Assembly (NCBI GenBank): GCA_965223325.1
Contig: CBDCWI010000002.1
Location: forward strand, 1,664,001 to 1,728,000
DNA: 64,000 nt
DNA from: Candidatus Multivoradales bacterium
GTDB taxonomy: Bacteria; Acidobacteriota; Thermoanaerobaculia; Multivoradales; Multivoraceae
Direction of reading: 5' to 3'
Shown here: positions 1-64,000 of the stretch, piece after piece
Layout: each line of letters starts with the position of its first letter
Position numbering within the stretch: position 1 is the stretch's first letter
Notes under the pieces: model-generated
The model's input: the letters and a program-made list of their open reading frames with translations, nothing else
Database searches by the model: none
What the model was told of the DNA's origin: nothing
Translations under genes and position numbers: made by a program

Positions 1-301
1 CGAAGCCCAGGTCGGGATGTGCCAGACCCGGCCGCACAACCAGTCCAGCGACGCCAACCGGTGATTCGGGATCTTCCGGGAGCACGACCGCCTCGAGACC
101 GAAGCCATTTTCTCGATAGCTCGCGAGCGGCCCCTCGTCGAGGTACCGAAGAGCGTCCTCGACCGTACGGACGCCGCGATCGCCGATGAACTGGTGAAAA
201 GACGGTTGATTGAGCAACTCGAGCATGAACGCCGCGTCTTTCGCCGCGAGGGGACGAATACGGATCTCGAGGCTCTCGGGCTCAGCTCCTTCTTCAGCCA
301 T
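1..301 (-). CDS. GNAT (RimJ/RimL-like) N-acetyltransferase, 3' end runs off the window
   Basis: Manual translation of the minus strand from ATG at 301: MAEEGAEPESLEIRIRPLAAKDAAFMLELLNQPSFHQFIGDRGVRTVEDALRYLDEGPLASYRENGFGL...HPDLGF; not in the ORF track because it is truncated. Confidence 0.8.
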   Translation of the reverse strand, partial: MAEEGAEPESLEIRIRPLAAKDAAFMLELLNQPSFHQFIGDRGVRTVEDALRYLDEGPLASYRENGFGLEAVVLPEDPESPVGVAGLVVRPGLAHPDLGF

Positions 302-347
302 CGACTCTCCCAAGTCGTCAGTGTAGACGAAGGGCCTCCGGAAGGGG

Positions 348-965
348 TCAGGTTTCTGAGGGCAGTCGCAGGTCGCCGATGCGTTCGAAGTAGTACCGCA
401 GGGTGACATTGGAGCCAAGATCACGAGGGCAGCCGAAGGTGAAGCGGAGGCGTGCCGCGCCGGCAATCTTGTCGATGTCGTCGGCCGCTACCAGAGGGTC
501 GACACCCGACACCTCCCAAAGTTCTGCCTCGGGCAAGCCGACCTCCGTCGACACTGCCGCTGCTCTTAGATCGGTCCCGATCGGTACCAACGAGAAATCC
601 CACGGATCCCAATGCTGCATCTCGCCACCGGCCCTGGTGGGTGTGATCGTGCATTCGACCTCCCAGAACGACAGCGCTACTTCACCGTCGTCTTCTGGTG
701 GACCCTCTCCGTCATCGGGGTCTCTCGGCCGGGCGGTTGAACGCACGTGATGCAGCTCGAAGTGTGCATCACGGAGCACGCTCGACTTGGCCTCGAACAG
801 CCGGGTACCGAAAGCGCGCAAGCTGCGACGGCCCAGCCAGCGCAATACGAAAACCAGGACGACGAACAGGACAAACAGCACAACCAGTGCCCGGAGAGCG
901 GTGGTGACGAAACTGAGAGCCACGATGAACCCAGCTGCGCTTGAACCAGACGGGAGCGTCGGCAT
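348..965 (-). CDS. Hypothetical membrane-anchored protein
   Basis: ORF 348..1073, likely start MPTLPSG at 965; long hydrophobic N-terminal segment then an acidic soluble domain. Confidence 0.55.
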   Translation of the reverse strand: MPTLPSGSSAAGFIVALSFVTTALRALVVLFVLFVVLVFVLRWLGRRSLRAFGTRLFEAKSSVLRDAHFELHHVRSTARPRDPDDGEGPPEDDGEVALSFWEVECTITPTRAGGEMQHWDPWDFSLVPIGTDLRAAAVSTEVGLPEAELWEVSGVDPLVAADDIDKIAGAARLRFTFGCPRDLGSNVTLRYYFERIGDLRLPSET

Positions 966-1331
966 CGGACTCGATCCTTTCTGAGCGTTTGAAGATTCAG
1001 ATTCCGGCAGCGGCGCCGAACCCGAAACAGACGTCAATCTAGTGAAGGTGTGCCCGAAACGAAGGCGGAACACACAGACGTCCGGTAAGACGTCAGCGGG
1101 CCAATTCTTGCCGATTGTTGCTGAAACAGCTGGATGATCGTACCGGTGTCTGGCCTTCGCCGTATGTGCCTGAGAACACAGGATTCTTGGGAATATCTTG
1201 GACTGTACCTGAAAGGTTCTTGAAGACTTATTGAATAATTCTTGAATATATGGCTAATCTTCGATATCTTTGTTCCGTCGCGATCGGCTTGGGAGAGCAC
1301 GAGCGACGCCAACAACGACCGCAGGGTAGCC

Positions 1332-2606
1332 ATGAACATTTCAAGTCTGATCCCGTCTGCTTCCGCCCTGATGCTGCTGTGCAGCCTCGCTGGCCCCACT
1401 CTCGCCGTAAGCCCTTCTGAGTTTCCGCGCCCGGACCTGGTGTTCGCGCCCGGTACGCCGCAGCACTACGTCGACAACATGAACGAACGCTACGGCACGC
1501 TCGACAGCATGACCTCCCGCGCCCACGCCGGCTCGCGCTGGATCGCGACGGCGACCGATGGCGGTGGCCTTCAGCCCGGCGACCCGATCACCTTGACCTG
1601 GGGCTACCTGGCCGAGGGAACGATGATCGAGGGCGACGCCGGCGAGGCGGCCTCGCCCAACAACTTCCACGCCTGGATGAACTCGCTCTACCCGGGCGGC
1701 TTCGCCGAGTGGCACCCGCTCTTCGTCTCGATGTTCGAGCGCTGGGGGGCGGTGGCCGGGATCACCTACGTCTACGAACCGAACGACGACGGTGCCGAGT
1801 TTCCCCGCGAGCGCGGACTCCTCGGCGTACGGCCCGACGTTCGCATCGGCGCACACCGCATCGACGGCAACTACGGAATGCTCGCCTACAACTCCTACCC
1901 CACCCGCGGCGACATGATCCTCGACTCTTACGACGCCTACTTCGACAGTAAGGCACTCAACTCGCTGCGGCTGCGTAACACCATCGCCCACGAGCATGGT
2001 CATGGCATCGGCCTGCGTCACGTCTGCCCCGCCAACGGCACCAAGCTGATGGAGCCCTGGCTGTCGACCAACTTCGACGGTCCACAGCACGACGACATCC
2101 TCGGTGCGCAGCAGCACTATGGCGATCCCAACGGCGCCAACAACTGGTCCTCCACGGCAACAGCGCGCTCTACGACCTCAACCACCTCCTACGCCAGCAT
2201 CGACTCAGGAACCGAGGAGGACTGGTTCTCGGTCCAGCTACGTGCTGACGAACCGATCGATGTCCGCGTGATCGCCGAAGGTGCCGCCTACAGCATCGGT
2301 TCCGAAGACGACGCGTGCCAGATCAGAAACGACGACTCGCGACTCCATCGCGACCTGGGAGTCGAGTTCCTCGACCGCAACGGGCAGACGGTGCTCGCCT
2401 CTTCCGACACCTTCGGTCCCGGCGGCACCGAGCGCTTTCAGGTCCGCGCCCCGAACACAGGGCGCTACTTCGTACGCGTACACGGCGCGTCCGGCCTCGG
2501 AGTTCAGCCCTATCGACTGCAACTCACCGGCGAGCGCACCGCGAACCCGCTCATCAGCTTCAACGACTTCGAAGGGGGTAAGGCGAACGTGTTCCATCGG
2601 CCCTGA
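1332..2606 (+). CDS. Secreted matrixin-like (M10) zinc metallopeptidase with C-terminal PPC-like domain
   Basis: Signal peptide MNISSLIPSASALMLLCSLAGPTLA; metzincin motif HEHGHGIGLRH; Met-turn KLMEP; EEDWFSV PPC-like segment. Confidence 0.85.
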   Translation: MNISSLIPSASALMLLCSLAGPTLAVSPSEFPRPDLVFAPGTPQHYVDNMNERYGTLDSMTSRAHAGSRWIATATDGGGLQPGDPITLTWGYLAEGTMIEGDAGEAASPNNFHAWMNSLYPGGFAEWHPLFVSMFERWGAVAGITYVYEPNDDGAEFPRERGLLGVRPDVRIGAHRIDGNYGMLAYNSYPTRGDMILDSYDAYFDSKALNSLRLRNTIAHEHGHGIGLRHVCPANGTKLMEPWLSTNFDGPQHDDILGAQQHYGDPNGANNWSSTATARSTTSTTSYASIDSGTEEDWFSVQLRADEPIDVRVIAEGAAYSIGSEDDACQIRNDDSRLHRDLGVEFLDRNGQTVLASSDTFGPGGTERFQVRAPNTGRYFVRVHGASGLGVQPYRLQLTGERTANPLISFNDFEGGKANVFHRP

Positions 2607-2640
2607 GCCGCCCACCGTTCGCCGACCTCTCGATCGGGCG

Positions 2641-2784
2641 AGAGGCCGGAGAAGGGTCTCGACGAGCGCTGCCCGGCTCCTCCCCCGGTCAGCGTCCTCT
2701 CCCACGGGGTCTTACGAGGCTCCGGGATCCTGACCCACCCTGCGGCGCCCAGCAGCGTTCCTCAGAGACCCTTCTCCGGCCTCT
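2641..2784. repeat. Long inverted repeat (20-bp perfect arms, extended inner pairing); MITE-like or structured RNA
   Basis: AGAGGCCGGAGAAGGGTCTC (2641-2660) is the exact reverse complement of GAGACCCTTCTCCGGCCTCT (2765-2784); inner GAGCGCTGC/GCAGCGTTC extends the stem. Confidence 0.8.
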
Positions 2785-2969
2785 TGCGCCCCGACCCACC
2801 CTCATGACGAGGGCTCTTTCTCATTGAGCCTCACTCCTTTGCCGCGCTCGACTCTCGCCAGGGTTTGCCATACTCAGCCTCACGTTTGATGCCTGACATC
2901 CGAGGCACCAGCGCAGGGTCCGTGCCGATCGGCGACCGGTCACCGGCCGGGTGCACCAGGCGAAGCCCG

Positions 2970-3923
2970 ATGAATCCCATGACAGAAGCCCACCTCCACC
3001 GACCGAGAGTCTCAGCGTCTCTCAGAAGTCTCGCGCGGCCGCGGAGTTCTTCCCTAGCGTTTGCGGTCTCCGCTTTCGCCATGCTTCTGTACGGCGGTCT
3101 CGTGTCCTCGCAACAGGCTCCCGACCTCTCCTGGGCTCGCGTGACCTGGTCGGAACTCGAGCTCAAGGCGAAGAAGCTCTTGATGACGGCGACCGCCAGA
3201 GTCGAGCTCACGCCGGTACCAGGAGCAAAGGCACGGGAACAACTCGGCCCGCTCGGCTCCGGCACGCCGCGCATGCCGAGAGAGACGGCCATCCAACTCG
3301 GTTTGCACTCAGACTTCGTCGGTCGCCGCTCGAGTACCAGGCTGTGGGTCGACCCCGCCGACGCCTCGGCCTTCGAGCGCCACCAGATCGAGAGTGGCAA
3401 GCGCCAGCGCTCGAAACGCTATCGCTACGCTAGCGAAGGGGTCTGGTCCGAGCGTCTGGTCCCGAGAGACAAGTCTGAGAGAACCCTCGCACCCGAGCGT
3501 TGGAGCGACCGACAGGAAAAGTTCGACCAGCTCCCCGCAGCCAGGACGCGCGGTCTGAGCGAGCCCGGCGCGCTCCTCTACCTGATCTCGGCAGCGGCAA
3601 TCGAGGACCTCGAGCAAGGCATCACCTTTCCGGTCTTCACCCGCGGGCAAACGACGGCGGTCGTCGCTCGCGGCGTCAAGCGGGTTGCCGTGCCGGTGAA
3701 CTTCAACGTCGCGGGCAAAACCATCTCAGGTGACCGTGCCGCACTCCTGGTAACCCTCGACGCCGAGTCCACCGACGGAAAGGAAGAGTTCGAGTTGCTC
3801 GGTCTCGAAGGTGACATCGAGATCTACCTCGATCTCGAGCACCGCATGCCGCTCATGATCTCGGGACGGGTCTCACCGGTGGGAAAGGTGAACATTCGCC
3901 TGACCCGGGCGACCCTGCGCTAG
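2970..3923 (+). CDS. Hypothetical exported or membrane-anchored beta-rich protein (possibly DUF3108-like)
   Basis: Long ORF with a hydrophobic segment LAFAVSAFAMLLYGGLV; C-terminal IEIYLDLEHRMPLMISG..VNIRL pattern; start uncertain. Confidence 0.55.
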   Translation: MNPMTEAHLHRPRVSASLRSLARPRSSSLAFAVSAFAMLLYGGLVSSQQAPDLSWARVTWSELELKAKKLLMTATARVELTPVPGAKAREQLGPLGSGTPRMPRETAIQLGLHSDFVGRRSSTRLWVDPADASAFERHQIESGKRQRSKRYRYASEGVWSERLVPRDKSERTLAPERWSDRQEKFDQLPAARTRGLSEPGALLYLISAAAIEDLEQGITFPVFTRGQTTAVVARGVKRVAVPVNFNVAGKTISGDRAALLVTLDAESTDGKEEFELLGLEGDIEIYLDLEHRMPLMISGRVSPVGKVNIRLTRATLR

Positions 3924-3937
3924 CCGAGATCCTTTCT

Positions 3938-6409
3938 TCAAGCGTCGAGCGGCTCGCCGGTATCGAACAACGGCTGCGCGATGCCGCTTGTCGAAAGTGA
4001 CCAGGGCGTCCACAACAGAAGCTGCTGGTTGACTGCGATATCAGTCTTGAGGGGACGCACGTCAATGCGCTCGAGCTCAGTGTCGGCCTCCTCGAGCCGC
4101 TCTCGCAGCGCGTCGAGCTCCCGCGCCGCCTCGGCCTCCAACTCGGTTTGCTGTTCGAGCAACACCTCGAGCTTCTCCTCGGCGTGCTCGACGTCTTCTC
4201 GATCTTTCGAGCTGCGGCCGAAACCACGAATCGCCATCCCGGCGCGTCGAACGGCGGTGGCGCTGAGCTTCTTGCGCCCCATGAGAGTCCCGAGAACCCC
4301 TACACCGACATTGACCAGCGCGGAGCGCTTGCTGTCTTTGAGTTGCACCTTCTCCTTCTCGACCCGCTGGCGCGCCGTCAGGAGTTTCCCCTCGAGCGAC
4401 TCGAGCTTCTTGGCGTAGCTTTGACGCAGCTTCTCCACTGCTAGATCGCGCGCTTCCTTGAGGTCCTGCTGAATACGGCGTCGAAAGTCGCCCTCGGTTT
4501 CGCCAGGCTCGGAGTACTGCTTGAGTCCAGGGTGTTTCCAGATGGTCTCGAGCTGGGTGCGGTAGAGCTCCGACGACATCTTCTTCGCCGCCGCACTCCA
4601 GGATTTCTCGCGCATGCCCGGCGCGGCGAGCGGCGCGAAGCGGGCCCCCTTCTCGGGCCGCTTCCAGAGCTTCGGCTCCTCGGGCAGGCGCGCCGCCTCT
4701 TCCCAGCTGAGGCTGCGCGAACCCTCCTCGATGGGCGCAACCAGAAAGATCTCTCGCCAATCATCGAGACCAACACTGGTGCGCTTGAAATGCATCTCCG
4801 CCGCACCGAACATCATTGGCCGGTAGACCAGCTCCTGGTTGTCCTGCAGGTCCTCCTGCGGACGAAGGAAGCGCTCCACCACCGCCGCCGGCAGCTGCGG
4901 CCGCTCGGCAGCTTCGGAAGCCTCGGCTGCGACCTTGTTGGCCGAAGCCTCGCGAGCCTTCTCTTTCGCAGTCGGCCTGGTGAGTGCGCGGCGCGCCCCC
5001 TCCATGAGGCGTTGAATCTCCGCCCGCACCAGCGGCCCGCGCAAGTAGGAGAGCACCCAGCGGGTCTCGAGCACGACCGGTGCATCTTCGTGCACATTGT
5101 TGAGCAGGAAGCGGCGCTTACCGAGCCGACCAATCGTCTCTTCAAGCTCGCTCTTGTCGAGTTCCCGGCCGGCATCGGTCGACGCACCCTCGAGACCGCC
5201 CAGCACCCGCGCACGATCACGCTCCGTCTGAAGGCGGCCAATGAACCAGCTGCCGCAGTTCGAGAGGCCTTTGTAGTCGAGATCGACCGGGTTCTGCGTC
5301 GCCAGCAGGACACCGACGCCGTAGGCGCGCGCCTGCTTGAGCAGCGTCAGCATCGGGACCTTGGAGGGCGGATTCGCCGTTGGCGGAAAGAAGCCGAAGA
5401 TCTCGTCCATGTAGAGGAGGGCCCGAAGACTGCTGGTTCCGGTCTGCGACCGCATCCACGAGACCATCTCGTTGAGAATCAACGTGACCACGAACATCCG
5501 CTCGGCATCACTCAAGTGAGCAATCGAAATGACCGAGATCTTCGGCCGCCCGTCGGGACCGTACAGGAGGTTCCCGATATCGAGTGGCGCACCTTCCATC
5601 CAGGCCGAGAACCCGGGTGACGCCAGCAGGTTGTTGAGCGACATCGCCAGAGCGCTACGCTCCTTTGCCGGCAGGAACGTCTCGAGATCCATCACTCCCA
5701 GGCGATCGAACGGCGGCTCGACGATGGCGCGGATCATTCCCGCAAGATCGAGATCCTGACCGTCGCGCCAGGAATGGTCGAGGATGTTCGAGATCAGAAT
5801 ATGCTCGCGACTCTGCAGCGGATCGGCCTCGATGCCCAGAAGCGACAGCAGCCCTGAAACCGCCGACTGGGTGCGCTCGCGCAGCGCGTCCGGGTCATCT
5901 CGAACGGCCTCGCCCGGGGCGGCAAAGGACCGCAGCACCGAAAGCGAAAGCCCCGAAGTCGCACCGGGGGTGTAGATCGACACCTCGGCAGCTTCCCTGA
6001 AACGTTGGATCCGGGATGGTTCCTGACCCCACTCAGCCAGACCGTTCTTCCACAGCTCGGCCGTGTCAGCGGCGTACTCGGCCGTCGAACGACCGTTGCG
6101 GGTCGCCTCGGCCGGATCGACCCAGGGCTCGAAGTCCTCTGGCCGTAGCTGGGGGAAGGTCAACATGAGGTTGCCCATGTCTCCCTTGGGATCGATGACC
6201 AGACTGGGAATGCCATCGATCGCAGCCTCCTCCAGGATGCCCACCGAAAGACCCGTCTTGCCGCTCCCCGTCATGCCGACAATCACCCCATGCGTGGTCA
6301 GGTCACGCGAGTCGTAGAGCACCGGCTCGTCGCTGGGCTCACCGTCTTCCGCGACGCGCCGACCAAGGTAGAAGGTCCCGAGTTTTTCGTAGTCCGCTGC
6401 TGCAACCAT
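3938..6409 (-). CDS. HerA/FtsK-superfamily P-loop ATPase (DUF87/DUF853-like) with C-terminal coiled coil
   Basis: THGVIVGMTGSGKT Walker A, IDPKGD, LYMDE Walker B, KQARAYGVGVLLATQNPVDLD. Confidence 0.85.
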   Translation of the reverse strand: MVAAADYEKLGTFYLGRRVAEDGEPSDEPVLYDSRDLTTHGVIVGMTGSGKTGLSVGILEEAAIDGIPSLVIDPKGDMGNLMLTFPQLRPEDFEPWVDPAEATRNGRSTAEYAADTAELWKNGLAEWGQEPSRIQRFREAAEVSIYTPGATSGLSLSVLRSFAAPGEAVRDDPDALRERTQSAVSGLLSLLGIEADPLQSREHILISNILDHSWRDGQDLDLAGMIRAIVEPPFDRLGVMDLETFLPAKERSALAMSLNNLLASPGFSAWMEGAPLDIGNLLYGPDGRPKISVISIAHLSDAERMFVVTLILNEMVSWMRSQTGTSSLRALLYMDEIFGFFPPTANPPSKVPMLTLLKQARAYGVGVLLATQNPVDLDYKGLSNCGSWFIGRLQTERDRARVLGGLEGASTDAGRELDKSELEETIGRLGKRRFLLNNVHEDAPVVLETRWVLSYLRGPLVRAEIQRLMEGARRALTRPTAKEKAREASANKVAAEASEAAERPQLPAAVVERFLRPQEDLQDNQELVYRPMMFGAAEMHFKRTSVGLDDWREIFLVAPIEEGSRSLSWEEAARLPEEPKLWKRPEKGARFAPLAAPGMREKSWSAAAKKMSSELYRTQLETIWKHPGLKQYSEPGETEGDFRRRIQQDLKEARDLAVEKLRQSYAKKLESLEGKLLTARQRVEKEKVQLKDSKRSALVNVGVGVLGTLMGRKKLSATAVRRAGMAIRGFGRSSKDREDVEHAEEKLEVLLEQQTELEAEAARELDALRERLEEADTELERIDVRPLKTDIAVNQQLLLWTPWSLSTSGIAQPLFDTGEPLDA

Positions 6410-6493
6410 CGTAACCTCTCATCGAACGCGGGAGTCGCCGGGCCCGTCCCTCGACCTCAGACCTTCTCCAGGGCAGACGGTCCCTCGCTCTTG

Positions 6494-8575
6494 CTACCCG
6501 GCAGGCACTCCACGATAGCGGACGATCTCGGAGTCGAACAGCACCGCGCCTTCGCCTTTGCTGACGATCAGCTTCTCGAAGTGGTCAACCACTTTCTGGC
6601 GGCGCTCTTCGAGGCGTTCCATCTCCCACTCCTGCAGCACATCGCCCAGTTCGCGCTCGAGAACCGGGGCATCCAGGTCACGGAGGCGTTCGAACATCAC
6701 CCGCTCGACGCGCCGCAAGTCTTCGAGAGCCGGGATCTCGCTGCTGGCGCCAAAGGCACGCGTGTGGTCGATCAACCACAACTGCCAGGACTCGTCAATC
6801 AGGAGGTTGCCCTGGTTGCGGTCAGTGTTCATGATGACCGCGTCGAAGACTTTCATGACCGCCTGCTGGTTCTGCCAGTCGATCGGAATCGGAGCCCAGT
6901 CCTTCTCTTTCTGACGGTCACCCTCAGTGCGCGCCTTCTCGACCCATAGTTGAAACGACGCCGGTCCACCTCGCCACGTTCGCTGCACGGCGACTGGCAC
7001 CATGTCGAGGCGCAAGAGACGGGCCAGGCGGTAGGCGGCAACCTCGAAACGATGGGAATCGATGAACGGAGCCAGCAAGCGGCCGTCTTTCAGGCGATGC
7101 TTCGCCTGGTGCTTGTCGACTGTTCTGATCACGGCCCGCGCGATGATGTCGCGGCCTTCGAGATCGACGCGCGTCGGCTTGTTGACACCGGTTGGAATCT
7201 GATCTTCGCCGATGATCTTCGCGGTTGCCAGGAACTCCTCGACTTCCCGATGGCTACCAAACGGCAGCACGGTGTCGCTGGGCCCGAGCCAGCGGTGCCG
7301 CGTGGTCCGGGTCAAGGTCGGGGGCAGCGGGGCGCCAGGACCGAAGTTGTCCGGCGGTGGCGGCACCTCGAGAAGGACCTCCTCGTCCGAATCAGCGTAG
7401 ATCACTCTCCAAACGCCATCGTCGGTGATCTCGAACGCCGAGGCGCGCCCGCCATAGGTTCGCTTGAGCATGCCCGTATCCAACAGAACGACTCGGCCAC
7501 CGAACCTCGGAGTCACGCGAAACCCCTTGATCGGAGTGTGACCAACAACCAATGCTCGGGCGCCTAGCCGCTCGAGATGTTGGGTGACGAGCACATTCCC
7601 CTCTTCGTCGTCCCAACGCGCGAAGCCTCGAAACCAGAGTGGCCCATCGGGATCAACCAGAGTCCATTCGTCGTAGCCACGACAATCGGCCAAGGCTTCG
7701 AGTGAACCTTCGAAGAAGGCACGCTGCTCGGGGTCGAGCTTGCGATCGAGTTGCTCGAGCAGGTACTCACGCTCGAGATCACCGGCACGGGCGAGCTCGT
7801 AGGCCCCCGCCGTAGCCGTAGCGACGCCACCTTCGACCGCCATGCTGCGGCAGCGGTCGTAGGTCTCGAGCTCCCAACGAACACGCTCGTTGAACTCTTC
7901 GAGGCTCTTCGTGCCGTGGGTTGGATGCAGGCCCGCGTGCAAGAAGATCACGTCTTCGACCCGCGCGATGATCGGCAGCGTCCGCAACCAGGAACCGATT
8001 GCACCAGCAGGTGACAGCGCCGCCTGGTACTCAATCCAACCGGGTGGGCGGTTGGCGAGAAACTCCTCTTTGTCTTTGTTTGACGTTCCAGCTGCACCGC
8101 GACGCTTGCCGAGTCGCTTGCTGCGCCGCTCGAGGAACAGAACGTGGTCTTCCCAGGCCTGCGCGCGACGGTCCTCCGAGTGCTCGTCGATGAACTCGGC
8201 CAGTGCATCTGCAGCGACGTCGCGGTAGATGCCGAGCAGGTTCATGCCCTCGTGGTTGCCCAGCAGCACGGTCACGCGACCATTGTCCTGGGGGGCTTCG
8301 CGCTGCAGTCGTTTGAGCAGCTCGACGACCCGAATGTGGTCGGGGCCTCGGTCGAGAAAGTCGCCGGTCTGGACGAGGTGCGTACTGCCACCGCTCCAGC
8401 GCAGCTCTTCGTCGACCAGCTCGAGTTTTGAAAGAAGCGCGGTCAACGAATCGTAGTCGCCGTGAATATCCGCAATCGCCACCACCCGGGCCGCCACCGG
8501 GCCGGTCGCCGCGAGCGACAACAAGACGAGAAGCCCTGCGATGAGGGCCTGCCAGCCACTGAGTCGCAGTCGCAC
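6494..8575 (-). CDS. Exported metallophosphoesterase (Shewanella-like PPP phosphatase) fused to a C-terminal PI3/PI4-kinase-like domain
   Basis: Signal peptide ending AATGPVAA; phosphatase motifs DIHG, GDFLDRG, GNHE, HAG, GHT, LDTG; kinase-like motifs EVAAYRLA..MVP, SFQLWVE, FDAVIMNTDRNQGNLL, WLIDHTRAF; GTG start shares a base with the upstream TAG. Confidence 0.8.
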   Translation of the reverse strand: MRLRLSGWQALIAGLLVLLSLAATGPVAARVVAIADIHGDYDSLTALLSKLELVDEELRWSGGSTHLVQTGDFLDRGPDHIRVVELLKRLQREAPQDNGRVTVLLGNHEGMNLLGIYRDVAADALAEFIDEHSEDRRAQAWEDHVLFLERRSKRLGKRRGAAGTSNKDKEEFLANRPPGWIEYQAALSPAGAIGSWLRTLPIIARVEDVIFLHAGLHPTHGTKSLEEFNERVRWELETYDRCRSMAVEGGVATATAGAYELARAGDLEREYLLEQLDRKLDPEQRAFFEGSLEALADCRGYDEWTLVDPDGPLWFRGFARWDDEEGNVLVTQHLERLGARALVVGHTPIKGFRVTPRFGGRVVLLDTGMLKRTYGGRASAFEITDDGVWRVIYADSDEEVLLEVPPPPDNFGPGAPLPPTLTRTTRHRWLGPSDTVLPFGSHREVEEFLATAKIIGEDQIPTGVNKPTRVDLEGRDIIARAVIRTVDKHQAKHRLKDGRLLAPFIDSHRFEVAAYRLARLLRLDMVPVAVQRTWRGGPASFQLWVEKARTEGDRQKEKDWAPIPIDWQNQQAVMKVFDAVIMNTDRNQGNLLIDESWQLWLIDHTRAFGASSEIPALEDLRRVERVMFERLRDLDAPVLERELGDVLQEWEMERLEERRQKVVDHFEKLIVSKGEGAVLFDSEIVRYRGVPAG

Positions 8576-9087
8576 TACAGATTCCCCATCGCTTCGTCTG
8601 GAATCACCGCCGGCGTAGCTCGCAGATCGGAGTCGTCCTCTTCTTCACCCGAACGCCAGCGACGGTCCTGGAGGATGCGGCGAAAAAGGCCCTTCACGAT
8701 TTCAATGTTGTTCGAGAGCAAATCAAAAAAGTCATCGGCTTCGAGCACCAGTGCCGTCGTGCGACTCACAGCGCGCGCCGAACCGCGGCGCAGACGACCC
8801 GAGAGAACTTCGCGCACGCCGAACGGCTCGCCGGCGCGCACCTCAAGGCTTCCGCCATGCGCCTCTTCGACCGTCGCCAACCCATCGACGACGCAGTAGA
8901 TCGCCAGCGGTTCGCAGTTGGCCTCGTAGATCAAGGCGCCCTCTTCGAAGGTTTCGGTGCGCGCGATCTCGGCGATTCGGAGGATCTCGCGGGCGCTGCA
9001 GAAGCGGAATAGATCGATCTGCTGCAATAGCATGACGATCTCGATCCTCGCCGGCGCCGACGGGTCGTTGTTGGCGAAACCACTCAT
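8575..9087 (-). CDS. Stand-alone cyclic-nucleotide-binding (cNMP/Crp-type) domain protein
   Basis: LLQQIDLF, FEEGALIY, IYCVVDG, GEPFGVREVL..RRGSARA pattern; no HTH. Confidence 0.8.
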   Translation of the reverse strand: MSGFANNDPSAPARIEIVMLLQQIDLFRFCSAREILRIAEIARTETFEEGALIYEANCEPLAIYCVVDGLATVEEAHGGSLEVRAGEPFGVREVLSGRLRRGSARAVSRTTALVLEADDFFDLLSNNIEIVKGLFRRILQDRRWRSGEEEDDSDLRATPAVIPDEAMGNL

Positions 9088-9137
9088 CCCTGAACTGAAT
9101 CAACCTATCACGCGGCCCGCTCATTCCAGGCTCCCAT

Positions 9138-12014
9138 TCACTCGGCATTAGCGGGCACGCCAAGAGGGCCCGGCCCGGCAAGACGAGCGAGAAGCCAATG
9201 TGCGGTTTCGGCGGCAATCTCGCTCGTTGACGTCGTTGCCTGCTGCGCGACCCGTGCCGCCACTCTGGACTCGAGCGCCTGTGCCACCTCGTAGAGAGCC
9301 GCAGCAGCGATCCACTCGCGGGCGTGATCGACGGGCTTCCCATCGGCGCGCGTTGCGGCCAGCGAGAGTTCGCATAACGTCTCGGCGCGCCCTTCTAGAA
9401 CCTCGCCGGTCTCGCGCTCGGCCAACCGCAGGCGCGCCGTCAGCGGAAGATCGTCGATGACCGAGAGCACGGCCCGACGCAGGGGGCCCGTCAGGATGTT
9501 GTCGAGGTACTCGAGGGCATGACCTCCGACCTCCGTCGAGGTGGAGTGAAGACCACGCCGAACCAGGCCGATGTCGGAGCGGTCGGCGAGCATCTCGAGC
9601 AGGTCGAAAATGTTGTGGACCAACTCCTGCATCGACTCCGCCAACAGGCGCTCGAGGAGCGAAGGCACCTTGCCTTCGGCGAAGCAGACCTGGCCACCGA
9701 CGAGCTTGAAGCGCCGGAGCGGATCGAGGGCAGCCAGGCGTTGAAGCCTCGCAAGGTAGGCACGACACTCTCTCTCGATCTGGCTCCTGACCGCTGCCGC
9801 CTGTTCGTCGCTGAAGCGGAACCCCTCTAGCGAGCGCAGCGCCTCGATCACCTTGCGCCTCAGGAAGGAGTCGCTAGAGTCGAGACTGGCGATCAGCGCT
9901 GCCATCGCGGACTCGGTTCCGACCCGCGCAACCGTCTTGGGAAGCGCCCGGCGCACCCACAGCTGCTCGTCCTCTGCCGACATGAAGTGAGCCAGCGCCG
10001 GTACGACCGTCTCCCCATAGCTGACCAGCGTTGAGCGCGCCTCATGCTTGACGTGGCGATGGCCGAGAAGCGAAATCAGAATCGGAATGTAGAGCGGTTG
10101 CGGCCCGGAGTTCTCCATCCGCCTCGAAAGCGACGCCACGGCAGCACGAACCACCGCCGGGTCGCGATCGTAGAGCAGGGTGACCGCATGCTGCTGGAAG
10201 CGCGGCTCGGGTACTTCGGCAAGCGCCTTGGCAGCTTCGATCCGAACGGCGGCCGACGAATCGGTCACCAGCTCGACGAACGCGGCCTCAGCCTCCGCCA
10301 ACCACGACTCATCTTCTTGCGCGGCCAGGCATGCCACGGCGGCGGCGCGAACCCGCAAGTCGCCGTCGTGCAGTCTGGTGCGCATCAACACCGGAGCCTC
10401 CTGGTCCGACAGTCTTGCCATGGTGCGAATCGCAATCGCCCGTACATCGGGGTCGTCGTCACCGATCAGCGAGGTGACGAGGGGCAAGGCCTCGCGCCGC
10501 TCAGCGGCCGCAACGACCTTGAGCACTCGAAGGCGCACGGCGGCGTCCTCGTGGTGCAAGAGAAGCGGCGGTACCAAAGACCCCTTACCGTGTGCAGTGA
10601 GGAGCTCGATTGCACCCAGCGCGCGCTGGCCGTTGAGACTGCCCATCGCTTCGACGAGTGCCTCAATCGCCCCCGGCGAGGAGAGATCGAAACGACGCGC
10701 CAACTCGTTCTCACTGATTCCACTCGGCGCCAGGCTCTGACGTAGGGAAGCGACGTACTCGCGGCGAGCCGAGAAGGTAAACAGCAACCAACCCAGGCAC
10801 GCCGCCAGCGTCAACCAGCCGGCATCGAGCGGCGTGAGCAACCCGAAGGTAACCAAAAAGAGCAGGAGGGCGGCGGCGCTCTTGGCAAAGCGCTGGACCA
10901 GAACGTCGATGTAGGCCTTCGCCTTGCGCCGGTCGCGCTCGGGAACCGGGACGAAGAGGAGTTCGCGGGTCGACTGGTCGAGAGAGTGCCTTAGGCCGTT
11001 CTCCCCGACTTTCAGACCCGCAACGATCAGAAGAATGAGTGCCGGCGCGAAACTCACCGCAAAGAACAGCATCAGCGTCCCGGCAATCAGACCGCTCGGC
11101 AGGACCCGCATGGCAAAGCCAACGCCAAGGGAACGATGAATGCGCGAGGTGAGAAGCAACTGAAAGGCGAACGCCGCCAGCCCCATGACGCTGAAGACGT
11201 TGCCGAACACCAGGGTGCGTTCGGCTAGCGAACTCGTTTGCTGCTCGACAACCCAGTTGAACTGCAGGTCGATGACCTGTGCGACCACGACGCTGAGCAC
11301 CATGAGCGCCGAGATCGCCATCAGAAGGCGCGAACCGAGAATCACCTCGAGACCGCCGCGCGGATCATTCCCCGACACCGGCTCCGGCTCGGGCCGTCCC
11401 TGCGCTCGTGCGCGGGACTCAACGAAAAACGTCAGGATCGCAATGCCGCCGAGAAGAATCGCCGCCGCGATCAAGGTGCGCTGCGGGTCGCCGCCCACCA
11501 GACGCGGGATCTGACCACCGGCAACCGCTCCTAGGAGTCCACCGGCGCTGATGAAACCGAACAGACGCCGTGCTTGGCGCGGATCGAAGAGCTGCTGGGC
11601 GAACGACCAGAACTGGCTCATCGCCAGAACCGTGGCCACCGACACCCAGAGGTAGAACAGCACGCGTATCCACGCCGAAGGCTGCGCAAACAAATAGGCG
11701 AACACCAGCATGCCGGTTGCCAGGAGAGTCGACGTCCCGGCCAGGACCACCTGCAGACGCCATCGATCGGTCGCCGCGGCATACAGTCGAATGACCGGAT
11801 AGGCCACGATCGCAACCAGCAGATAGACAAAGGGCAGGCGCTCGGCACCCAGCGAGTCGACGAAGGTCGACTGGCGCACGGTCTTGGCGGCGTACTGAAA
11901 CGTCCCGAGCAAGAAGCAGTGCGAGAAGAACAGGAAGGCGAGCATCGACTCGCGTCGCCTCAGGTCGACTCCCAAGGCACGCAGGAGCGCCCGCAATCGG
12001 GAAGCGAGACTCAT
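9138..12014 (-). CDS. Npt1/Npt2 (TLC, ATP/ADP translocase-like) nucleotide transporter fused to HEAT repeats
   Basis: About 12 TM N-terminal domain with KTVRQSTF, SQFWSFAQQLFDPRQARRLFGFI, RHSLDQSTRELLFVPVP..RKAKAYID; C-terminal HEAT repeats (DDDPDVRAIAI, DGDLRVRAAAV, DRDPAVVRAAV). Confidence 0.85.
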   Translation of the reverse strand: MSLASRLRALLRALGVDLRRRESMLAFLFFSHCFLLGTFQYAAKTVRQSTFVDSLGAERLPFVYLLVAIVAYPVIRLYAAATDRWRLQVVLAGTSTLLATGMLVFAYLFAQPSAWIRVLFYLWVSVATVLAMSQFWSFAQQLFDPRQARRLFGFISAGGLLGAVAGGQIPRLVGGDPQRTLIAAAILLGGIAILTFFVESRARAQGRPEPEPVSGNDPRGGLEVILGSRLLMAISALMVLSVVVAQVIDLQFNWVVEQQTSSLAERTLVFGNVFSVMGLAAFAFQLLLTSRIHRSLGVGFAMRVLPSGLIAGTLMLFFAVSFAPALILLIVAGLKVGENGLRHSLDQSTRELLFVPVPERDRRKAKAYIDVLVQRFAKSAAALLLFLVTFGLLTPLDAGWLTLAACLGWLLFTFSARREYVASLRQSLAPSGISENELARRFDLSSPGAIEALVEAMGSLNGQRALGAIELLTAHGKGSLVPPLLLHHEDAAVRLRVLKVVAAAERREALPLVTSLIGDDDPDVRAIAIRTMARLSDQEAPVLMRTRLHDGDLRVRAAAVACLAAQEDESWLAEAEAAFVELVTDSSAAVRIEAAKALAEVPEPRFQQHAVTLLYDRDPAVVRAAVASLSRRMENSGPQPLYIPILISLLGHRHVKHEARSTLVSYGETVVPALAHFMSAEDEQLWVRRALPKTVARVGTESAMAALIASLDSSDSFLRRKVIEALRSLEGFRFSDEQAAAVRSQIERECRAYLARLQRLAALDPLRRFKLVGGQVCFAEGKVPSLLERLLAESMQELVHNIFDLLEMLADRSDIGLVRRGLHSTSTEVGGHALEYLDNILTGPLRRAVLSVIDDLPLTARLRLAERETGEVLEGRAETLCELSLAATRADGKPVDHAREWIAAAALYEVAQALESRVAARVAQQATTSTSEIAAETAHWLLARLAGPGPLGVPANAE

Positions 12015-12190
12015 CGCCGCGGGCCTTGGGCAGCAGGCGAGACGAGACCTCCAGGCCCTCTGTTCATGGACCCCCTCTGGCGGGCACGGTGCTGATTGAC
12101 CTCACGTGACCTCTGTATACGTTGGGAAGAGTGCAATAGATGCTAACCGAGTGACCCGCACGACGATCGAGAGCCCGGTACCATTGCCCT

Positions 12191-14164
12191 ATGACCGGTT
12201 TCGCATGGCATCCCGGCGCCGAGCACCTCGAACAGAGCCGCATCGCGCGCTTCATGAATCGCCACAGCATCGCGACCCCCAGCGAGCTACGGAGGCGCTC
12301 GACAGACGACCTCGCCTGGTTCTGGCAGGCAGCAATCGAGGACCTGGGAATCGAATTCGATCAACCCTACGAACAGGTCCTCGACAAGAGCGCCGGCGTG
12401 CCCTTTACGGAATGGTTCACCGGCGGCCGTCTCAACCTGGTCGGCAACTGCCTCCACCGCCATCGCGGCGGCCCCCTGGCCGATACCCCGTGTCTAGTGG
12501 GTCTGCACGAGACCGACGGCTCTGGCACCGAAGAGGTGCGCTACACCTTCGCCCAGCTCGCCGCCGAAGTCGACCGCTGCGCCGCTGCTCTCGTGCGGGC
12601 CGGTATCGAGCCTGGCGATCGGGTCGCCGCCTACATGCCGATGATCAGCGAAGTCGTCGTCCAGATGTTGGCCACCATTCAGGTCGGGGCGGTTTTCGTA
12701 CCAGTCTTCAGCGGCTATGCGCCGGCGGCCCTGGCAGAGCGGGTCCAGGACGCCAAGGCACGCCTGCTTTTCGTTGCCGACCGTTCCTCGAGGCGTGGCA
12801 AGCCGGTCGCCATCCTGCCCAACGCGCAGGAGGCGCTGGAAGAATGCCCGAGCGTCGAGAAGATGGTGGTCGTCGTCCGAGGTTTGCCCGGCGACCCGGA
12901 AGTCGAGCTCGACCTGGGTCGAGACGTCGCCTGGTCTGAGTTTCTCGCCAGCGGAAGCGGTGCCGGACAAACCGGTGAGCCGGTTTCGATGGCAGCGATG
13001 GATCCGGCGCTCATTCTCTACACCTCGGGCACCACTGGGCGACCGAAAGGCACCGTACACTCCCACGCCGGCACCCTCGTGCAACTCGCCAAGGAAGTCG
13101 GCTACGCCTTTGACGTTCACCCCGGCGACCGCTTTTTCTGGTTTACCGATATCGGCTGGATGATGGGTCCCTGGGCGATCATCGGCGGCCTCTTCCACGG
13201 CGGCACCGTCTACCTCTACGAAGGTGCCATCGACCACCCCACACCCGATGCGCTCTGGGCACTGCTCGAGAAGCATGAGATCAGCATCTTCGGGATCTCG
13301 CCCACCGCGATTCGGATGTTGATGGGGCTGGGGACCGAAGTGGTCGAGCGCCGCGACCGCAGCGCCCTGCGCATCCTGGGCTCGACCGGCGAACCGTGGG
13401 ACCCTGAGAGTTGGCAGTGGTACTTCGAACACCTGGGCGGCAAGCGCTGTCCGGTGATCAACATTTCGGGCGGCACCGACATCATCGGCTGCTTCTTGTC
13501 ACCGCTGCCCGTCGATCCGATCAAGCCGTGCTCTCTGGTCGGGCCAGGCCTCGGGATGGCGGTCGAAGTGTGGAATGACGAAGGCCAGCCGGTTAGAGGC
13601 GACGTCGGCTACCTGGTCGCCACCCAGCCCGCACCGTCGATGACTCGCGGGCTGTGGGGTGATCGCGAGCGCTACCTGGAGGCCTACTGGTCGCGGTGGC
13701 CCAACGTCTGGAACCACGGCGACTGGGCAATCATCGACGAGGACGGGCAGTGGTTCCTGCAGGGCCGTTCGGACGACACCCTGAAGGTCGCTGGGCGGCG
13801 CATCGGGCCCGCCGAGCTCGAAGGTGCGCTCATCGAAACCGGCCACGTCAGGGAAGCGGCAGCGGTCGGCGTACCCCACGACATCAAGGGCACCGGCATC
13901 GTCTGCTTCGCCGTCCTGCTGCCGGGTATCGAAGCGACCGAGGAACTGCGCCAGGAACTCGAGGCCGCAGTCGTCAGGCGACTCGGTAAGGTCGACCGCC
14001 CGGAGCGCATCGTCTTCGTCCCCGACCTTCCAAAGACCCGCTCGGCCAAGATTCTGCGGCGCATGGTGCGCGCCCGCTACCTGGGTGAGGACCCGGGGGA
14101 TCTGGCCTCGGTACAGAACCCTGAAGCGCTGGCGGGAATCCCCGTAGCCTCCACGGAGGTTTGA
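12191..14164 (+). CDS. Acetate/acyl-CoA ligase (AMP-forming)
   Basis: YTSGTTGRPKG, STGEPW, GRSDDTLKVAGRRIG, LPKTRSAKILRR. Confidence 0.9.
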   Translation: MTGFAWHPGAEHLEQSRIARFMNRHSIATPSELRRRSTDDLAWFWQAAIEDLGIEFDQPYEQVLDKSAGVPFTEWFTGGRLNLVGNCLHRHRGGPLADTPCLVGLHETDGSGTEEVRYTFAQLAAEVDRCAAALVRAGIEPGDRVAAYMPMISEVVVQMLATIQVGAVFVPVFSGYAPAALAERVQDAKARLLFVADRSSRRGKPVAILPNAQEALEECPSVEKMVVVVRGLPGDPEVELDLGRDVAWSEFLASGSGAGQTGEPVSMAAMDPALILYTSGTTGRPKGTVHSHAGTLVQLAKEVGYAFDVHPGDRFFWFTDIGWMMGPWAIIGGLFHGGTVYLYEGAIDHPTPDALWALLEKHEISIFGISPTAIRMLMGLGTEVVERRDRSALRILGSTGEPWDPESWQWYFEHLGGKRCPVINISGGTDIIGCFLSPLPVDPIKPCSLVGPGLGMAVEVWNDEGQPVRGDVGYLVATQPAPSMTRGLWGDRERYLEAYWSRWPNVWNHGDWAIIDEDGQWFLQGRSDDTLKVAGRRIGPAELEGALIETGHVREAAAVGVPHDIKGTGIVCFAVLLPGIEATEELRQELEAAVVRRLGKVDRPERIVFVPDLPKTRSAKILRRMVRARYLGEDPGDLASVQNPEALAGIPVASTEV

Positions 14165-14219
14165 ACAACCCTTGACATTCCAACCCTCACCTTCCTCCTC
14201 TCGACCGGAAACCCAGCGA

Positions 14220-15104
14220 ATGAACTGGCCCCCTGTTTCGACTCTCCGCCCCCTCAACCGACTAAAGCGTCTCCTCTGCCTCGCCATTTCGCTGTGCTGG
14301 ATCGGCCCCTTCGCCGGTTCCGCGCTAGCCGCCCAGGAGCCACTCGAGGTGGCACCCGGAAGCACCGTGCGCTGGATTGCTCTCGGAACGCAGACCTGCC
14401 ACCTCCGTGGAGCGGCAGGAGACGACCGCAGTTGGCCCGCCAAGAAGGGCATTTGCTACATCCCGATCGACCTGACGCGCACCGGAACCATCGAAGCCAT
14501 GCGCACCTTTCCCGACGGCCGTTATGAGCGCCTGACACTGCGGGTCGGCGACTATCCCTACCCGGAACAGCACATCAAGCTGCAAGATGACAGTCGCGTC
14601 AACCTCTCAGATGCCAATGCCGCGCGCGCCGGGCGCGAGCGCAAACTCATCGACGCCCTGTGGCCCCGCGAAACCGCCAGCCAGTTCGAGCTGCCGCTCC
14701 ATCCGCCGCTCGCCCAGCTTCCTGAGGGTGGTCGGTTCGGAACGCGGCGGGTGTTCAACGGTCAGCCGCGTGGCCCGCACACCGGCCGCGACTATTCCGT
14801 GCCCCGCGGCACTCCGGTGCTGGCGACCGCAAATGGACGGGTCGAACTCGCCGGCGATCACTTCTTCGGCGGCAAGAGCATCTTCATCGACCATGGGGAA
14901 GGACTGATCAGCATGTACTTCCACCTCGACTCGATCGACGTCGAGCAAGGCCAGCTCGTCGAACGCGGCAAGCCGATCGGCAAAGTCGGGAGCACGGGGC
15001 GCTCGACCGGACCGCACCTACACTTCGGGCTGCGGTGGCATGGAGCGCGAGTCGACCCGGCACCGTTGATGGCGGACCCGGAAAAGCTCACCAGCGCCCG
15101 CTGA
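14220..15104 (+). CDS. M23 family metallopeptidase, exported
   Basis: HTGRD (HxxxD), GRSTGPHLHFG, signal-like N-terminus. Confidence 0.9.
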   Translation: MNWPPVSTLRPLNRLKRLLCLAISLCWIGPFAGSALAAQEPLEVAPGSTVRWIALGTQTCHLRGAAGDDRSWPAKKGICYIPIDLTRTGTIEAMRTFPDGRYERLTLRVGDYPYPEQHIKLQDDSRVNLSDANAARAGRERKLIDALWPRETASQFELPLHPPLAQLPEGGRFGTRRVFNGQPRGPHTGRDYSVPRGTPVLATANGRVELAGDHFFGGKSIFIDHGEGLISMYFHLDSIDVEQGQLVERGKPIGKVGSTGRSTGPHLHFGLRWHGARVDPAPLMADPEKLTSAR

Positions 15105-15129
15105 GCATGTAGGCCTCTGAGGCAATTGA

Positions 15130-17526
15130 ATGGCCGATCCACCTGAACCAAAGCGAAGGGTACCCATCGTCTACGAGCCAACGGCTGGTGAGCTCTTCGC
15201 TGGGCGCTACCGGATCGAGAGCCTGCTCGGTCGCGGTGCCGCGGGCGCGGTGTGGGCGGCAACCGACGAGGCAGTGGGAGACCGCCTGGCGCTCAAGCTT
15301 CTGACCGCTGGCCCCGGCGACGCCGCCGAGCGCTTCCGTCGCGAGGTGCGGTTGGCGCGCCGCGTCACCCATCAGAACGCCGTCCGCATCTTCGATCTCG
15401 GCACGGTCGACGGCGTGCTCTATCTGACGATGGAGCTCATCGATGGCGAGAGTCTGCTCGAGACCCTCGAGCGCGAAGGTCGCATTGCAGTTGCTCAGGT
15501 GCTCGATATCGGTCGTCAGATCGCCACCGGGTTGCACGCCGCACACGCCGTCTCTGTCGTCCACCGCGACATCAAACCGGCCAACGTTCTTCTCGAGGTC
15601 GGCGGCCGCGTCGTTCTAACGGACTTCGGCGTCGCGCGGGCCGTCGCCAGCGATCCGCAGCTGACGGTAGGAAGCGCGATGATCGGAACGCCGTCCTACA
15701 TGGCGCCCGAACAAATCGAAGGCGGCACCGTCAGTCCAGCGACCGATCTCTACGCACTCGGAGCTCTGCTCTACGAGATGGCGACCGGGCGCTGCCCGTT
15801 TGTCGAAGACTCGGCGGTCGCCACCGCGGTGGCGCGCCTCCACAGACCACCCGAAGACCCACGCACGCACGCTTCGCTGCCTGACCAACTGGCGGCGCTC
15901 ATCCTGGAGCTCCTCGAGCTTGCTCCCGAAGATCGACCGACCGGAGCCGAGTACGTCGCGGCCTTACTCGGTGAACTCGAAGCGAAGGCCAGCGACCCAG
16001 ATGCTGCCGAAACCTTCATCGCGGTAGAGAGCCAGGTCGGAGACCGAGGTGTCAGCGCTCGAACAGGTGCTGCCACCGGCAGCGATGCGGGGGGCACCTT
16101 CGTCTCGATCGCTCCGGAGAACCGCACCCTGGCCGTCTTGCCGTTTCGCCACCGCGGACCATCCGAACACTCCTACCTCAGCGAGTCGCTGGCCGAAGAT
16201 CTCGTCGACATCTTCACCGCGACTCGCGGCTTGCGAGTCACCGCCAGCGGGGCGACCGCCAAGTACCACGGGCAAACCGTCGATCCGCGCGAGGCTGGAA
16301 GGGAGCTAGGGGCCGACGCGATCGTCGACGGCAGCGTGCGCATCGCGGGGACCAAGGTGACCGTGTCCGCAAGGCTGATCGATGTGCAGCCGGGCGAACA
16401 GCTGTGGGCAGACCGTTTCGATCTGGCGCTCGATGATGCGGTATCTGACCCGGACGTCACCGCCCAGCGCATCGCCGAACAGCTACGTCGCGAGCTCGAG
16501 CTCTTGAGCGCCCGGCACCAGGCGCCGGCGCAAGCGATCGAGCTCTTGATCAGGGCGCGCGAGCGTTCACTGTCGGGCGAGATCGCCGACGACGCGTTCA
16601 CCGAAGCCATGAAGCTGCTCGATGAGGCGATCGCCCTCGCTCCATCATTCGCCCTGGCCATAGCGACCCACGCCGAGTTCGCGGTTCGTCGATGGTTCCT
16701 GCCATCACGGGGCTCGGACGAGGACTTCGCGCGCGCGGCTCACGAATCCGTCGCGCGCGCCCTCCTGGAGGCCGCCGAGATTCCGCTCAGCCACTTCGCC
16801 GCCGGCCGCTTGGCGGTCAGCGATGGGCGCTTCTCCGATGCCGCGAGCGAGCTGGGGTTGGCGCTCCGCATGGCTCCCACGTTCGCGGCCGTCTACGACT
16901 ACCTTGGCATGCTGCAGTGCGAAGCCGGTCGCGCCGACGAGGGGGAGCGCAACATCGTGCTGGCGCAGCGCATCGATCCCAGCCTCCCGGTGAGACCCGA
17001 GCTTGCCCGCCGGCGGGCCTTGGCCAACCAGCTCGACGAGTACCGCGAACTGATCGAGGAAATGCGCGCAACGCCGTCAGCATCGCGCTTCATGGTGGAC
17101 TCGATCGAGATGCGTGTTGCAGGTTGGTACGGCGACGTCGAAGGAGTCAAGCGGTGTCGGCCCGCCTCGCTGCTTCCTCCCGAAAGCGAGTTCCTGGACT
17201 TCATGCTGGCTCAGCAGGCCTGCCTGATTGGCGAAGGCACACCCGAGGACCTGGTGCGCAACCTGGAGCGAGTACTCGGCTCGGGTGGCCCACGCCTCGA
17301 CGCGTTCATCCGTCAGTTGACCATCGAAGCCTTGGCGCCCGCAGGTGCCACTGAGGAGGCGATGGCACAGCTGCACGTTGCAGTAGCCAAGCCGGCCTTC
17401 GTCGATGCCGACTGGATGGAGCGCTGCCCCGCCCTCGAGTCTTTGCGCAGCCACGAGGACTTCGGCGGCCTCAGCGACGAGGTCCGGCGTCGAGCGGACG
17501 CGATCTGGTCTGTGCGCGCGTCATAG
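15130..17526 (+). CDS. Hanks-type Ser/Thr protein kinase with TolB-N-like and TPR domains
   Basis: GRGAAGAV, ALK, HRDIKPAN, DFG, GTPSYMAPE; LAVLPF...GSVR..LID domain; helical C-terminus. Confidence 0.9.
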   Translation: MADPPEPKRRVPIVYEPTAGELFAGRYRIESLLGRGAAGAVWAATDEAVGDRLALKLLTAGPGDAAERFRREVRLARRVTHQNAVRIFDLGTVDGVLYLTMELIDGESLLETLEREGRIAVAQVLDIGRQIATGLHAAHAVSVVHRDIKPANVLLEVGGRVVLTDFGVARAVASDPQLTVGSAMIGTPSYMAPEQIEGGTVSPATDLYALGALLYEMATGRCPFVEDSAVATAVARLHRPPEDPRTHASLPDQLAALILELLELAPEDRPTGAEYVAALLGELEAKASDPDAAETFIAVESQVGDRGVSARTGAATGSDAGGTFVSIAPENRTLAVLPFRHRGPSEHSYLSESLAEDLVDIFTATRGLRVTASGATAKYHGQTVDPREAGRELGADAIVDGSVRIAGTKVTVSARLIDVQPGEQLWADRFDLALDDAVSDPDVTAQRIAEQLRRELELLSARHQAPAQAIELLIRARERSLSGEIADDAFTEAMKLLDEAIALAPSFALAIATHAEFAVRRWFLPSRGSDEDFARAAHESVARALLEAAEIPLSHFAAGRLAVSDGRFSDAASELGLALRMAPTFAAVYDYLGMLQCEAGRADEGERNIVLAQRIDPSLPVRPELARRRALANQLDEYRELIEEMRATPSASRFMVDSIEMRVAGWYGDVEGVKRCRPASLLPPESEFLDFMLAQQACLIGEGTPEDLVRNLERVLGSGGPRLDAFIRQLTIEALAPAGATEEAMAQLHVAVAKPAFVDADWMERCPALESLRSHEDFGGLSDEVRRRADAIWSVRAS

Positions 17527-17552
17527 CGAGACGGTCAAGGAGCCCGAGGGCC

Positions 17553-17588
17553 GAGCCGAACCCGACAGCAGGCGGGTTCAGTCGGCTC
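17553..17588. terminator. Hairpin between convergent genes (probable terminator)
   Basis: GAGCCGA-ACCCG...CGGGT-TCGGCTC stem between stops at 17526 and 17607. Confidence 0.5.
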
Positions 17589-17606
17589 CCGTCAAAAGCG
17601 TGCTAC

Positions 17607-19781
17607 CTACTTATTCCCCTTGCCGTTGCCATTCCAGTTTCCATCGTCGCCACTCTCGAAGCCATCTTCATAGATCTTGCCCTGGCGTGCACGACGGAAG
17701 AATGCCTTGCAGGAAGTGGCGCTGCTGATGGTGAAGCGCGGAGCACATTGGGCGTCACCACGCCATCGATCGAAGACGTAGCCGGCGTCTGGTACGGCCT
17801 CGAGCAGAACCTCATCGCCGCGCGCAAAACTACCGGAGCAGGTGCCGCCCGAGTCGCGGTGACAGTTGATCGCGCTCGGATGAGAAACGATCCGGCCCCT
17901 TCCGTTGCCTCCAAAGGTAATGCCCAGGCGAACGGTCGTCGTAGCGGTGTCGAATCGGGCGGTGCAACTGCGGGCAGCGCTCATTCTGACCTCGCCACCC
18001 TGGCACTCCGCATCGCCGCTCCAACCGACAAACAGAGAACCGGAGCTTGGACTGGGAGTCAGCACAACGTTCGTATCCTCGGCAAAGGCCGCCGAACAGG
18101 TCGAGCCGCAGGAGATTCCGGAAGGACTGCTCGTGACAGTGCCCGACCCGGAACCGGTACGAGAAACCGTCAGCACGTGAGTCGGTGAGCTCGTCAGCTG
18201 GAAGGTCGCGCGGCAGGTGCGGTCACCGTTCATGGTCACGCTGGGGCACGCCGAAGATCCACTCCAGCCTGCAAACTCGGAGCCACTGGCGGGGGTCGCC
18301 GTCAGAGTCACCGTCGCCCCTTCGTCATAGGACTGCGAACAGTCACTGCCACACTGGATCCCGGCGGGGTCAGACGTCACCGTACCGCTACCGCTGCCGA
18401 GCCGTTCGACCGTCAAGCTGTGCTGTTCGGGTGGTAGTGCGCCCGAAACGTCGAGTTCGAGCCGATAGAGCTGTGCTACCGCACCACCGCTACCGCGAAC
18501 GACCGCGAAGTAGGTACCACTACCCGAAAGCCCGACGTTCTCGAGAAGCTCGGCGGCACCGAGACCGCTCGCGTCGGTCGACTCGATCAGACTGCCATCG
18601 GTAGCGAGGATCTCGAGCTCGAGGTCGAGTTGGCGACGACTGTTGAGCGTCGTGCCGGCCGAACAGGACCCGCCCGACTGCTGCGGGCCGCTCAGGTAGG
18701 AGCTACCGACCGGAGTGACCCTAGCCGTTACCGAGGCACTCGAACCGACGCTGAACGAGAAAAAGTCGACATCGCTGGTGTCGTCGAGACTGACGTTGTC
18801 GATGGTTGCCGATCCGTTCGAGAGTGATGCGGGCCTTGCAGTGCCCAGCGCGTCGTCGTCTTCCCGGTCGTCGCCGTAACCTCGGTTGACGGCCAGGATG
18901 TCGTCGTGCTGCGGTCCGTCGAAGGCCGTTGACAGGAACGGTTCCATCAACTTGGTCTGGTTGACCGGGCAGACGTGCGAGATGCCGAGACCGTGGCCAT
19001 GTTCGTGTGCCAGCACGTTCCGGAGGATGCGCGAATCGTTGGCGGTGTTGGCGAGGGTGCCATCGGCAGTATCGAGCACCATGTCGCCGAAGTTGGGAAA
19101 GAAGTTGTACGCCAGGACTCCACTGTTGCCGTCGATTGTGTGCCCTGAGATTCGAACGTCGCCGCGCACACCGAGAACTCCGGCCGGCATGCTGGCCTGG
19201 GTCAAGCTCGCCCCGTCGTCTGCCGGCTCGAAAACGTAGGTCACGCCCGAGAGTTCACCCCAGCGATCGAAGACACTCTGAATGATCGAACGCCACGTGC
19301 TCTCACTTCCGTAGACCGAGTTCAGAAACGAGCGCAGGTTGCTCGGCGACGAAGGTTCGCCGTTCCAGCCCTGGATGGGCGTGCCGTCTGGCACCACGCT
19401 CCAGGTCAGCGTCGTCGGTTCGCCCTCCTCGAGACAGCATCCATCCGTTGCAGTGCGCGTCCACCGTTCACCATCGTCGTACTGATGGCGCGTTGTGGGA
19501 GTCGATTGCAGCGAACTGAGCGTCGTCCACAACTGTCTCGTCGCGTACGACTCCACCACGTGGTCCGGCGTACCGGGCGCAAAGCAGGTCGCGGGCACCA
19601 GCAAGCGACGGGTCATCGCGTCCGCGTCTGGCGCAGGTTGAAGCGCAGTCGTCTCCGTGGCTGCGGAGGCCAGGAGTGGACTCGTGAGCGGGACTGGAAG
19701 GATTAGAACGAGGAACAAAAGAGGTTTGGGAAGAAAGCAAACATTCGACAGCAGACATCGCAGCGCTGAGCGACAACCCAT
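17607..19781 (-). CDS. Secreted matrixin-like (M10) metallopeptidase with PPC-like domain and three Cys-containing InlB B-repeat-like domains
   Basis: CFAPGTP, HEHGHGLGISH, KLMEP; repeats GSGSGTVTSxPxGIxCGxxCS...VTLTATP..GS.F.GWSG..C; C-terminal IYEDGFESGD; start uncertain. Confidence 0.85.
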   Translation of the reverse strand: MGCRSALRCLLSNVCFLPKPLLFLVLILPVPLTSPLLASAATETTALQPAPDADAMTRRLLVPATCFAPGTPDHVVESYATRQLWTTLSSLQSTPTTRHQYDDGERWTRTATDGCCLEEGEPTTLTWSVVPDGTPIQGWNGEPSSPSNLRSFLNSVYGSESTWRSIIQSVFDRWGELSGVTYVFEPADDGASLTQASMPAGVLGVRGDVRISGHTIDGNSGVLAYNFFPNFGDMVLDTADGTLANTANDSRILRNVLAHEHGHGLGISHVCPVNQTKLMEPFLSTAFDGPQHDDILAVNRGYGDDREDDDALGTARPASLSNGSATIDNVSLDDTSDVDFFSFSVGSSASVTARVTPVGSSYLSGPQQSGGSCSAGTTLNSRRQLDLELEILATDGSLIESTDASGLGAAELLENVGLSGSGTYFAVVRGSGGAVAQLYRLELDVSGALPPEQHSLTVERLGSGSGTVTSDPAGIQCGSDCSQSYDEGATVTLTATPASGSEFAGWSGSSACPSVTMNGDRTCRATFQLTSSPTHVLTVSRTGSGSGTVTSSPSGISCGSTCSAAFAEDTNVVLTPSPSSGSLFVGWSGDAECQGGEVRMSAARSCTARFDTATTTVRLGITFGGNGRGRIVSHPSAINCHRDSGGTCSGSFARGDEVLLEAVPDAGYVFDRWRGDAQCAPRFTISSATSCKAFFRRARQGKIYEDGFESGDDGNWNGNGKGNK

Positions 19782-20091
19782 TAGGACTCTCCAAAGGAAG
19801 GAAAAAGGACTGGGGGAAACCCCAGAACGAGAGGGCCATGGAAAACAGATGGGCGCAGAAGTGCGGGGGCAGAAGAGCCACCAAAGGAGGGAATGCCAGC
19901 ATTGTACACATAAGTCGCTATATGTGCACATGGGATCACCCTCCTACCTATCTATGGTTGTGTGGCGATTCCCCCAACAGGCCAGACGCACCCCTGGCCG
20001 CCGCCAACCTCGTCCGGACTTGTCTGATGTCACACACCCACAAGGACTTGCAGCCCCTGTGCGCCTCCCCGATACAGCACCCCCGTTGTCA

Positions 20092-20191
20092 CCTCCCAGG
20101 CGTTCCCCGGGCATTCCCCGGGCATTCCCCGGGCATTCCCCGGGCATTTCCCGGGCGTTTCCCGGGCGATCGACTGGGGTGATTCTGGGAA
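20092..20191 (-). repeat. Dispersed element with about 7 tandem 11-mers (CCCCGGGCATT) plus a conserved flank
   Basis: Tandem 11-mers 20094-20170 then CGACTGGGGTGATTCTGGGA; reverse complement matches the elements at 58801 and 59058. Confidence 0.9.
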
Positions 20192-20274
20192 ACGTCGGAA
20201 GGGTTCGGTAGCTGGGGGGGGGTGCGGGGGGCGGCGCTAGACTGGCGCACCCGCTCTGTTTCCAGGAGGTTCCG

Positions 20275-21666
20275 ATGATGACTTCGTTGGCTAGTCGTAC
20301 CCACCGTTCGACGCCGCCCTGTGTCGCCGTAGCGACGCTGTTTCTCGTGATCGCCTCCTGGCTCGGAGCGACTGGTCTCGCGGCCGACGACTGGCCTTCG
20401 TGGCGTGGCGACGGCGATGCGATCTGGAGCGAGGCCGGGCTCATGCAGGAGTTTCCCGCCAACGGTCTCGAGGTGCGTTGGCGCACGCCGATCAAGGAGG
20501 GCTACGCAGGCCCGGCGGTTTCTGATGGGCGGGTGTTCGTATCCGACTTCGAGCGCATCAAGCAGACCGGCCGTCTCGGCGGCCGGGAGCGTGCCCTGGC
20601 GCTCGACGAGGAGACTGGCGAAGTGCTCTGGACGCACAGCTGGAACGTCAACTACTCATCGATCATGGCGTCGTATGCCGAGGGACCCCGCGCGGTGCCA
20701 ACGGTCGACGGCAACCACGTCTACTTTCTCGGTGCCGCCGGGCACTTGATCTGCCTCGACGTGCGTTCTGGCGAGGTGTTGTGGATGAAGCACTACCCCA
20801 CCGCCTATGACGTCAGCGTGCCGGTCTTCGGCTTCTCGAGCACACCGATTGTGCGCGGTGATTCGTTGATCGCCATCGTCGGCGGGGCACCCGACGCCCT
20901 GGTCGTCGCCTTCGACAAGCGGACCGGCAAAGAACTCTGGCGGTCGCTCAAAGCGAGTTCGGAGCCTGGCTACTCGCAGCCGACCATCGTCCGGGCCAAC
21001 GGCCGTGACCAGCTGATCATCTGGCACCCGCAGGGGCTCGCCGGCCTCGATCCCGACGACGGCACGGTGCTCTGGAGCTTTGCCTATGAGGCCAAGTCCA
21101 CCTTATCGGTGGCAACGCCCGTGGTCGCCGACGACCGCGTCTTCGTCACTCAGTTCTACGGTGGTTCGCTGATGCTCGAGCTCATCGAAGACGAGAGGGG
21201 GATCTCTGCTCAGGAGGTCTGGAAGCTCTCTGGCCGCAGCGAAATGCCTGATGAAACGGTCGCCCTACACTCACTCATCACGACGCCGATCTTCGACGGC
21301 GAAACGATCTGGGGCATCGACAGCTACGGCGAGCTGCGGGCGCTCGACGCAGCGACTGGCGAACGCCTGTGGACCGACACCACGATGGTGCGCCAGGGCC
21401 GCTGGGGTTCGGCGTTCATGGTGGCGATTGGCGACCGCTGGTTGGTCGCCAACGACCAGGGCGAGCTGATCATCTGCCGCCTCGACCGTGAGGCGTACCA
21501 GGAACTCTCGCGCACGACCCTCATCGAGCCGACGACCAGCGCGGGGTACGGGCCACGCAAGCTGTTCGACACGAAAGTCAGCTGGGCCCACCCTGCCTTT
21601 GCCAATCAGCACGTTCTGATCCGCAACGATCGCGAGATCCTGTCGGCCTCACTGAGAGCGCCATAG
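20275..21666 (+). CDS. PQQ-binding-like (BamB-like) beta-propeller protein, exported
   Basis: Signal peptide then DWPSWRG; repeated ALDxxTGxxLW blades; WAHPAFAN. Confidence 0.85.
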   Translation: MMTSLASRTHRSTPPCVAVATLFLVIASWLGATGLAADDWPSWRGDGDAIWSEAGLMQEFPANGLEVRWRTPIKEGYAGPAVSDGRVFVSDFERIKQTGRLGGRERALALDEETGEVLWTHSWNVNYSSIMASYAEGPRAVPTVDGNHVYFLGAAGHLICLDVRSGEVLWMKHYPTAYDVSVPVFGFSSTPIVRGDSLIAIVGGAPDALVVAFDKRTGKELWRSLKASSEPGYSQPTIVRANGRDQLIIWHPQGLAGLDPDDGTVLWSFAYEAKSTLSVATPVVADDRVFVTQFYGGSLMLELIEDERGISAQEVWKLSGRSEMPDETVALHSLITTPIFDGETIWGIDSYGELRALDAATGERLWTDTTMVRQGRWGSAFMVAIGDRWLVANDQGELIICRLDREAYQELSRTTLIEPTTSAGYGPRKLFDTKVSWAHPAFANQHVLIRNDREILSASLRAP

Positions 21667-21675
21667 GCCATCGCC

Positions 21676-22431
21676 CTACGCGAGATCGCCGTACAGCTCC
21701 TGCGTGTTTCGAACCACCTGCTCACGGACCGCCTCGACGGCGAGCTCTTTGAGTTCGGCAATCGCCTCGAGTGAACGCAGCGCGTTCGCCGGTTCGTTGC
21801 GCTCGTCGCGCTCGGGACCGAGGACCGGGCTGTCGGTTTCGACCAGCAGGCACTCGAGGGGCAGCCGCCTCACGAGCTTCTGTTTCTGGACTGAGCGCAC
21901 AATCGACGGCGGGACGGAGAAGAAGAAGCCGGCCTCGACACCCGGAAGTGCCTTCGCGGCCCGTCCATCGAAGGCGTGCATCTGAACCCTCGTCGCGCCG
22001 CGCTCGAGCAACACATCGATGGCCTGGCGCCCCGCCGAACGCGAGTGCACATTGACCGGCAGATCGAGTTCGATGGCGAGGTCGATCATGCGCGAGAAGA
22101 TCTCCTTCTGCAGCTCGAGATCTGTTTCCTCTTTCACCTTCCACCGATCGAGGCCGACCTCGCCAACCGCCACCAACCGGTGGTGTTCGCGCCGGATGAA
22201 GTCCAGGACGCCTTCGGCCTCTTCGAGATCGAGCACCGTCGGGTAGAGCCCTGCTGCGACGCGCAGTTCGGGATGCACCGCTGCCAGCGCGAGATTGCGC
22301 TCGGCGTCGGCGAGCGACTCACCGACCACAACGACTCTGCCCACTCCTGCCTTGCGGGCCCGCGCCAGCACCTCGGCGCGATCCTGATCGAACACCGGGT
22401 CACAGAGATGCGCGTGGGTATCGGTCAGCAT
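21676..22431 (-). CDS. tatD: TatD family nuclease/hydrolase
   Basis: MLTDTHAHL, VGEVGLD, VNVHSR, LVETDSP, RNEPAN. Confidence 0.9.
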   Translation of the reverse strand: MLTDTHAHLCDPVFDQDRAEVLARARKAGVGRVVVVGESLADAERNLALAAVHPELRVAAGLYPTVLDLEEAEGVLDFIRREHHRLVAVGEVGLDRWKVKEETDLELQKEIFSRMIDLAIELDLPVNVHSRSAGRQAIDVLLERGATRVQMHAFDGRAAKALPGVEAGFFFSVPPSIVRSVQKQKLVRRLPLECLLVETDSPVLGPERDERNEPANALRSLEAIAELKELAVEAVREQVVRNTQELYGDLA

Positions 22432-22465
22432 GACTGGAAGTTCATATTGACGGTGCCCCGTAGCC

Positions 22466-23371
22466 TTACGCTCGCTGCGACAAGCGCTCCTCGAGCTCCG
22501 CGACGGTCTTCGGCCAGTCCTTCTTGAGCAACTGCGAGAGCGCCCGATCGGCCAACAGCTTGCCGCCGGTCTGACAGTCGGGACAGTAGTTGCACTCGTT
22601 CTCGGCATACACGATGCGCTGAATCGGAGTACCACACTGCGGGCACGGCTCCTTCCACTTGCCATGGGCCGCCATCTCCGGCCGGAAGGCGGTCACCTTC
22701 TTGGGAAACCCCTCGCCAACCTCGGCGCGCAGAATCTCCGTCCACTCTTCGAGCACGGCTTTCGCCACCTCGAACAGCCGGTCGACCGCCCCGTCGTCGA
22801 GCCGCGACGTCCACTGGAACGGCGACAGACGCGCCCGCAACAAGATCTCATCGGAGTACGCGTTGCCGACGCCACTGAACAGTGTTGGATCCACGAGCGC
22901 ACGCTTGAGGGTGTGATTGCGCAGTCGTAGACGCTCACGAAACTCTTCCCTGGACGCTTCGAAGAGCTCGAGCCCGCCACGATCAACTGTCGCCAGCGCA
23001 TCCTCGCCGTCGAAGACATGCAGCGACGCCCGCTTCCTGGTGCCCGCCTCGGTCAGCAGCAAGGTGCCGGTCTCGAAGTCGAACGCCGCCAGGCCGCGAC
23101 GCCCCGGAATACCGGCGCCTGCGTCTTTCCACTGAAATCGCCCGGCGACCATCAGGTGAACGGCCAGGAACAGCCCGCCCTCGAGCTCGAAGACGATGCG
23201 CTTGCCCGAGCGCCGCAATGCGACGACCTTCCTGCCCGCCGCGTCGGCGAGCGGGGGCGTCACCGTGCGCAGCAAGAAGGGACTTCTGATGCGAACACCC
23301 AGGAGCACAGCACCGAGAACGCGGCGCTCCAGCGCTTCCAGGTACACCACGATGTCCGGATATTCGGGCAT
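22466..23371 (-). CDS. Fpg/Nei family DNA glycosylase/AP lyase
   Basis: N-terminal MPEYPD, RRSGK, HLMVAG, SGVGNAYSDEIL (H2TH), zinc finger CPQC..CPDCQ. Confidence 0.92.
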   Translation of the reverse strand: MPEYPDIVVYLEALERRVLGAVLLGVRIRSPFLLRTVTPPLADAAGRKVVALRRSGKRIVFELEGGLFLAVHLMVAGRFQWKDAGAGIPGRRGLAAFDFETGTLLLTEAGTRKRASLHVFDGEDALATVDRGGLELFEASREEFRERLRLRNHTLKRALVDPTLFSGVGNAYSDEILLRARLSPFQWTSRLDDGAVDRLFEVAKAVLEEWTEILRAEVGEGFPKKVTAFRPEMAAHGKWKEPCPQCGTPIQRIVYAENECNYCPDCQTGGKLLADRALSQLLKKDWPKTVAELEERLSQRA

Positions 23372-23684
23372 GGCGACCTAGCGTAGCGTGTCCACGCCTG
23401 GGTGCCCGTCGACGACGATGTGACAAACACACCCCGAGTCGGTCATAGACTCCGACGGCAACATCAGCTGAACGCCAGGCGATCGCGCACCGCGGTGCGA
23501 CGCGGTCGCAGGGCATGGGGAGGGAAGTCACGGTTGGAGTCCCGCCCGCGCCCGGTCTACCGCCCGACGATGTCCGAAAACCATCGATGGCGGGAGGCGA
23601 AGGGGGAGCTGTTGCCGCTGCTTTACCCTCAAACAAAAACAAACCCTCAAACAAGACCGACCACCTCTGACCATAGGAGAGACG

Positions 23685-24587
23685 ATGCTCTTTCAAACTG
23701 ACGAAGCTGCCGAACCCGCGCTCGCCATTCAACCGACTGTCGAGGCGCCGCCGATCCTGGAAGCAACCCTGCGCTCCGTGTTGCCCGAGAACCTCGAGGG
23801 CTCGGCCGCCACGATTGCCAGCGCCCTCACCGGCCTGTTCTATGCCTTGGGCATTTTCATCATCGGTTGGATCGTCGCCAAGTGGTTCGCCGGTATGGTC
23901 CGCCGCATGCTCGTCGCCCGGGGTGTCGACGTCTCGCTCGCCGGCTTCTTGTCATCGCTCACACAGTGGCTGATCATCGCGGCCACCGCGGTCAGCGCGC
24001 TGTCGAAGGTCGGGGTCGAAACCACCAGCCTGATCGCCCTGCTCGGTGCCGGCGGCCTGGCGATCGGGCTCGCCCTGCAGGGGTCCCTCGGAAACTTCGC
24101 CGCCGGGGTCATGGCGCTCCTCTTCCGGCCGTTCACCGTCGGCCAGAAGATCACCGCCGCCGGCCACACCGGCGTGGTGGAAGACCTGGGACTCTTCGCG
24201 ACCACCATGTCGACGCCGGATGGCGACACGATCATCATCCCCAACAGCGAGGTCATGGGCTCGAGCATCGTCAACCACGCCAAGAACGGCAAGTACCGGT
24301 GCAACGTCGACATCGGCGTCGCATATGGCACCGACTACCGTCAGGCGGAGCGGGTCGTCCTCGAGGCGATGAAGCACGTCAGCCTGGCGCTCGAGAACCC
24401 CGCCCCCAGTGTCGCTTTCGGCGGCTTCGGCGCCTCGTCGGTCGACCTGATCGCCCGTCCCTGGTGCCTGCCCGACGACGTTCCTGCCTGCGTCCACGAA
24501 ACGCGGGTGGCGATCTACAAGGCGCTCGATGAGGCCGGCATCGACATTCCCTTCGACCAGGTCGTCATGCATCAGGCCGCGTCGTAG
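23685..24587 (+). CDS. mscS: Small-conductance mechanosensitive channel
   Basis: GLAIGLALQGSLGNFAAG, RPFTVG, IIIPNS, GIDIPF. Confidence 0.92.
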   Translation: MLFQTDEAAEPALAIQPTVEAPPILEATLRSVLPENLEGSAATIASALTGLFYALGIFIIGWIVAKWFAGMVRRMLVARGVDVSLAGFLSSLTQWLIIAATAVSALSKVGVETTSLIALLGAGGLAIGLALQGSLGNFAAGVMALLFRPFTVGQKITAAGHTGVVEDLGLFATTMSTPDGDTIIIPNSEVMGSSIVNHAKNGKYRCNVDIGVAYGTDYRQAERVVLEAMKHVSLALENPAPSVAFGGFGASSVDLIARPWCLPDDVPACVHETRVAIYKALDEAGIDIPFDQVVMHQAAS

Positions 24588-24759
24588 TCAAAGCCCCGAA
24601 GCCTGGTACCAGCGGCCCGTCACTAGACGGGCCGCTTCGCGTACCGGTTCTGCTCTCGCCCACCGGCACCGGTTCCCCCTCGTCGACTCGGAATCTCCAG
24701 TTGCCGCCCGAGCACGCTACTCTTTCGGGGTGTCTTTCCTGCTCGCAGCGAAGCGGTAG

Positions 24760-25356
24760 ATGACCGGCTACGCCGACGCCAACCACCGCCTGGCCACCTG
24801 GCTCTGTGCAACCGCCGGAGCGAGCGTTGGGCTGGTGGCCGTTGGGACCTGGGCGTTTGCCGAGGCGACCTTCTGGTTCATCGCGCCTGATTTCCTGATC
24901 ATCATCCTGTGCGTGTTCGCGCCCGAATCGTGGAAACGCATCGCGTTCTTTGCCCTCCTGGGCTCGCTGGCCGGAGGCATTCTGAGCTTCATGCTCAATG
25001 GCCTCTTCTTCGACCGGATGGGCGAGATCCTTCGTGCGACTCCGTTCGTCGAGGAGCGCATGCTCACCGAAATCGACGACCTCTACAGGAGCCGCGGCCT
25101 GCAGGGCGTGTTGTTCCAGTCCTTTTCCTTCATGCAGTTCAAGATCTGGACTCACCTCGCCGTCGCGCACGGCTTCCAGCCCATCGTCTACTTCGGCCTG
25201 GTGGGAATCTCGCGAGGGATCCGCTTCCTGATCGTCGCGTTCGCCGCCCAGCTTGCCGGCCGGCTCGCGCCACGCTTCTTCGCCCGCCACGCCGCGTTGT
25301 TTCTGGTGCTCTACACGACGGCGTTCCTGGCCATGCTGCTGGCGGTCGAGACATGA
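24760..25356 (+). CDS. YqaA/VTT(DedA)-like membrane protein
   Basis: AFAEATFWFIAPD, GSLAGG, ISRGIRF; several TM helices; stop overlaps next start (ATGA). Confidence 0.7.
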   Translation: MTGYADANHRLATWLCATAGASVGLVAVGTWAFAEATFWFIAPDFLIIILCVFAPESWKRIAFFALLGSLAGGILSFMLNGLFFDRMGEILRATPFVEERMLTEIDDLYRSRGLQGVLFQSFSFMQFKIWTHLAVAHGFQPIVYFGLVGISRGIRFLIVAFAAQLAGRLAPRFFARHAALFLVLYTTAFLAMLLAVET

Positions 25357-26561
25357 GCTCACCCTGTAGCGGCTGTTCGAGAGGATGCACCGACCAAGAA
25401 GCTGGGTTTGAGATCTCGGAGCGTTTCGAGCGCTTCAACCAGAGGAACGACATCTTCAGCCGTTCGTTCTGGGATCCGGAAATCCGCAGCGAGAAGTCAG
25501 ACCGCTTCTACGAGTCTTACCGGAGACCCCTCGCCGAATGGAAGAAGGTCGACGGCTACCAACAGCGCGATTTCGCCTTGCGCAACGCTGGCTGGCACCT
25601 GGCGGACCTTTTCGCAGAGCGGCTCGAAGAGTCCGATGAAGGAATAGAAAGAGAGACACGGCGCGAGGGTTTTCTCGACTTCCTGACCGCCAACCGCGAC
25701 GGTGCCAGGGATCAGGCGGCGCTCGCACCCCGCGAGATGGCAGCCGAGATCAAACAGGTAGCGCGCCTTCTTGGTGCCGACCTGGTCGGCATTACCGATC
25801 ACGACGAGCGCTTCACCTACAGCCACAAATACTCGCGTGATGGAGAAGAAGCAGTACCCATGGATCTTCCCGAGGGCCTGCACTCGACGATCGTGATCTG
25901 TCATGAAATGGACCACCAGCTGCTGCGCACCGTCCCCTCGGCGCTGTCGGGCACCGCAACTGGAATCGGATATTCCAAAGACGTGGTCACCCTCCTCGCT
26001 CTCGCGCAGTACATCCGCAATCTCGGCTACCGCGCCTACGCCTCGATGAACGACACCGCCGCCTCGATCCCGCTAGCGATCAAAGCCGGCCTCGGCGAGT
26101 ACGGCCGCCACGGGCTGTTGATCGCCCCCGGAATGGGTCCGAGACTACGCATTGGCAAGGTCTTTACCGACCTGCCAATGTCCTACGACCAACCCATTCG
26201 CTTTGGCGTGCGCGAGTTCTGCCAGATCTGCCGCCGCTGCAGCGACAACTGCCCACCGCAAGCGATCGACGCCGGAGCCCCGCAGGAGACCACACACAAC
26301 CGCTCGAACGTGGCCGGAATCCGGAAGTGGACTACTGACGCCGAGAGGTGCTTCGGTTTCTGGGTCACCCAGGTCACCGACTGCTCCATCTGCATTCGCG
26401 TCTGCCCCTACAACCGCTCCTACCCGCAATGGCTCGAGCGTTTGCGCTTTCGCTTGATGGGTTCATCGCTGCGGCGCCTGATGCTCTGGATCGACGATCG
26501 ACTGGGTGGCGGCACGCGCCGCGCACCAAGCTCTTGGTGGCCGGGGCGGGCAGCACCGTAG
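25353..26561 (+). CDS. Reductive dehalogenase (RdhA/QueG-like) domain protein with two 4Fe-4S clusters, no Tat signal
   Basis: GADLVGI, IRNLGYRA, PLAIKAGLGEYGRHGLLI..GPRLRIGKVFTDLP, CQICRRCSDNCP and C..(10)..CSICIRVCP. Confidence 0.8.
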   Translation: MSSPCSGCSRGCTDQEAGFEISERFERFNQRNDIFSRSFWDPEIRSEKSDRFYESYRRPLAEWKKVDGYQQRDFALRNAGWHLADLFAERLEESDEGIERETRREGFLDFLTANRDGARDQAALAPREMAAEIKQVARLLGADLVGITDHDERFTYSHKYSRDGEEAVPMDLPEGLHSTIVICHEMDHQLLRTVPSALSGTATGIGYSKDVVTLLALAQYIRNLGYRAYASMNDTAASIPLAIKAGLGEYGRHGLLIAPGMGPRLRIGKVFTDLPMSYDQPIRFGVREFCQICRRCSDNCPPQAIDAGAPQETTHNRSNVAGIRKWTTDAERCFGFWVTQVTDCSICIRVCPYNRSYPQWLERLRFRLMGSSLRRLMLWIDDRLGGGTRRAPSSWWPGRAAP

Positions 26562-26568
26562 GGGGCCC

Positions 26569-26596
26569 TTGCGAGATCGAGCGCTGGGCGTAAACT
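26569..26596 (+). promoter_or_regulatory. Sigma70-like promoter, probably giving a leaderless transcript
   Basis: TTGCGA-16 nt-TAAACT, ATG 7 nt downstream at 26604, no clear Shine-Dalgarno. Confidence 0.45.
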
Positions 26597-26603
26597 AGAC
26601 GGA

Positions 26604-29600
26604 ATGCTGACCACGCTCGAGAGCCTGATCGACGGGCTCGAAACTCACGCCCGCCTCGGGAAACAGATCGTTCACCGGGCCTATCTGCCCGGGCAGCCCA
26701 AGGACCTGGCGGCCCCCGAGCCGCCGCTGCCCGAGCCGCTCGAGCGCGCGCTCGCCGCGCAGGGAATCGAAGCACTCTTCAGGCACCAGGTCGACGGCCT
26801 CGACGCCGCCCGTGCCGGCAAAGACGTGCTCATCACCACACCCACGGCCTCTGGCAAGTCGCTGGTCTTCCAGCTACCGATTCTCGAAGACATCCTGGCC
26901 GGCGGAACCGGTCATGCGCTCTACCTCTTTCCGCTCAAGGCCCTCGGCCAGGACCAGCGCACCAAACTGCTCGAGCTGGCGCGCGCAGCAGGCCTCGAAG
27001 ATGACGATTCCGTGTGCGCTATCTACGACGGCGACACGTCCCGCGGGCAGCGCGAGAAGATCCGCGCCCGGCCGCCGCGGGTTCTGATCTCAAACCCTGA
27101 CATGTTGCACTACGGCATTCTCGGCCACGCCGACAACTGGGCGGATTTCCTCGGCAACCTGCGCTACCTGGTGCTCGATGAACTGCACACCTATCGAGGC
27201 ATCTTCGGTACCCACTTCCATCACGTCTTGCAGCGTCTCTTACGCCTGTCGCGCAAGTTCGGCGGCGACCCCCGCATCATTGCCTCGTCGGCCACCGCAC
27301 AGAACGCCACCGAGTTCGCCGAGGCACTTTCCGACCGTTCTTTCGTCTCCATTGAACGCTCCGGTGCGCCCCGCGAGGGGAGACACTTTCTCCTGCTGCA
27401 GCCAGAGACTTCGCCCTACACCACCGCGATGGATCTCTTCGCCGCGCTGATCAAGCGCGACCTCAAAACCATCGCGTTCACCAAGGCGAGACGCATCACC
27501 GAGCTCATGCACTCCTGGATGGGAAAGCGATATCCCAAGCTGCGCGGCCGGGTCGCCAACTACCGTGCCGGCTTTCTGGCCACCGAGCGTCGCGAGATCG
27601 AGCACAGGCTGTTCACCGGGCAGCTCGACGGGGTGATCTCGACCTCGGCGCTCGAAATGGGCATCGACGTCGGCGGCCTCGATGCCTGCATCCTGGTGGG
27701 CTACCCCGGCAGCATGATGGCCACCTGGCAGCGCTCGGGGCGGGTCGGGCGCGAAGGCCGCGAGTCGATCACCGCTCTCGTCGCACTACCAGACGCGCTC
27801 GATCAATACCTCCTCAAGCGCCCCGACGAGTTCCTCAATCGCCAGTGCGAGCAGCTCGTGGTACGCACTACGATCCCGATGATCGCTGACCCACACCTGC
27901 GCTGCGCCGCCGCCGAACTGCCGCTTCACCGTGAACGAGACGCGCACTACATCGAGACCCACCAACCGACTGTCGAAGACCTGATCTCGCGCTTCGAGCT
28001 CGCCGTCGACAGCAGCGGCAGCGAGCTGCACGCCGTTTCGGCGGCACCGGTTCGCGACATTTCCCTCCGCGGGGGCGGTGCGACCTACACCATCGAGAGC
28101 ACGGTCACCGGGCGCGCGATCGGCAGCGTCGACGCCAACCGGGTGTTGCGCGAATGCCATCCCGGCGCCATGTATCTACACGCGGGGCGCCAGTATCTGA
28201 TCTCGGAACTCGACATGGTGCACCGTCGCGCTCGCGGCGAGCCCGCCAACTCGGATTGGTTCACCGCGCCGTTGGCCGACAAGCACACCGAGATCCTCGA
28301 GGTTGAAGAAGAAAGCACCGTCGGCCCGCTGCGCGCCTGGCGTGGCCGGGTGCGCGTCACCGAGCGCGTTCTCGGCTTCGAGCGCAAGAAAGTGATCGGC
28401 CAAGAGAAGCTCGGCGAGGAGAGTCTCGAGCTGCCGCCTTCGGTCATGGAAACACATGCCTTGTGGTTTGCCGCCGGGCGTGAGATCGAAGACACCATTC
28501 GCGAGCGCGGCGAAGACTGGATGGGCGCGCTCCACGCCACTGAGCACGCCGCAATCTCGCTCTTTCCGGTCCTGGCGTTGTGCGACCGCGGCGACCTCGG
28601 CGGCATTTCGATTCCCTACCATCCGCAGGTTCAGAGCGGCGCGGTGTTCATCTACGACGGCCACGGTGGCGCGGCAGGGGTCGCCGACATCGGGTTCGAG
28701 CGCCTGCCGGAGTTGTTGGCGCGGGTCGCCGATCTGCTCGACGGCTGCGATTGCGAAGACGGCTGCCCGGCGTGCATCCATTCGCCCAAGTGCGGCAACG
28801 GCAATCGCCCACTCGACAAGTCCGGTGCCCGCGAGCTGGTTGCCCTGCTGCTCGGCGAACACACCTCCGAGCTCGTTCAAAACGCCGCCGAACCACCGCC
28901 CCTGCAGCTCGACGCCGAGGTCACACCGACCGGCATGGAGCCCAGCGAGCACGACGTGCCCGAACGCGGCATCTATCGCTGGCAGGGTGGTCGTGCGGTC
29001 CTCAAAGCCGGGGACAGCCGGATCGGGCATCGCGAGAGCCTCTTCGATCTCGACGCACCGCTACCGGAGGAAGCACGCTCGAAGGAGCGCCACGCGGCCA
29101 CCGTTGCAACTCCTGACGGCCCGCCGACTGAGTCGCTCGCTCCACCACCGCAGGCTCGACCGCCGGCTCCGCTCAGCGAGCCTTCGCCTCCGGCCAGTTC
29201 CCCAAAGCCCCGCCGCCCCCGCATCGCCCGGCGGCGCCGCGACCGCCGCGACATTCCGCGCGCCCCGATTCCCCGCCACATTGAACGCACGGTGCTCTTT
29301 GACGTCGAGACGCGACGCGCGGCTGAAGAAGTCGGCGGCTGGCACAACCTGCACAAACTCGGCGTCGCGCTCGCCGTCACCTGCTCGATGGAAGAGGGGC
29401 GTTTCAGCGTCTACCTCGAAGACCAGGTCCAGGGCCTGATCGACGAGCTGCGCGCGGCCGATCTGGTGGTTGGCTTCAACATCATCGGCTTCGACTATCC
29501 GGTGTTGTCGGGCTACACCGGCGAGGACTTCCGACGCACGCTGCCGAGCCTCGATCTTTTCGAGACCGTCGAAGAGACCATTGGCAGCCGCCTCGGCCTC

Positions 29601-29819
29601 GCCCATCTGGCTGAGGCGACCTTCGGCTCGTCGAAGAGCGCCGACGGCCTGCAGAGCATCGAGTGGTACAAGCAAGGGCGCTTCGACCTCATCGAAGACT
29701 ACTGTCGGCGTGACGTCGAACTACTTCGCGACCTCTACCTCTTTGGCCGTCGCGAGGGTCACGTCTTGTGCACGACAAAAGAGAAGAAGGTCGTGCGTAT
29801 TCCGGTGGACTGGCCCTAG
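26604..29819 (+). CDS. MrfA/YprA/Hrq-type DEAH helicase with DUF1998, fused to a C-terminal RNase H-like (YprB/MrfB-like) exonuclease domain
   Basis: TPTASGKS, DELH, SSAT, STSALEMGIDVG, QRSGRVGR; CDCEDGCPACIHSPKC; FDVET, GFNIIGFDYPVL, YCRRDV. Confidence 0.88.
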   Translation: MLTTLESLIDGLETHARLGKQIVHRAYLPGQPKDLAAPEPPLPEPLERALAAQGIEALFRHQVDGLDAARAGKDVLITTPTASGKSLVFQLPILEDILAGGTGHALYLFPLKALGQDQRTKLLELARAAGLEDDDSVCAIYDGDTSRGQREKIRARPPRVLISNPDMLHYGILGHADNWADFLGNLRYLVLDELHTYRGIFGTHFHHVLQRLLRLSRKFGGDPRIIASSATAQNATEFAEALSDRSFVSIERSGAPREGRHFLLLQPETSPYTTAMDLFAALIKRDLKTIAFTKARRITELMHSWMGKRYPKLRGRVANYRAGFLATERREIEHRLFTGQLDGVISTSALEMGIDVGGLDACILVGYPGSMMATWQRSGRVGREGRESITALVALPDALDQYLLKRPDEFLNRQCEQLVVRTTIPMIADPHLRCAAAELPLHRERDAHYIETHQPTVEDLISRFELAVDSSGSELHAVSAAPVRDISLRGGGATYTIESTVTGRAIGSVDANRVLRECHPGAMYLHAGRQYLISELDMVHRRARGEPANSDWFTAPLADKHTEILEVEEESTVGPLRAWRGRVRVTERVLGFERKKVIGQEKLGEESLELPPSVMETHALWFAAGREIEDTIRERGEDWMGALHATEHAAISLFPVLALCDRGDLGGISIPYHPQVQSGAVFIYDGHGGAAGVADIGFERLPELLARVADLLDGCDCEDGCPACIHSPKCGNGNRPLDKSGARELVALLLGEHTSELVQNAAEPPPLQLDAEVTPTGMEPSEHDVPERGIYRWQGGRAVLKAGDSRIGHRESLFDLDAPLPEEARSKERHAATVATPDGPPTESLAPPPQARPPAPLSEPSPPASSPKPRRPRIARRRRDRRDIPRAPIPRHIERTVLFDVETRRAAEEVGGWHNLHKLGVALAVTCSMEEGRFSVYLEDQVQGLIDELRAADLVVGFNIIGFDYPVLSGYTGEDFRRTLPSLDLFETVEETIGSRLGLAHLAEATFGSSKSADGLQSIEWYKQGRFDLIEDYCRRDVELLRDLYLFGRREGHVLCTTKEKKVVRIPVDWP

Positions 29820-30620
29820 CTACTCCCACTCGAGGTTGCCGCACACGCCCAGCGCCTGGCCGGTGATGTGGGACGCAGCATCGGACGCCAGGAAAAGCAC
29901 CGCTTCGGCAACGTCGGAAGCGCTGATCCAGGTGCGCATCGACACGTGACGCAGAACTTCGGCCTCGGCCTCGTCGCTCGTCTGGCCGTTCTTGCGGGCG
30001 CGGGCTCGCACGAGCTTCTGGCTTTCCGCGTCGTCGATCATCCCGGGCAGCACAACGTTGCAGCGGATGTTCTCGGGGCCGAGCTCCCGGGCGGCGTTGG
30101 ACGACAGGGCCACCAGGCCGGCCATCGAGGCCACGTAGGCCGAGCGCCCGGGCATCCCGGTACGTGCCGCCGTCGAGGCGACGTTGATGATGGCTCCGGC
30201 GCGCTTCGGGCGCAGCACGCGCGCCGCCTGGCGCAAACAACGGAACGCACCGGTCAGGTTGGCGTTCAGGTTCTCGGCAAAGGCCTCGGGCTCGAGGTCC
30301 CAAAGGGCTCTTCGGGTGCCCCGATCGCCGGCGCAGTGGACAAAGACATCGAGGCCATCCATCCAGCCCAGCGCCTCGGAAAACAGTTCTTCAACGTCGG
30401 ACGATGACGAGCAGTCAGTCACCGAGCCGTGCAGGCCTGGGTACTCTCCCAGGACCTCGGCGACGCGCTGCGCCGAGTCGTCACCAATATGCACCCGGGC
30501 GCCGTCGTTCCAGAACGCCCGCGCGACGGCCAACCCGATATCGCTGGCACCGCCAGTGACGACGACACGCTGGACCGGGCGCTCGCGCTCGGGGCTCTGC
30601 AGATCGAGAGGTTCCTGCAT
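29820..30620 (-). CDS. Short-chain dehydrogenase/reductase with atypical motifs
   Basis: VTGGASDIG, IINVAS, YVASM in place of YxxxK, NIRCNVVLPG, ITGQAL. Confidence 0.85.
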   Translation of the reverse strand: MQEPLDLQSPERERPVQRVVVTGGASDIGLAVARAFWNDGARVHIGDDSAQRVAEVLGEYPGLHGSVTDCSSSSDVEELFSEALGWMDGLDVFVHCAGDRGTRRALWDLEPEAFAENLNANLTGAFRCLRQAARVLRPKRAGAIINVASTAARTGMPGRSAYVASMAGLVALSSNAARELGPENIRCNVVLPGMIDDAESQKLVRARARKNGQTSDEAEAEVLRHVSMRTWISASDVAEAVLFLASDAASHITGQALGVCGNLEWE

Positions 30621-30714
30621 CGCGGTCAGTGAATCTGCTGCATCATGAGAACTGGTCGGAAGGATTGGCGAGGCTATCAGCCTGCGAAAGTGACACCTCT
30701 GAGGTGGCCGACCG

Positions 30715-31497
30715 TCAGAGGTCGTCGAAACGCCCTCCGCGCCCCTTGCCGCTAGAGAAGCGGGCCGCGCCGGGGATCGCTTCGCCTTCGATGACCTCGA
30801 CACCTGCCCTGAACTCCTCTTCCAGGGCCTTTTTGAACCCGGCGTCGAAGGAGCCGTAGGCCGAGCGACGATCGGTGCGCAGGCAGCGCTGGGGGAAACG
30901 GGTCAGCTCGAGGGCGAGCTCCTCCGCCGCAGCACGCGCTTCGCCGGGCTCGACGAGGCGATTGACCAGTCCCATTTCCAACGCTTCCGGCGCCTCCACG
31001 GGACGCCCGGTCAGAATCAGATCGAGCGCTCGGCTGAGGCCGATGAGCCGCGGCAGGCGAACGGTTCCGCCATCGATCAGAGGCACACCCCAACGTCGAC
31101 AAAACACGCCGAGCACGGCGTCACGCTCTGCCACCCGCAGGTCACACCACAGCGCCAGCTCGAGGCCGCCGGCGACAGCGTGTCCAGCGATGCCGGCGAC
31201 TACTGGCTTCTCGAGCACCATGCGGCTCGGCCCCATCGGCCCATCGGCCTCGGCAAACTCGGCCGCCCGATAACGCACCGCCCGTTCGCCGCTGGCGACG
31301 GCGTGCAAGTCGGCACCGGCACAGAACGCCTTGCCTTCTCCCCACAGGACTCCGGCAAGTGCCTCGTCGTCGGCTTCGAAGGCACGAAAGGCGTCGGCGA
31401 GCGCCTCGGCGGTCTGGTTGTCAACGGCGTTACGAACCTCGGGGCGCGACAGGATGACGGTAGTGACCGGCCCCTTCTTCTCGACTCTCACACTCAA
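30715..31497 (-). CDS. Enoyl-CoA hydratase/crotonase family protein
   Basis: RPEVRNAVD, FCAGADL, AVAGGLELALWCDLR, RRWGVPLIDGG; TTG start overlaps the sulfatase stop. Confidence 0.9.
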   Translation of the reverse strand: MSVRVEKKGPVTTVILSRPEVRNAVDNQTAEALADAFRAFEADDEALAGVLWGEGKAFCAGADLHAVASGERAVRYRAAEFAEADGPMGPSRMVLEKPVVAGIAGHAVAGGLELALWCDLRVAERDAVLGVFCRRWGVPLIDGGTVRLPRLIGLSRALDLILTGRPVEAPEALEMGLVNRLVEPGEARAAAEELALELTRFPQRCLRTDRRSAYGSFDAGFKKALEEEFRAGVEVIEGEAIPGAARFSSGKGRGGRFDDL

Positions 31498-33248
31498 GGT
31501 CCGGACCCCTCCCGAGAGGCGAGATCGATCTCGAGGTCCCGGCTGTCGTAGTACCCGAGACGGCCGGCTCGGGCGCGCAGCGTTCCAGTTTGGGGGGCCG
31601 CAATACGCCCGTTGTAGAGCTTCCACGCCGGTTCGACGTCCTCGCCCCGGTCCTCACCTTCGACGCGCCAAACGATGGCCGCCCCTTCGGTCGCGGTTCT
31701 CAGCTCGAATTCCCAGGCGCCCGCCTGCTCTTTCTTCGACTGCACCACCGGTGCCGCAACCGTCAGATCACGCTCTGGGGGACGAAGAAGCGCCAACAAC
31801 TCACCTTCAGAGAGATCGCCGAGGTCGCCGGTTCTCTCCTTCCAGGCACGGAGCGCCTCTCGCATGGCGTCCAGCTGCGCCTGTTCTTTCGCACCCAAGG
31901 TCGCCTCGGCGGCGGCGAGGTTGTGGGTCTCATCCGGATCGACCTCGAGGTCGTAGAACTCTTCGGGAGGCTTCGATCTCGCCATGAAGGCTGCCGCCGC
32001 TCCCTCGAGACCACCATCCTCCGCCGCCAATCGACGCAGCTCCTGCATCGTGGGCATCTGGTCCATGTAGCTGATGTGCTGGGCGTAGGGCAGACGAGGC
32101 ATGGCGTTCAGGAGGTACTTGTAGCGCCGGCTTCGAACGGCACGAATCAGATCGTAGGTCTCATCCATGCGATCGCGAGCAGCGAAGACGAACTCCGGCT
32201 CGGGTTCGGTTTCCGGCCCCAGAAAGACGCGGCCCGGCAGCCCCGGCGGACGCTTCGCGCCGGCGAGCGCCAGCATCGTGGGGGCGAAGTCGACGAAGCT
32301 CACCAGCTCTCCGCTCACGGTCCCGGCTTCGATGACCCCCGGCCAGCGAACGAGAAGCGGAACCCGAATGCCCGAGTCCCACAACCAGCGCTTGGCGCGC
32401 GGCAGACCGCGACCATGGTCGGCGAAGAAAAGCACCACGGTGTTCTGGGCCAAGCCGTCTTCTTCGAGCTCCGCCAGGATGCGCCCGACCTCGAGATCTG
32501 CCGCCGTCACCAGTTCGTAGTAGCGCGCCAGATCGGCTCGCACCACTCGAGTGTCGGGATAGTACGGCGGCACGATGACCGCTTCCGGATCCTGGCGGTC
32601 CGCCGGCGTGAGCTGGGCGGTGGCCGTCTGAAAGGCGTTTTCGGGTAGGCGGATGCGACTCTCGTGCGTCACGAAGACGTCGAAGACGGCGAAGAACGGC
32701 TGCTTCGCGTCCGGACGGTTGCGCCAGTGCGCCTCGCGGCCACTCTCGTCCCACACCCCGAGGGGTGGCCGACTCACGCTCCGTCGCACATCTTCGCCCT
32801 CCGGTTGCCCAGCGAGGCGCGAGGTGACTTCGAACGGCGCCAGGTTGTAGTCGATCTTGGCGTTGTTGCTGGTGTAGTACCCAGCACGCCGCAGCGCCAT
32901 CGGGAAGGCCTTGACCGAGGGCGGCGGCACGCCCCAGGAGCGCATGTGATGAGTCCCGATCGTGGTCGGGAACTGCCCGGTCACCAGGGCCGAACGGCTG
33001 GGGGCGCACACTCCCGCGATCGAGAATGCGCGGTCGAAGCGCTGCCCCTCGGCCGCCAGGCGATCGAGGTGGGGTGTGCGCGCAACCGGGTCACCGTAGG
33101 CACCGAGATCCGGACTCATGTCGTCGGCCACGATCCAGACGATGTTGGGGCTCGGCGCGAGCTCGTCGGCGGCCTGACCGGGTTGCGACCACGCCAGTGA
33201 AACCAGAGAGAGCGCCACGAGACGGGCGCAGAGGTTCGCCCTCTTCAT
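31494..33248 (-). CDS. Exported formylglycine-type sulfatase
   Basis: Signal peptide; PNIVWIVADD, CAPSRSALVTG, ADHG, VSFVDFAPT. Confidence 0.92.
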   Translation of the reverse strand: MKRANLCARLVALSLVSLAWSQPGQAADELAPSPNIVWIVADDMSPDLGAYGDPVARTPHLDRLAAEGQRFDRAFSIAGVCAPSRSALVTGQFPTTIGTHHMRSWGVPPPSVKAFPMALRRAGYYTSNNAKIDYNLAPFEVTSRLAGQPEGEDVRRSVSRPPLGVWDESGREAHWRNRPDAKQPFFAVFDVFVTHESRIRLPENAFQTATAQLTPADRQDPEAVIVPPYYPDTRVVRADLARYYELVTAADLEVGRILAELEEDGLAQNTVVLFFADHGRGLPRAKRWLWDSGIRVPLLVRWPGVIEAGTVSGELVSFVDFAPTMLALAGAKRPPGLPGRVFLGPETEPEPEFVFAARDRMDETYDLIRAVRSRRYKYLLNAMPRLPYAQHISYMDQMPTMQELRRLAAEDGGLEGAAAAFMARSKPPEEFYDLEVDPDETHNLAAAEATLGAKEQAQLDAMREALRAWKERTGDLGDLSEGELLALLRPPERDLTVAAPVVQSKKEQAGAWEFELRTATEGAAIVWRVEGEDRGEDVEPAWKLYNGRIAAPQTGTLRARAGRLGYYDSRDLEIDLASREGSGP

Positions 33249-34294
33249 AGGCGATGCTCGATTCCGCGCTCCTCGCACAAACCGCGCAGGTAGTCGATGA
33301 CTCCGTCGTGCAGAGGAATGCCGTGGGCCGAACGCTCAGCCCGATCGGCCGCCTCCTTGACGCCGGCGTAGATCACCGGTTCGCCCTCAGAACGCGCCGG
33401 CGTTTCGCGAAGCCGCCGTAGGTACGAGTCCATCTCCGCCTTGACTTCTTCCGCCGGGCGGAAGGCGTCGATCCGCATGGCGCCAAAGAAGTGGCCGACC
33501 GAACTGCCGAGGTCGTCATCAATTCCGGCGCCGGCACCCGACAAGAGCCCGCTCAAGATGTCGACGACCATGGCCAGCGAATAGCCCTTGTGACTACCGA
33601 GCTCATAGGTCCCGCCCAGTGGCAGCAGGTTGAAGGCTTCGAACGCCGCCTTGGCGTCGGTGGTGATCTCGCCTTCACTATCGGCCGCCCAACCGGGTGG
33701 AATCGGCCTCCCGGCGCGCATCGCCAGCATGATCTTGCCGAGCGGCACGGCGCTGGTCGCCATGTCGAGCAGAAACGGCGGCTCCTGAGCAGTCGGGACC
33801 GCAACCGCGATCGGGTTCGTACCGACCGCGGCGCGCTTGCCGTGGGTTGGCGCCACCAGCTTGTCGGAGTTGGTCAGCGACAGCCCGATCATGTCGTGCT
33901 CGACGGCCATTCTCGAGTAGTGCCCTGCAGCCCCGTAGTGACGGGAATTGCGCACCGCGACCGCAGCGAGACCGGTTTCACGGGCTTTCTCGATCGCCAG
34001 CTGCATGGCGCGCGTGCCGATCACATGCCCCATCCCACCACCGCCATCGATCAGCGCCGTCGCGTTGGTCTCATGCACGACCTCGATTCTCGGGTTGGCC
34101 TCGATGGTGCCCTTCTCGAGCCCCGGTGCGTAGATCAGCTGGATGTAGTTCGATACGCCATGAGAAGACACCCCCATGAGGTCAGCCTCGACGAGCGCGT
34201 CGGCAACGAAGCCCGCGTCCTCGGGCGGCAGAGCGAACGACTCGAAAAGTGCCTTCACTGTCGCTCGTAGATCTTCCGGCGCTACCCTTTGCAT
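33245..34294 (-). CDS. Ldh_2 family (malate/L-lactate/sulfolactate dehydrogenase-like) oxidoreductase
   Basis: GVSSHG, SRHYGAAG, GTNPIA, LDMATS, HKGYSL. Confidence 0.9.
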   Translation of the reverse strand: MQRVAPEDLRATVKALFESFALPPEDAGFVADALVEADLMGVSSHGVSNYIQLIYAPGLEKGTIEANPRIEVVHETNATALIDGGGGMGHVIGTRAMQLAIEKARETGLAAVAVRNSRHYGAAGHYSRMAVEHDMIGLSLTNSDKLVAPTHGKRAAVGTNPIAVAVPTAQEPPFLLDMATSAVPLGKIMLAMRAGRPIPPGWAADSEGEITTDAKAAFEAFNLLPLGGTYELGSHKGYSLAMVVDILSGLLSGAGAGIDDDLGSSVGHFFGAMRIDAFRPAEEVKAEMDSYLRRLRETPARSEGEPVIYAGVKEAADRAERSAHGIPLHDGVIDYLRGLCEERGIEHRL

Positions 34295-34466
34295 GGTCCC
34301 TGGGGGCTCCTTCCCGATTCTTTTTCACGCCCGGCCTCTCCTCTGATGAAACATCACAGGCTCCAGTGCTAGAAACTTGACCCGAAGCTGGTTGGATGCG
34401 GCGTATCATAGCTGCCGTTGCGCACCATCAGGTTTCAGACCGAGAGGTCAATGCTGGGAGTTCTGC

Positions 34467-35894
34467 ATGAGTATTGAGATCGCCTCCGGGCCAGGATCAG
34501 CCGAAAGACCACTTCGTGTCGCGATCGTTGGCTCGGGCCCGTCGGGCTTCTACGCCGCCGCCGCGCTCTTCAAAGCCGAAGGGTTATGCGTCGAGGTCGA
34601 CATGTTTGATCGCCTGCCCACCCCCTTCGGTCTGGTACGCGGAGGGGTTGCGCCCGACCACCAGAAGATCAAGAACGTCATTCGGGTCTACAACAAGACC
34701 GCGTCACATGAAAGCTTTCGTTTCCTCGGCAACGTGCACATTGGGCGAGACATCAAAGTGGCCGTTCTCAGCCGTCACTACGACCAGGTGGTCTGGGCGA
34801 TCGGCAATGAATCCGATCGACGGATGAACCTGCCTGGCGAAGATCTGCCTGGGGTTCACTCGGCAACCGAATTCGTCGGCTGGTACAACGGCCATCCTGA
34901 CTTTCAGCACCTCGACTTCGATCTGGCAGCCGCACACTCCGTGGCGGTGGTAGGCAACGGCAACGTGTCCATGGACGTAGCGCGGATTCTCGCGCAACCA
35001 GCCGAAGAGCTCGCCCCAACCGATATCACCGAACGCGCCCTCGAGGCTCTCCGGAAGAGCTCGGTCGAAGACATCTACATCCTCGGTCGGCGCGGACCGG
35101 CCCAGGCTGCTTTCTCGCCGAAAGAGATCAAGGAAGTCGGCAGTCTCGAAGACTGCTCGCTCCTGGTCGACAAGAACGACGCCACCCTCGATGAGCTCTC
35201 GAGCTCCTGGCTCGAGGAACACGCTCCCAACTCGGCGAAGAAGAACGTCGCCTACCTCCAAGAAATCGCCGGCACCGGCACGAAAGATGCCAAGCGGCGC
35301 GTTCACTGCCGCTTCCTGGTGTCACCGGTCGAGTTTCTAGGCGACGGGCGGCTCGAGAAGGTGCGCATCGAACACAACGAGCTCCACCCTGACGACCGCG
35401 GCACACCGCGACCGCGAGGCACCGGGCAGAGCGAAGAGCTGGCCGTCGACCTGGTGTTCAAAGCGGTCGGCTACCGTGGGGTGCCGCTCGAGGGCCTGCC
35501 CTTTCGAGAAGACTGGGGCATCGTGCCGAACGAAGCCGGGCGGGTCCAGACCAGCGCCGACGGCGACGTTCTACCGAGTCACTACGTCGTCGGCTGGGCG
35601 AAACGTGGCCCAAGTGGTCTGATCGGCACCAACGGGCCTGACTCACAAGCCACCGTCGAAGTGATGATCGAGGACCTTTTGGCCGGCAAGCTGGTGGAAG
35701 CCGAGGCCCCGGACCGCGACGCGATTCTGGCTGCCCTCGAAGCGGCGAACGTCGACCCGGTGAGCTTCGCTGACTGGCAACGTCTCGATGCCGACGAGGT
35801 CGAACGCGGCGAGAAGGTCGGCAAGGTGCGCGAGAAGTACACCGATGTCGAAGCGATGATGAACTCCGTCCGTCGGCTGCGCTCCCCTGCCTGA
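34467..35894 (+). CDS. Ferredoxin-NADP+ reductase (FprA/adrenodoxin reductase-like)
   Basis: VGSGPSGFY, PFGLVRGGVAPDH, FVGWYNGHP, GNGNVSMD, GRRGPAQA, GWAKRGPSGLIG. Confidence 0.92.
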   Translation: MSIEIASGPGSAERPLRVAIVGSGPSGFYAAAALFKAEGLCVEVDMFDRLPTPFGLVRGGVAPDHQKIKNVIRVYNKTASHESFRFLGNVHIGRDIKVAVLSRHYDQVVWAIGNESDRRMNLPGEDLPGVHSATEFVGWYNGHPDFQHLDFDLAAAHSVAVVGNGNVSMDVARILAQPAEELAPTDITERALEALRKSSVEDIYILGRRGPAQAAFSPKEIKEVGSLEDCSLLVDKNDATLDELSSSWLEEHAPNSAKKNVAYLQEIAGTGTKDAKRRVHCRFLVSPVEFLGDGRLEKVRIEHNELHPDDRGTPRPRGTGQSEELAVDLVFKAVGYRGVPLEGLPFREDWGIVPNEAGRVQTSADGDVLPSHYVVGWAKRGPSGLIGTNGPDSQATVEVMIEDLLAGKLVEAEAPDRDAILAALEAANVDPVSFADWQRLDADEVERGEKVGKVREKYTDVEAMMNSVRRLRSPA

Positions 35895-35982
35895 GGAGAC
35901 CGCTTCGCCCGTCGAGCCCCCGTACCAGCGACGCCCTCACGACCGGGAGTCCAGGACGACCGGCGGGCCGCGATGGCTCGCT

Positions 35983-37386
35983 GTGCTCGTGGCCCTCTAT
36001 GTCGCGGTCGGAGTGCTGGCCCTTTCGTGGGTCGCCTGGTTGCTGAAAGGCGACGTCTTCGGACATTACGCAGTCGCCGGACCCCTCTCCGACCGCACCA
36101 TCACCTTCCTGGCGGTGCTGATCGCCTGGCTGCTGGCAGGTTGGGTTCTCTTGCTGGTGCAGCAAGGCCGGATCCGGACCGGCAACGCTCTCTTCTGGTG
36201 TTGTTTCTTCGCCACCGCGTTTCTCTTTCTCAACGTTGTCCGCGAGCGCCCCGAGCCGGGAGATGCGAGAGACTACGCCGCGGCCGCCATCGAGGTCCAT
36301 CGCGGGGAACCGGTGCACGATCGCTACCTCTACCCACCCCTTCTGGCGGTCGCCCTCTCGCCGCTCGCCCCCCTGGGGACCGGCGTCATCACGACTGTCC
36401 TCTTGGCCGGCAACTACGCGGCGCTTCTTCTGTTCTTCGTGCTACTCGCCCGAACGCTCGAACGGTACGGTTTCGAGAACCGCACCGCCGTCCTCGTCAC
36501 CTTCGCGATGTTCGTCGGCAATGCGCCGCTTCTGCGCAACCTGGTCTACCTGCAGGTCAATCTGCACGTTGCCAACCTGATCCTCGGCTGTCTGCTGCTC
36601 TTCGGCGAGGCGCACAAAGGCACGACCCGATTGAGAATCGCAGGATCAGCCTTCTGCCTCGCGCTCGCGACCCACCTCAAGGTCGTGCCGCTGGTTCTGT
36701 TGCTGCCCTTTATCGTCACCCGTCGCGTGCGCTGGCTGGTGGCCTACTTGGCGTCGCTAGCAGGCATTGTGCTCGCAACCGTAGTCGCTGGCGGCGGACC
36801 GTACTACCAGCAGTTCCTGCAGCGCGCCTCGGGTTGGCGCAATGCCAACCTCGGCCTCCAGTTTCGCAACAACTCCTGGGACTCGCTGGTCCAGTCGTTC
36901 CTGTGGGCCGGCGATCGCCAGATCAGTGCCAGCGAGGCGCGCTGGGGACAGGCCATCGTGGCCATCCTGGTGATTGCCACCATCACCGGGCTTTCAACCC
37001 TCACCGCCATCCACATCAAGAACCGCACCTTCTCACCCGATGGCGGCGAAACCGGCGACCGCCCGAGCCCAACCGCCAGGGTGATGGACGGCATCATTGC
37101 CAGCCTCTTCTTGATGGTCCTCGTCTCGCCGCTGGTCTGGAGTCACCACCTGGTAGTCCTCATGCTGCCCGCCGCGGTGCTGCTCTTGCGACTTCGAAAG
37201 CCAGCGCAGGCGGCCTCGTGGGCCACCGCCTACTTCATGGTCTTTCTGGTGCCGACCTTCGACTTCTTCCCGCTCTCGTTCGCCCGTCTCTTCGGGATTT
37301 GCCTGTTCATCGCTCTCTTGGTTGTTCTCCGCCACCGGCCGACAGAAGAACCGCCGCTCGAGCGCGCTCTTGCCCGGCTCTTTTGA
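35983..37386 (+). CDS. GT87/DUF2029-like polytopic membrane glycosyltransferase
   Basis: YLYPP, LQVN, HLKVVP, SPLVWSHHLV; many TM helices; start uncertain. Confidence 0.75.
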   Translation: MLVALYVAVGVLALSWVAWLLKGDVFGHYAVAGPLSDRTITFLAVLIAWLLAGWVLLLVQQGRIRTGNALFWCCFFATAFLFLNVVRERPEPGDARDYAAAAIEVHRGEPVHDRYLYPPLLAVALSPLAPLGTGVITTVLLAGNYAALLLFFVLLARTLERYGFENRTAVLVTFAMFVGNAPLLRNLVYLQVNLHVANLILGCLLLFGEAHKGTTRLRIAGSAFCLALATHLKVVPLVLLLPFIVTRRVRWLVAYLASLAGIVLATVVAGGGPYYQQFLQRASGWRNANLGLQFRNNSWDSLVQSFLWAGDRQISASEARWGQAIVAILVIATITGLSTLTAIHIKNRTFSPDGGETGDRPSPTARVMDGIIASLFLMVLVSPLVWSHHLVVLMLPAAVLLLRLRKPAQAASWATAYFMVFLVPTFDFFPLSFARLFGICLFIALLVVLRHRPTEEPPLERALARLF

Positions 37387-37416
37387 AGGGTTCCTCGGTG
37401 GCGCTTCTCGCGATGC

Positions 37417-39045
37417 TCACTCCTCGCCCATGTGGGGGTAGGAGATCCCGTAGGGAGGCGTGAAGTTCTCCTTGACCGCGCGCTGCGAAACCCAACGCTG
37501 CAGGTTCAACATCGAACCGGCCTTGTCGTTTGTGCCGGATGCGCGGCTGCCACCGAACGGTTGTTGACCGACGACGGCGCCGGTGGGCTTGTCGTTCATG
37601 TAGAAGTTCCCGGCCGCGTGACGGAGCGCCTTCGCCATCGACACCAGAGCCGCACGGTCCTGAGCGAAGATCGCTCCGGTGAGCGCGTAGTCGCTCGTCG
37701 TGTCGCAGAGCGTGAGCGTTTCGTCGAGCTTTCTGTCGTCGTAGACGAAGACCGTCAACAGCGGCCCGAAGAGCTCTTCCTTCATCAACTCCGCGCGCGG
37801 GTCGTTGCTTACCACGACGGTGGGTTCGATGAAATAGCCGACCGACTTGTCGTAGCCGCCACCGGCAACGACCTCGTAGTCGCCGCTCTTGGCGGTCTCG
37901 ATCGCACCTCTGAGCTTCTCGAAGGAACGTTCGTCGATGACGGCACACATGAAGTTTCGAAAGTCGGTTGGCGATCCCATGGGGGCTTCGTCGAGGTGCC
38001 CGCGCATCATCTCGAGCACCGAGGGCCACAGCGACTTCGGAACGTAGGCGCGCGAGGCGGCGGAGCACTTCTGGCCCTGGTACTCGAAGGCACCGCGAAC
38101 GAGCGCCACCGAAAGGGCTCGGGCGTCGGCACTCGGGTGTGCGAAGACGAAGTCCTTGCCGCCGGTCTCACCGACAATGCGTGGATAGCTACGGTAGGAC
38201 GCGATGTTGTTGCCGATCGTGCCCCACATGCTCTGGAACACCGGCGTCGAGCCGGTGAAGTGAATGCCCGCCAGATCGCCGTTGGCAAGCGCAGGGTCCC
38301 CCACCTGAGCACCGCGACCGGGCAAGAAGTTGATCACCCCCGGCGGCAACCCGGCCTCCTCGAGCAGCTTCATGATCCAGTAGCCAGACAAGAGCGACGT
38401 CGAGGCGGGCTTCCAGAGAACCGAGTTGCCCATCAGCGCGGGCGACGTTGGCAGGTTGCCGGCAATCGAGGTGAAGTTGAACGGCGTCACGGCAAAGACG
38501 AAGCCCTCGAGCGGTCGGTACTCGACGTAGTTCCATATGCCCGGTGCCGAGCGCGGCTGCTGCTGGTACATCTGTTCGGCGTACCAGGGGTTGAACCGCC
38601 AGAAGTCGATCAGCTCACACGCCGAGTCGATCTCGGCCTGGAAGGCCGTCTTCGACTGGTTGAGCATGGTGGCGGCGTTCAGGCGAGCACGCCATGGGCC
38701 AGCCAACAAGTCAGCCGCTTTCAAGAACACCGCAGCGCGCGCCTCGAAGGCCATCTCGGACCACTCGGCCCACGCCTTGCCGGCAGCCGCTGCGGCGAGC
38801 TCGACCTCTTTCGCGCCCACTTGGTGGCCTTTCGCCAGGACGTGGCCGTGATCGTGTGGACACACGACATCGACCACATCGCCGGTGCGCACTTCTTCGC
38901 CACCGATGATGGCAGGGATCTCGATCTCGTTCCCGACCATCGAAGCGAGCGCGCTCTTGAGTTCGTCTTTCTCGCTCGATCCAGGTGCGTAGGAGAGAAT
39001 CGGCTCGTTGATCGGGTGCGGAATTGGGAAGGAACCGTTGGACAT
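37417..39045 (-). CDS. pruA: 1-pyrroline-5-carboxylate (L-glutamate gamma-semialdehyde) dehydrogenase
   Basis: NEPILSYAPGS, PFNFTSI, FTGST, GETGGKDF, EYQGQKCSAASR, EELFGP, QPFGGSRASGTNDKAG. Confidence 0.95.
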   Translation of the reverse strand: MSNGSFPIPHPINEPILSYAPGSSEKDELKSALASMVGNEIEIPAIIGGEEVRTGDVVDVVCPHDHGHVLAKGHQVGAKEVELAAAAAGKAWAEWSEMAFEARAAVFLKAADLLAGPWRARLNAATMLNQSKTAFQAEIDSACELIDFWRFNPWYAEQMYQQQPRSAPGIWNYVEYRPLEGFVFAVTPFNFTSIAGNLPTSPALMGNSVLWKPASTSLLSGYWIMKLLEEAGLPPGVINFLPGRGAQVGDPALANGDLAGIHFTGSTPVFQSMWGTIGNNIASYRSYPRIVGETGGKDFVFAHPSADARALSVALVRGAFEYQGQKCSAASRAYVPKSLWPSVLEMMRGHLDEAPMGSPTDFRNFMCAVIDERSFEKLRGAIETAKSGDYEVVAGGGYDKSVGYFIEPTVVVSNDPRAELMKEELFGPLLTVFVYDDRKLDETLTLCDTTSDYALTGAIFAQDRAALVSMAKALRHAAGNFYMNDKPTGAVVGQQPFGGSRASGTNDKAGSMLNLQRWVSQRAVKENFTPPYGISYPHMGEE

Positions 39046-39557
39046 GAGAAACAGTCTCCGGTAGGTCGCGCGTGGGGCGACAGGAAGGCGCGCCTGGCGT
39101 TGCTCGGTGAGCACCGGGGATAGGCCTCGGTTGAACCTGTTCGAGACGGCGCGAGGATCTTCCTGCATCGTACGAGACGAGGCTTCGACCAGCAACCACC
39201 CGGTCGCCTCGACCAGGCGTCTATGGCAATGCGGCCGGTGACACTCGCAGCGCTCTTCGGAAAGCAGTCTGAAGCCACGCTCAGACCGTGCTCCGAGGAC
39301 TTCCAGGATGTCGACAGCCCTCCTTCTCAAGAACCCCGGCCAGCCCCGCACGGCCCGATGGGCCCACGGCGCTCTGCTCGCCACGGAGTTGCGCCCGATC
39401 TGGCGCCGGAGGTAGCGATGAGCATCAGCGACCCGTTCGGACCTCCACCCGCCAACTTCGACGGCGATGGGGGCGGCGCAACCACCGACTCTGACCTCGG
39501 GCTCGGCAGCAGCGATTTCAGCACGCCTGGAGAGACCCTCGGACTGTTCGGCGACAC

Positions 39558-39782
39558 CTACGCCACCAGCGCGCTCTCAGGCGTATCCGAATCCTGCTTG
39601 GTGAACGCTCGACCGAGCGACAATCGCGGACGCACCGCCGTGAAGTAGTCGGCCGACACGACCTCACCGTGCACAACCCTAAGGTCCCCGTCGATGCCCA
39701 GGGCAGAGGTCGCGAGGCGGTGGGCGGAGAACCCGTCCAGCTGATCGGACGCTTCCTGCGCAACGGTTTTCAAGATCGCCAT
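39558..39782 (-). pseudogene. Fragment of a MacB/ADOP-type ABC permease periplasmic domain
   Basis: VHGEVVSADYFTAVRPRLSLGRAFTKQD...ALVA resembles the GxxVSxxYFxxLG..LGRxF motif; ends at an early stop with no TM or FtsX part. Confidence 0.5.
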
Positions 39783-40016
39783 GTGACAGCCGGCGCACGC
39801 CGTAGTCGCCGCTCTCGAAAACCCGCACCAATCATTCGGGCTCGGGCACCGGCATGGAGCGCCAAAGCGGTCTACGACGACTATAGAAAAAGTTTCCATA
39901 GTCGCCTAAAAGTCATCCCGCTCAGCCACAAGGAACGTCCCGCCCCACAAGCAGAGGAGACGGCCCTGGGGCGGACAAAACTTCTAGACCACAATCCAGA
40001 AAAGTCACGTAAAATT

Positions 40017-40045
40017 TTGACCATAGTCTAGAATTTAGGTACGGT
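40017..40045 (+). promoter_or_regulatory. Sigma70-like promoter for the AAA ATPase, leaderless geometry
   Basis: TTGACC-17 nt-TACGGT, ATG 6 nt downstream at 40052, AT-rich upstream region. Confidence 0.6.
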
Positions 40046-40051
40046 GAAGCC

Positions 40052-41182
40052 ATGATTCCCACCCGGCGCTACATTGAACGTGCGGTCCTGGGCGACCTCG
40101 AGGGTCGCATGGTTTTCGTGGCGGGGCCGCGACAGGTCGGCAAGACCACCTTCTCCCTCGCTCTTCAAGGGGAGACTTTGGGCTACCTCAACTGGGACAT
40201 CGCCGAGGACCGCGAGTCGATTCTCGAAGGCGTCTTTCCGCCATCAGAACTGTGGGTTCTTGATGAGATCCACAAGTACTCGCGCTGGCGGGACCTACTC
40301 AAGGGCCTGTGGGATGCGCGGGTTCGCCGGGAAGAAGCGGGCCGTCGAATCCTCGTCACCGGAAGTGCCCGCCTCGACTTCTATCGCTCCTCCGGCGATT
40401 CTCTACAAGGCCGCTACTTTCTCCATCGCCTTCACCCTTTTTCCGTCGGTGAACTCGGTCTCCAGACACCAACCGAGCTCGAGGACTTGCTACTTCTCGG
40501 CGGCTTTCCGGAGCCCTGGTTTGGAGGCAGCGAGCGGAAGGCCAGGCGGTGGTCCACCTCATATCGCGAACTCCTGATTCACGAGGAGGTGGGCGCCCTG
40601 GAAAATGTGCGCGATCTCGGCCAGCTCGAGCTGTTGATGCTGCGACTGCCGGCCCTCGTCGGGTCGACCCTCTCGATCAACGCACTCCACGAGGATCTCC
40701 AGGTCGCTCACAAGACCGTCGAGAGCTGGGTCCAGATCTTCGAGCGCCTCTACGCCATCCATCGGATCGGACCTCTGACGGGCCCGCGGATTCGAGCTCT
40801 GAAGAAGGCGCAGAAGCACTATCACTACGACTGGACCCTCGTGAAAGATGAGGGGCCGCGCTTCGAGAACCTGGTCGCCAACCACCTTCTGAAGTGGATA
40901 CACCATGAAACCGACAGCGAAGGACGTGATCTTGACCTTCGCTACTTCCGCGACAAGGACGGACGGGAGGTCGACTTCGTCGTTACGGAGAAAGACCAAC
41001 CGATCCAACTCATCGAGTGCAAGCTCGCTGACCGCCCAGCCGACAAGAATCTCAGGTACCTCTCTTCGAAGTACCCGAAGGCGGAAGCACTCCAGGTGGC
41101 AGCGCGAGGCCGGCGCGACGCAACAACGGCGGAGGGACTTCGGTTCCTGCCAGCGATCGAATGGCTGAAGCATCTCATCTGA
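40052..41182 (+). CDS. AAA_14 ATPase with DUF4143 domain
   Basis: GPRQVGKTT, LDEIH, VTGSA, SLQGR, GGFPE, FENLV, GREVDFVV..IECK. Confidence 0.9.
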   Translation: MIPTRRYIERAVLGDLEGRMVFVAGPRQVGKTTFSLALQGETLGYLNWDIAEDRESILEGVFPPSELWVLDEIHKYSRWRDLLKGLWDARVRREEAGRRILVTGSARLDFYRSSGDSLQGRYFLHRLHPFSVGELGLQTPTELEDLLLLGGFPEPWFGGSERKARRWSTSYRELLIHEEVGALENVRDLGQLELLMLRLPALVGSTLSINALHEDLQVAHKTVESWVQIFERLYAIHRIGPLTGPRIRALKKAQKHYHYDWTLVKDEGPRFENLVANHLLKWIHHETDSEGRDLDLRYFRDKDGREVDFVVTEKDQPIQLIECKLADRPADKNLRYLSSKYPKAEALQVAARGRRDATTAEGLRFLPAIEWLKHLI

Positions 41183-41417
41183 AGGGAACGCGCGGATGCG
41201 CAGCGCACGGTCGGGGCTAGGTTTGGCGACATTGTCAACGTCGGTCGAAAGTCTCCCATTAGTGGCAGTCAACGAATGCACACTCCCTGCCACGGGTGAC
41301 CGGTGGCTAGCGGCCAAGAGTCATCTACGAATCGGGCTACATTGGGGGGTCGGGCGAGGCGTAGCCCTGCGCCACGCCTTTCAGAACCTGCACCGGGGGC
41401 TCCTGGGGGCCGTCGAG

Positions 41418-44030
41418 TCAGTCTAGTTCGGCCAGTGCGCGCTCCACCTCCGCTAGCAGCTCGGTTCGCCGGTCATCCTCGGGTTGGGTCAGCAAGAGAG
41501 CACGCCCGTTTTCGAGGAGGTGTTGTGCTTCGGCGTTGCGACCCTGCTCGGCGAGCACCAGACCCAGGCGCGACATGGCGCGCGCGGGTGGTCCTTCTGT
41601 TCCCGCCAGCTGAAAAATTCGCAGAGCCTCCCGCAGCGGCGCTTCGGCCTCGACGAAACGCTCTTGCTCTGCTTCCAGGGCGCCGAGTTCGTAAAGGGCG
41701 ATGGCAACCCTTGGGTGGTCCGGCCCACCAGCGTCGACAAGCGCCTGGGCAGCGCGCCGGAACCCCTTCCGGGCCTCGTCGATCTGGCCGCCCGCGGCCT
41801 TGACCTGAGCCAACCAGTACTCCGCAGGACCGCGAAAGGGGTTCGGTCCAGGGAAGGTCTGGTCGATGATCTCCTGAGCTTCAGTGAGCCGCTGAGCGGC
41901 CTCGCGGTAACGCCCTGCCATGAAGAGGGTTCGCCCGTGATTGGAAAGGACCACCATCAAATCTCGATGGCGCCCACTGTGCACCTCGGTGAGAATCGCG
42001 GCTGCCCGATGGTGGAGGTCATCGGCTTCCTCGAACTGACCGTTGGAAGCCAGGGCCATGGCGAGATTGTCGTAGGCGTTGGCGGTCTGCCAGTGACTAT
42101 CACCGAAAATGTGCTCCTGCCCCTCAACCACTCTTCGGTAGAGGGCTAGCGACTCGTCACGGCGGTCGAGTAGGTCGAGCAGGTGGGCCAGGTCGCTCAA
42201 CGCGCTTATGGTCGATGGATGGCGAGTACCAAGTTCGGTCTCGAGAACAGCCAGCGCTTCGCGCGCGAGCGGCTCGGCAGCAACCGGATCGCCCGAGCTG
42301 GCCAGAACACCCGCGAGAGCGGAAAGGGCGCGGGCGCGCAACTCTGAACGATCTCCAGCGGCCTTCTGGGCGGCAGTTGTAGCTAGCTCTCCCAGCGGCA
42401 CGCCATCTCTGTAGCGCCCCTCCTCCCACCGGAGTTCGGTGAGCTGGATCAGAGTTTCGGCTTCGGCGCGATCGTCGCCAAGTTGGCGAAACAGCTCAAG
42501 GGCCTTCTCGAGAGATGCCGATGCCTCCTCGTAGTCGCCTTTCTGGGTTCGGGCCGTACCGAGTTCAAAGAGGGTCTCGCCGACCTCGAACGATGCTTCC
42601 GAGTAGTGCTCGCGCCTGGAAGCAAGCGCCTGCTCCAGATGTCCAATGCCTTCCTCGAAAAGGCCAAGACTCACGTACACCCTGCCAATCGTGTGGTAGA
42701 GCTCGCTGGCGACCTCTGGGTGGCCTTCGAGTTCGTCGTCGATCTGCGCAGCTCCCTCGTCGAGCAGCTCACGGGCGGTCACGCTTTCGCCGGGCCGTTC
42801 GGTTGGATCGGCAACGGAAAAGAGATCGACTAGAAACCTCGAGACGCGGTGCGCTACCTCGGCCTCCTTCTGCGCCAACCGTTCCGCATCGCGCGCCTTG
42901 AGCATGCCAAACGTCGTGCCTGCGACGGCAGCGATCAACAAGGTCAAGAGCGAGATCGAAGCGGTAGCCGCGAGGCGATGGCGACGGACGAACTTCTTGG
43001 TGCGGTAGAGCAGACTGGGTGGGCTAGCCTCGACGGGCTCCTGGCGCAGGTACCGACCGAGGTCGGCGGCCAGTTCCAGCGGAGAGCCATAGCGGCGTGA
43101 ACGCTCCTTGGCGAGCGCCTTCATAGTGATGGCGTCGAGATCGCCGCGAAGCGTCCGCACCAGTGTCGCCGAGTCGACTCGTCGCTTCTGTGCCGAGACC
43201 TCCGAACCTTCGGCAAGCGTCGACAGTCGAGAGCTCGGCTTGTCGGGATCTTCCTCGCGCAGAACCCGGCGCAACTCGTCGAAGTCGAGGCGGCGAAGAT
43301 CTTCTGGGTCGTAGGGCCGCGCCCCGACAAGTAACTCATAGAGAACGACACCAAGGGCGTAGACGTCGGTGCGGGTGTCGATGTCCCGCCCGGTCGGATC
43401 GGCCTGTTCGGGGCTCATATAGGCCGGCGTTCCGATCCATTGCCCGAGCTCGGTATACAAGGTCTTCTCCGTCAGGCGCACCGCGGTTGCCTTGGCTACG
43501 CCGAAGTCGATGATCTTTGGCATCGGGCGGTCATTCTCTACCTGAACCAGAATGTTCGAGGGCTTGAGATCGCGGTGAATGACCCCCTTCTGGTGTGCGT
43601 GCTGTACGCCCTCGCAGGCCTGCATCAAGAGCTCGATGCGCTGCTCGGTCTTGAGCCGTTGGTCGTCACAATAGTCGGTGATGGCCCGGCCGTCGACGTA
43701 CTCCATCGCAAAGTAGGGCCGTCCGCCCCCGGTCTCTCCTGCCTCGAAGACCTTGGCGATTGCCGTGTGGTTCATGAGTGCGAGGGCCTGGCGCTCCGAC
43801 TCGAAGCGGGCGATGATGGCGCGAGTGTCCATCCCACGCTTGATCACCTTGACGGCGACACGACGCTTGACGGGTTCGGTCTGTTCGGCGAGGAACACCT
43901 CACCCATGCCGCCCTCACCGATTCTCTCGAGGACCTTGTACGGCCCGACGCGTTCCGGGGCGTTTTGTCTTCGCACCGCGTCCCAGGTGTCGATCTGGCT
44001 CTCACGCTTCGTCACTACGAGAGGCAGCAT
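41418..44030 (-). CDS. Hanks-type Ser/Thr kinase with TM helix and C-terminal TPR array
   Basis: GEGGMGEV, VAVK, HRDLKPSN, IIDFG, GTPAYMSPEQ; TM after FVRRHR; kinesin-light-chain-like TPRs. Confidence 0.92.
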   Translation of the reverse strand: MLPLVVTKRESQIDTWDAVRRQNAPERVGPYKVLERIGEGGMGEVFLAEQTEPVKRRVAVKVIKRGMDTRAIIARFESERQALALMNHTAIAKVFEAGETGGGRPYFAMEYVDGRAITDYCDDQRLKTEQRIELLMQACEGVQHAHQKGVIHRDLKPSNILVQVENDRPMPKIIDFGVAKATAVRLTEKTLYTELGQWIGTPAYMSPEQADPTGRDIDTRTDVYALGVVLYELLVGARPYDPEDLRRLDFDELRRVLREEDPDKPSSRLSTLAEGSEVSAQKRRVDSATLVRTLRGDLDAITMKALAKERSRRYGSPLELAADLGRYLRQEPVEASPPSLLYRTKKFVRRHRLAATASISLLTLLIAAVAGTTFGMLKARDAERLAQKEAEVAHRVSRFLVDLFSVADPTERPGESVTARELLDEGAAQIDDELEGHPEVASELYHTIGRVYVSLGLFEEGIGHLEQALASRREHYSEASFEVGETLFELGTARTQKGDYEEASASLEKALELFRQLGDDRAEAETLIQLTELRWEEGRYRDGVPLGELATTAAQKAAGDRSELRARALSALAGVLASSGDPVAAEPLAREALAVLETELGTRHPSTISALSDLAHLLDLLDRRDESLALYRRVVEGQEHIFGDSHWQTANAYDNLAMALASNGQFEEADDLHHRAAAILTEVHSGRHRDLMVVLSNHGRTLFMAGRYREAAQRLTEAQEIIDQTFPGPNPFRGPAEYWLAQVKAAGGQIDEARKGFRRAAQALVDAGGPDHPRVAIALYELGALEAEQERFVEAEAPLREALRIFQLAGTEGPPARAMSRLGLVLAEQGRNAEAQHLLENGRALLLTQPEDDRRTELLAEVERALAELD

Positions 44031-44420
44031 ACCGCTCGCCGGACGAGCTGCTGTGAGCACGGCGGCACGAAGAACCTGTCCCTACTCATGACGCACCCGG
44101 AGATCGATGGATTTGCGCCGGTTTCGTGCGGCGATGCCGCGCACGGTCGGGGAAAAGTTTGGCAGCGTGGAGTGTCGAAGGGCGGCCCTGCGCTCCAAAC
44201 CGCGCGACACTGCCCCAGCACCGGCCGCTCGTTCCCATCAAGGCCATTCATCATCTGCACCGCAGGCCACGCGGGCCGTCAGGGACCGTCTCGTGCCCTG
44301 GGCCAACGCCCTTCGAAGTGAATTGCGTGTACCGGGTCGTTCGGGGGTCCGAAGGCTCTGGGCGCGGTACAAAACACCCTGCAGCCCTGAAGCCGGTTCG
44401 TGCCCTTGTAGGCTCGCACC

Positions 44421-45449
44421 ATGCCACTCCAGTCCCTTCTGGACGACCTGGTCGGTAAACCGCTCCATTCCGGCGCGACCCTGTCTGTCTACCGCGCCAG
44501 TGACGGTTTCGAATTCGCAGGCGGCGCCGGCGACCTCGACCCGGATACGCCCTACTTCGTCGCCTCGGTAACCAAGATCTACCTGACCGCCCTGTGCCTC
44601 CAGCTACTCGAGGAAGGTCGCCTGGAGCTCGACGACCCGCTGTCTGAACACCTCGACGAGTCGGACTGGCGCGGCCTGCACCAGCGACGGGGAGTCGACC
44701 GCAGCGACCAGATCACCGTTCGCCACCTGTTGACGCACACCAGTGGGCTGCCGGACTACTTCCAACAGAAGCACGACGGCCGGAGCCTGCTGGCCAGGAT
44801 CCAGAGTGGCGAAGACTGCGAATGGAGCTTCGAGCAGGTCCTTCTATGGTCAAGAGAAATGAGGGCGCGGTTCCCACCCGGGCATCGCCAGCGGGCGTAC
44901 TACTCAGACACCAACTTTCAGCTGCTCGGCAAGATCCTCGAGAACCGCGACGAGCGTCCCCTTGCTGAGATCCTCGCGAGCCGAATCTTTGAGCCCCTCG
45001 GCCTGGAGCAGACCTGGCTCTACGTCGATCCGTCAGACCGCCGGCCCGCCGCGATTCGATTCCGCCAGCAGGCACTCGACATCAGAAAAGCAATGACGAG
45101 CTTTCGAGGCGACGGCTCGATCGTGTCGACCGCACGGGATTCGATGTGCTTCGCACGCGCCTTCTTCGAGGGCCGACTGTTCAGTGCAGAACGGTTACCG
45201 AACCTCTACACCTGGCGGCGCATCTTCTTTCCCTTCCAGTACGGCGTCGGCGTCATGCGGATCGCCTTGCCTCGGCTCTTCTCACCCTTCGCTCCGCTAC
45301 CCCGCCCGATCGGCCACAGCGGGCTCTCGGGAGCGTTCGCGTTCTACGACCCACAACAACAGGTCTACGTCACCGGCACGGTCAATCAATTGGCGCGTCC
45401 GGACACCTCGGTGCGGCTGATCACAAAGATCCTGACAGCCGACTGGTAG
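44421..45449 (+). CDS. Serine hydrolase, beta-lactamase/AmpC-like family
   Basis: ASVTK (SxxK), LLTHTSGL, YSDTNF, GHSG. Confidence 0.88.
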   Translation: MPLQSLLDDLVGKPLHSGATLSVYRASDGFEFAGGAGDLDPDTPYFVASVTKIYLTALCLQLLEEGRLELDDPLSEHLDESDWRGLHQRRGVDRSDQITVRHLLTHTSGLPDYFQQKHDGRSLLARIQSGEDCEWSFEQVLLWSREMRARFPPGHRQRAYYSDTNFQLLGKILENRDERPLAEILASRIFEPLGLEQTWLYVDPSDRRPAAIRFRQQALDIRKAMTSFRGDGSIVSTARDSMCFARAFFEGRLFSAERLPNLYTWRRIFFPFQYGVGVMRIALPRLFSPFAPLPRPIGHSGLSGAFAFYDPQQQVYVTGTVNQLARPDTSVRLITKILTADW

Positions 45450-45495
45450 ACCCGCTTCCACCGCGGCTCCCGCTCACTACGACCAGAAGCAGAAG

Positions 45496-45519
45496 GGGCC
45501 GGTCCCGAAGGACCGGCCC
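45496..45519 (-). terminator. Intrinsic terminator hairpin
   Basis: GGGCCGGTCC-CGAA-GGACCGGCCC (UUCG loop on the minus strand) followed by a pyrimidine tract on the minus strand; between convergent genes. Confidence 0.75.
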
Positions 45520-45574
45520 GCGATCGCCGGCTACACCGGCCAGGACCCCTCAATCGAGAGGGCCCGCGCCGCGG

Positions 45575-46918
45575 CTACTCGCCGCCTGCCGCTCCTTTGG
45601 CCTCCTGGGCCTCGCGGTACTCACGCATCTTCTTCATCTGCTCGCGCATCGCCGGCGGCACCGAGTGGGTCGGCATGTCGACCTGCTCTGCCTTGTCGAC
45701 GTAGCTGTAGTCCATGAACCCGATCATCATCTCGTCGGTGGTTTTCTCACCCCAGGTGACGGTGATCGTTGGGTCGGGGTTGGCTACGTTGTTCGCCGAG
45801 TTATCGAACGCCGCGAGGACCTTGACCGTTGTACCGGCCTCGAGCTCGAGCGGCTCGGGCGGCGTGTAGGTCAGCTGCCAGTTGAAGTCGTAGTTGGGAA
45901 CGTCGAGGAGGACCTCTTCTTTGCCATCGGGATAGACGGCCGTGAACTTCATCGACTTGCCGCGTAGGTGCATGTGCGGGGTGAAGTTGAAGAGCAGCGC
46001 ATCGTGCTCGAAGGTGAACTCAGAAGCCGACAGGTAGTTCTCTTCGCCGGGCGGAATATTGAGAACCGGATCGACCACCCACATGGTGGTCAGCTTGTTC
46101 TCCACGTCGCCATCGTAGAACTTGAAACCCACAGAGGTCTGGTCGATCCCACCGGTACCGGGACCCGGGTCCTTGTGGTAGTGCATCTGGAAGAAGATCG
46201 AGCTGTTGGCGGGAAGGAGCTTGCCGAAGCCTTCGCGATAGACCATCGGCACGACGCCGGGAGCCCAGCCGCCGATGTAGTCCATGTCCATGCGACCGGC
46301 ACCCTGGATGCTCTCGAGCGTTGCGTCCCCAGGAGCGAGGTAGGTGAGGTTGTGATGTGCACCTGCCATGAACGAGGGCCGGATCTCAACCGCCTGAATC
46401 CAACGGTCTTCGTCGAGCGTGTTGTCGACCTTCACCCATTCGTAGTGGTCTTCCATCTCGTCGGTGACCTCGAAAGGCGCCATGGTGACGATCAGGTCGG
46501 GCTCGCCCATGCGCCAGGTCGACTCGAAGGTCGGAACAGGCGGCGCCTTGGCAAGGTCGCCAGCCGGTGCACCAGCCTCGACCCAACGCGTAATGGTCTC
46601 GATGTCTTCATCGCTCAGACGCGGATCCTCGAGGAACTCGCCGTGGGCCGGATCGGCAAACCAGGGTGGCATGCTGCGCTCGGTGACGGTCTTGCGAATC
46701 GACTTCGCCCAGGGACGTGCCTCGGCGTAGGAGAGGAGCGACATCGGCGCGACCTGGTCGGGACGGTGGCAGGTGACGCAGTTGTCGTAGAGAATCGACG
46801 CAACCTCACCGGACCAGGTGGCCTGATCGACGTCAGCGTTGTTGTTGTTGGACGCGGCGATCGGAGCCAACGCGACCAGCGCGAGAATCAAAGCGAGAAA
46901 GAGCGATCTCTTGAGCAT
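45575..46918 (-). CDS. Exported c-type heme plus copper type II monooxygenase-like protein
   Basis: Signal peptide; CVTCH heme motif; AHHN, QMHYH, PHMHLRG, DEMM copper-ligand-like motifs; YDFNWQ. Confidence 0.8.
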   Translation of the reverse strand: MLKRSLFLALILALVALAPIAASNNNNADVDQATWSGEVASILYDNCVTCHRPDQVAPMSLLSYAEARPWAKSIRKTVTERSMPPWFADPAHGEFLEDPRLSDEDIETITRWVEAGAPAGDLAKAPPVPTFESTWRMGEPDLIVTMAPFEVTDEMEDHYEWVKVDNTLDEDRWIQAVEIRPSFMAGAHHNLTYLAPGDATLESIQGAGRMDMDYIGGWAPGVVPMVYREGFGKLLPANSSIFFQMHYHKDPGPGTGGIDQTSVGFKFYDGDVENKLTTMWVVDPVLNIPPGEENYLSASEFTFEHDALLFNFTPHMHLRGKSMKFTAVYPDGKEEVLLDVPNYDFNWQLTYTPPEPLELEAGTTVKVLAAFDNSANNVANPDPTITVTWGEKTTDEMMIGFMDYSYVDKAEQVDMPTHSVPPAMREQMKKMREYREAQEAKGAAGGE

Positions 46919-47256
46919 TTTCGTTTCCTGTGTTGGAGGTTCGGCGCTGGCGCCGCGGGGATGGTCGAACGGCGATCGGTGTCGAGCGGGCGGGAAGCAG
47001 GCCGGCGATGAGGCTTTCCCCTCGCGCCGTACAGAGAGGGTGGATTCCCCGATTCGGCGCCGCCAAGCGGGCGGTAAAGCCTCGCTGATGAGCCGCTACG
47101 CCGGTCCATTGTTTCACAGAACTGGCCGATTGGCCTATACCCCTCGAAACCCGTTCCAGAACGCACTTTCAGGGGGTCCATTCCCCACCTCGCACCGGTG
47201 CACCGAGATACTCTCTCGGAATGCATCCATCGAGGCCTGGCCCACCGAACTGGCCC

Positions 47257-48084
47257 ATGCGGGCGCGATTCAGGAGACCACGAAAGGCTCCCGGCAGCTT
47301 GCTGCCCGTCGCGACCGTCCTTGCTCTCGTGATCCTCGCGTGCCAACCGTCCAGCCCGCCGGCTGCTGGCGAAGCGGCCGCTCCCGCCCGAGAATCTGCA
47401 GGCGACTCGACGGCCGACTGGCAGACGCCGCTTCTGGTGGACGAGGACTTCGACCCGGCGACCCCTCTGCGGGCCGGGTTTCTGGTCGTCGATGGGGTCT
47501 TCAACTCGGAGTTGATGGCGCCCTACGACATTTTCCACCACACGCCACCGCACACAGCACCGGCCGCAGGCATCGAGGTCTTCGTCGTCTCACCTGACGG
47601 CAAGCCAATCACGACCTACGAGGGCCTCGAGATCGCTGCGCACCACTCGTTCGCTAGCGCACCTCCGATCGACATTCTCGTCGTGGCGAGTGCCGAACAC
47701 TCGATGGATAGCGATCTCGAGAACCAGGAGATGCTCGACTGGGTCGCCAGGGTCAGCCGCGAAGCACGCTACGTGCTCTCGCTCTGCGACGGGGCGTTCG
47801 TACTCGCTGCGGCGGGTGTGCTCGACGGCCGTGCCGTGACGACTTTTCCCGGCGACCTCGACCGCTTTGAAGAGAGGTTTCCGCATCTCGACGTCAGGCG
47901 GGGCGTCTCCTTCGTTCACGACCGCAACACCATCACGTCGTCCGGCGGGTCGCTCTCCTACGATCCCGCGATCTATCTCGTCGCTCATCTCTACGGAGAC
48001 GAGGCCGCCCAGCGCGTCGGCACGGGTCTCTTGATCGACTGGCCACCCGGCGACCTCCAGGCGACCCTCTTGCCCGAGGGATGA
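47257..48084 (+). CDS. DJ-1/PfpI family protein, probable lipoprotein
   Basis: Lipobox ILAC; NSELMAPYD; SLCDGAFVLAAAGVLDG. Confidence 0.8.
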   Translation: MRARFRRPRKAPGSLLPVATVLALVILACQPSSPPAAGEAAAPARESAGDSTADWQTPLLVDEDFDPATPLRAGFLVVDGVFNSELMAPYDIFHHTPPHTAPAAGIEVFVVSPDGKPITTYEGLEIAAHHSFASAPPIDILVVASAEHSMDSDLENQEMLDWVARVSREARYVLSLCDGAFVLAAAGVLDGRAVTTFPGDLDRFEERFPHLDVRRGVSFVHDRNTITSSGGSLSYDPAIYLVAHLYGDEAAQRVGTGLLIDWPPGDLQATLLPEG

Positions 48085-49307
48085 CATCAGAGGAGATCAG
48101 TGAGGTGTCGCCGGACGCCGCCGTGCCGTCCCACCGCGCGCTCGTCTTGAACGCCGGCAGGACCAGAATCGAGATCCAGCCCCAACCTCCTGTCGGGCCA
48201 GGAGAGCTTCTGCTCGAGGTCCTGGCCTGTGGTTTGTGCGGAACGGATCTCTACAAGCTCGACCGCGCTGCGCGTGCGGCGGCCGAAGGCAGAGACGGAC
48301 CGCTGCCTGACGGTACCGTTCTGGGCCACGAAGTCGTCGGCCGCGTGATCGCCGTTGGCGAACCCCACGACAATCGCTTCGCGCTCGGCGACCGCTGCGT
48401 CGTTCCACACCACCTCGCCTGCGGCGCCTGTCGACTCTGTCGCCTGGGCAGCGAAACGCGCTGCGAGACGTTTCTCGAGCAACGCCTTGAACCGGGCGGC
48501 TTCGCCGACGTTCTCCGCGTTGACCGAGAGGCTACGGCGCGTAGCGCGCGCCGGGTACCACCGTCGATGAGCAACGAGGACGCTTGCCTGCTAGAACCCG
48601 CGGCATGCGTGTTGAGGGCCATCGAGCGCTCGGGGCTCTCGAGCACCGACGACGGCACGGTTGCGATTCTCGGCGCCGGCAGCATGGGTCTCTTGCACAT
48701 GCTCTCTCTCGAAGCCTTCAGACCGCGAGCGCGCGTCGTCATGTTTGAACCACAGGCCGTACGTCGCGACTACGCACTCAGCTTCGGGGCTGCCGCTTGC
48801 TACTGCCCGCACGAGCTTCGAGACGGCGGCTCGGCGCGCGCGCTCGCAGCACAATGCGACGTCGTCTTCGATACCGTCGGGGGGATAGAGGCGCTCCGAA
48901 CGGCCCAGCCGCTCCTTCGCCCCGGCGGAACGGTGGTGCTCTTCGCACACGCTGCGCACCCGCCGGAGGATCACGATCCACCCGCCGATCACGGTCCGCC
49001 CATCGACACCCTGCTCAACCGCTTCTTCCACGCCGAACAACGGATCGTCACCAGCTACTCGGGCGCCCTCGGCGAGCAGGAGGCTTGCTGGCAGGCGATG
49101 TGCCGCGCCAGTGACAGCGGGGCTATGACGCAAGCAGGGCCAACACTCAGCCCAGGGCGGCTGGTCACCCATCGCGTCAGCCTCGACGATTTCGCGCGCG
49201 CTCTGGAATTGGCGCGGGAGCCCGAGACGCTCAAAGTCCTGATCGTCCCCGGTGGGGGATCGCCCGTCGATGAGACCCCTGGCGCGTCGGGAGCGCGCGA
49301 AGCATGA
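48081..49307 (+). CDS. Zinc-dependent alcohol dehydrogenase (MDR family)
   Basis: CGLCGTD, GHE, CGACRLCRLGSETRC, GAGSMG. Confidence 0.88.
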   Translation: MTSEEISEVSPDAAVPSHRALVLNAGRTRIEIQPQPPVGPGELLLEVLACGLCGTDLYKLDRAARAAAEGRDGPLPDGTVLGHEVVGRVIAVGEPHDNRFALGDRCVVPHHLACGACRLCRLGSETRCETFLEQRLEPGGFADVLRVDREATARSARRVPPSMSNEDACLLEPAACVLRAIERSGLSSTDDGTVAILGAGSMGLLHMLSLEAFRPRARVVMFEPQAVRRDYALSFGAAACYCPHELRDGGSARALAAQCDVVFDTVGGIEALRTAQPLLRPGGTVVLFAHAAHPPEDHDPPADHGPPIDTLLNRFFHAEQRIVTSYSGALGEQEACWQAMCRASDSGAMTQAGPTLSPGRLVTHRVSLDDFARALELAREPETLKVLIVPGGGSPVDETPGASGAREA

Positions 49308-50410
49308 CTCTCCCCCGTGAGTTTCGGCAGGTGCACCTGCTCGGGCCTGAGCACATCGAGACCAAAACCTGCCCGCTTCCCGCTCCCCGAAGCGGCGAAG
49401 TGATCGTCAGGGTCGAGGCGACGCTGACCTGCGGCACAGATCTCAAGACCTACCGACGGGGCGGTCACCCGACCATGATCGACACCCCCGGTCCCTTCGG
49501 TCATGAAGGTGCCGGCCAGATAAGAGCGACAGCAGACGAAGACTGGCGCGTCGGCGAGCGAGTCGTGGTCTCGAACTCGGCTTCTTGTGGCACCTGCGAG
49601 CGTTGTGCGGACGGGCGCGAGAACCTGTGTAGCCAGCTGCAGTACCTGAACGGTACCTTCGCCGAGTACCTCATCGTGCCCAGTGCATTCGTCGAGCGCG
49701 GGCTACACCGTGTCCCCGAGGGCCTCGACCTGGCGGTGGCGGCGCTGGCCGAGCCCTACGCGTGTGTCTTGCACTGCCTCGACTTGGCACTCGGCGGTCG
49801 GGTTCGCGAGCCAGAGGGGAGCGAAGCGAGGACCAGCGACCCGATCGACGCCCTGGTGCTCGGCCTCGGGTCGATGGGCCTCATGTTGACCGCCGAGCTG
49901 GTGCGCCGCGGTCACCAGGTCGTGTGTGCCGACCCAAACCCCGAGAGACTGAAGCTGGCAGCGAGGGCGGGCGCCACTCGCGTCCTCGAGGTCAGCCGTG
50001 AGGGCGGCGAAGCCAAGCGACTGCGGCCCCTCGCCCAGCGCGGGTTGGAGGGGTTCGATCTGGCGATCGAAGCGACCGGCTCGCCGACCGGCTGGAGCGA
50101 TGCCATTCAGGCGGCGCGTCCGGGCGGAGAGGCGGTCTTCTTCAGTGGCTGTGCGCCGGGAACCCGCCTCGGCCTCGACACCGGCCGGCTGCATTACGGC
50201 GAGCTCACGTTGCGCGGCGTCTACCATCACCGCCCCGAGACCTTCCGGCGAGCCCTCGACTACCTCGCCCAGGGCCACTTGCCCACCGACTTGCTCCTTT
50301 CTGTCCGCCTGCCACTCGACCAGGCCAGCGAGGCTTTTGAGCTCATGAAGGCTCGCCGGGCAATCAAGGTCGTCCTCGAACCATGGGGACCCAACCCGCG
50401 AGGACAGTGA
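49304..50410 (+). CDS. Zinc-dependent alcohol dehydrogenase (MDR family)
   Basis: TCGTD, GHE, CGTCERCADGRENLC, GLGSMG; ATGA overlap with the previous gene. Confidence 0.88.
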   Translation: MTLPREFRQVHLLGPEHIETKTCPLPAPRSGEVIVRVEATLTCGTDLKTYRRGGHPTMIDTPGPFGHEGAGQIRATADEDWRVGERVVVSNSASCGTCERCADGRENLCSQLQYLNGTFAEYLIVPSAFVERGLHRVPEGLDLAVAALAEPYACVLHCLDLALGGRVREPEGSEARTSDPIDALVLGLGSMGLMLTAELVRRGHQVVCADPNPERLKLAARAGATRVLEVSREGGEAKRLRPLAQRGLEGFDLAIEATGSPTGWSDAIQAARPGGEAVFFSGCAPGTRLGLDTGRLHYGELTLRGVYHHRPETFRRALDYLAQGHLPTDLLLSVRLPLDQASEAFELMKARRAIKVVLEPWGPNPRGQ

Positions 50411-50591
50411 CGCACCGCCTTGCGCGATGCGGGCCGAGCGCCCGTGCGAAGCATCGATCAAATAGAATATGAAGGTACCGCCGCCCGGGAGAACCCTCCG
50501 GGGTTCGCTGCCCGCTGCACCGACCTTCCTTGATTGACGCGGCACCGCCCTCCCGGTGGCGGAACCGCCAGTACCCCAGAGGCTCAACCAC

Positions 50592-51086
50592 ATGCGACTG
50601 CTGATCATCGTTCCCGTCGCCCTGTCGACCCTGCTCGCATCCCTGCCGCCGGCGTACGGACAGGAGCCCGCGAAGGCACCCGCCGCCGGCAACGAGGCAA
50701 CCACTCCGGTTGCACGCCAACCCAACGCGTCGACGCCCCCTCCACCACCTGAGCGCGACCCCGAGGGAAAGTGGTTCTCCGTCGTGCCAGTGATGCTGTG
50801 GTGGGCTGGGCCGAAGAAGCCCCGTTTCAAGGTGTGCACCGACAACGACCTGGGCGAAGGCGTCGGCAAAGGATGCGAGGTTCTCGGAGCTCCCGAGAAC
50901 GTGCGCAGCATTCAGATGCAGTGCGAATGGAACTGTAGTGAGCTCGAGCCCCGCAAACGCGTCGAAGTGCACGGCAAAGTCGTCGGCCAGTTCCTCGTGG
51001 CAACCGAAGCGCGCGAGCCACAACCCCCACCGGCCGAGTCGACCCCAGCCAAAGAAGAGGAAAAGAAGGACCCACCAAAGAGCTGA
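50592..51086 (+). CDS. Hypothetical exported protein with four Cys
   Basis: Signal peptide MRLLIIVPVALSTLLASLPPAYG; Pro-rich flanks around a small Cys-containing core. Confidence 0.6.
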   Translation: MRLLIIVPVALSTLLASLPPAYGQEPAKAPAAGNEATTPVARQPNASTPPPPPERDPEGKWFSVVPVMLWWAGPKKPRFKVCTDNDLGEGVGKGCEVLGAPENVRSIQMQCEWNCSELEPRKRVEVHGKVVGQFLVATEAREPQPPPAESTPAKEEEKKDPPKS

Positions 51087-51333
51087 GACCGCAACGACCT
51101 GGCAGGAAGGTTCGTCGAGGAATCACGGCGCGACCCGTCCCACCACGTCCCTCCTCACCCGGGTCCTGCCCGCCAGGTAGGTGGTAGCCAGCTCCCATCA
51201 CCCACCGCAGATCCTGAAAGCCAAATCAGCGACAACGAAGCCAAGAATCCGCGGCGCGTGCAAGACCAACGAAGGCCGATGACGCAAGAGCAGGGCCAAG
51301 ACCTTCGAAGACAAAAACGCAACGGACCGCTTG

Positions 51334-53243
51334 GATACGCCGGGATAAACCGGCATGGAGAAAGGAATGAGAGAGTCCCACCCTCGAAGGGGTAGCGACC
51401 CAGAGGGTCCCCGAGTCATGCGCCGGCTCCCGCGAGGGTGCGGTGAAGCGTTGACAGGGGCACACACAGGCCGGGTATTGAGCCGCGAAATAAGAATTTG
51501 GGAGTGCCGACGCTGTCAAGCGAAGCGGAAGGCGAGACTCCGTAGCGCGCTATCGCGAGCTCTGCGGCGACTCCCCGCGGTCGTAGACCCTGTGCATGTG
51601 TGGAATCTCCATGCGCGAGAACCGGGAGATCCGCGATCTGGCCAGTTGGGTATCTGGTCCGCATCGGGAAGGCTAGAGGCCGTAAGCCGATGACGCACGG
51701 ATGGCGGAAGTCAGACAGGCCCGTAGTACCTGCGAAGTCGTCGAACAACGGTGGGAGACCAGCGGCGGAGGCGGTGGAGGGAAGGGGCCTGGCCAAGGGG
51801 AACACGGGCAAGCAAAACGCACCCCGGACACAGAGCCGGATGGAGAGTGCGAGCAATGCGCTGGGCCGTGTACGAGAAGCCGCCCGCAGGGGCAAGGAAG
51901 TGAAGTTCACAGCGCTTCTTCACCACATCACGGTCGAGCGACTCCGGAGCGCATTTGACGTGTTGCACCGAGACGCAGCGGCAGGAGTGGACGGAGTGTC
52001 ATGGAGCGAGTACGCAGAATCTTTGCTGAGCAATCTCGAGGACCTGCACTCTCGTGTCCACCGTGGGAGCTACCGGGCGAGTGCGACTCGTCGCGTCTAC
52101 ATCGAGAAATCGGATGGGCGGTTCCGACCGCTTGGCATCGCCACGTTGGAGGACAAGATCCTTCAGCGCGCCGTCGTCTCGGTGTTGGATGCGATCTACG
52201 AGGAAGACTTTCTCGGGTACTCATACGGATTCAGGCGAGGCCGCAGCCAGCACGATGCTTTGGATGCGCTATTCGTTGGAATCACAAAGCGGAAGGTGAA
52301 CTGGGTGCTCGACGCAGACATTCGTGGGTTCTTCGATGCCCTGGACCACGAGTGGCTGGTGAAGTTTCTCGAGCACCGTATCGGAGACCGTAGGATCCTT
52401 CGCCTCATCCAGAAATGGCTGAGGTCCGGAGTGATGGAAGACGGTAAGTGGCACGCGAGCACGCGGGGGACTCCTCAGGGGGCGACGATTTCGCCTCTCC
52501 TCGGGAACGTGTACCTGCACTACGTGCTCGATCTCTGGGTCCAGCAGTGGAGGAAACGCAACGCGCTTGGGGACATGATCTTCGTGCGCTACGCGGATGA
52601 CTTCATCGTTGGATTTGAGAGGCAGGAGGAGGCAGAACGATTCCTCGAGGAACTGAACCTGCGACTCCGTGACTTCTCGTTGGAGATCCAACCCGAGAAG
52701 ACGCGCCTGCTGGAGTTTGGCCGCTTTGCGGCCTACAACCGACGCGCGCGAGGTCTCGGGCGGCCGGAGACCTTCGAGTTTCTAGGCTTTACGCACTGCT
52801 GTGCGCAGTCTAGTCGAGGGAGGTTCTTGCTGAAGCGCATCACGAGCCGCCACCGAATCCGCAGGACACTGAAGGCTGTCGGTACGGCCCTTCTGGGACA
52901 CCGACACTCGCCGCTACCAGAGCAAGGTCTCTGGCTGGGATCCGTGGTGCGAGGCTTCAATGCCTACTACGGCGTACCCGGCAACTCAGCGGCGTTGAAC
53001 GCCTTTCGACAGGAGGTCATTCGGCACTGGATGCGCGCTCTGCGCCGACGCAGTGACAAAGACCGCACGTCCTGGAAACGGATGTGGGCCCTGGTGGCCC
53101 ACTACCTACCCAAAGCCCGAGTCCAACATCCCTGGCCTGATGAGCGACTTGTCGTCAATACCTGAGGCAGGAGCCCAGTGCATTAGCAGTGCACGCTGGG
53201 ATCTGTGCGGGGGGCGCCGGGCAACCGGCGCTCCTACCGCGAT
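51334..53243 (+). mobile_element. Complete group II intron (IIB-like, probably bacterial class E, En-minus)
   Basis: Boundaries defined by comparison with the uninterrupted repeat (CGCTTG|CGCCGC); EBS1 CAAGCG (51517-51522) complementary to IBS1 CGCTTG (51328-51333); domain V at about 53171-53203 with AGC triad; domain VI with bulged A53236; 3' AT end. Confidence 0.93.
51690..53165 (+). CDS. ltrA: Group II intron reverse transcriptase/maturase
   Basis: RPLGIATLEDKILQ, SYGFRRGRSQHDA, VLDADIRGFFD, GTPQGATISPLLGNVYLH, RYADD, FEFLGF, domain X; no HNH endonuclease. Confidence 0.95.
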   Translation: MTHGWRKSDRPVVPAKSSNNGGRPAAEAVEGRGLAKGNTGKQNAPRTQSRMESASNALGRVREAARRGKEVKFTALLHHITVERLRSAFDVLHRDAAAGVDGVSWSEYAESLLSNLEDLHSRVHRGSYRASATRRVYIEKSDGRFRPLGIATLEDKILQRAVVSVLDAIYEEDFLGYSYGFRRGRSQHDALDALFVGITKRKVNWVLDADIRGFFDALDHEWLVKFLEHRIGDRRILRLIQKWLRSGVMEDGKWHASTRGTPQGATISPLLGNVYLHYVLDLWVQQWRKRNALGDMIFVRYADDFIVGFERQEEAERFLEELNLRLRDFSLEIQPEKTRLLEFGRFAAYNRRARGLGRPETFEFLGFTHCCAQSSRGRFLLKRITSRHRIRRTLKAVGTALLGHRHSPLPEQGLWLGSVVRGFNAYYGVPGNSAALNAFRQEVIRHWMRALRRRSDKDRTSWKRMWALVAHYLPKARVQHPWPDERLVVNT

Positions 53244-53764
53244 CGCCGCAAGAGTCGTTCTCACCCGGATCCTGCCCGCCAGGTAGGTGGTAGCCAACTC
53301 CCATCACCCACCCCAGATCCTGAAAGCCAAATCAGCGACAACGAAGCCAAGAATCCGCGGCGTGCGCAAGACCACCGAAGGCCGATGACGCAAGAGCAGC
53401 GCCAAGACCTTCGAAGACAAGAAAAAACGCAACGGACCGCTTGCGCCGCAAGAGTCGCTCTCACCCGGATCCTGCCCGCCAGGTAGGTGGTAGCCAACTC
53501 CCATCACCCACCGCAGATCCTGAAAGCCAAATCAGCGACAACGAAGCCAAGAATCCGCGGCGTGCGCAAGACCACCGAAGGCCGATGACGCAAGAGCAGG
53601 GCCAAGACCTTCGAAGACAAAAAACGCAACGGACCGCTTGCGCCGCAAGAGTGATTCTAGCGTGACCTGTGGTAACGACTCCCCGCTATCGCCAGAAAGC
53701 AACCCCAACCGCACCGCTCACCAACCCAGGCACACCCCACCGGCGGCCGCTACCACAGGTCACG

Positions 53765-56050
53765 CTAGAGCTCGAGGTCGCCGTGCCCGAAGACGATGTC
53801 GAGTCGATTGCCGTTGATGATGAACTTCTGAAGTCGCATCGAAGAGTCCGACAGATCGGCAACGATGTGGATCTCGTTGATGCCCTTGCCGACATGGAAC
53901 CCGGTCCGCAAGCGGCCGACGTGGGTCGAACCGACTTCGACCATGCCAGCACCGTAGGGAGCCTCGACGCCGAGAATGCGAATCAACTCGCGGGGGGGAT
54001 CGGCGAGTCGTAGATGGCGGGTGTTGGTTGGCGTGATCCCACCATCAGCCCAGATCTGCACGATCGTGTTGTCACCTTCGGTATCGATGGTGATGTTCTC
54101 GACCCTTGAAAGGACCGGCATCGTGCGCGTCGTTCGATCTTCGATGGCCACCTCACCACCGTCCTGCATCAAGCTGAGCAAGGTTGGCACTCCGTCGTCG
54201 TCGAGACCGACCGTGTCGACAAGTGCTGTGTCGGCAAGCTCCCGGCCATCGTCACCTGCAATGTTCGAGACGTACCTTTTGCCGAGGAAGATCACGGCCA
54301 CACCGACTGCGATCAGCAGCAGGGTGACGATGAAGAACAAAGAGCGGCTCCGCGGACTGTTCTCCTGCGGAAGAGGTTCGAAGCCGCTTGGCACGAACTC
54401 TTCAACGGGTGTCGGTTCAATGCGCGGCAACATGCCGGTGCTGAGGACATCCTCGGTTTCTGGCACCGGTGCCTGCTGTGTCACCTCGGGGCCGAAGTCA
54501 CCGGGCGACCGAGCCTGGTGCTGGCCGGTGTCGCGCGCTAGCTTCTCGCGCAGGAGCAGCTCTTCGGTGCGCATGCGATCGGTTTCGAGCTGTGCGGTGG
54601 CAACCCGCAACGGAGACGTCGACATGTGAGGACTACGCGCTGGCTGCGGCACCGGGTCGGGAATCGGAACCGGCGGTTCACTCGGGCGTGAAGGCAACGG
54701 TTCGTCGAGCTCGTCAGGGATGTCGAAGGCCGGCATCTCCTCGCCCACTCCAGGGTCGTCGGGTCGCCTTGCGTGGGGATCGAAGTACGAGGCGACCGAG
54801 TCGGTTTCGCCGTAGCCCGGGCCAGGATCGATCGGGGCGGAGTCGAGCAGCCCGTCGTCCATCAGTCCGGGTTCATTGAGCGCTGCGTCCAAGGCGCTCG
54901 AGTCTTCGAATTCAGAATCATCGAGCAACGACTCGTGGACGGAAAAGTCGTCTTGCAAAGCAGGTTCGGGCGACGCCTCCGGCACCGGCGCGGCTACCGG
55001 CGCTGCGGGCGCTGCTGGCGGTGGAACCGCTGCTGCCGTTTCGGTGTCGATCGCTCCGGTGGCTTCGTCGCTGAGCTCCCAGAGCTCTGCGCCGAGGGCC
55101 ATGCTGAAGTCGTCGGCAGACGTTGCCTCTTCTTCCGTCGGTGGAGCAGCAGGCAGGCCGGCCGCCGCCGCTGGCTGGGCAGGCGGGGCCTCTGTTTGGC
55201 TTTCGCCCGACAGAGCCGAGAGAGCCTGATCCGCCGTCGGACTACGCGACGACGGACTGCTTGCTGGCACATCGAGGCCGGGCGCAAAGTCGCCCTGCGC
55301 TTCGATAGCGCTCAGGCCCTCCGGCGGTGCCTCTGCCGCAACATCGAAACCATCGTTGATCCCTGTCGCCACGACATCCTCGACCACCTCTTGCTGGCTC
55401 GGCGCGGGCTTAACGGACGACATGCCAGTCTCGCCCAGAAAGGCGGCGATCTCTTCGCGCGACATCGGTGGCGGGTCGACGCGAGGTTCGAGCTCGAGGG
55501 CCTCCGCCGCCGCAGCCTCGGCCGCGGTCGGCTCAGCGGGAGGTGACTCAGCCACCGGCTCGCGTGGGGCGGCCGGCTTCGGCTGCTCCACGGCGACTGG
55601 TTTCGCCACGCTCATGGCACCAGTACGAGGCGCGGTTTCGCTGCCCTCGAGTTTGAAGGGCTTACCCCCCTCCTTGATGAAGTTGCTGACGATCTTGTTG
55701 ATCAACAACTCGCTGTCTTTATCGACCCAGTCGAAGCGCACGCCCATTCCGGCTGGCAGCGACGGCGAGAGATTCTCGTTGCGCGACCACACGACCGTTC
55801 CCTGGCCGCGGATCAGGGTGTACTCGTCTTCGAGGCGAAACATCACCGCCAGGGCCGTCCCCTTGGGGAGTGGCTTGTCAGTCGCCAGGAATACTCCGCC
55901 GCGCGAGATGTTCGAACGGAACCGATCGAGGAACCCCACGAAGTCGTCGACGACGACCTCGAGGTACTCGGGAACGGGAACGCGCAGCTGATCGGGATCC
56001 AGCTCGCGGCGGTTACCGGCACCGACGTAGATTTTGACTTCGGGCTCCAA
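53765..56050 (-). CDS. PilZ-like (TIGR02266-type) domain protein with long acidic/Pro-rich linker, TM helix and AMIN-like C-terminal domain
   Basis: SNISRGGVFL, GTVVWSR, GMGVRF; TM LFFIVTLLLIAVGVAVIFL; LADPPRELIRI..VGRLRTGFH..IVADL. Confidence 0.75.
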   Translation of the reverse strand: MEPEVKIYVGAGNRRELDPDQLRVPVPEYLEVVVDDFVGFLDRFRSNISRGGVFLATDKPLPKGTALAVMFRLEDEYTLIRGQGTVVWSRNENLSPSLPAGMGVRFDWVDKDSELLINKIVSNFIKEGGKPFKLEGSETAPRTGAMSVAKPVAVEQPKPAAPREPVAESPPAEPTAAEAAAAEALELEPRVDPPPMSREEIAAFLGETGMSSVKPAPSQQEVVEDVVATGINDGFDVAAEAPPEGLSAIEAQGDFAPGLDVPASSPSSRSPTADQALSALSGESQTEAPPAQPAAAAGLPAAPPTEEEATSADDFSMALGAELWELSDEATGAIDTETAAAVPPPAAPAAPVAAPVPEASPEPALQDDFSVHESLLDDSEFEDSSALDAALNEPGLMDDGLLDSAPIDPGPGYGETDSVASYFDPHARRPDDPGVGEEMPAFDIPDELDEPLPSRPSEPPVPIPDPVPQPARSPHMSTSPLRVATAQLETDRMRTEELLLREKLARDTGQHQARSPGDFGPEVTQQAPVPETEDVLSTGMLPRIEPTPVEEFVPSGFEPLPQENSPRSRSLFFIVTLLLIAVGVAVIFLGKRYVSNIAGDDGRELADTALVDTVGLDDDGVPTLLSLMQDGGEVAIEDRTTRTMPVLSRVENITIDTEGDNTIVQIWADGGITPTNTRHLRLADPPRELIRILGVEAPYGAGMVEVGSTHVGRLRTGFHVGKGINEIHIVADLSDSSMRLQKFIINGNRLDIVFGHGDLEL

Positions 56051-56341
56051 GGAGTTCAGATCTCTTGGCTAGGAGCTGAGAGGCCCCGCGGACGCGGTGC
56101 TTTGGCTTCTCGACTGGAGAATGGGAAAGGAAAGTGCTGGAAGGCGCGGCACGCCACATACGGCCAGACACCGCAACCGAGCCGGACCACGCCCGACTCT
56201 CGTTAATCGACAAATTCTAGCATTTCTCAAGAAGGAGATCCAGCCAGATCGGTCGTCTATACTCCGCTCCCCTTGATCTCCTCAGAAGTTCAGGCCCACT
56301 GGCCCCCGGGGACAGAGCGGCCAACGGTCCTCGAGTGAACC

Positions 56342-57571
56342 ATGACTGACCCCAGACCGCCAAAGCCGCCGTCCACCGAGAGCGAAGTCGACAGCCTCCA
56401 GGACCTGCAAGCGGCTCGCGAGGCCATCGAAACGGTGGATCGGCAGCTCATGGAGCTCTTTCGCGAGCGGATGCAGATCGTCGAAAGCGTCGCGTCGGCC
56501 AAGGTCGAGGCCGCCTACCCGTTTCGGGACCAGTTCCGTGAGGAACAGGTGCTCAGGCGCGTCCGCCAAACCGCCACCGAAATGGACCTCGACGCCCACC
56601 AGATGGAAGCCCTTTTCCGCTCCATCATGGAAATGGCCATTCACCACCAGCAGGCCTTCATCAAGCGCCTGCCGACCACCCCTCTGCGGGTCGCCTACCA
56701 GGGCGTCGAAGGTTCGTTCAGCCACCTCACCGCGCAGCGCCACTACCGCGGCCTCGGCAAGCCGATCCTTCTCACCGGCTTCGAGACCTTCCGCGAAGCT
56801 GCTGAAAGCGTGCGCACCGGCACCGACGACATGGCTCTTCTGCCGATCGAGAACAGCACCGCCGGCAGCATCAACGAGACCTACGACCTGCTCGCCGAGG
56901 GTGGACTGACCATCAATGCCGAAGCCATCAGCCGAGTCTCCCACTGCCTACTCGGCCTCGCGGGCGCCAAGGTCGAGAGCCTGCGCGCGGTGATTTCCCA
57001 CCCCCAGGCACTCCTGCAGTGCGAGGACTTCTTGCGCAGCCATCCACACATTCGCTCGCGCGCCGAGTTCGACACCGCCGGCGCCGCCCGCAAGGTCAAG
57101 GAGCAACGCGACCCGACCCTGGCAGCCATCGCCAGCGAGTCGGCAGCCCGGGTCTTCGCCCTCGAAGTCATCGAGCGCGATATCCAGACCCAGGCCAGCA
57201 ACTTCACCCGCTTCGTCGAAGTCGCCCGCGAGCCTGCCACCTGCCCCCCCGAGGTGCCGTGCAAGACCTCGCTCCTCCTCGCCACCGGCCATCGTCCCGG
57301 AGACCTCGCCGACGTCCTGCGCCATTTCGCCAGCCGCACCATCAACCTGACCAAGCTCGAATCACGCCCCGTACCCGACCGCCCCTTTCAGTACCAGTTC
57401 TACCTCGACCTCGAAGGCCACGCCAACTCCGCCGCGCTGGTCGATGCCCTCGACGCGATCAAAGAGCACACCCGCGAGCTGCGCATCCTCGGCACCTACC
57501 CAAGTGCGGCCGACGCGATCTCACCAACCGGCGACGCCGAAGCCCCCAGGAAGGCGCCTGAAGCGGAATGA
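56342..57571 (+). CDS. pheA: Bifunctional chorismate mutase/prephenate dehydratase
   Basis: AroQ-like N-terminus; YQGVEGSFS, PIENSTAG, SHPQAL, NFTRF, LTKLESRP. Confidence 0.93.
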   Translation: MTDPRPPKPPSTESEVDSLQDLQAAREAIETVDRQLMELFRERMQIVESVASAKVEAAYPFRDQFREEQVLRRVRQTATEMDLDAHQMEALFRSIMEMAIHHQQAFIKRLPTTPLRVAYQGVEGSFSHLTAQRHYRGLGKPILLTGFETFREAAESVRTGTDDMALLPIENSTAGSINETYDLLAEGGLTINAEAISRVSHCLLGLAGAKVESLRAVISHPQALLQCEDFLRSHPHIRSRAEFDTAGAARKVKEQRDPTLAAIASESAARVFALEVIERDIQTQASNFTRFVEVAREPATCPPEVPCKTSLLLATGHRPGDLADVLRHFASRTINLTKLESRPVPDRPFQYQFYLDLEGHANSAALVDALDAIKEHTRELRILGTYPSAADAISPTGDAEAPRKAPEAE

Positions 57572-58782
57572 CCACCAGCCCAGACTTCGACGTCGCCATC
57601 ATCGGCGCCGGAATCGTCGGGCTCGCAACAGCACTCGAGCTCACCGCAAGAACCGCCGCCAGGGTCGGCGTTTTCGAAACCGAGAAGACGCCCGCCGCCC
57701 ACCAGACCGGCCACAACAGCGGCGTCATCCACTCCGGCCTCTACTACGCCCCGGGCTCGAGCAAAGCCCGCAACTGCGTCGCCGGCCGCAGAGAGCTGCT
57801 ACGGCTATGCCAGGAAGAAGGCATCCCGTACGAACTGTGCGGCAAGCTGGTCATCGCCACCGATCCCTCCGAGCTCCCGCGCCTCGACGAGCTAGAACGC
57901 CGCGGTCGCGCCAACGGTCTACAGGGTCTGGAACGCCTGGACAGCGAAGGCATCAAGACCCACGAACCGCACGCCGCCGGCATCGCCGCACTCTGGGTCC
58001 CAGAAACCGGAATCATCGACTACACACACGTCGCCCAGGCCTACGCCAGGCGAGTCGAAGCCAACCAGGGGAGCGTAGCCCTGGGTGAACAAGTCACCGG
58101 CATCAAGGTCACCCAGGAGGAAGTACGCCTGACCACCCAGGCCACCACCTACCGCAGCCGCTACCTCATCAACTGCGGCGGCCTACAAAGCGACCGCATC
58201 GCAAGAATGGCAGGCCACTCCCCCACCGTCCGGATCGTGCCCTTCCGCGGCGAGTACTTCGACCTACGCCCGGAACGAAAGTCCCTTCTCCGCGGCCTCA
58301 TCTACCCCGTCCCCGACCCGCGCTTCCCCTTCCTGGGCGTCCACCTGACAAGAAGAATCGACCAAACCGTAGAAGCCGGCCCCAACGCCGTCCTCGCCTT
58401 TCACCGCGAAGGCTACAAACGCCCCGCGGTCAACCTCAGAGACACCCTCTCCACCCTCCTCTGGCCAGGCACCTGGCGCCTCGCCGCCCGCTACTGGCGC
58501 ATAGGCCTGGGCGAGTACCTGCGCGCCGGCAGCAGAAAAACCTTTGCCCGCGCCCTCCAACGCTTCGTCCCCGAGATCCAGAAAGAAGACCTGACGCCTG
58601 GCAACTGCGGCATCCGCGCCCAGGCTCTAGACAGAACCGGCCGTCTCCTCGACGACTTCGAACTCAACACCGGCTCCCGCACCCTGCACGTCCTCAACGC
58701 CCCCTCCCCGGCAGCCACCGCATCCCTGGCCATAGGAAGAGAACTAGCAGAGCGCGCCAAAAAGGACTGGAGCCTGAAGTAG
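57568..58782 (+). CDS. lhgO: L-2-hydroxyglutarate oxidase
   Basis: GAGIVG, HQTGHNSGVIHSGLYY, PFRGEY, IYPVPDPRFPFLGVH, NAPSPAAT. Confidence 0.92.
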   Translation: MTTSPDFDVAIIGAGIVGLATALELTARTAARVGVFETEKTPAAHQTGHNSGVIHSGLYYAPGSSKARNCVAGRRELLRLCQEEGIPYELCGKLVIATDPSELPRLDELERRGRANGLQGLERLDSEGIKTHEPHAAGIAALWVPETGIIDYTHVAQAYARRVEANQGSVALGEQVTGIKVTQEEVRLTTQATTYRSRYLINCGGLQSDRIARMAGHSPTVRIVPFRGEYFDLRPERKSLLRGLIYPVPDPRFPFLGVHLTRRIDQTVEAGPNAVLAFHREGYKRPAVNLRDTLSTLLWPGTWRLAARYWRIGLGEYLRAGSRKTFARALQRFVPEIQKEDLTPGNCGIRAQALDRTGRLLDDFELNTGSRTLHVLNAPSPAATASLAIGRELAERAKKDWSLK

Positions 58783-58800
58783 CAACAAACAGCCCCGAGG

Positions 58801-58880
58801 AATCCCAGATCCACCCCAGTCAATTGCCCGGGAAACGCCCGGGGAATGCCCGGGGAACGCCCGGGCCCGGCGCGGGAGGC
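58801..58880 (+). repeat. 11-mer (AATGCCCGGGG) element, 4 units
   Basis: AATCCCAGATCCACCCCAGTCA followed by 4 units, then GGCGCGGGAGGC. Confidence 0.9.
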
Positions 58881-59057
58881 TCTGGACAGAAACCGGCCGC
58901 CTCCTCGACGACTTCGAACTCAACACCGGCCCCCGGCACCCTGCACGTCCTCAACGCCCCCTCCCCAGCAGCCACTGCCTCTCTGGCCATAGGAAGAGAA
59001 CCAGCAGAGCGCGCCAAAAAGGACTGGAGCCTGAAGTAGCAACAAACGGCCCCGAGG

Positions 59058-59149
59058 AATCCCAGATCCACCCCAGTCAATTGCCCGGGGAATGCCCGGG
59101 GAATGCCCGGGAAACGCCCGGGGAATGCCCGGGCTCGGCGCGGGAGGCG
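59058..59149 (+). repeat. 11-mer (AATGCCCGGGG) element, 5 units
   Basis: Same flanks as the 58801 copy, 5 units. Confidence 0.9.
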
Positions 59150-59321
59150 CATGGCCCCGGTTCCCACCCGGCCCGCTCCCAGACCCAACCCCAGTCCCAG
59201 AGCGAGTCCCCGGCCCAACCCAACGTCACCTCGCGCCACGACACACCAAGCACGTCACGCAGCAACGTAACCCAGCGAAAGTAGCCCAGCGCTCTCCAAC
59301 GACCGACCGTCAGTCAGTCGG

Positions 59322-61517
59322 TCAGGAATCAGCACCCAATGCCCAGAGCGCAAAGGCAAACTGATCCGCGATGTTCTCGATCTGCATCCAAGTTGGCTTC
59401 CCCGCCCCGTGGCCGGCCCGCGTTTCCACCCGGATCAACACCGGGTTGTCACACCGCTGCGCATGCTGCAGCTCGGCAGCGAACTTGAAACTATGCCAGG
59501 GAACCACCCGATCATCGTGATCAGCCGTGGTCACCAGAGTCGGCGGGAAGCAAGTTCCTGGCTTCACGTTGTGGTACGGCGAGTACGCGTACTGGGCGCG
59601 GAACTCCTCCTCCACCTCGCTCAACCCATAGTCCGTATTCCAGTTGCGCGCATTCGCACTCGGCAGGTGGTAGCGCAGCATGTCGAGCACTCCCACCGCC
59701 GGCAGCGCAGCTCCGAAGAGATCTGGGCGTTGCGTCATCGCCGCGCCCACCAGCAGGCCACCGTTCGAGCCCCCCTGGATCACCAGCTTCTCGGTGCTCG
59801 TGTACCCGTTGGCTATCAACCACTCCGCCGCCGCGATGAAGTCATCGAAAACGTTCTGCTTGCGCTCCTTGGTACCGGCAAGGTGCCATTCCTTGCCGTA
59901 CTCACCGCCACCCCGAAGGTTCGGAATCGCCAACACTCCGCCACGATCGAGCCACACCGCACGCGACACCGAGAAGCCCGGCGTCAGGGAAATGTTGAAA
60001 CCACCGTAGCCGTAAAGCAGCGTGGGGTTCGAACCATCGAGTTCGACACCCTTCGAGTAGGTCAAGAACATCGGAATGCGGGTTCCGTCGGAACTCTCGA
60101 AAAACACCTGCGACGTTTCGAAGCGTTCGCCATCGAGGGCAACCTCAGCGCGACGGAAGAGCTCGCTCTCGCCGCTTGCGACGTCATAACGGTAGATCGT
60201 CGACGGTTCGACGAACGACGAAAAGGTGTAGAACGTCTCGGAAGACCCGATGTCGCCTTCGAAGCCGCCGACGCTACCGATTCCCGGCAGCTCGACCGAA
60301 CGTTCTACCGTGCCATCGGGCGAATGCACGTTGACCAGTGGCAGCACATCGCGCAGGTACTCGGTGACCAGGCGACCGCCAACGAGCGAACTGTCGCGCA
60401 GAGTCTCTTCGCGTTGCGGCACCACATCGCGCCAGGCTGAGCGCGCCGGCTTCTTCGTATCGATCGCCAGGACGCGACCGCGTGGAGCATCCAACGTCGA
60501 CTGGAAGTAGAAGACCGAGCCCAGGTTGCCGAGGAAGTTGTAGAGCGCGTCCCAGTCGTCGAGAAGCTTGACGACTAGCGAATCAGGCCGCGCCAGGTCA
60601 CGGTAGTAGACCGCGTTGGTCAGATAGCCCTCCTGCACCGAGATCACCAGGTAGCGGCCGTCTTCGGTGACCGTGGCGTAGGGATTGCGGCGCTCATGGT
60701 CGGGCTCGTCGTGGACCAGGGTGTCCGCGCTCTGATCGGTTCCGAGACGGTGGAAGTAGACCGCGACCGCCTTCTGGTCGTCGCCCTCGCCGTCTTCGCC
60801 TTCGGGATAGCGGCTGTAGTAGAACCCTTCCCCGTCGCGCGACCAGGAAACGCTGGTGAACTTGGTGAAACCCAGGACTTCGTCGAGGTCCTCACCCTTC
60901 TCGATGTCGATGACATGCCAGCTGTTCCAGTCGGAGCCACCATCGGAACGCGAGTAGGCGGCATGCCTGCCGTCGGGGCTCACTGCTACCCCGGCCAGGG
61001 AGACCGTGCCGTCTTCGCTCCAGCCGTTGGGGTCGAGCAGGACCGTCGGTTCGGCAGCCAGATCGGGTGTGGTCATGAGAACGGAGTGGTTCTGGAGCCC
61101 GTCGTTGTAGGTCCAGAAGTAGCGGCCGCCCTCCTTGGCTGGCTGGCCATAGCGAGGGTGATCCCAGAGCTCAGTCAGGCGTTCGATGAGCGGTGCCCGT
61201 GCCGGCAGCGCTTCGAGCCACGGCTGAGACAGGGCGTTCTGGGCCGCGACCCAGGTTGCCGTCTTCTCACCGTCGAGGTCCTCGAGCCAACGGTAGGCGT
61301 CGGCGACGACGGTTCCGAAGTAGTCGTCGGTCACCTCACCACGCTCGCTCTGAGGGTAGTCCCAGGCGCTCTTGTTGGCGTCGGAGTTCATCGGGCCCCC
61401 ACTGCACGCCACCACAGCCAGGAGCAGAGCGAGCGCCAGCAAGAGAAGGGTGGAAAAAATCTCGCCGCTCTCGCGAGGCGGAGCGGTAACCGGTGCAGGA
61501 ATCAATCGCTGGGTCAT
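59322..61517 (-). CDS. Prolyl oligopeptidase (S9A), probable lipoprotein
   Basis: DAYRWLE, LYGYGGF, NLRGGGEYG, GGSNGG, DHDDRV, AGHG; lipobox-like VVAC; start uncertain. Confidence 0.93.
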   Translation of the reverse strand: MTQRLIPAPVTAPPRESGEIFSTLLLLALALLLAVVACSGGPMNSDANKSAWDYPQSERGEVTDDYFGTVVADAYRWLEDLDGEKTATWVAAQNALSQPWLEALPARAPLIERLTELWDHPRYGQPAKEGGRYFWTYNDGLQNHSVLMTTPDLAAEPTVLLDPNGWSEDGTVSLAGVAVSPDGRHAAYSRSDGGSDWNSWHVIDIEKGEDLDEVLGFTKFTSVSWSRDGEGFYYSRYPEGEDGEGDDQKAVAVYFHRLGTDQSADTLVHDEPDHERRNPYATVTEDGRYLVISVQEGYLTNAVYYRDLARPDSLVVKLLDDWDALYNFLGNLGSVFYFQSTLDAPRGRVLAIDTKKPARSAWRDVVPQREETLRDSSLVGGRLVTEYLRDVLPLVNVHSPDGTVERSVELPGIGSVGGFEGDIGSSETFYTFSSFVEPSTIYRYDVASGESELFRRAEVALDGERFETSQVFFESSDGTRIPMFLTYSKGVELDGSNPTLLYGYGGFNISLTPGFSVSRAVWLDRGGVLAIPNLRGGGEYGKEWHLAGTKERKQNVFDDFIAAAEWLIANGYTSTEKLVIQGGSNGGLLVGAAMTQRPDLFGAALPAVGVLDMLRYHLPSANARNWNTDYGLSEVEEEFRAQYAYSPYHNVKPGTCFPPTLVTTADHDDRVVPWHSFKFAAELQHAQRCDNPVLIRVETRAGHGAGKPTWMQIENIADQFAFALWALGADS

Positions 61518-61607
61518 AGGACCTCCAGAGGGCCTGCGGAACGATACGCTCTAGATACGCTGAAGGCTCTTTCGTCGAGCCCTGAAGCCGCAGAATCGAG
61601 GTTGAGA

Positions 61608-62717
61608 TTGAACGAAGAGTATAGCGACGGACTTCCGGCCCAGACCCAGGAAGACCTGGCGGGGGAAGCGCGTACGCGCTCCTCAACCGAGGTACCGTCA
61701 GGCGCTCCGCCGGCCGACGCCACGCTCGCCCCCAGGCCGGCGCAGGGTTTCTGGCGCAACAGCTGGGGAGCGGTGCGCACACCGTGGCGGCTGGCGATCT
61801 GGATCGGCCTGGCCTTCATTGCCACGGTCGTTGCGGCGTCCCTTCAACGGAGTCTCAACCTCCACAACGGCGAAAGCGAAGCGACCACCGGAGCAGCCTT
61901 CCTGATTCTCGTAGCCTTCATCATTCTCGCCAGCCTCATCCCGATCAAAGTTTTCGACCGCGCCCCTGGAAGCGGAATGGCGCGCCTGGGGCTGGCCATC
62001 GACCGCTACACCGCGCGGGACTGGGCGCTGGGGTTTGCAGTTGGCGGTGGTTTGATCGTCGCGCTCTGGTTGATCGAAGGGGCCATCGACGCCCTCACCT
62101 TCGGGCCCGACGTGGTGTTCGACGGGGTAGCGCTCCTGGCTGCGGCAATGATGTTCTTCTTCGCCGCGCTGTTCGAGGAACTCATCTTTCGTGGCTACCC
62201 GCTGCGGGTGCTCGCCGAAGCTACGGGCCGCTGGCCGGCCATCGCACTCACCTCGCTCGCCTTCGGTTGGGCTCACAACGGCAACCCAGAGGCCTCTCTC
62301 TTGAGCTTCACCAACACCACCCTGGCCGGAGTCCTACTGGCTCTCGCCTGGTGGCGCACCGAGTCGCTCTGGCTTCCCACGGTTCTACACTGGGCGTGGA
62401 ACCTGATGATGGGACCAGTGCTCGGTCTGCCGGTCAGCGGCCTGCCGTTTCCCGCCCGGCTCTTGGATAGCGATCTCACCGCACGCGGCCTCGAGCTGAG
62501 TCTGTGGACCGGCGGCGAGTACGGGCCCGAGGGAGGACTGCTGTTGACCATGCTGGTGATTCCGGCCTGCATCTTGCTCGCGCGAACAGGTCTGTCCGGG
62601 CGTGGACGTAACGTGGAAGTTGCGCGGCTCCAACAACAAGCAGGAGGAGGTGCGCAGCTGGCTCCAGGACGATCTGCAGAGCCGACTCCGACTCCACCGC
62701 TCGACACGATGAGGTGA
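61608..62717 (+). CDS. CPBP (Abi/CAAX) family intramembrane glutamic endopeptidase
   Basis: EELIFRG, FGWAH, HWAWN, TGGEYGPEGG; start approximate. Confidence 0.85.
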   Translation: MNEEYSDGLPAQTQEDLAGEARTRSSTEVPSGAPPADATLAPRPAQGFWRNSWGAVRTPWRLAIWIGLAFIATVVAASLQRSLNLHNGESEATTGAAFLILVAFIILASLIPIKVFDRAPGSGMARLGLAIDRYTARDWALGFAVGGGLIVALWLIEGAIDALTFGPDVVFDGVALLAAAMMFFFAALFEELIFRGYPLRVLAEATGRWPAIALTSLAFGWAHNGNPEASLLSFTNTTLAGVLLALAWWRTESLWLPTVLHWAWNLMMGPVLGLPVSGLPFPARLLDSDLTARGLELSLWTGGEYGPEGGLLLTMLVIPACILLARTGLSGRGRNVEVARLQQQAGGGAQLAPGRSAEPTPTPPLDTMR

Positions 62718-63472
62718 CGGGCACCTGGCTGAAGGACATGACAGAAGCATCGAGAAGCGATTCCTCGCACGAAGGCGTCACCTACCAGCGCACCCTAGCG
62801 TCCATCCCCTTCGACGGCGTTGAGGGTGGCCAGCTCCCGGCCCTCATGATGGCCCCACCAGACCCGCTCGCGGGCTGTCTGCTGGCACACGGCGCCGGCG
62901 CCGGCCACCGGCACCGTTTGATGGAGCGCTCAGCCGTCGTGTTGGCGCGCTGCGGCATCGCGTCACTGCGCTACGACTTTCCCTACATGGCGGAAGGTGG
63001 AAGGCGCCCCGATCGCCCCAAGCGCCTGCACGCCGCAGTGCGTGCCGCCACTCAGCATGCGCGACTGCTCTTCGACGGCATCGCAGAGGGGCTACCAATG
63101 ATCGCCGGCGGGCGCTCGATGGGCGGCCGCATGACATCACAGGCCCAGGCACTCGAACCACTGCCGAGCGTCCGCGGCCTGGTCTTCTTCGCCTTTCCCT
63201 TGCACCCGGTCAAGAAGCCGGGTCGCGAGCGCGCCGAACATCTCCGCACGGTCGACATCCCGATGCTCTTTCTCGCCGGTACACGCGACAAACTCGCGCT
63301 CCCCGAACATCTCCACCCCACCATCGAAGAACTCGGCACCTCAGTCACGCTCTCGGAAGCCGTCGGGGCAGACCACTCCTTCGAGGTGCTCAAACGCTCT
63401 GGACGCACGCCGGAAGACGTCGACCTTGAGCTGGCCGAGGCGATCAAGGCCTGGCTCGGGCAGCTCCTCTAG
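62714..63472 (+). CDS. Alpha/beta hydrolase
   Basis: LAHGAG, GGRSMGGR, FPLHP, GTRD, ADHSF. Confidence 0.85.
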   Translation: MTGTWLKDMTEASRSDSSHEGVTYQRTLASIPFDGVEGGQLPALMMAPPDPLAGCLLAHGAGAGHRHRLMERSAVVLARCGIASLRYDFPYMAEGGRRPDRPKRLHAAVRAATQHARLLFDGIAEGLPMIAGGRSMGGRMTSQAQALEPLPSVRGLVFFAFPLHPVKKPGRERAEHLRTVDIPMLFLAGTRDKLALPEHLHPTIEELGTSVTLSEAVGADHSFEVLKRSGRTPEDVDLELAEAIKAWLGQLL

Positions 63473-63515
63473 GAGGTTCGGCCTCGACGAGGCTGACCCT
63501 TGGGCGATTCGACGC

Positions 63516-64000
63516 CTACGACACATTCGGATCACCGTCAATCCAGAACCGCCACGGGTAGTCCTCTGCCTTCGAGATCCCCACCCGTGGCCCCACCGCC
63601 GGTGAGCGCGGAGGCGGCGTCCCGTCGTCTTTGATCGCGATGCCCTGGTTCATGCGCACCAGGTCAGCTCCGTTGGCCTCACCATCAATCTCGAGCGCCT
63701 GGCAAAGGCGCGCCGGACCGGAGCAGAGAAGCCGATCCGCCAGCGGCCGTCCCGAGCGTTTCTTGCGGCTCCTACGAGTCAGAGAGCGCAAGCGCCGCAT
63801 CGTTTCGACGCCGCGCATCGGCGACAGCGCCCGCACCAGGACGGCGCTTGCCTCTCCCTTCGTGCCGCAGACGGCGTTGCAACACCAGTGCATGCCGTAA
63901 GTGAAGTAGACGTAGAGGTGGCCGCCAGGCCCGAACATCACCTGGGTTCTCGGGGTCTGGCCGCGAAAGGCGTGGCTGGCCGGGTCGTTGGCACCATCGT
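63516..64000 (-). CDS. DNA-3-methyladenine glycosylase (MPG family), 5' end outside the window
   Basis: DPASHAFRG, LYVYFTYGMHWCCN, AVLVRAL, GPARLCQAL, PRVGIS, PWRF. Confidence 0.9.
   Translation of the reverse strand, partial: DGANDPASHAFRGQTPRTQVMFGPGGHLYVYFTYGMHWCCNAVCGTKGEASAVLVRALSPMRGVETMRRLRSLTRRSRKKRSGRPLADRLLCSGPARLCQALEIDGEANGADLVRMNQGIAIKDDGTPPPRSPAVGPRVGISKAEDYPWRFWIDGDPNVS

Follow-up and report, generated by a model that had tools for sequence, protein, structure and literature searches.

We propose that the window, by which we mean the whole 64,000-nucleotide stretch of DNA that was analyzed, carries one copy of a widespread and undescribed envelope module with a role in ATP supply, a reading to which we assign a probability of about one half. 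The genes concerned suggest that in this soil-type bacterium an operon delivers ATP to the periplasm for phosphorylation there. The overall interpretation given in the initial annotation, in which a nucleotide transporter gated through a cytoplasmic HEAT-cNMP module fuels an envelope kinase/phosphatase cycle, is partly supported: the computational checks that it called for all favored it, and in silico it has on its side the domain make-up of the parts, the way they are conserved and linked, the predicted signals for export, the intact catalytic motifs, the Fam20 homology of the kinase-like domain and a modelled docking of the cNBD protein on the HEAT arm, whereas the absence of a canonical Glu from all 19 cNBD proteins, the retention of the beta3 Lys in only 6 of 39 kinase-like sequences and the lack of carrier enrichment in a gammaproteobacterial order speak against its simple version.

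The locus comprises three minus-strand ORFs that are arranged as first described. The NTT-HEAT carrier gene (9138-12014, minus strand) encodes 958 amino acids and was assigned from its ORF and translation, Pfam matches to TLC, MFS_1 and HEAT_2, and matches to PDB sequences. It is separated by a spacer of 50 nt (9088-9137), with no terminator-like site inside, from the gene for a stand-alone cNBD protein (8575-9087, minus strand; 170 amino acids, without an export signal), the stop codon of which, TAG, overlaps the GTG start of the phosphatase/kinase-like fusion gene (6494-8575, minus strand; 693 amino acids) at base 8575, in the junction TAGTG at 8573-8577 on the minus strand. The co-oriented genes, the 50-nt gap and the shared-base TAG/GTG junction of the initial annotation are borne out by these ORFs and by the junction sequence, and its calls of TLC, HEAT, PF00027, PF00149 and PF00454 domains hold in a domain search of the three proteins. 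A promoter and terminator scan of 3500-12600 returned no promoter-like and eight terminator-like sites, which was not above shuffles, and the intergenic gaps were empty; the scan is uninformative on the ends of the operon.

By its family model the carrier fits the NTT/TLC family (Pfam PF03219; E 9.1e-11), scoring 41.7 bits where the cut-off is 21, with a match that covers residues 222-413 only; MFS_1 was matched on the N-terminal half, and HEAT_2 (E 3.2e-24) C-terminal to the transporter. Its score against the NCBIfam model TIGR00769 was far below the cut-off (37.5 against 387). The transporter domain (approximately residues 1-420; 10755-12014, minus strand) was delimited with a hydropathy script and by alignment to 9j3j and 9j3n, the only two PDB sequences that the transporter half matched at E<=0.001 (E 3e-8 and 2e-4, respectively). 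Both are ADP,ATP carriers, 9j3j that of the chloroplast, and in the alignment the window's carrier keeps their characteristic basic and acidic motifs, with K/R swaps. Nucleotide exchange is a putative function of the window's carrier. Counting against ATP in particular, NTT proteins from other clades transport different nucleotides or NAD; in its favor, NTT carriers are reportedly able to export ATP. NTT-HEAT proteins also occur in cyanobacteria and chlamydiae. Our literature search found no paper on the solved carriers 9j3j and 9j3n. The HEAT-repeat arm (approximately residues 445-958; 9141-10682, minus strand) was assigned from HEAT_2 matches in three stretches, alphaRep/HEAT matches among PDB sequences and the complex model described below, and the architecture is that of NTT-HEAT(-cNBD) proteins, with HEAT repeats C-terminal to the NTT domain and the cNBD gene next to it, 50 nt away. 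Both ends of the carrier, and with them the HEAT arm, are predicted to lie on the cytoplasmic side because the hydropathy script placed 12 hydrophobic segments between residues 24 and 416 and because the N-terminus and the 333-370 loop are rich in K/R.

The second protein, assigned from its match to cNMP_binding (PF00027; E 2.8e-9, with 37.3 bits exceeding the cut-off of 27.5), an alignment and the complex model, is a predicted cytoplasmic subunit of the carrier. The HEAT and cNMP-domain complex that had been put forward for modelling passed its controls: the model scored an ipSAE of 0.65, compared with 0.00 for the best of three controls. Of 80 solved complexes 58 scored at least this high, as did 2 of 110 mismatched pairs, a calibration that is rough only because own alignments were used for the model. 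The partner had a pLDDT of 74, and the runs agreed in at least 60% of contacts. In the model the cNBD docks through its residues 13-36 at the tip of the HEAT arm, on C-terminal helices (786-793, 901-908 and 933-940), and the modelled interface falls on conserved alignment columns. Natural NTT-HEAT-cNBD fusions were present at three loci (L085, L067 and L087). In the phosphate-binding cassette of cNMP-binding proteins a Glu contacts the ribose and an Arg the phosphate; the canonical cNMP-contacting Glu directly after Phe-Gly was absent from all 19 cNBD proteins aligned, while the position at the canonical spacing of the Arg was occupied by Arg in 16 and by His in 3.

In the fusion protein (AF2 model pLDDT 85.9) residues 1-29 (8489-8575, minus strand) are predicted to direct export or to anchor the protein in the membrane; here two arginines are followed by a hydrophobic stretch ending in Ala-Ala and then immediately by the first phosphatase motif. 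This signal-like layout was common to 25/25 aligned full-length homologues. Export was judged by hydropathy scripts and by reading of the sequences, and by these means the signal peptide first noted on the fusion was also recognized in its free-standing parts: 72 of 78 related phosphatase ORFs passed a hydrophobicity test ahead of the DxHG motif, and among the kinase-only ORFs 20 of 24 passed the export-signal script and the other 4 passed on reading, as did 5 further ORFs. As such, the kinase-like domain appears to bear an export signal both when fused and when free-standing.

Immediately behind the signal is a PPP-family metallophosphatase domain (residues 30-403; 7367-8488, minus strand), matched by Metallophos (PF00149, E 1.2e-13) over residues 30-348. 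The PPP motifs GDxHG, GDxxDRG and GNHE and the two later His ligands were present in all 25 sequences, and these metal- and phosphate-motif residues (D36, H38, D72, D75-R76, N107-H108, H213 and H346) were invariant. In fold comparisons the domain was closest to 1v73 (Z 32.9; 264 residues aligned, 26% identity), followed by PP1, PP2A and PP5 at Z 21-22. Its N-terminus also matched the Ap4A hydrolase models ApaH and PrpE, far below their cut-offs, and ApaH was among the fold matches. The matches to NCBIfam models were all sub-threshold: besides ApaH and PrpE they comprised Pnkp, KdkA and the SCO1664 family TIGR03843, for which the score was 41.8 and the cut-off 172. End-healing of the polynucleotide kinase-phosphatase type was considered and set aside, as the kinase fold here is not of the P-loop type.

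[quoted passage not shown] Its score against Pfam PI3_PI4_kinase (PF00454; E 3.5e-6) was only just above the cut-off, at 27.6 versus 27.1 bits, for the 62 residues 556-617, and 24 of 39 family members match that model. Four residues, D585, N590, D603 and R606, were invariant in all 39 aligned sequences across phyla; in alignment with the Fam20 motifs D585 corresponds to the catalytic-loop Asp, N590 to the Asn and D603 to the metal-binding Asp. By fold the best matches were the Fam20 of hydra (Z 19.3; 238 residues aligned, 21% identity), zebrafish Fam20C (Z 18.9) and the Fam20 of C. elegans (Z 18.0), with PI4K-II alpha at Z 17.1, within about 2 Z units of Fam20, and the order in Foldseek was identical. 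When the kinase-domain profile was compared with PDB sequences, the Fam20 proteins ranged from 2e-13 to 4e-7 (FAM20A 2e-13, Fam20C 1.6e-9, a Fam20B-like xylosylkinase 1.8e-8) and PI4K-II reached only 5e-3. Pfam Fam20C (PF06702) was matched by 16 of the 39 members (best E 3.3e-5), and the window's own kinase domain had no match to it at E<=0.1. On these profile and model comparisons the domain is a detectable Fam20 homologue, nearer to Fam20 than to PI4K-II, a weaker match within one superfamily, with a putative kinase activity, and what had been offered as an analogy to secretory-pathway kinases proved to be a homology, with Fam20 closest in both sequence profile and fold. Among HipA-like kinases, HipA_2 (PF20613) scored 18.2 bits, below its cut-off of 27, HipA structures were matched at Z 11-11.8, and no antitoxin-like neighbor of the fusion gene was seen in the ORF list. 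In the protein atlas the bacterial clusters were unnamed or labelled only as PI3K/PI4K.

The position of the ATP-binding beta3 Lys is occupied in the 39 sequences by R (16), Q (13), K (6), H (3) or N (1), with Arg in the window's protein and Lys kept in six lineages; on account of this position, we call the domain Fam20-like rather than a member of Fam20. Protein phosphorylation is not implied, because a pseudokinase, FAM20A, and a kinase of glycans are among the closest Fam20 matches.

The linkage proposed between the NTT gene and the exported kinase/phosphatase genes holds across phyla and across gene orders. Among 61 relatives, the kinase region was matched in 18, and NTT-HEAT in the same 18, with the two adjacent in 16 of them. 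Over a wider set of 80 loci an NTT gene was located within 5 kb in 39, from four or more phyla, and in 24 of the 45 loci that had at least 5 kb of sequence on both sides; the other 41 of the 80 had no carrier within the available flanking DNA. The gene orders differ, and include carrier-cNBD-fusion, fusion-carrier, phosphatase-carrier-kinase, kinase-phosphatase after a fused carrier-cNBD, and a convergent fusion and carrier; in three genomes (G319, G333 and G346) the fusion and carrier pair was duplicated as a unit. When the neighboring genes at the 80 loci were clustered, no further partner recurred broadly.

Co-occurrence was followed in two groups by hand count among the matches listed. In the window's phylum (201 genomes) an NTT-domain match was found in 48/48 kinase-bearing genomes (E<=8e-20) and in 32/153 kinase-free genomes (E<=1e-19), and the carrier must therefore have another or wider role as well. 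In five genomes with a kinase locus lacking a nearby carrier, a carrier was encoded elsewhere in all five. Kinase and carrier were no more than 5 kb apart in 16 of the 48 kinase-bearing genomes of the phylum and in 12 of the 49 of a gammaproteobacterial order. In that order there was no enrichment of the carrier with the kinase (42/49 kinase-bearing genomes versus 46/52 others); the carrier is near-universal there and the co-occurrence test uninformative, and the completeness of the seven kinase-bearing genomes without an NTT match was unstated. All of these counts overstate independence, because the sampled genomes are kin.

We propose the following scheme. An NTT-type nucleotide carrier would reside in the inner membrane, with a cytoplasmic regulatory arm of HEAT repeats and a bound cNBD subunit, and would be accompanied by an exported PPP-type phosphatase and an exported Fam20-like kinase, which in this genome form one fused protein. 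The carrier would be an exchanger running in the direction that the gradients in a free-living cell dictate, with cytoplasmic ATP (or another NTP) moving out and periplasmic ADP moving in; by virtue of this exchange the exported kinase could phosphorylate an envelope substrate, either protein or glycan, and the phosphatase would reverse the modification. A cytoplasmic ligand acting through the HEAT-cNBD arm would gate the nucleotide supply. In this scheme the carried nucleotide and its direction are inferred, and so are the activity of the kinase, what binds to the cNBD and what is phosphorylated. A point against it is that ATP released into a porin-bounded periplasm could leak out. We regard ATP supply as the best available explanation of the locus, at roughly even odds.

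Other explanations were weighed against the same evidence. It is extremely improbable that the entire system is cytoplasmic, with N-terminal hydrophobic segments that do not direct export. Export was judged by scripts and by reading of the sequences, and the fusion starts at a GTG within an overlap, but an n-region, a hydrophobic core and a small-residue site precede the fused, phosphatase-only and kinase-only forms across phyla, and the positive-inside rule places the domains outside. If the exported domain were instead a pseudokinase, or had a non-kinase role as a scaffold or in other chemistry, no periplasmic nucleotide would be needed and the linkage to the carrier would reflect only a shared envelope process. 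The best sequence match to the pseudokinase FAM20A, the loss of the beta3 Lys in 33 of 39 sequences and the borderline Pfam kinase match all fit such a role. We nevertheless consider it quite improbable given that neither the catalytic and metal-binding Asp residues nor the Asn vary in any of the 39 sequences across phyla, that the Lys is kept in six lineages and is otherwise replaced mostly by Arg or Gln, and that there would be no obvious reason for the domain to be paired so repeatedly with a nucleotide carrier.

Two further readings we judge unlikely, each to the same degree. In a nucleotide-scavenging system the exported phosphoesterase and a kinase-like binding or processing module would act on environmental nucleotides or dinucleoside polyphosphates, and the NTT carrier would import the products. 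The ApaH and PrpE resemblances of the phosphatase point this way, as do the import attributed to some NTT carriers (see the available text of PMC5381601) and the order in which carriers are near-universal regardless of the kinase. The phosphatase is, however, much nearer to protein phosphatases, import of intact nucleotides needs no phosphatase, and scavenging leaves unexplained both an exported domain with invariant phosphotransfer residues and the several kinase-only paralogues that are encoded per genome. Alternatively, the exported kinase and phosphatase may serve in signalling, acting on the periplasmic face of the carrier or on another envelope sensor, with NTT-HEAT-cNBD as a transceptor or regulator instead of a supplier, or delivering a donor other than ATP (GTP, UTP, NAD or similar). 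Consistent with signalling, HEAT and cNBD are typical regulatory parts, the beta3 Lys position is variable, and the cNBD gene remains with the phosphatase-kinase gene where the carrier sits elsewhere (L115 and L116 versus L114). Yet an extracytoplasmic kinase still needs a nucleotide donor, so that this reading mostly restates the supply problem, and the carrier retains the charged motifs of nucleotide carriers.

The ATP-supply module can be set beside several known systems. The carrier and cNBD pair was already published, which the initial annotation did not take into account: Major, Embley and Williams (2017; PMC5381601) described NTT-HEAT proteins with a cNBD gene a few nt downstream or fused, widespread in free-living bacteria, and the window's genes have the same architecture. 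In the available text of that paper the function is described as unknown, with the suggestion that cNMP tunes transport, and the discussion concerns ATP being taken up or passed from cell to cell or through thylakoid membranes; this text names no phosphatase or kinase neighbor, no export of a partner and no periplasmic role, while its supplement may tabulate neighbors. The ATP/ADP translocases of Chlamydia, Rickettsia and plastids (9j3j and 9j3n) are of the same family, with 12 helices and charged motifs, but the window's carrier is only distantly similar to them, has the additional HEAT arm and cNBD subunit, and belongs to a free-living host, in which gradients would therefore favor export of ATP over import. 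With Fam20C, Fam20A and Fam20B (5yh0, 5wrr, 5xom and 4kqa) the kinase-like domain shares the catalytic-loop and metal-Asp motifs, a signal peptide and a predicted extracytosolic location. It differs in its length of about 250 amino acids, with the insertions of Fam20 missing and an alignment over 238 of 351-418 residues, in its variable beta3 Lys position and in its fusion or linkage to a PPP phosphatase and an NTT carrier. The survey of Fam20 evolution in PMC5865150 covers animal genomes only, as far as its available text goes. The phosphatase domain compares with the cold-active protein-tyrosine phosphatase of Shewanella (1v73, 2z72), its nearest structure, and with lambda-type bacterial PPP phosphatases. 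All PPP motifs are present, but here the domain is joined to a kinase-like one and its gene accompanies that of a nucleotide carrier.

Textbooks present the periplasm as lacking ATP, and to our knowledge the known periplasmic phosphorylation uses other donors; LpxT reportedly bypasses ATP with undecaprenyl pyrophosphate as its donor. According to the available portions of the respective reports, LpxT phosphorylates lipid A in the periplasm and is linked to undecaprenyl-phosphate synthesis (PMC2229476), and Lig E is a periplasmic ATP-dependent ligase (bioRxiv 10.64898/2026.03.22.713542). The window's module would resemble both in having enzymes whose phosphoryl- or adenylyl-dependent reactions take place beyond the cytoplasmic membrane, and would add a dedicated ATP carrier. 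We know of no such carrier for Lig E, and our literature search found no described link of an NTT carrier to an exported kinase/phosphatase module. New here are the Fam20 homology of the kinase-like domain, the predicted export signals, the recurrent NTT linkage, the co-occurrence in the phylum and the cNBD docking model. If the proposal is true, a regulated nucleotide exchanger beside exported kinases would overturn the picture of an ATP-free periplasm in several large environmental phyla, the widespread NTT-HEAT-cNBD proteins would gain their first functional context, and Fam20 kinases, hitherto treated as an animal family, would have bacterial relatives. In its broadest form, which we hold tentatively and at somewhat less than even odds, ATP-fuelled reversible periplasmic phosphorylation would occur in numerous free-living diderms (Acidobacteriota, Gemmatimonadota, Myxococcota and Woeseiaceae-type Gammaproteobacteria), with a regulated NTT exchanger comparable to the ATP carriers of the ER/Golgi feeding a large exported kinase family of prokaryotic relatives, and possibly ancestors, of animal Fam20.

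Two other genes were considered at these loci. A HerA-like ATPase encoded just downstream (3938-6409) was weighed as a possible addition to the three genes. Its synteny is confined to the window's family (seen at 6 of 14 loci from relatives), it is absent from the recurrent gene clusters of the 80 distant loci, and we read it as local synteny. The other, which was not found in the window's genome with the query used, encodes a small exported protein and is located downstream of kinase-only genes in 11 loci.

The module consists of three genes on the minus strand, identified as ORFs and by Pfam: an NTT-HEAT carrier of 958 aa (9138-12014), a cNBD protein of 170 aa (8575-9087) and a 693-aa phosphatase/kinase-like fusion with a GTG start (6494-8575). 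As the initial annotation described, the genes are co-oriented, the carrier and cNBD genes are spaced by 50 nt, and the TAG stop of the cNBD gene has one base in common with the GTG start of the fusion gene. All of the domains it had named were matched by Pfam: TLC (E 9e-11, above the cut-off and confined to the C-terminal half of the transporter) and HEAT_2 (E 3e-24) in the carrier, cNMP_binding (E 3e-9) in the 170-aa protein, and Metallophos (E 1e-13) and PI3_PI4_kinase in the fusion, the last barely over the cut-off (E 3.5e-6). G+C was uniform over the module region, and a consensus scan of the region gave no promoter or terminator signals exceeding shuffles and did not mark the operon ends. 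The named relatives of the window's proteins point to an acidobacterium as the probable source.

The kinase-like domain was modelled by itself from a 39-sequence alignment (pLDDT 91.5, pTM 0.89), and in an unbiased structural search of 48,161 chains its top match was hydra Fam20 (Z 19.3, 238 aligned, 21% identity), followed by zebrafish Fam20C (Z 18.9), C. elegans Fam20 (18.0), PI4K-II alpha (17.1), CtkA (15.6), actin-fragmin kinase (12.8) and, lowest of those listed, HipA (11.8) and CotH (10.8); the Foldseek result agreed with this ranking. The family profile, run against all PDB sequences, matched FAM20A (2e-13), Fam20C (1.6e-9 and 2.3e-9), a Fam20B-like xylosylkinase (1.8e-8) and C. elegans Fam20 (4e-7), with PI4K-II at only about 5e-3, and Pfam Fam20C was matched by 16 and FAM198 by four of the 39 family members. 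The catalytic-loop Asp and Asn (D585, N590) and the metal-binding Asp (D603) are invariant (39/39). On profile and predicted fold the domain is designated Fam20-like and not a Fam20 member, because the site aligned to the Fam20 beta3 lysine varies (R in 16, Q in 13, K in 6, H in 3 and N in 1 of the 39 sequences). Since basal animal Fam20 proteins are described as glycan kinases (PMC5865150), glycans and proteins are both, by analogy, candidate substrates here. The window's own genome also has a free-standing exported kinase-like paralogue (L002, G000:C1:1156900-1160736), flanked on one side by an exported ORF containing TPR-like repeats and two CxxCH haem-binding motifs and on the other by an ORF of 502 aa whose C-terminus is PDZ-like, as well as a third, weaker paralogue (L003).

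The PPP metal and phosphate motifs of the N-domain are all invariant among 25 aligned homologues, and this domain superposed best on the Shewanella cold-active protein-tyrosine phosphatase (Z 32.9, rmsd 2.5, 264 aligned), with PP1, PP2A and PP5 next (Z 21-22). The signal peptide claimed for the fusion has its counterpart in every full-length homologue aligned (25/25), each with a basic stretch and hydrophobic core right before the first phosphatase motif, pointing to probable export. A strongly hydrophobic 12-mer lies in the 50 residues preceding DxHG in 72 of the 78 phosphatase ORFs from 80 related loci, and most of the six that failed were signal-like when read by eye. Free-standing kinase-like ORFs have signals of their own (20/24 by script and the remaining 4 on reading), and 5 further such ORFs were signal-like on reading.

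The kinase region was matched in 18 of 61 relatives, the same 18 that have NTT-HEAT (E<=1.4e-173), and the two genes adjoin in 16 of them. For a broader survey, 80 loci were retrieved with the fusion as query from named genomes of Acidobacteriota (several classes), Gammaproteobacteria (including Woeseiaceae and Thioalkalivibrio), Myxococcota and Gemmatimonadota. An NTT gene lies within 5 kb in 39 of these and within 2 kb in 29, and is present in 24 of the 45 loci flanked by 5 kb or more of sequence each way; the proposed neighbourhood of carrier and exported kinase thus recurs, and does so in several gene orders. These are carrier, cNBD, fusion; fusion then carrier; phosphatase, carrier and kinase as three genes; fused carrier-cNBD, kinase, phosphatase; and fusion and carrier convergent. 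In three gammaproteobacterial genomes (G319, G333, G346) the fusion and carrier pair is tandemly duplicated as a unit, and in two relatives the cNBD gene is beside the fusion with the carrier at another place. Such fusion, fission and re-ordering of a constant set of parts classically signals functional coupling. In some genomes the kinase-like family has more members, with five tandem copies beside one carrier (G105:C23:44541-48877) and 12 matches in one genome (G153). In Terriglobia-type loci kinase-only genes are followed, sometimes in repeated pairs, by a gene for a small exported protein (about 145 aa, weak CcmE/OB-like match at E 1e-3; L066:5489-5926 and 12 similar ORFs in 11 loci, including L059:15176-15661 and L065:15208-15693). 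This protein may serve as a substrate or partner, and as a query it had no match in the window's genome. An exported 357-aa protein without Pfam match, with Asp/Asn-rich motifs resembling kinase-like catalytic loops, lies just upstream of the fusion in 12 Woeseiaceae-type loci (L044:3861-4934 and 11 others).

Co-occurrence was also counted by genome. The kinase profile matched 48 of 201 genomes of the window's phylum, all 48 of which have an NTT-domain match (E<=8e-20), versus 32 of the remaining 153 genomes at E<=1e-19 (hand count, including the unpublished G108). Kinase and NTT are no more than 5 kb apart in at least 16 of the 48 among the matches listed (hand count), and five genomes that lack a carrier near their kinase locus each have one elsewhere. 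Among 101 genomes of one gammaproteobacterial order (the unpublished G275 included), the carrier is nearly universal and not enriched with the kinase (42/49 kinase-bearing versus 46/52 others); the two adjoin in 12 of the 49, and seven of the 49, their completeness not given, have no NTT match. Since the carrier is also found without the kinase, its role is not limited to this partner. The sampled genomes are kin, so the co-occurrence and linkage counts do not constitute a statistical test.

Twelve hydrophobic segments were identified by a hydropathy script in carrier residues 24-416, and these, with the K/R-rich N-terminus and 333-370 loop, suggest an MFS/NTT-type topology with a cytoplasmic HEAT arm. 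Among solved proteins the transporter half matched, at E<=0.001, only two ADP,ATP carriers, 9j3j (chloroplast, E 3e-8) and 9j3n (E 2e-4), relative to which the charged family motifs are kept with Lys/Arg swaps. Major, Embley and Williams 2017 (PMC5381601) place NTT-HEAT fusions in one widely distributed bacterial clade, describe their function as unknown, and report the cNBD gene often within a few nucleotides after the NTT-HEAT gene or fused to it; two of the three module genes are therefore of a known kind. Natural NTT-HEAT-cNBD fusions occur in L085, L067 and L087. The HEAT arm (residues 430-958) modelled with the cNBD protein, as the initial annotation had suggested, scored 0.65 versus 0.00 for the best of three controls (partner pLDDT 74, contact agreement between runs at least 60%). 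Among solved complexes 58 of 80 attain this mark, as do 2 of 110 mismatched pairs; these counts are only rough here because we supplied a separate alignment for each partner. The predicted interface sets the N-terminal cNBD helix (13-36) against the last HEAT helices (786-793, 901-908, 933-940), on conserved columns of both partners, and the model supports, without showing, binding of the cNBD protein to the HEAT arm. The phosphate-binding cassette Arg is at canonical spacing in 16 of 19 cNBD sequences, and the Glu that normally stands directly after Phe-Gly is absent from all 19 in the alignment.

An exported kinase-like domain with the phosphotransfer residues of an ATP kinase would need a nucleotide donor outside the cytoplasm. 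We propose that the NTT carrier supplies it, because the carrier is the sole recurrent partner and its family is, to our knowledge, the only group of transporters with documented ATP/ADP exchange. The gradients of a free-living cell would drive ATP efflux and ADP uptake, with strict exchange keeping nucleotide losses low; the cytoplasmic HEAT-cNBD arm would gate the supply, and the exported phosphatase would reset the phosphorylated substrate. We put the probability of ATP supply for periplasmic phosphorylation, which the initial annotation had advanced and which these results partly support, at about one half: the domains, export signals, linkage and HEAT-cNBD model speak for it, and the lack of enrichment in the gammaproteobacterial order speaks against it. 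Less probably, the carrier scavenges or imports nucleotides, or it has a signalling or transceptor role or the kinase uses another donor. Another less probable reading is that the kinase-like domain is a pseudokinase, for which the varying beta3 site speaks and against which the invariant catalytic residues do. Least probable is that the module proteins are not exported at all, against which the signal-like N-termini speak. In the literature searched, supplements excluded, neither a link between NTT carriers and exported kinases nor a bacterial relative of Fam20 was described. What is new is that the NTT carrier and cNBD pair is coupled to a PPP phosphatase and a Fam20-like kinase, both exported, and this merits bench tests.

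As to the surroundings, an acetyl-CoA synthetase gene (12191-14164), syntenic in the window's family, is divergent from the carrier gene. Co-oriented with the fusion gene, an 823-aa HerA/DUF87-like ATPase gene (3938-6409, minus strand) begins 84 nt beyond it, and the gap holds no terminator-like site. Six relatives' loci (L103, L105, L107, L108, L112, L113; 54-56% identity) likewise have the ATPase after the fusion, which distant loci do not, and a 352-aa ORF without Pfam match (2865-3923) may be its partner. Envelope and secreted proteins are abundant around the module (1242-2606 and 14172-15104 and 15130-17526, plus strand; 17607-19931, minus strand): two peptidases of the matrixin (M10) type, one of which carries PPC and the other InlB B-repeat domains, together with an M23 peptidase and a Ser/Thr protein kinase of 798 aa. 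AT skew in 2-kb windows departs strongly at 10001-12000 (+0.27), overlapping the transporter gene, and at 36001-38000 (-0.21), 50001-52000 (+0.23) and 56001-60000 (+0.17 to +0.23).

Follow-up and report, generated by a model that had tools for sequence, protein, structure and literature searches.

A group II intron family that very probably retrohomes into one position of a structured intergenic repeat in a Candidatus Multivoradales genome

The intron and its tandem array

The window, a stretch of 64,000 nucleotides from a Candidatus Multivoradales bacterium, contains a group II intron of 1910 nt (51334-53243) which splits the first unit of a three-unit tandem array with a period of ~200 bp; all features are on the plus strand unless stated otherwise. 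The 5' exon (...ggaccgcttg) extends to 51333, the insertion begins with gatacg and ends with ccgcgat, and the 3' exon resumes with cgccgcaag at 53244. These boundaries are unambiguous in an alignment with units 2 and 3, which bore out the placement of the split at CGCTTG|CGCC in the initial annotation; the empty sites that it had located in the same two units, at 53443/53444 and 53640/53641, are found at exactly these positions.

The three-unit alignment assigns 51154-51333 to the 5' part of unit 1, with the IBS1 sequence CGCTTG at its end (51328-51333), and 53244-53256 (CGCCGCAAGAGTC...) to the remainder of that unit. Units 2 (53257-53456) and 3 (core 53457-53655) follow directly. The 5' part of unit 1 is 94% identical to unit 2, and Tandem Repeats Finder reported a period of 200, 2.1 copies and 97% matches for 53244-53652. 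The earlier proposed end of the array at 53652 proved too short, as the element continues to 53769 through a terminal 19-bp hairpin (53656-53769; 5' arm 53656-53674, TCTAGCGTGACCTGTGGTA; 3' arm 53751-53769), seen both in the sequence and in its fold. The CTA at 53765-53767, within the 3' arm, is the TAG stop codon of a convergent open reading frame on the minus strand (53765-56050). Consensus scans also indicated two terminator-like hairpins with a T-run on the minus strand, one overlapping the empty site of unit 3 (53623-53644) and a second in unit 2 (53426-53447). The T-run is particular to the subfamily of the window's array, as the corresponding A-run before the site on the plus strand was not seen in the other loci compared.

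The ribozyme domain 1 core (51372-51590) matches Rfam RF02005 (group-II-D1D4-6) over the full model, positions 1-225, with 180.6 bits against a gathering score of 49 (E 1.3e-53). According to the Rfam structure line, EBS1 lies in the loop of the stem at 51511-51527 (cgctgtcaagcgaagcg); as first described, a CGCT/AGCG stem closes the loop CAAGCG (51517-51522), the exact reverse complement of CGCTTG. The intron encodes a reverse transcriptase/maturase of 441 aa (51840-53165) that scores 342.9 bits against TIGR04416 (cut-off 300). RVT_1 was its only Pfam match (134.3 bits); an endonuclease domain was not detected, with no HNH or GIIM match at E up to 0.01. Domains 5 and 6 (53167-53240) were assigned from the fold of 53163-53243 (-46.9 kcal/mol, z -4.16), which forms two hairpins with a UA bulge in the second; the bulged A, 53236, is the eighth base from the 3' end, and the intron terminates in AU. 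Rfam gave no separate D5-D6 match at E up to 1 in 48000-57000. The 5' end, GAUACG, departs from GUGYG, and all 14 full-length copies found in the genome (see below) align from base 1.

Homologous introns were found on proteobacterial plasmids of Agrobacterium vitis, Cupriavidus, Rhizobium, Mesorhizobium and Pseudomonas. Their ribozymes are ~70% identical to that of the present intron, the reverse transcriptases encoded by their ltrA genes are 58-59% identical and equal in length, and the EBS1 loop is equally placed. In the Cupriavidus, R. jaguaris and M. huakuii homologues this loop pairs with the intron's own 5' exon, which confirms the location of EBS1. The plasmid introns differ in their unrelated single target sites, in a GTGCG start in four of the five aligned (Rhizobium sp. 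007 being the exception), and in an EBS2-IBS2 pairing present in three of the four canonical ones (Cupriavidus, A. vitis and M. huakuii).

Copies of the intron and of the repeat

A blastn search of the genome returned 14 full copies of 1910 nt, 12 of them 100% identical and two 99.948% identical, and one truncated copy, a 239-nt 3' fragment whose 3' exon is again the repeat element. Thirteen of the full copies, and the truncated one as well, occupy the identical position of one genome-wide repeat family. The initial annotation had proposed a repetitive non-coding element as the intron's multicopy harbour, and these copies agree with it; the target it had in view, the array in the window, is one of ~49 loci in all, mostly tandem arrays. 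The family occurs as single copies or as arrays of two to six units and comprises 114 empty units (44 loci) and 13 filled ones, an occupation of 10% (13/127). The remaining full copy lies in sense within a GNAT-like ORF, and targeting is therefore not absolute; copies in unrelated targets, named beforehand as the observation that would speak against a repeat-adapted intron, amount to this one in 14.

That the assembler duplicated the array or the intron, a doubt raised at the outset, is scarcely conceivable: such repeats are hard to assemble and short-read contigs break at every repeat border, yet the depth of the intron contig is ~7-12x that of its flanks in two runs (66.9 vs 5.6-9.6 and 103 vs 9.6-15.9), a 102-nt contig bridges the empty site at 53443/4 and the border of units 2 and 3, loose ends in two further runs carry the flanks of other copies, and the 14 copies have 14 different flanks. 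The arrays are known from one two-contig assembly and from short contigs of runs that possibly include the source sample. Runs that contain 0.2-0.47 of the words carried flanks of this genome's other copies and are thus no evidence of horizontal spread. The joints 51258>53624 and 51258>53635 were likewise rejected as deletions; their sides of 21-26 nt were taken as cross-matches to other family members.

A single entry followed by passive multiplication of the intron together with its host element would make the common site a matter of common descent, and the element is indeed multicopy and tandemly amplified. The flanks of the 13 copies (-90 to +45), however, have a mean identity of 64% (range 52-78% over 78 pairs), whereas the introns are at least 99.9% identical, a discrepancy which indicates that the introns moved on their own. 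In each of eight arrays, moreover, one of several near-identical units is filled, and the copy in the unrelated gene has the same IBS1. Passive spread is hence hardly credible, and the near-identity of the copies suggests that the intron is very probably active in this genome now or was so until very recently.

The tandem introns that had been suggested as a possible outcome were not seen: none of the eight arrays with an intron and further empty units carries a second one. The intron occupies the 5'-most unit in five of the eight, a weak trend. One intron per array may represent a steady state, since a second 1.9-kb copy in direct orientation ~200 bp away would lead to recombination between the two. 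With respect to replication, eight introns are co-directional and six head-on, and this lack of orientation bias lends no support to a lagging-strand-primed pathway.

The repeat element is 200-310 nt in length and contains two covarying helices. The first, P1, is a long-range helix between the insertion-site block and a block ~80 nt upstream, with the intron site in its 3' strand; in unit 3, GCGGCGTGCGC is paired with GCTTGCGCCGC, and this helix was recovered by single-sequence folding. The small palindrome CTTGCG-C-CGCAAG originally described around the site is present, but P1, and not the palindrome, is the structure that covaries across the family. The second helix is a hairpin of 17-19 bp with a loop of 75-81 nt, and its outer arm holds the stop codon of the convergent neighbouring gene. 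Over 29 loci and 27 base pairs, 97.7% of the cells were paired as compared to 82.2% in shuffled alignments; the covariation score was 0.380 vs 0.087, a value reached by none of 500 shuffles, and slid controls gave 0.04-0.08. A manual count of one-sided changes in the intron sense yielded ten G-U pairs against one clear A-C, and the strand on which the element folds is very probably the intron-sense strand.

Most terminal units share the terminal-hairpin architecture of the window. An opposite-strand open frame of at least 80 codons accompanies 33 of the 44; 29 of these frames stop within the last 7 nt of the 3' arm and four at the arm end or not more than 2 nt from it. The window's own unit is an additional case, beyond the 33 counted by the script. 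Many of these opposite-strand frames were recognisable by eye as housekeeping proteins.

Outside this genome the element is scarce. The 18-nt site motif (up to two mismatches) occurs 86 times here, as against 0-4 times per genome in 40 relatives, a count on a par with that of a control with the reversed pattern. A covariance model of the element gave weak, shorter matches in six of 30 relatives, judged from no more than 68 candidates per genome; the element was not found in a same-genus genome, and a shorter form occurs in another genus. The element pattern had one match in metagenome contigs and 43 in genome contigs, all of the latter in one MAG labelled Thermoanaerobaculia, and the 30-nt exon-intron junction had none in metagenome contigs. 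Among the seven candidates scored in each genome, the intron query found degraded or distant relatives only, and the same-genus intron copy sits in an unrelated site.

Target recognition

All that the 14 insertion sites have in common is CGCTTG, perfectly paired over 6 bp by the CAAGCG of EBS1, and a C at +1, both in 14/14 copies; 11 of them have GGACCGCTTG|C at the site. These constant positions are what a pure base-pairing programme would require, in which EBS1 (with EBS3) suffices to direct the intron and the excess of insertions in the element follows from the abundance of the motif there. The genome, however, contains 1797 CGCTTGC sites, of which the 99 empty ones within the element make up 5.5%, and yet 13 of the 14 insertions lie in the element, ~200-fold above the expectation from these counts. 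EBS1 pairing alone thus cannot explain the targeting. Nor does a second pairing offer itself: of the four canonical homologues, three have EBS2 in a loop that here reads AAAUAAGAAUUU and does not pair with the target CGGACC (-7 to -12). A reading based on pairing only is therefore very unlikely, and of the earlier description of the intron as sequence-programmed, the EBS1-IBS1 pairing and the C at +1 stand, while the pairing as a whole is too little to account for the choice of sites.

GGUCCG occurs once in the intron, where it is conserved in homologues with other targets. A wider comparison of the intron's first 470 nt with -15 to -1 and +1 to +11 for EBS2 candidates returned only helix strands or segments conserved in such other-target homologues. 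The mismatched EBS2-homologous loop points to further recognition by protein or structure; the conserved bases at -7 to -11 may be conserved just because they are part of the element.

One possible source of the additional specificity is structure-guided homing resembling that of class C (IIC) introns, in which the RNP would read a folded single strand (P1 or an upstream G+C-rich hairpin) beside a short IBS1. Class C introns recognise a short IBS1 of 3-4 nt and IBS3 plus something else, and apparently leave EBS2 unused. The present intron resembles them in its folded, repeated, non-coding target outside genes, in recognition through a short IBS1 and IBS3 together with some further feature, and in an EBS2 that is apparently unused here too; the strong preference for the element, the position of the site within a covarying helix and the loss of an EBS2 pairing that homologues possess are all in keeping with such a mode. 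On the other hand, the location of the site in a helix strand would be expected to impede EBS1 pairing and not to favour it, no hairpin immediately upstream of the site was found consistently across the loci, and the introns have no replication-strand bias. The RT domain scored 136-145 bits against the solved IIC reverse transcriptases (5hhl, 7uim and 6ar1), 134 against LtrA and 128 against the T.el4h RT; by these scores, which cover the RT domain only, the enzyme is no nearer to IIC than to IIA/IIB proteins. The ribozyme, in addition, matches RF02005 and has homologues with EBS2; the mode would have originated independently in a lineage whose relatives use EBS2. We regard structure-guided homing of this kind as doubtful.

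PMC3522654 describes class C introns as inserting after intrinsic terminators or into attC sites. Insertion in this mode was rejected for the present intron: the insertion point is within the 3' strand of P1 rather than after a stem-loop, IBS1 is 6 nt long rather than 3-4, and the terminator-like hairpins of the window are on the opposite strand. The analogy with class C introns drawn at the outset accordingly applies to behaviour and not to membership.

The best overall explanation, which we hold to be highly probable from the sequence comparisons, is an intron family retrohoming into one position of a structured repeat. An endonuclease-less intron encoding its own reverse transcriptase would retrohome into the fixed position ...CGGACCGCUUG^CGCC... 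of a lineage-specific element. The element would be transcribed in sense, possibly by read-through from a co-oriented ORF located upstream, of which the window has an example, whereupon the intron would splice and form RNPs. Base-paired recognition would consist of EBS1-IBS1 (6 bp) and the C at +1, and the rest of the ~200-fold preference may come from the intron protein acting on flanking conserved bases, or from recognition or accessibility of the folded element, rather than from a canonical EBS2. This intron would then be a natural case whose specificity greatly exceeds what base-paired recognition over 6 bp plus 1 could provide, and one that has spread, and perhaps splices, with a non-canonical GAUACG 5' end. 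Its 99 empty and 13 filled targets, natural and variable in sequence, form a data set on aiming beyond EBS pairing that is useful for targetron design.

The nature of the repeat and known systems

The target itself is a previously undescribed and strongly covarying repeat of ~250 nt that hugs stop codons and amplifies in tandem. A REP/MITE-like selfish intergenic repeat inserting beside stop codons is its likeliest identity, somewhat favoured by our assessment.

A genuine non-coding RNA gene family is a less likely identity. If the repeats were small RNA genes, the intron could be a classical RNA-gene intron whose splicing restores the gene, an account that fits the two covarying helices, the G-U asymmetry on the intron-sense strand and the constant sense of the intron. 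It is at odds with the failure to find the element in the same-genus genome and its shorter form in another genus, with comparisons at guaB and asnS, where the element starts right after a stop codon that is also found there in the same-genus genome, and with nearly perfect arms of the kind seen in young mobile repeats. No Rfam family was recognised either: only the intron matched at E up to 1 in 48000-57000, and eight arrays searched at E up to 5 gave just two weak miRNA chance matches. A sigma-70-like promoter was not found in 50900-53900. Taken together, these results make the RNA-gene account rather unlikely. Transcription of the element, should it occur, may influence dozens of housekeeping genes at their 3' ends.

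More speculative still is the idea that the repeat represents a novel type of structured element, made of either RNA or single-stranded DNA, that inserts itself; its outer arm would pair with the stop codon on which it lands, and its folded form would be read by an intron that has abandoned EBS2. If true, this would amount to a hierarchy of three levels, from the gene end to a stop-codon-seeking repeat and from there to a structure-seeking retroelement. The distal arm has matches to all three stop codons, TAG, TGA and TAA.

There are precedents for homing into multicopy non-coding elements, to which this case adds a new variant of target and of recognition. RmInt1 of Sinorhizobium meliloti homes into the multicopy insertion sequence ISRm2011-2. 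It shares with the present intron, as do the IS-homing introns of E. coli and Shigella, the lack of an endonuclease and the use of a repeated, dispensable element with many copies and many empty sites; it differs, as they do, in that the target here is a non-coding structured tandem repeat and not a transposase gene, the EBS2 pairing is apparently absent, and the 5' end is GAUACG. For E. coli and Shigella, PMC3522654 reports introns homing into IS elements, and an occupation of homing sites of 2-36% in several genomes with more than ten sites.

REP/BIME sequences with RAYT consist of short, imperfectly palindromic motifs, hundreds of which lie outside genes, and they flank a Y1 (RAYT) gene. 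Together with SPRITE-like and MITE-type repeats they resemble the element in being extragenic, palindromic, clustered at gene 3' ends and used by mobile elements. The present units, in contrast, are 200-310 nt long, form two long-range helices, lie in tandem as near-identical copies and include the neighbour's stop codon in their outer arm. Membership in the REP/BIME-with-RAYT class was rejected on the length of the units, the 75-81-nt loop and the lack of an adjoining RAYT-type gene, only one of 28 Y1_Tnp (PF01797) matches lying within 1 kb of an array. In Pseudomonas putida KT2440, two of nine group II intron copies are REP-associated according to PMC1525189, an association of 22% as compared to 93% here.

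The intron and its empty neighbours

The group II intron of the window (GATACG...CCGCGAT) lies at 51334-53243 on the plus strand, and its boundaries are unambiguous because units 2 and 3 of the array provide an uninterrupted comparison. The 5' exon of unit 1 ends in ...GGACCGCTTG at 51333 and the 3' exon, CGCCGCAAG, starts at 53244; the empty sites CGCTTG/CGCCGCAAG (slash, insertion point) are found on the same strand at 53443/4 in unit 2 and at 53640/1 in unit 3. The split unit, the two empty sites and the complementarity of the EBS1 loop to the exon, all put forward in the initial annotation, were confirmed in the sequence. Tandem Repeats Finder assigned to 53244-53652 a period of 200, 2.1 copies and 97% matches, and unit 1 (51154-51333) was 94% identical to unit 2.

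The whole ribozyme model group-II-D1D4-6 (RF02005) was matched at 51372-51590 (plus strand, Rfam, 180.6 bits). In the Rfam structure line the EBS1 loop reads GUCAAGCGA, closed by CGCU/AGCG, and EBS1 itself (CAAGCG, 51517-51522, plus strand) is the exact complement of the last six bases of the exon. In the predicted fold of the intron's 3' end, which terminates in AU, a hairpin resembling domain 5 precedes a domain 6 whose bulged A is at 53236. An ORF of 441 aa (51840-53165, plus strand) encodes an RT/maturase (TIGR04416, 342.9 bits); RVT_1 was its sole Pfam match, and no endonuclease domain was detected by Pfam. The 5' end is GAUACG; GTGCG is present in four of five aligned homologues. A homologous intron on a Rhizobium sp. 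007 plasmid (stretch L128, ca. 55-75) seemingly also lacks the canonical 5' GTGCG (..GTGGGAACGCCGG..), and such non-canonical ends may be recurrent in this lineage of introns.

In contigs of two sequencing runs bearing the same organism label, intron depth was ~7-12x that of the flanks, and a 102-nt contig spanned the empty site at 53443/4 and the border of units 2 and 3; the runs used possibly include the source sample of the assembly. Two low-depth runs with other organism labels yielded flanks of other intron copies of this genome. A low-depth contig of run X5 covering 53341-53551 resembles unit 3 (G at 53400, shorter by 3 nt at 53419) and runs on into the start of another unit, which hints that the order or number of units differs between populations.

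Intron copies and their target

A blastn search of the whole genome (6.69 Mb, two contigs) returned 14 intron matches of 1910 nt, of which 12 were identical to the query and two at 99.948% identity, and an additional 239-nt fragment of the 3' end. Thirteen of the 14 full copies share, with small variations, the context ...CGGACCGCTTG/CGCCGCAA.., and the 3' exon of the fragment is of the same kind. Copies in unrelated targets had been named in advance as evidence against adaptation to the repeat; there is one, which interrupts a GNAT-like open frame in sense orientation (...GAGCGCTTG/CAGTTGG). The flanks of the other 13 (-90 to +45) were on average 64% identical (range 52-78%, 78 pairs), so that the near-identical introns are much more recent than the split between the units that host them. 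Since flank divergence far exceeds intron divergence, the intron spread by its own mobility and not by co-amplification with the element. The same-genus relative G001 contains only a degraded intron relative, 77-85% identical in pieces, at an unrelated site.

The target, at first described as one array of ~200-bp units, proved to be a genome-wide repeat. An 18-nt site motif (up to 3 mismatches) occurred 145 times in the genome; after the removal of chance matches 114 empty units were retained in 44 loci, of which 16 are single units and 28 are arrays, giving together with the 13 filled units a total of 127 in about 49 loci. Arrays contain 2-6 units with periods of ~160-390 bp; units are nearly identical within an array and ~70-75% identical between arrays. 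In intron sense the element comprises block A (GTTCCATCGAAGCCnnGAATCCGCGGCGCGCGAC), a variable, G+C-rich middle (TGCAGGGCGrsCGCC...GGCCCGC), the site block (aCGGACCGCTTG/CGCCGCAAnnGTGAy) and a long hairpin (TAG-N7-9-CGTGGTAA, ~75-81 nt, AAACCACG-N7-9-CTA). In the internal units of the window array this hairpin is shortened, with an 11-nt loop; by sequence and fold, the full 19-bp form is confined to the last unit (arms 53656-53674 and 53751-53769, plus strand).

Members of a variant subfamily contain an extra module, CCCCC..GGGGG..GGGGGaGAAGAC, behind CGCC, directly after the intron site (C2:4105450, 3962448, 4065405, 4367075, 512892 and others; C1 and C2 are the contigs of the genome); it is reminiscent of a pseudoknot or a Shine-Dalgarno-like sequence. 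The locus C2:3545423 also belongs to the repeat family. At C1:820071-824031 two arrays of 4-5 units each stand head to head on opposite strands, and one of the two has an intron in its first unit. The units of the window array also carry, on the minus strand, a hairpin, GGCGCAAGCGGTCCGTTGCGTT, that together with the TTTT after it resembles a terminator (53426-53447 and 53623-53644) and may terminate the convergent gene at 53765-56050; the other loci inspected showed no such T-run.

All 14 insertion sites have CGCTTG/C in common. Empty CGCTTGC sites number 1797 genome-wide, 99 of them within the element. The proposal that homing is sequence-programmed stands in so far as every site is complementary to EBS1, but EBS1 and position +1 alone predict ~6% of insertions in the element, as against 13/14 observed. 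For EBS2, comparison was made with homologous plasmid introns of about 70% ribozyme identity, whose internal loop between GAGCCGCGAAA and CGGGUGCCGACG complements their own exons at about -7 to -12: GAAGUC with GACUUC in Cupriavidus, CCUAA with UUAGG in A. vitis and UUGAC with GUCAG in M. huakuii, R. jaguaris being ambiguous. The corresponding loop here, AAAUAAGAAUUU, does not match the target CGGACC, and canonical EBS2 pairing thus appears to be missing. The only candidates for an alternative EBS2 within the first 470 nt of the intron were helix strands or segments conserved in differently targeted homologues. As EBS1 and position +1 are insufficient and EBS2 pairing is apparently absent, the extra specificity would come from the intron protein, or from the folding or accessibility of the element.

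Occupation is low (13 of 127 units, 10%), resembling the low saturation described for other multicopy homing sites in PMC3522654. Tandem introns, which the initial annotation had named as a possible outcome, were not seen: none of the eight intron-holding arrays contains two, despite 17 further empty units together, a pattern that fits recombinational loss of tandem introns. With the replication origin near C2:3.50 Mb (GC skew), no bias in replication direction was seen for the 14 introns (8 co-directional, 6 head-on) or the 44 array loci (19 and 25).

Covariation and nature of the element

RNAalifold, applied to 29 canonical terminal units, predicted two helices: P1, in which block A pairs with the site block (CCGC[G/C]GCGCG with CGC-UU-GCGC[C/G]GC), and the long hairpin. 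Compensatory changes were found at three pairs of P1 (GC:22/CG:6, CG:26/GC:3, GC:27/UA:1) and two-sided changes at 12/17 pairs of the hairpin. Paired cells amounted to 97.7%, compared to 82.2% in shuffles, and the covariation score was 0.380 versus 0.087, a value reached by 0/500 shuffles; slid controls gave 0.04-0.08. One-sided changes read on the intron-sense strand were almost all G-U (10, against 1 clear A-C; manual count), the other 'unpaired' cells coming from two alignment rows shifted by one column. This asymmetry suggests that the folded strand is the intron-sense strand, as RNA or single-stranded DNA. The 3' strand of P1 contains the insertion point. Most units also have the 13-nt palindrome initially noted around this point, which is not the structure that covaries.

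With up to 2 mismatches allowed, the site motif was counted 86 times in this genome and 0-4 times, the control level, in each of 40 relatives, the same genus included. An element covariance model matched strongly all 68 candidates scored here (141-234 bits); among relatives, weak matches (24-38 bits) were obtained in 6/30. Alignments of four of these indicate a shorter homologous element (~140-190 nt) in another genus, with P1 as a simple hairpin and a shorter loop in the long hairpin. The exact shared-core pattern was found in 43 stretches among species representatives, all from one MAG labelled Thermoanaerobaculia, and in one metagenome contig. An association with Y1 transposases was not supported, as only one of 28 PF01797 matches in the genome lies <1 kb from an array. 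These matches, open frames of ~175-410 aa with several identical copies, represent a large paralogue expansion; many cluster near two contig ends outside the window (C2:4455510-4486968 and C1:2126128-2143849). One possible explanation of the element, in keeping with its strand asymmetry and covariation, is that it is an RNA gene. We favour a selfish intergenic repeat, because the element is patchily distributed, falls into subfamilies and has near-perfect arms.

Homing into repeated dispensable DNA is established behaviour of bacterial group II introns and is not new here; attC sites are a further class of repeated homing target. IS elements and, for class C introns, terminators are described as such targets in PMC3522654, and PMC1525189 reports a weak association with REP sequences in P. 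putida (2/9 copies). What is new is the target, a covarying repeat not described before that is amplified in tandem and abuts stop codons; EBS2 pairing that seems to have been lost although specificity is high; and the non-canonical 5' end of the intron.

Stop codons beside the element

In 33 of the 44 terminal units the 3' arm marks the end of an opposite-strand open frame of 80 codons or more, with the stop (TAG 28, TGA 3, TAA 2) inside the arm's last 7 nt in 29 frames and at the arm's end or up to 2 nt from it in four. Several of the 11 remaining units are misses of the arm-finding script, including that of the window, where the stop CTA (53765-53767) closes the minus-strand ORF 53765-56050. 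By eye, many of the frames can be recognised as known proteins, such as IMP dehydrogenase, asparaginyl-tRNA synthetase, argininosuccinate synthase, TonB-dependent receptors, Omp85-like proteins and others.

Compared to a same-genus genome, guaB ends in ...GAG AGC TAG/CGCGCC instead of ...GAG CGA TAG/GAAAGC (slash, end of the stop), and asnS in ...TAT CCG TGA/TCTGAGG instead of ...TAT CCC TGA/AGCACT; the distal arm at the asnS locus, ...CCTCAGATCA, matches the TGA. It is possible that the element goes in after stop codons, that it replaces them, or that its palindrome extends into the flank. The argG tail is 9 residues shorter than in the orthologue, suggesting that in some cases the element may itself supply the neighbour's stop codon.

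In G001 (stretch L142, 1440-1500, minus strand) the asnS TGA is without the element, yet a short hairpin (CACTCG...CGAGTG) follows it, with TCA at the end of the far side; enclosure of stop codons in hairpins may be general in the lineage. In another relative, G005 (stretch L138, ~1200-1500, minus strand), tandem repeats of another kind, also associated with a stop codon, lie 3' of guaB; each includes the final codons of the gene once more (..ACTACTGGGTCGAACGATGA..) as well as a GCGCCGCAGGCGC hairpin.
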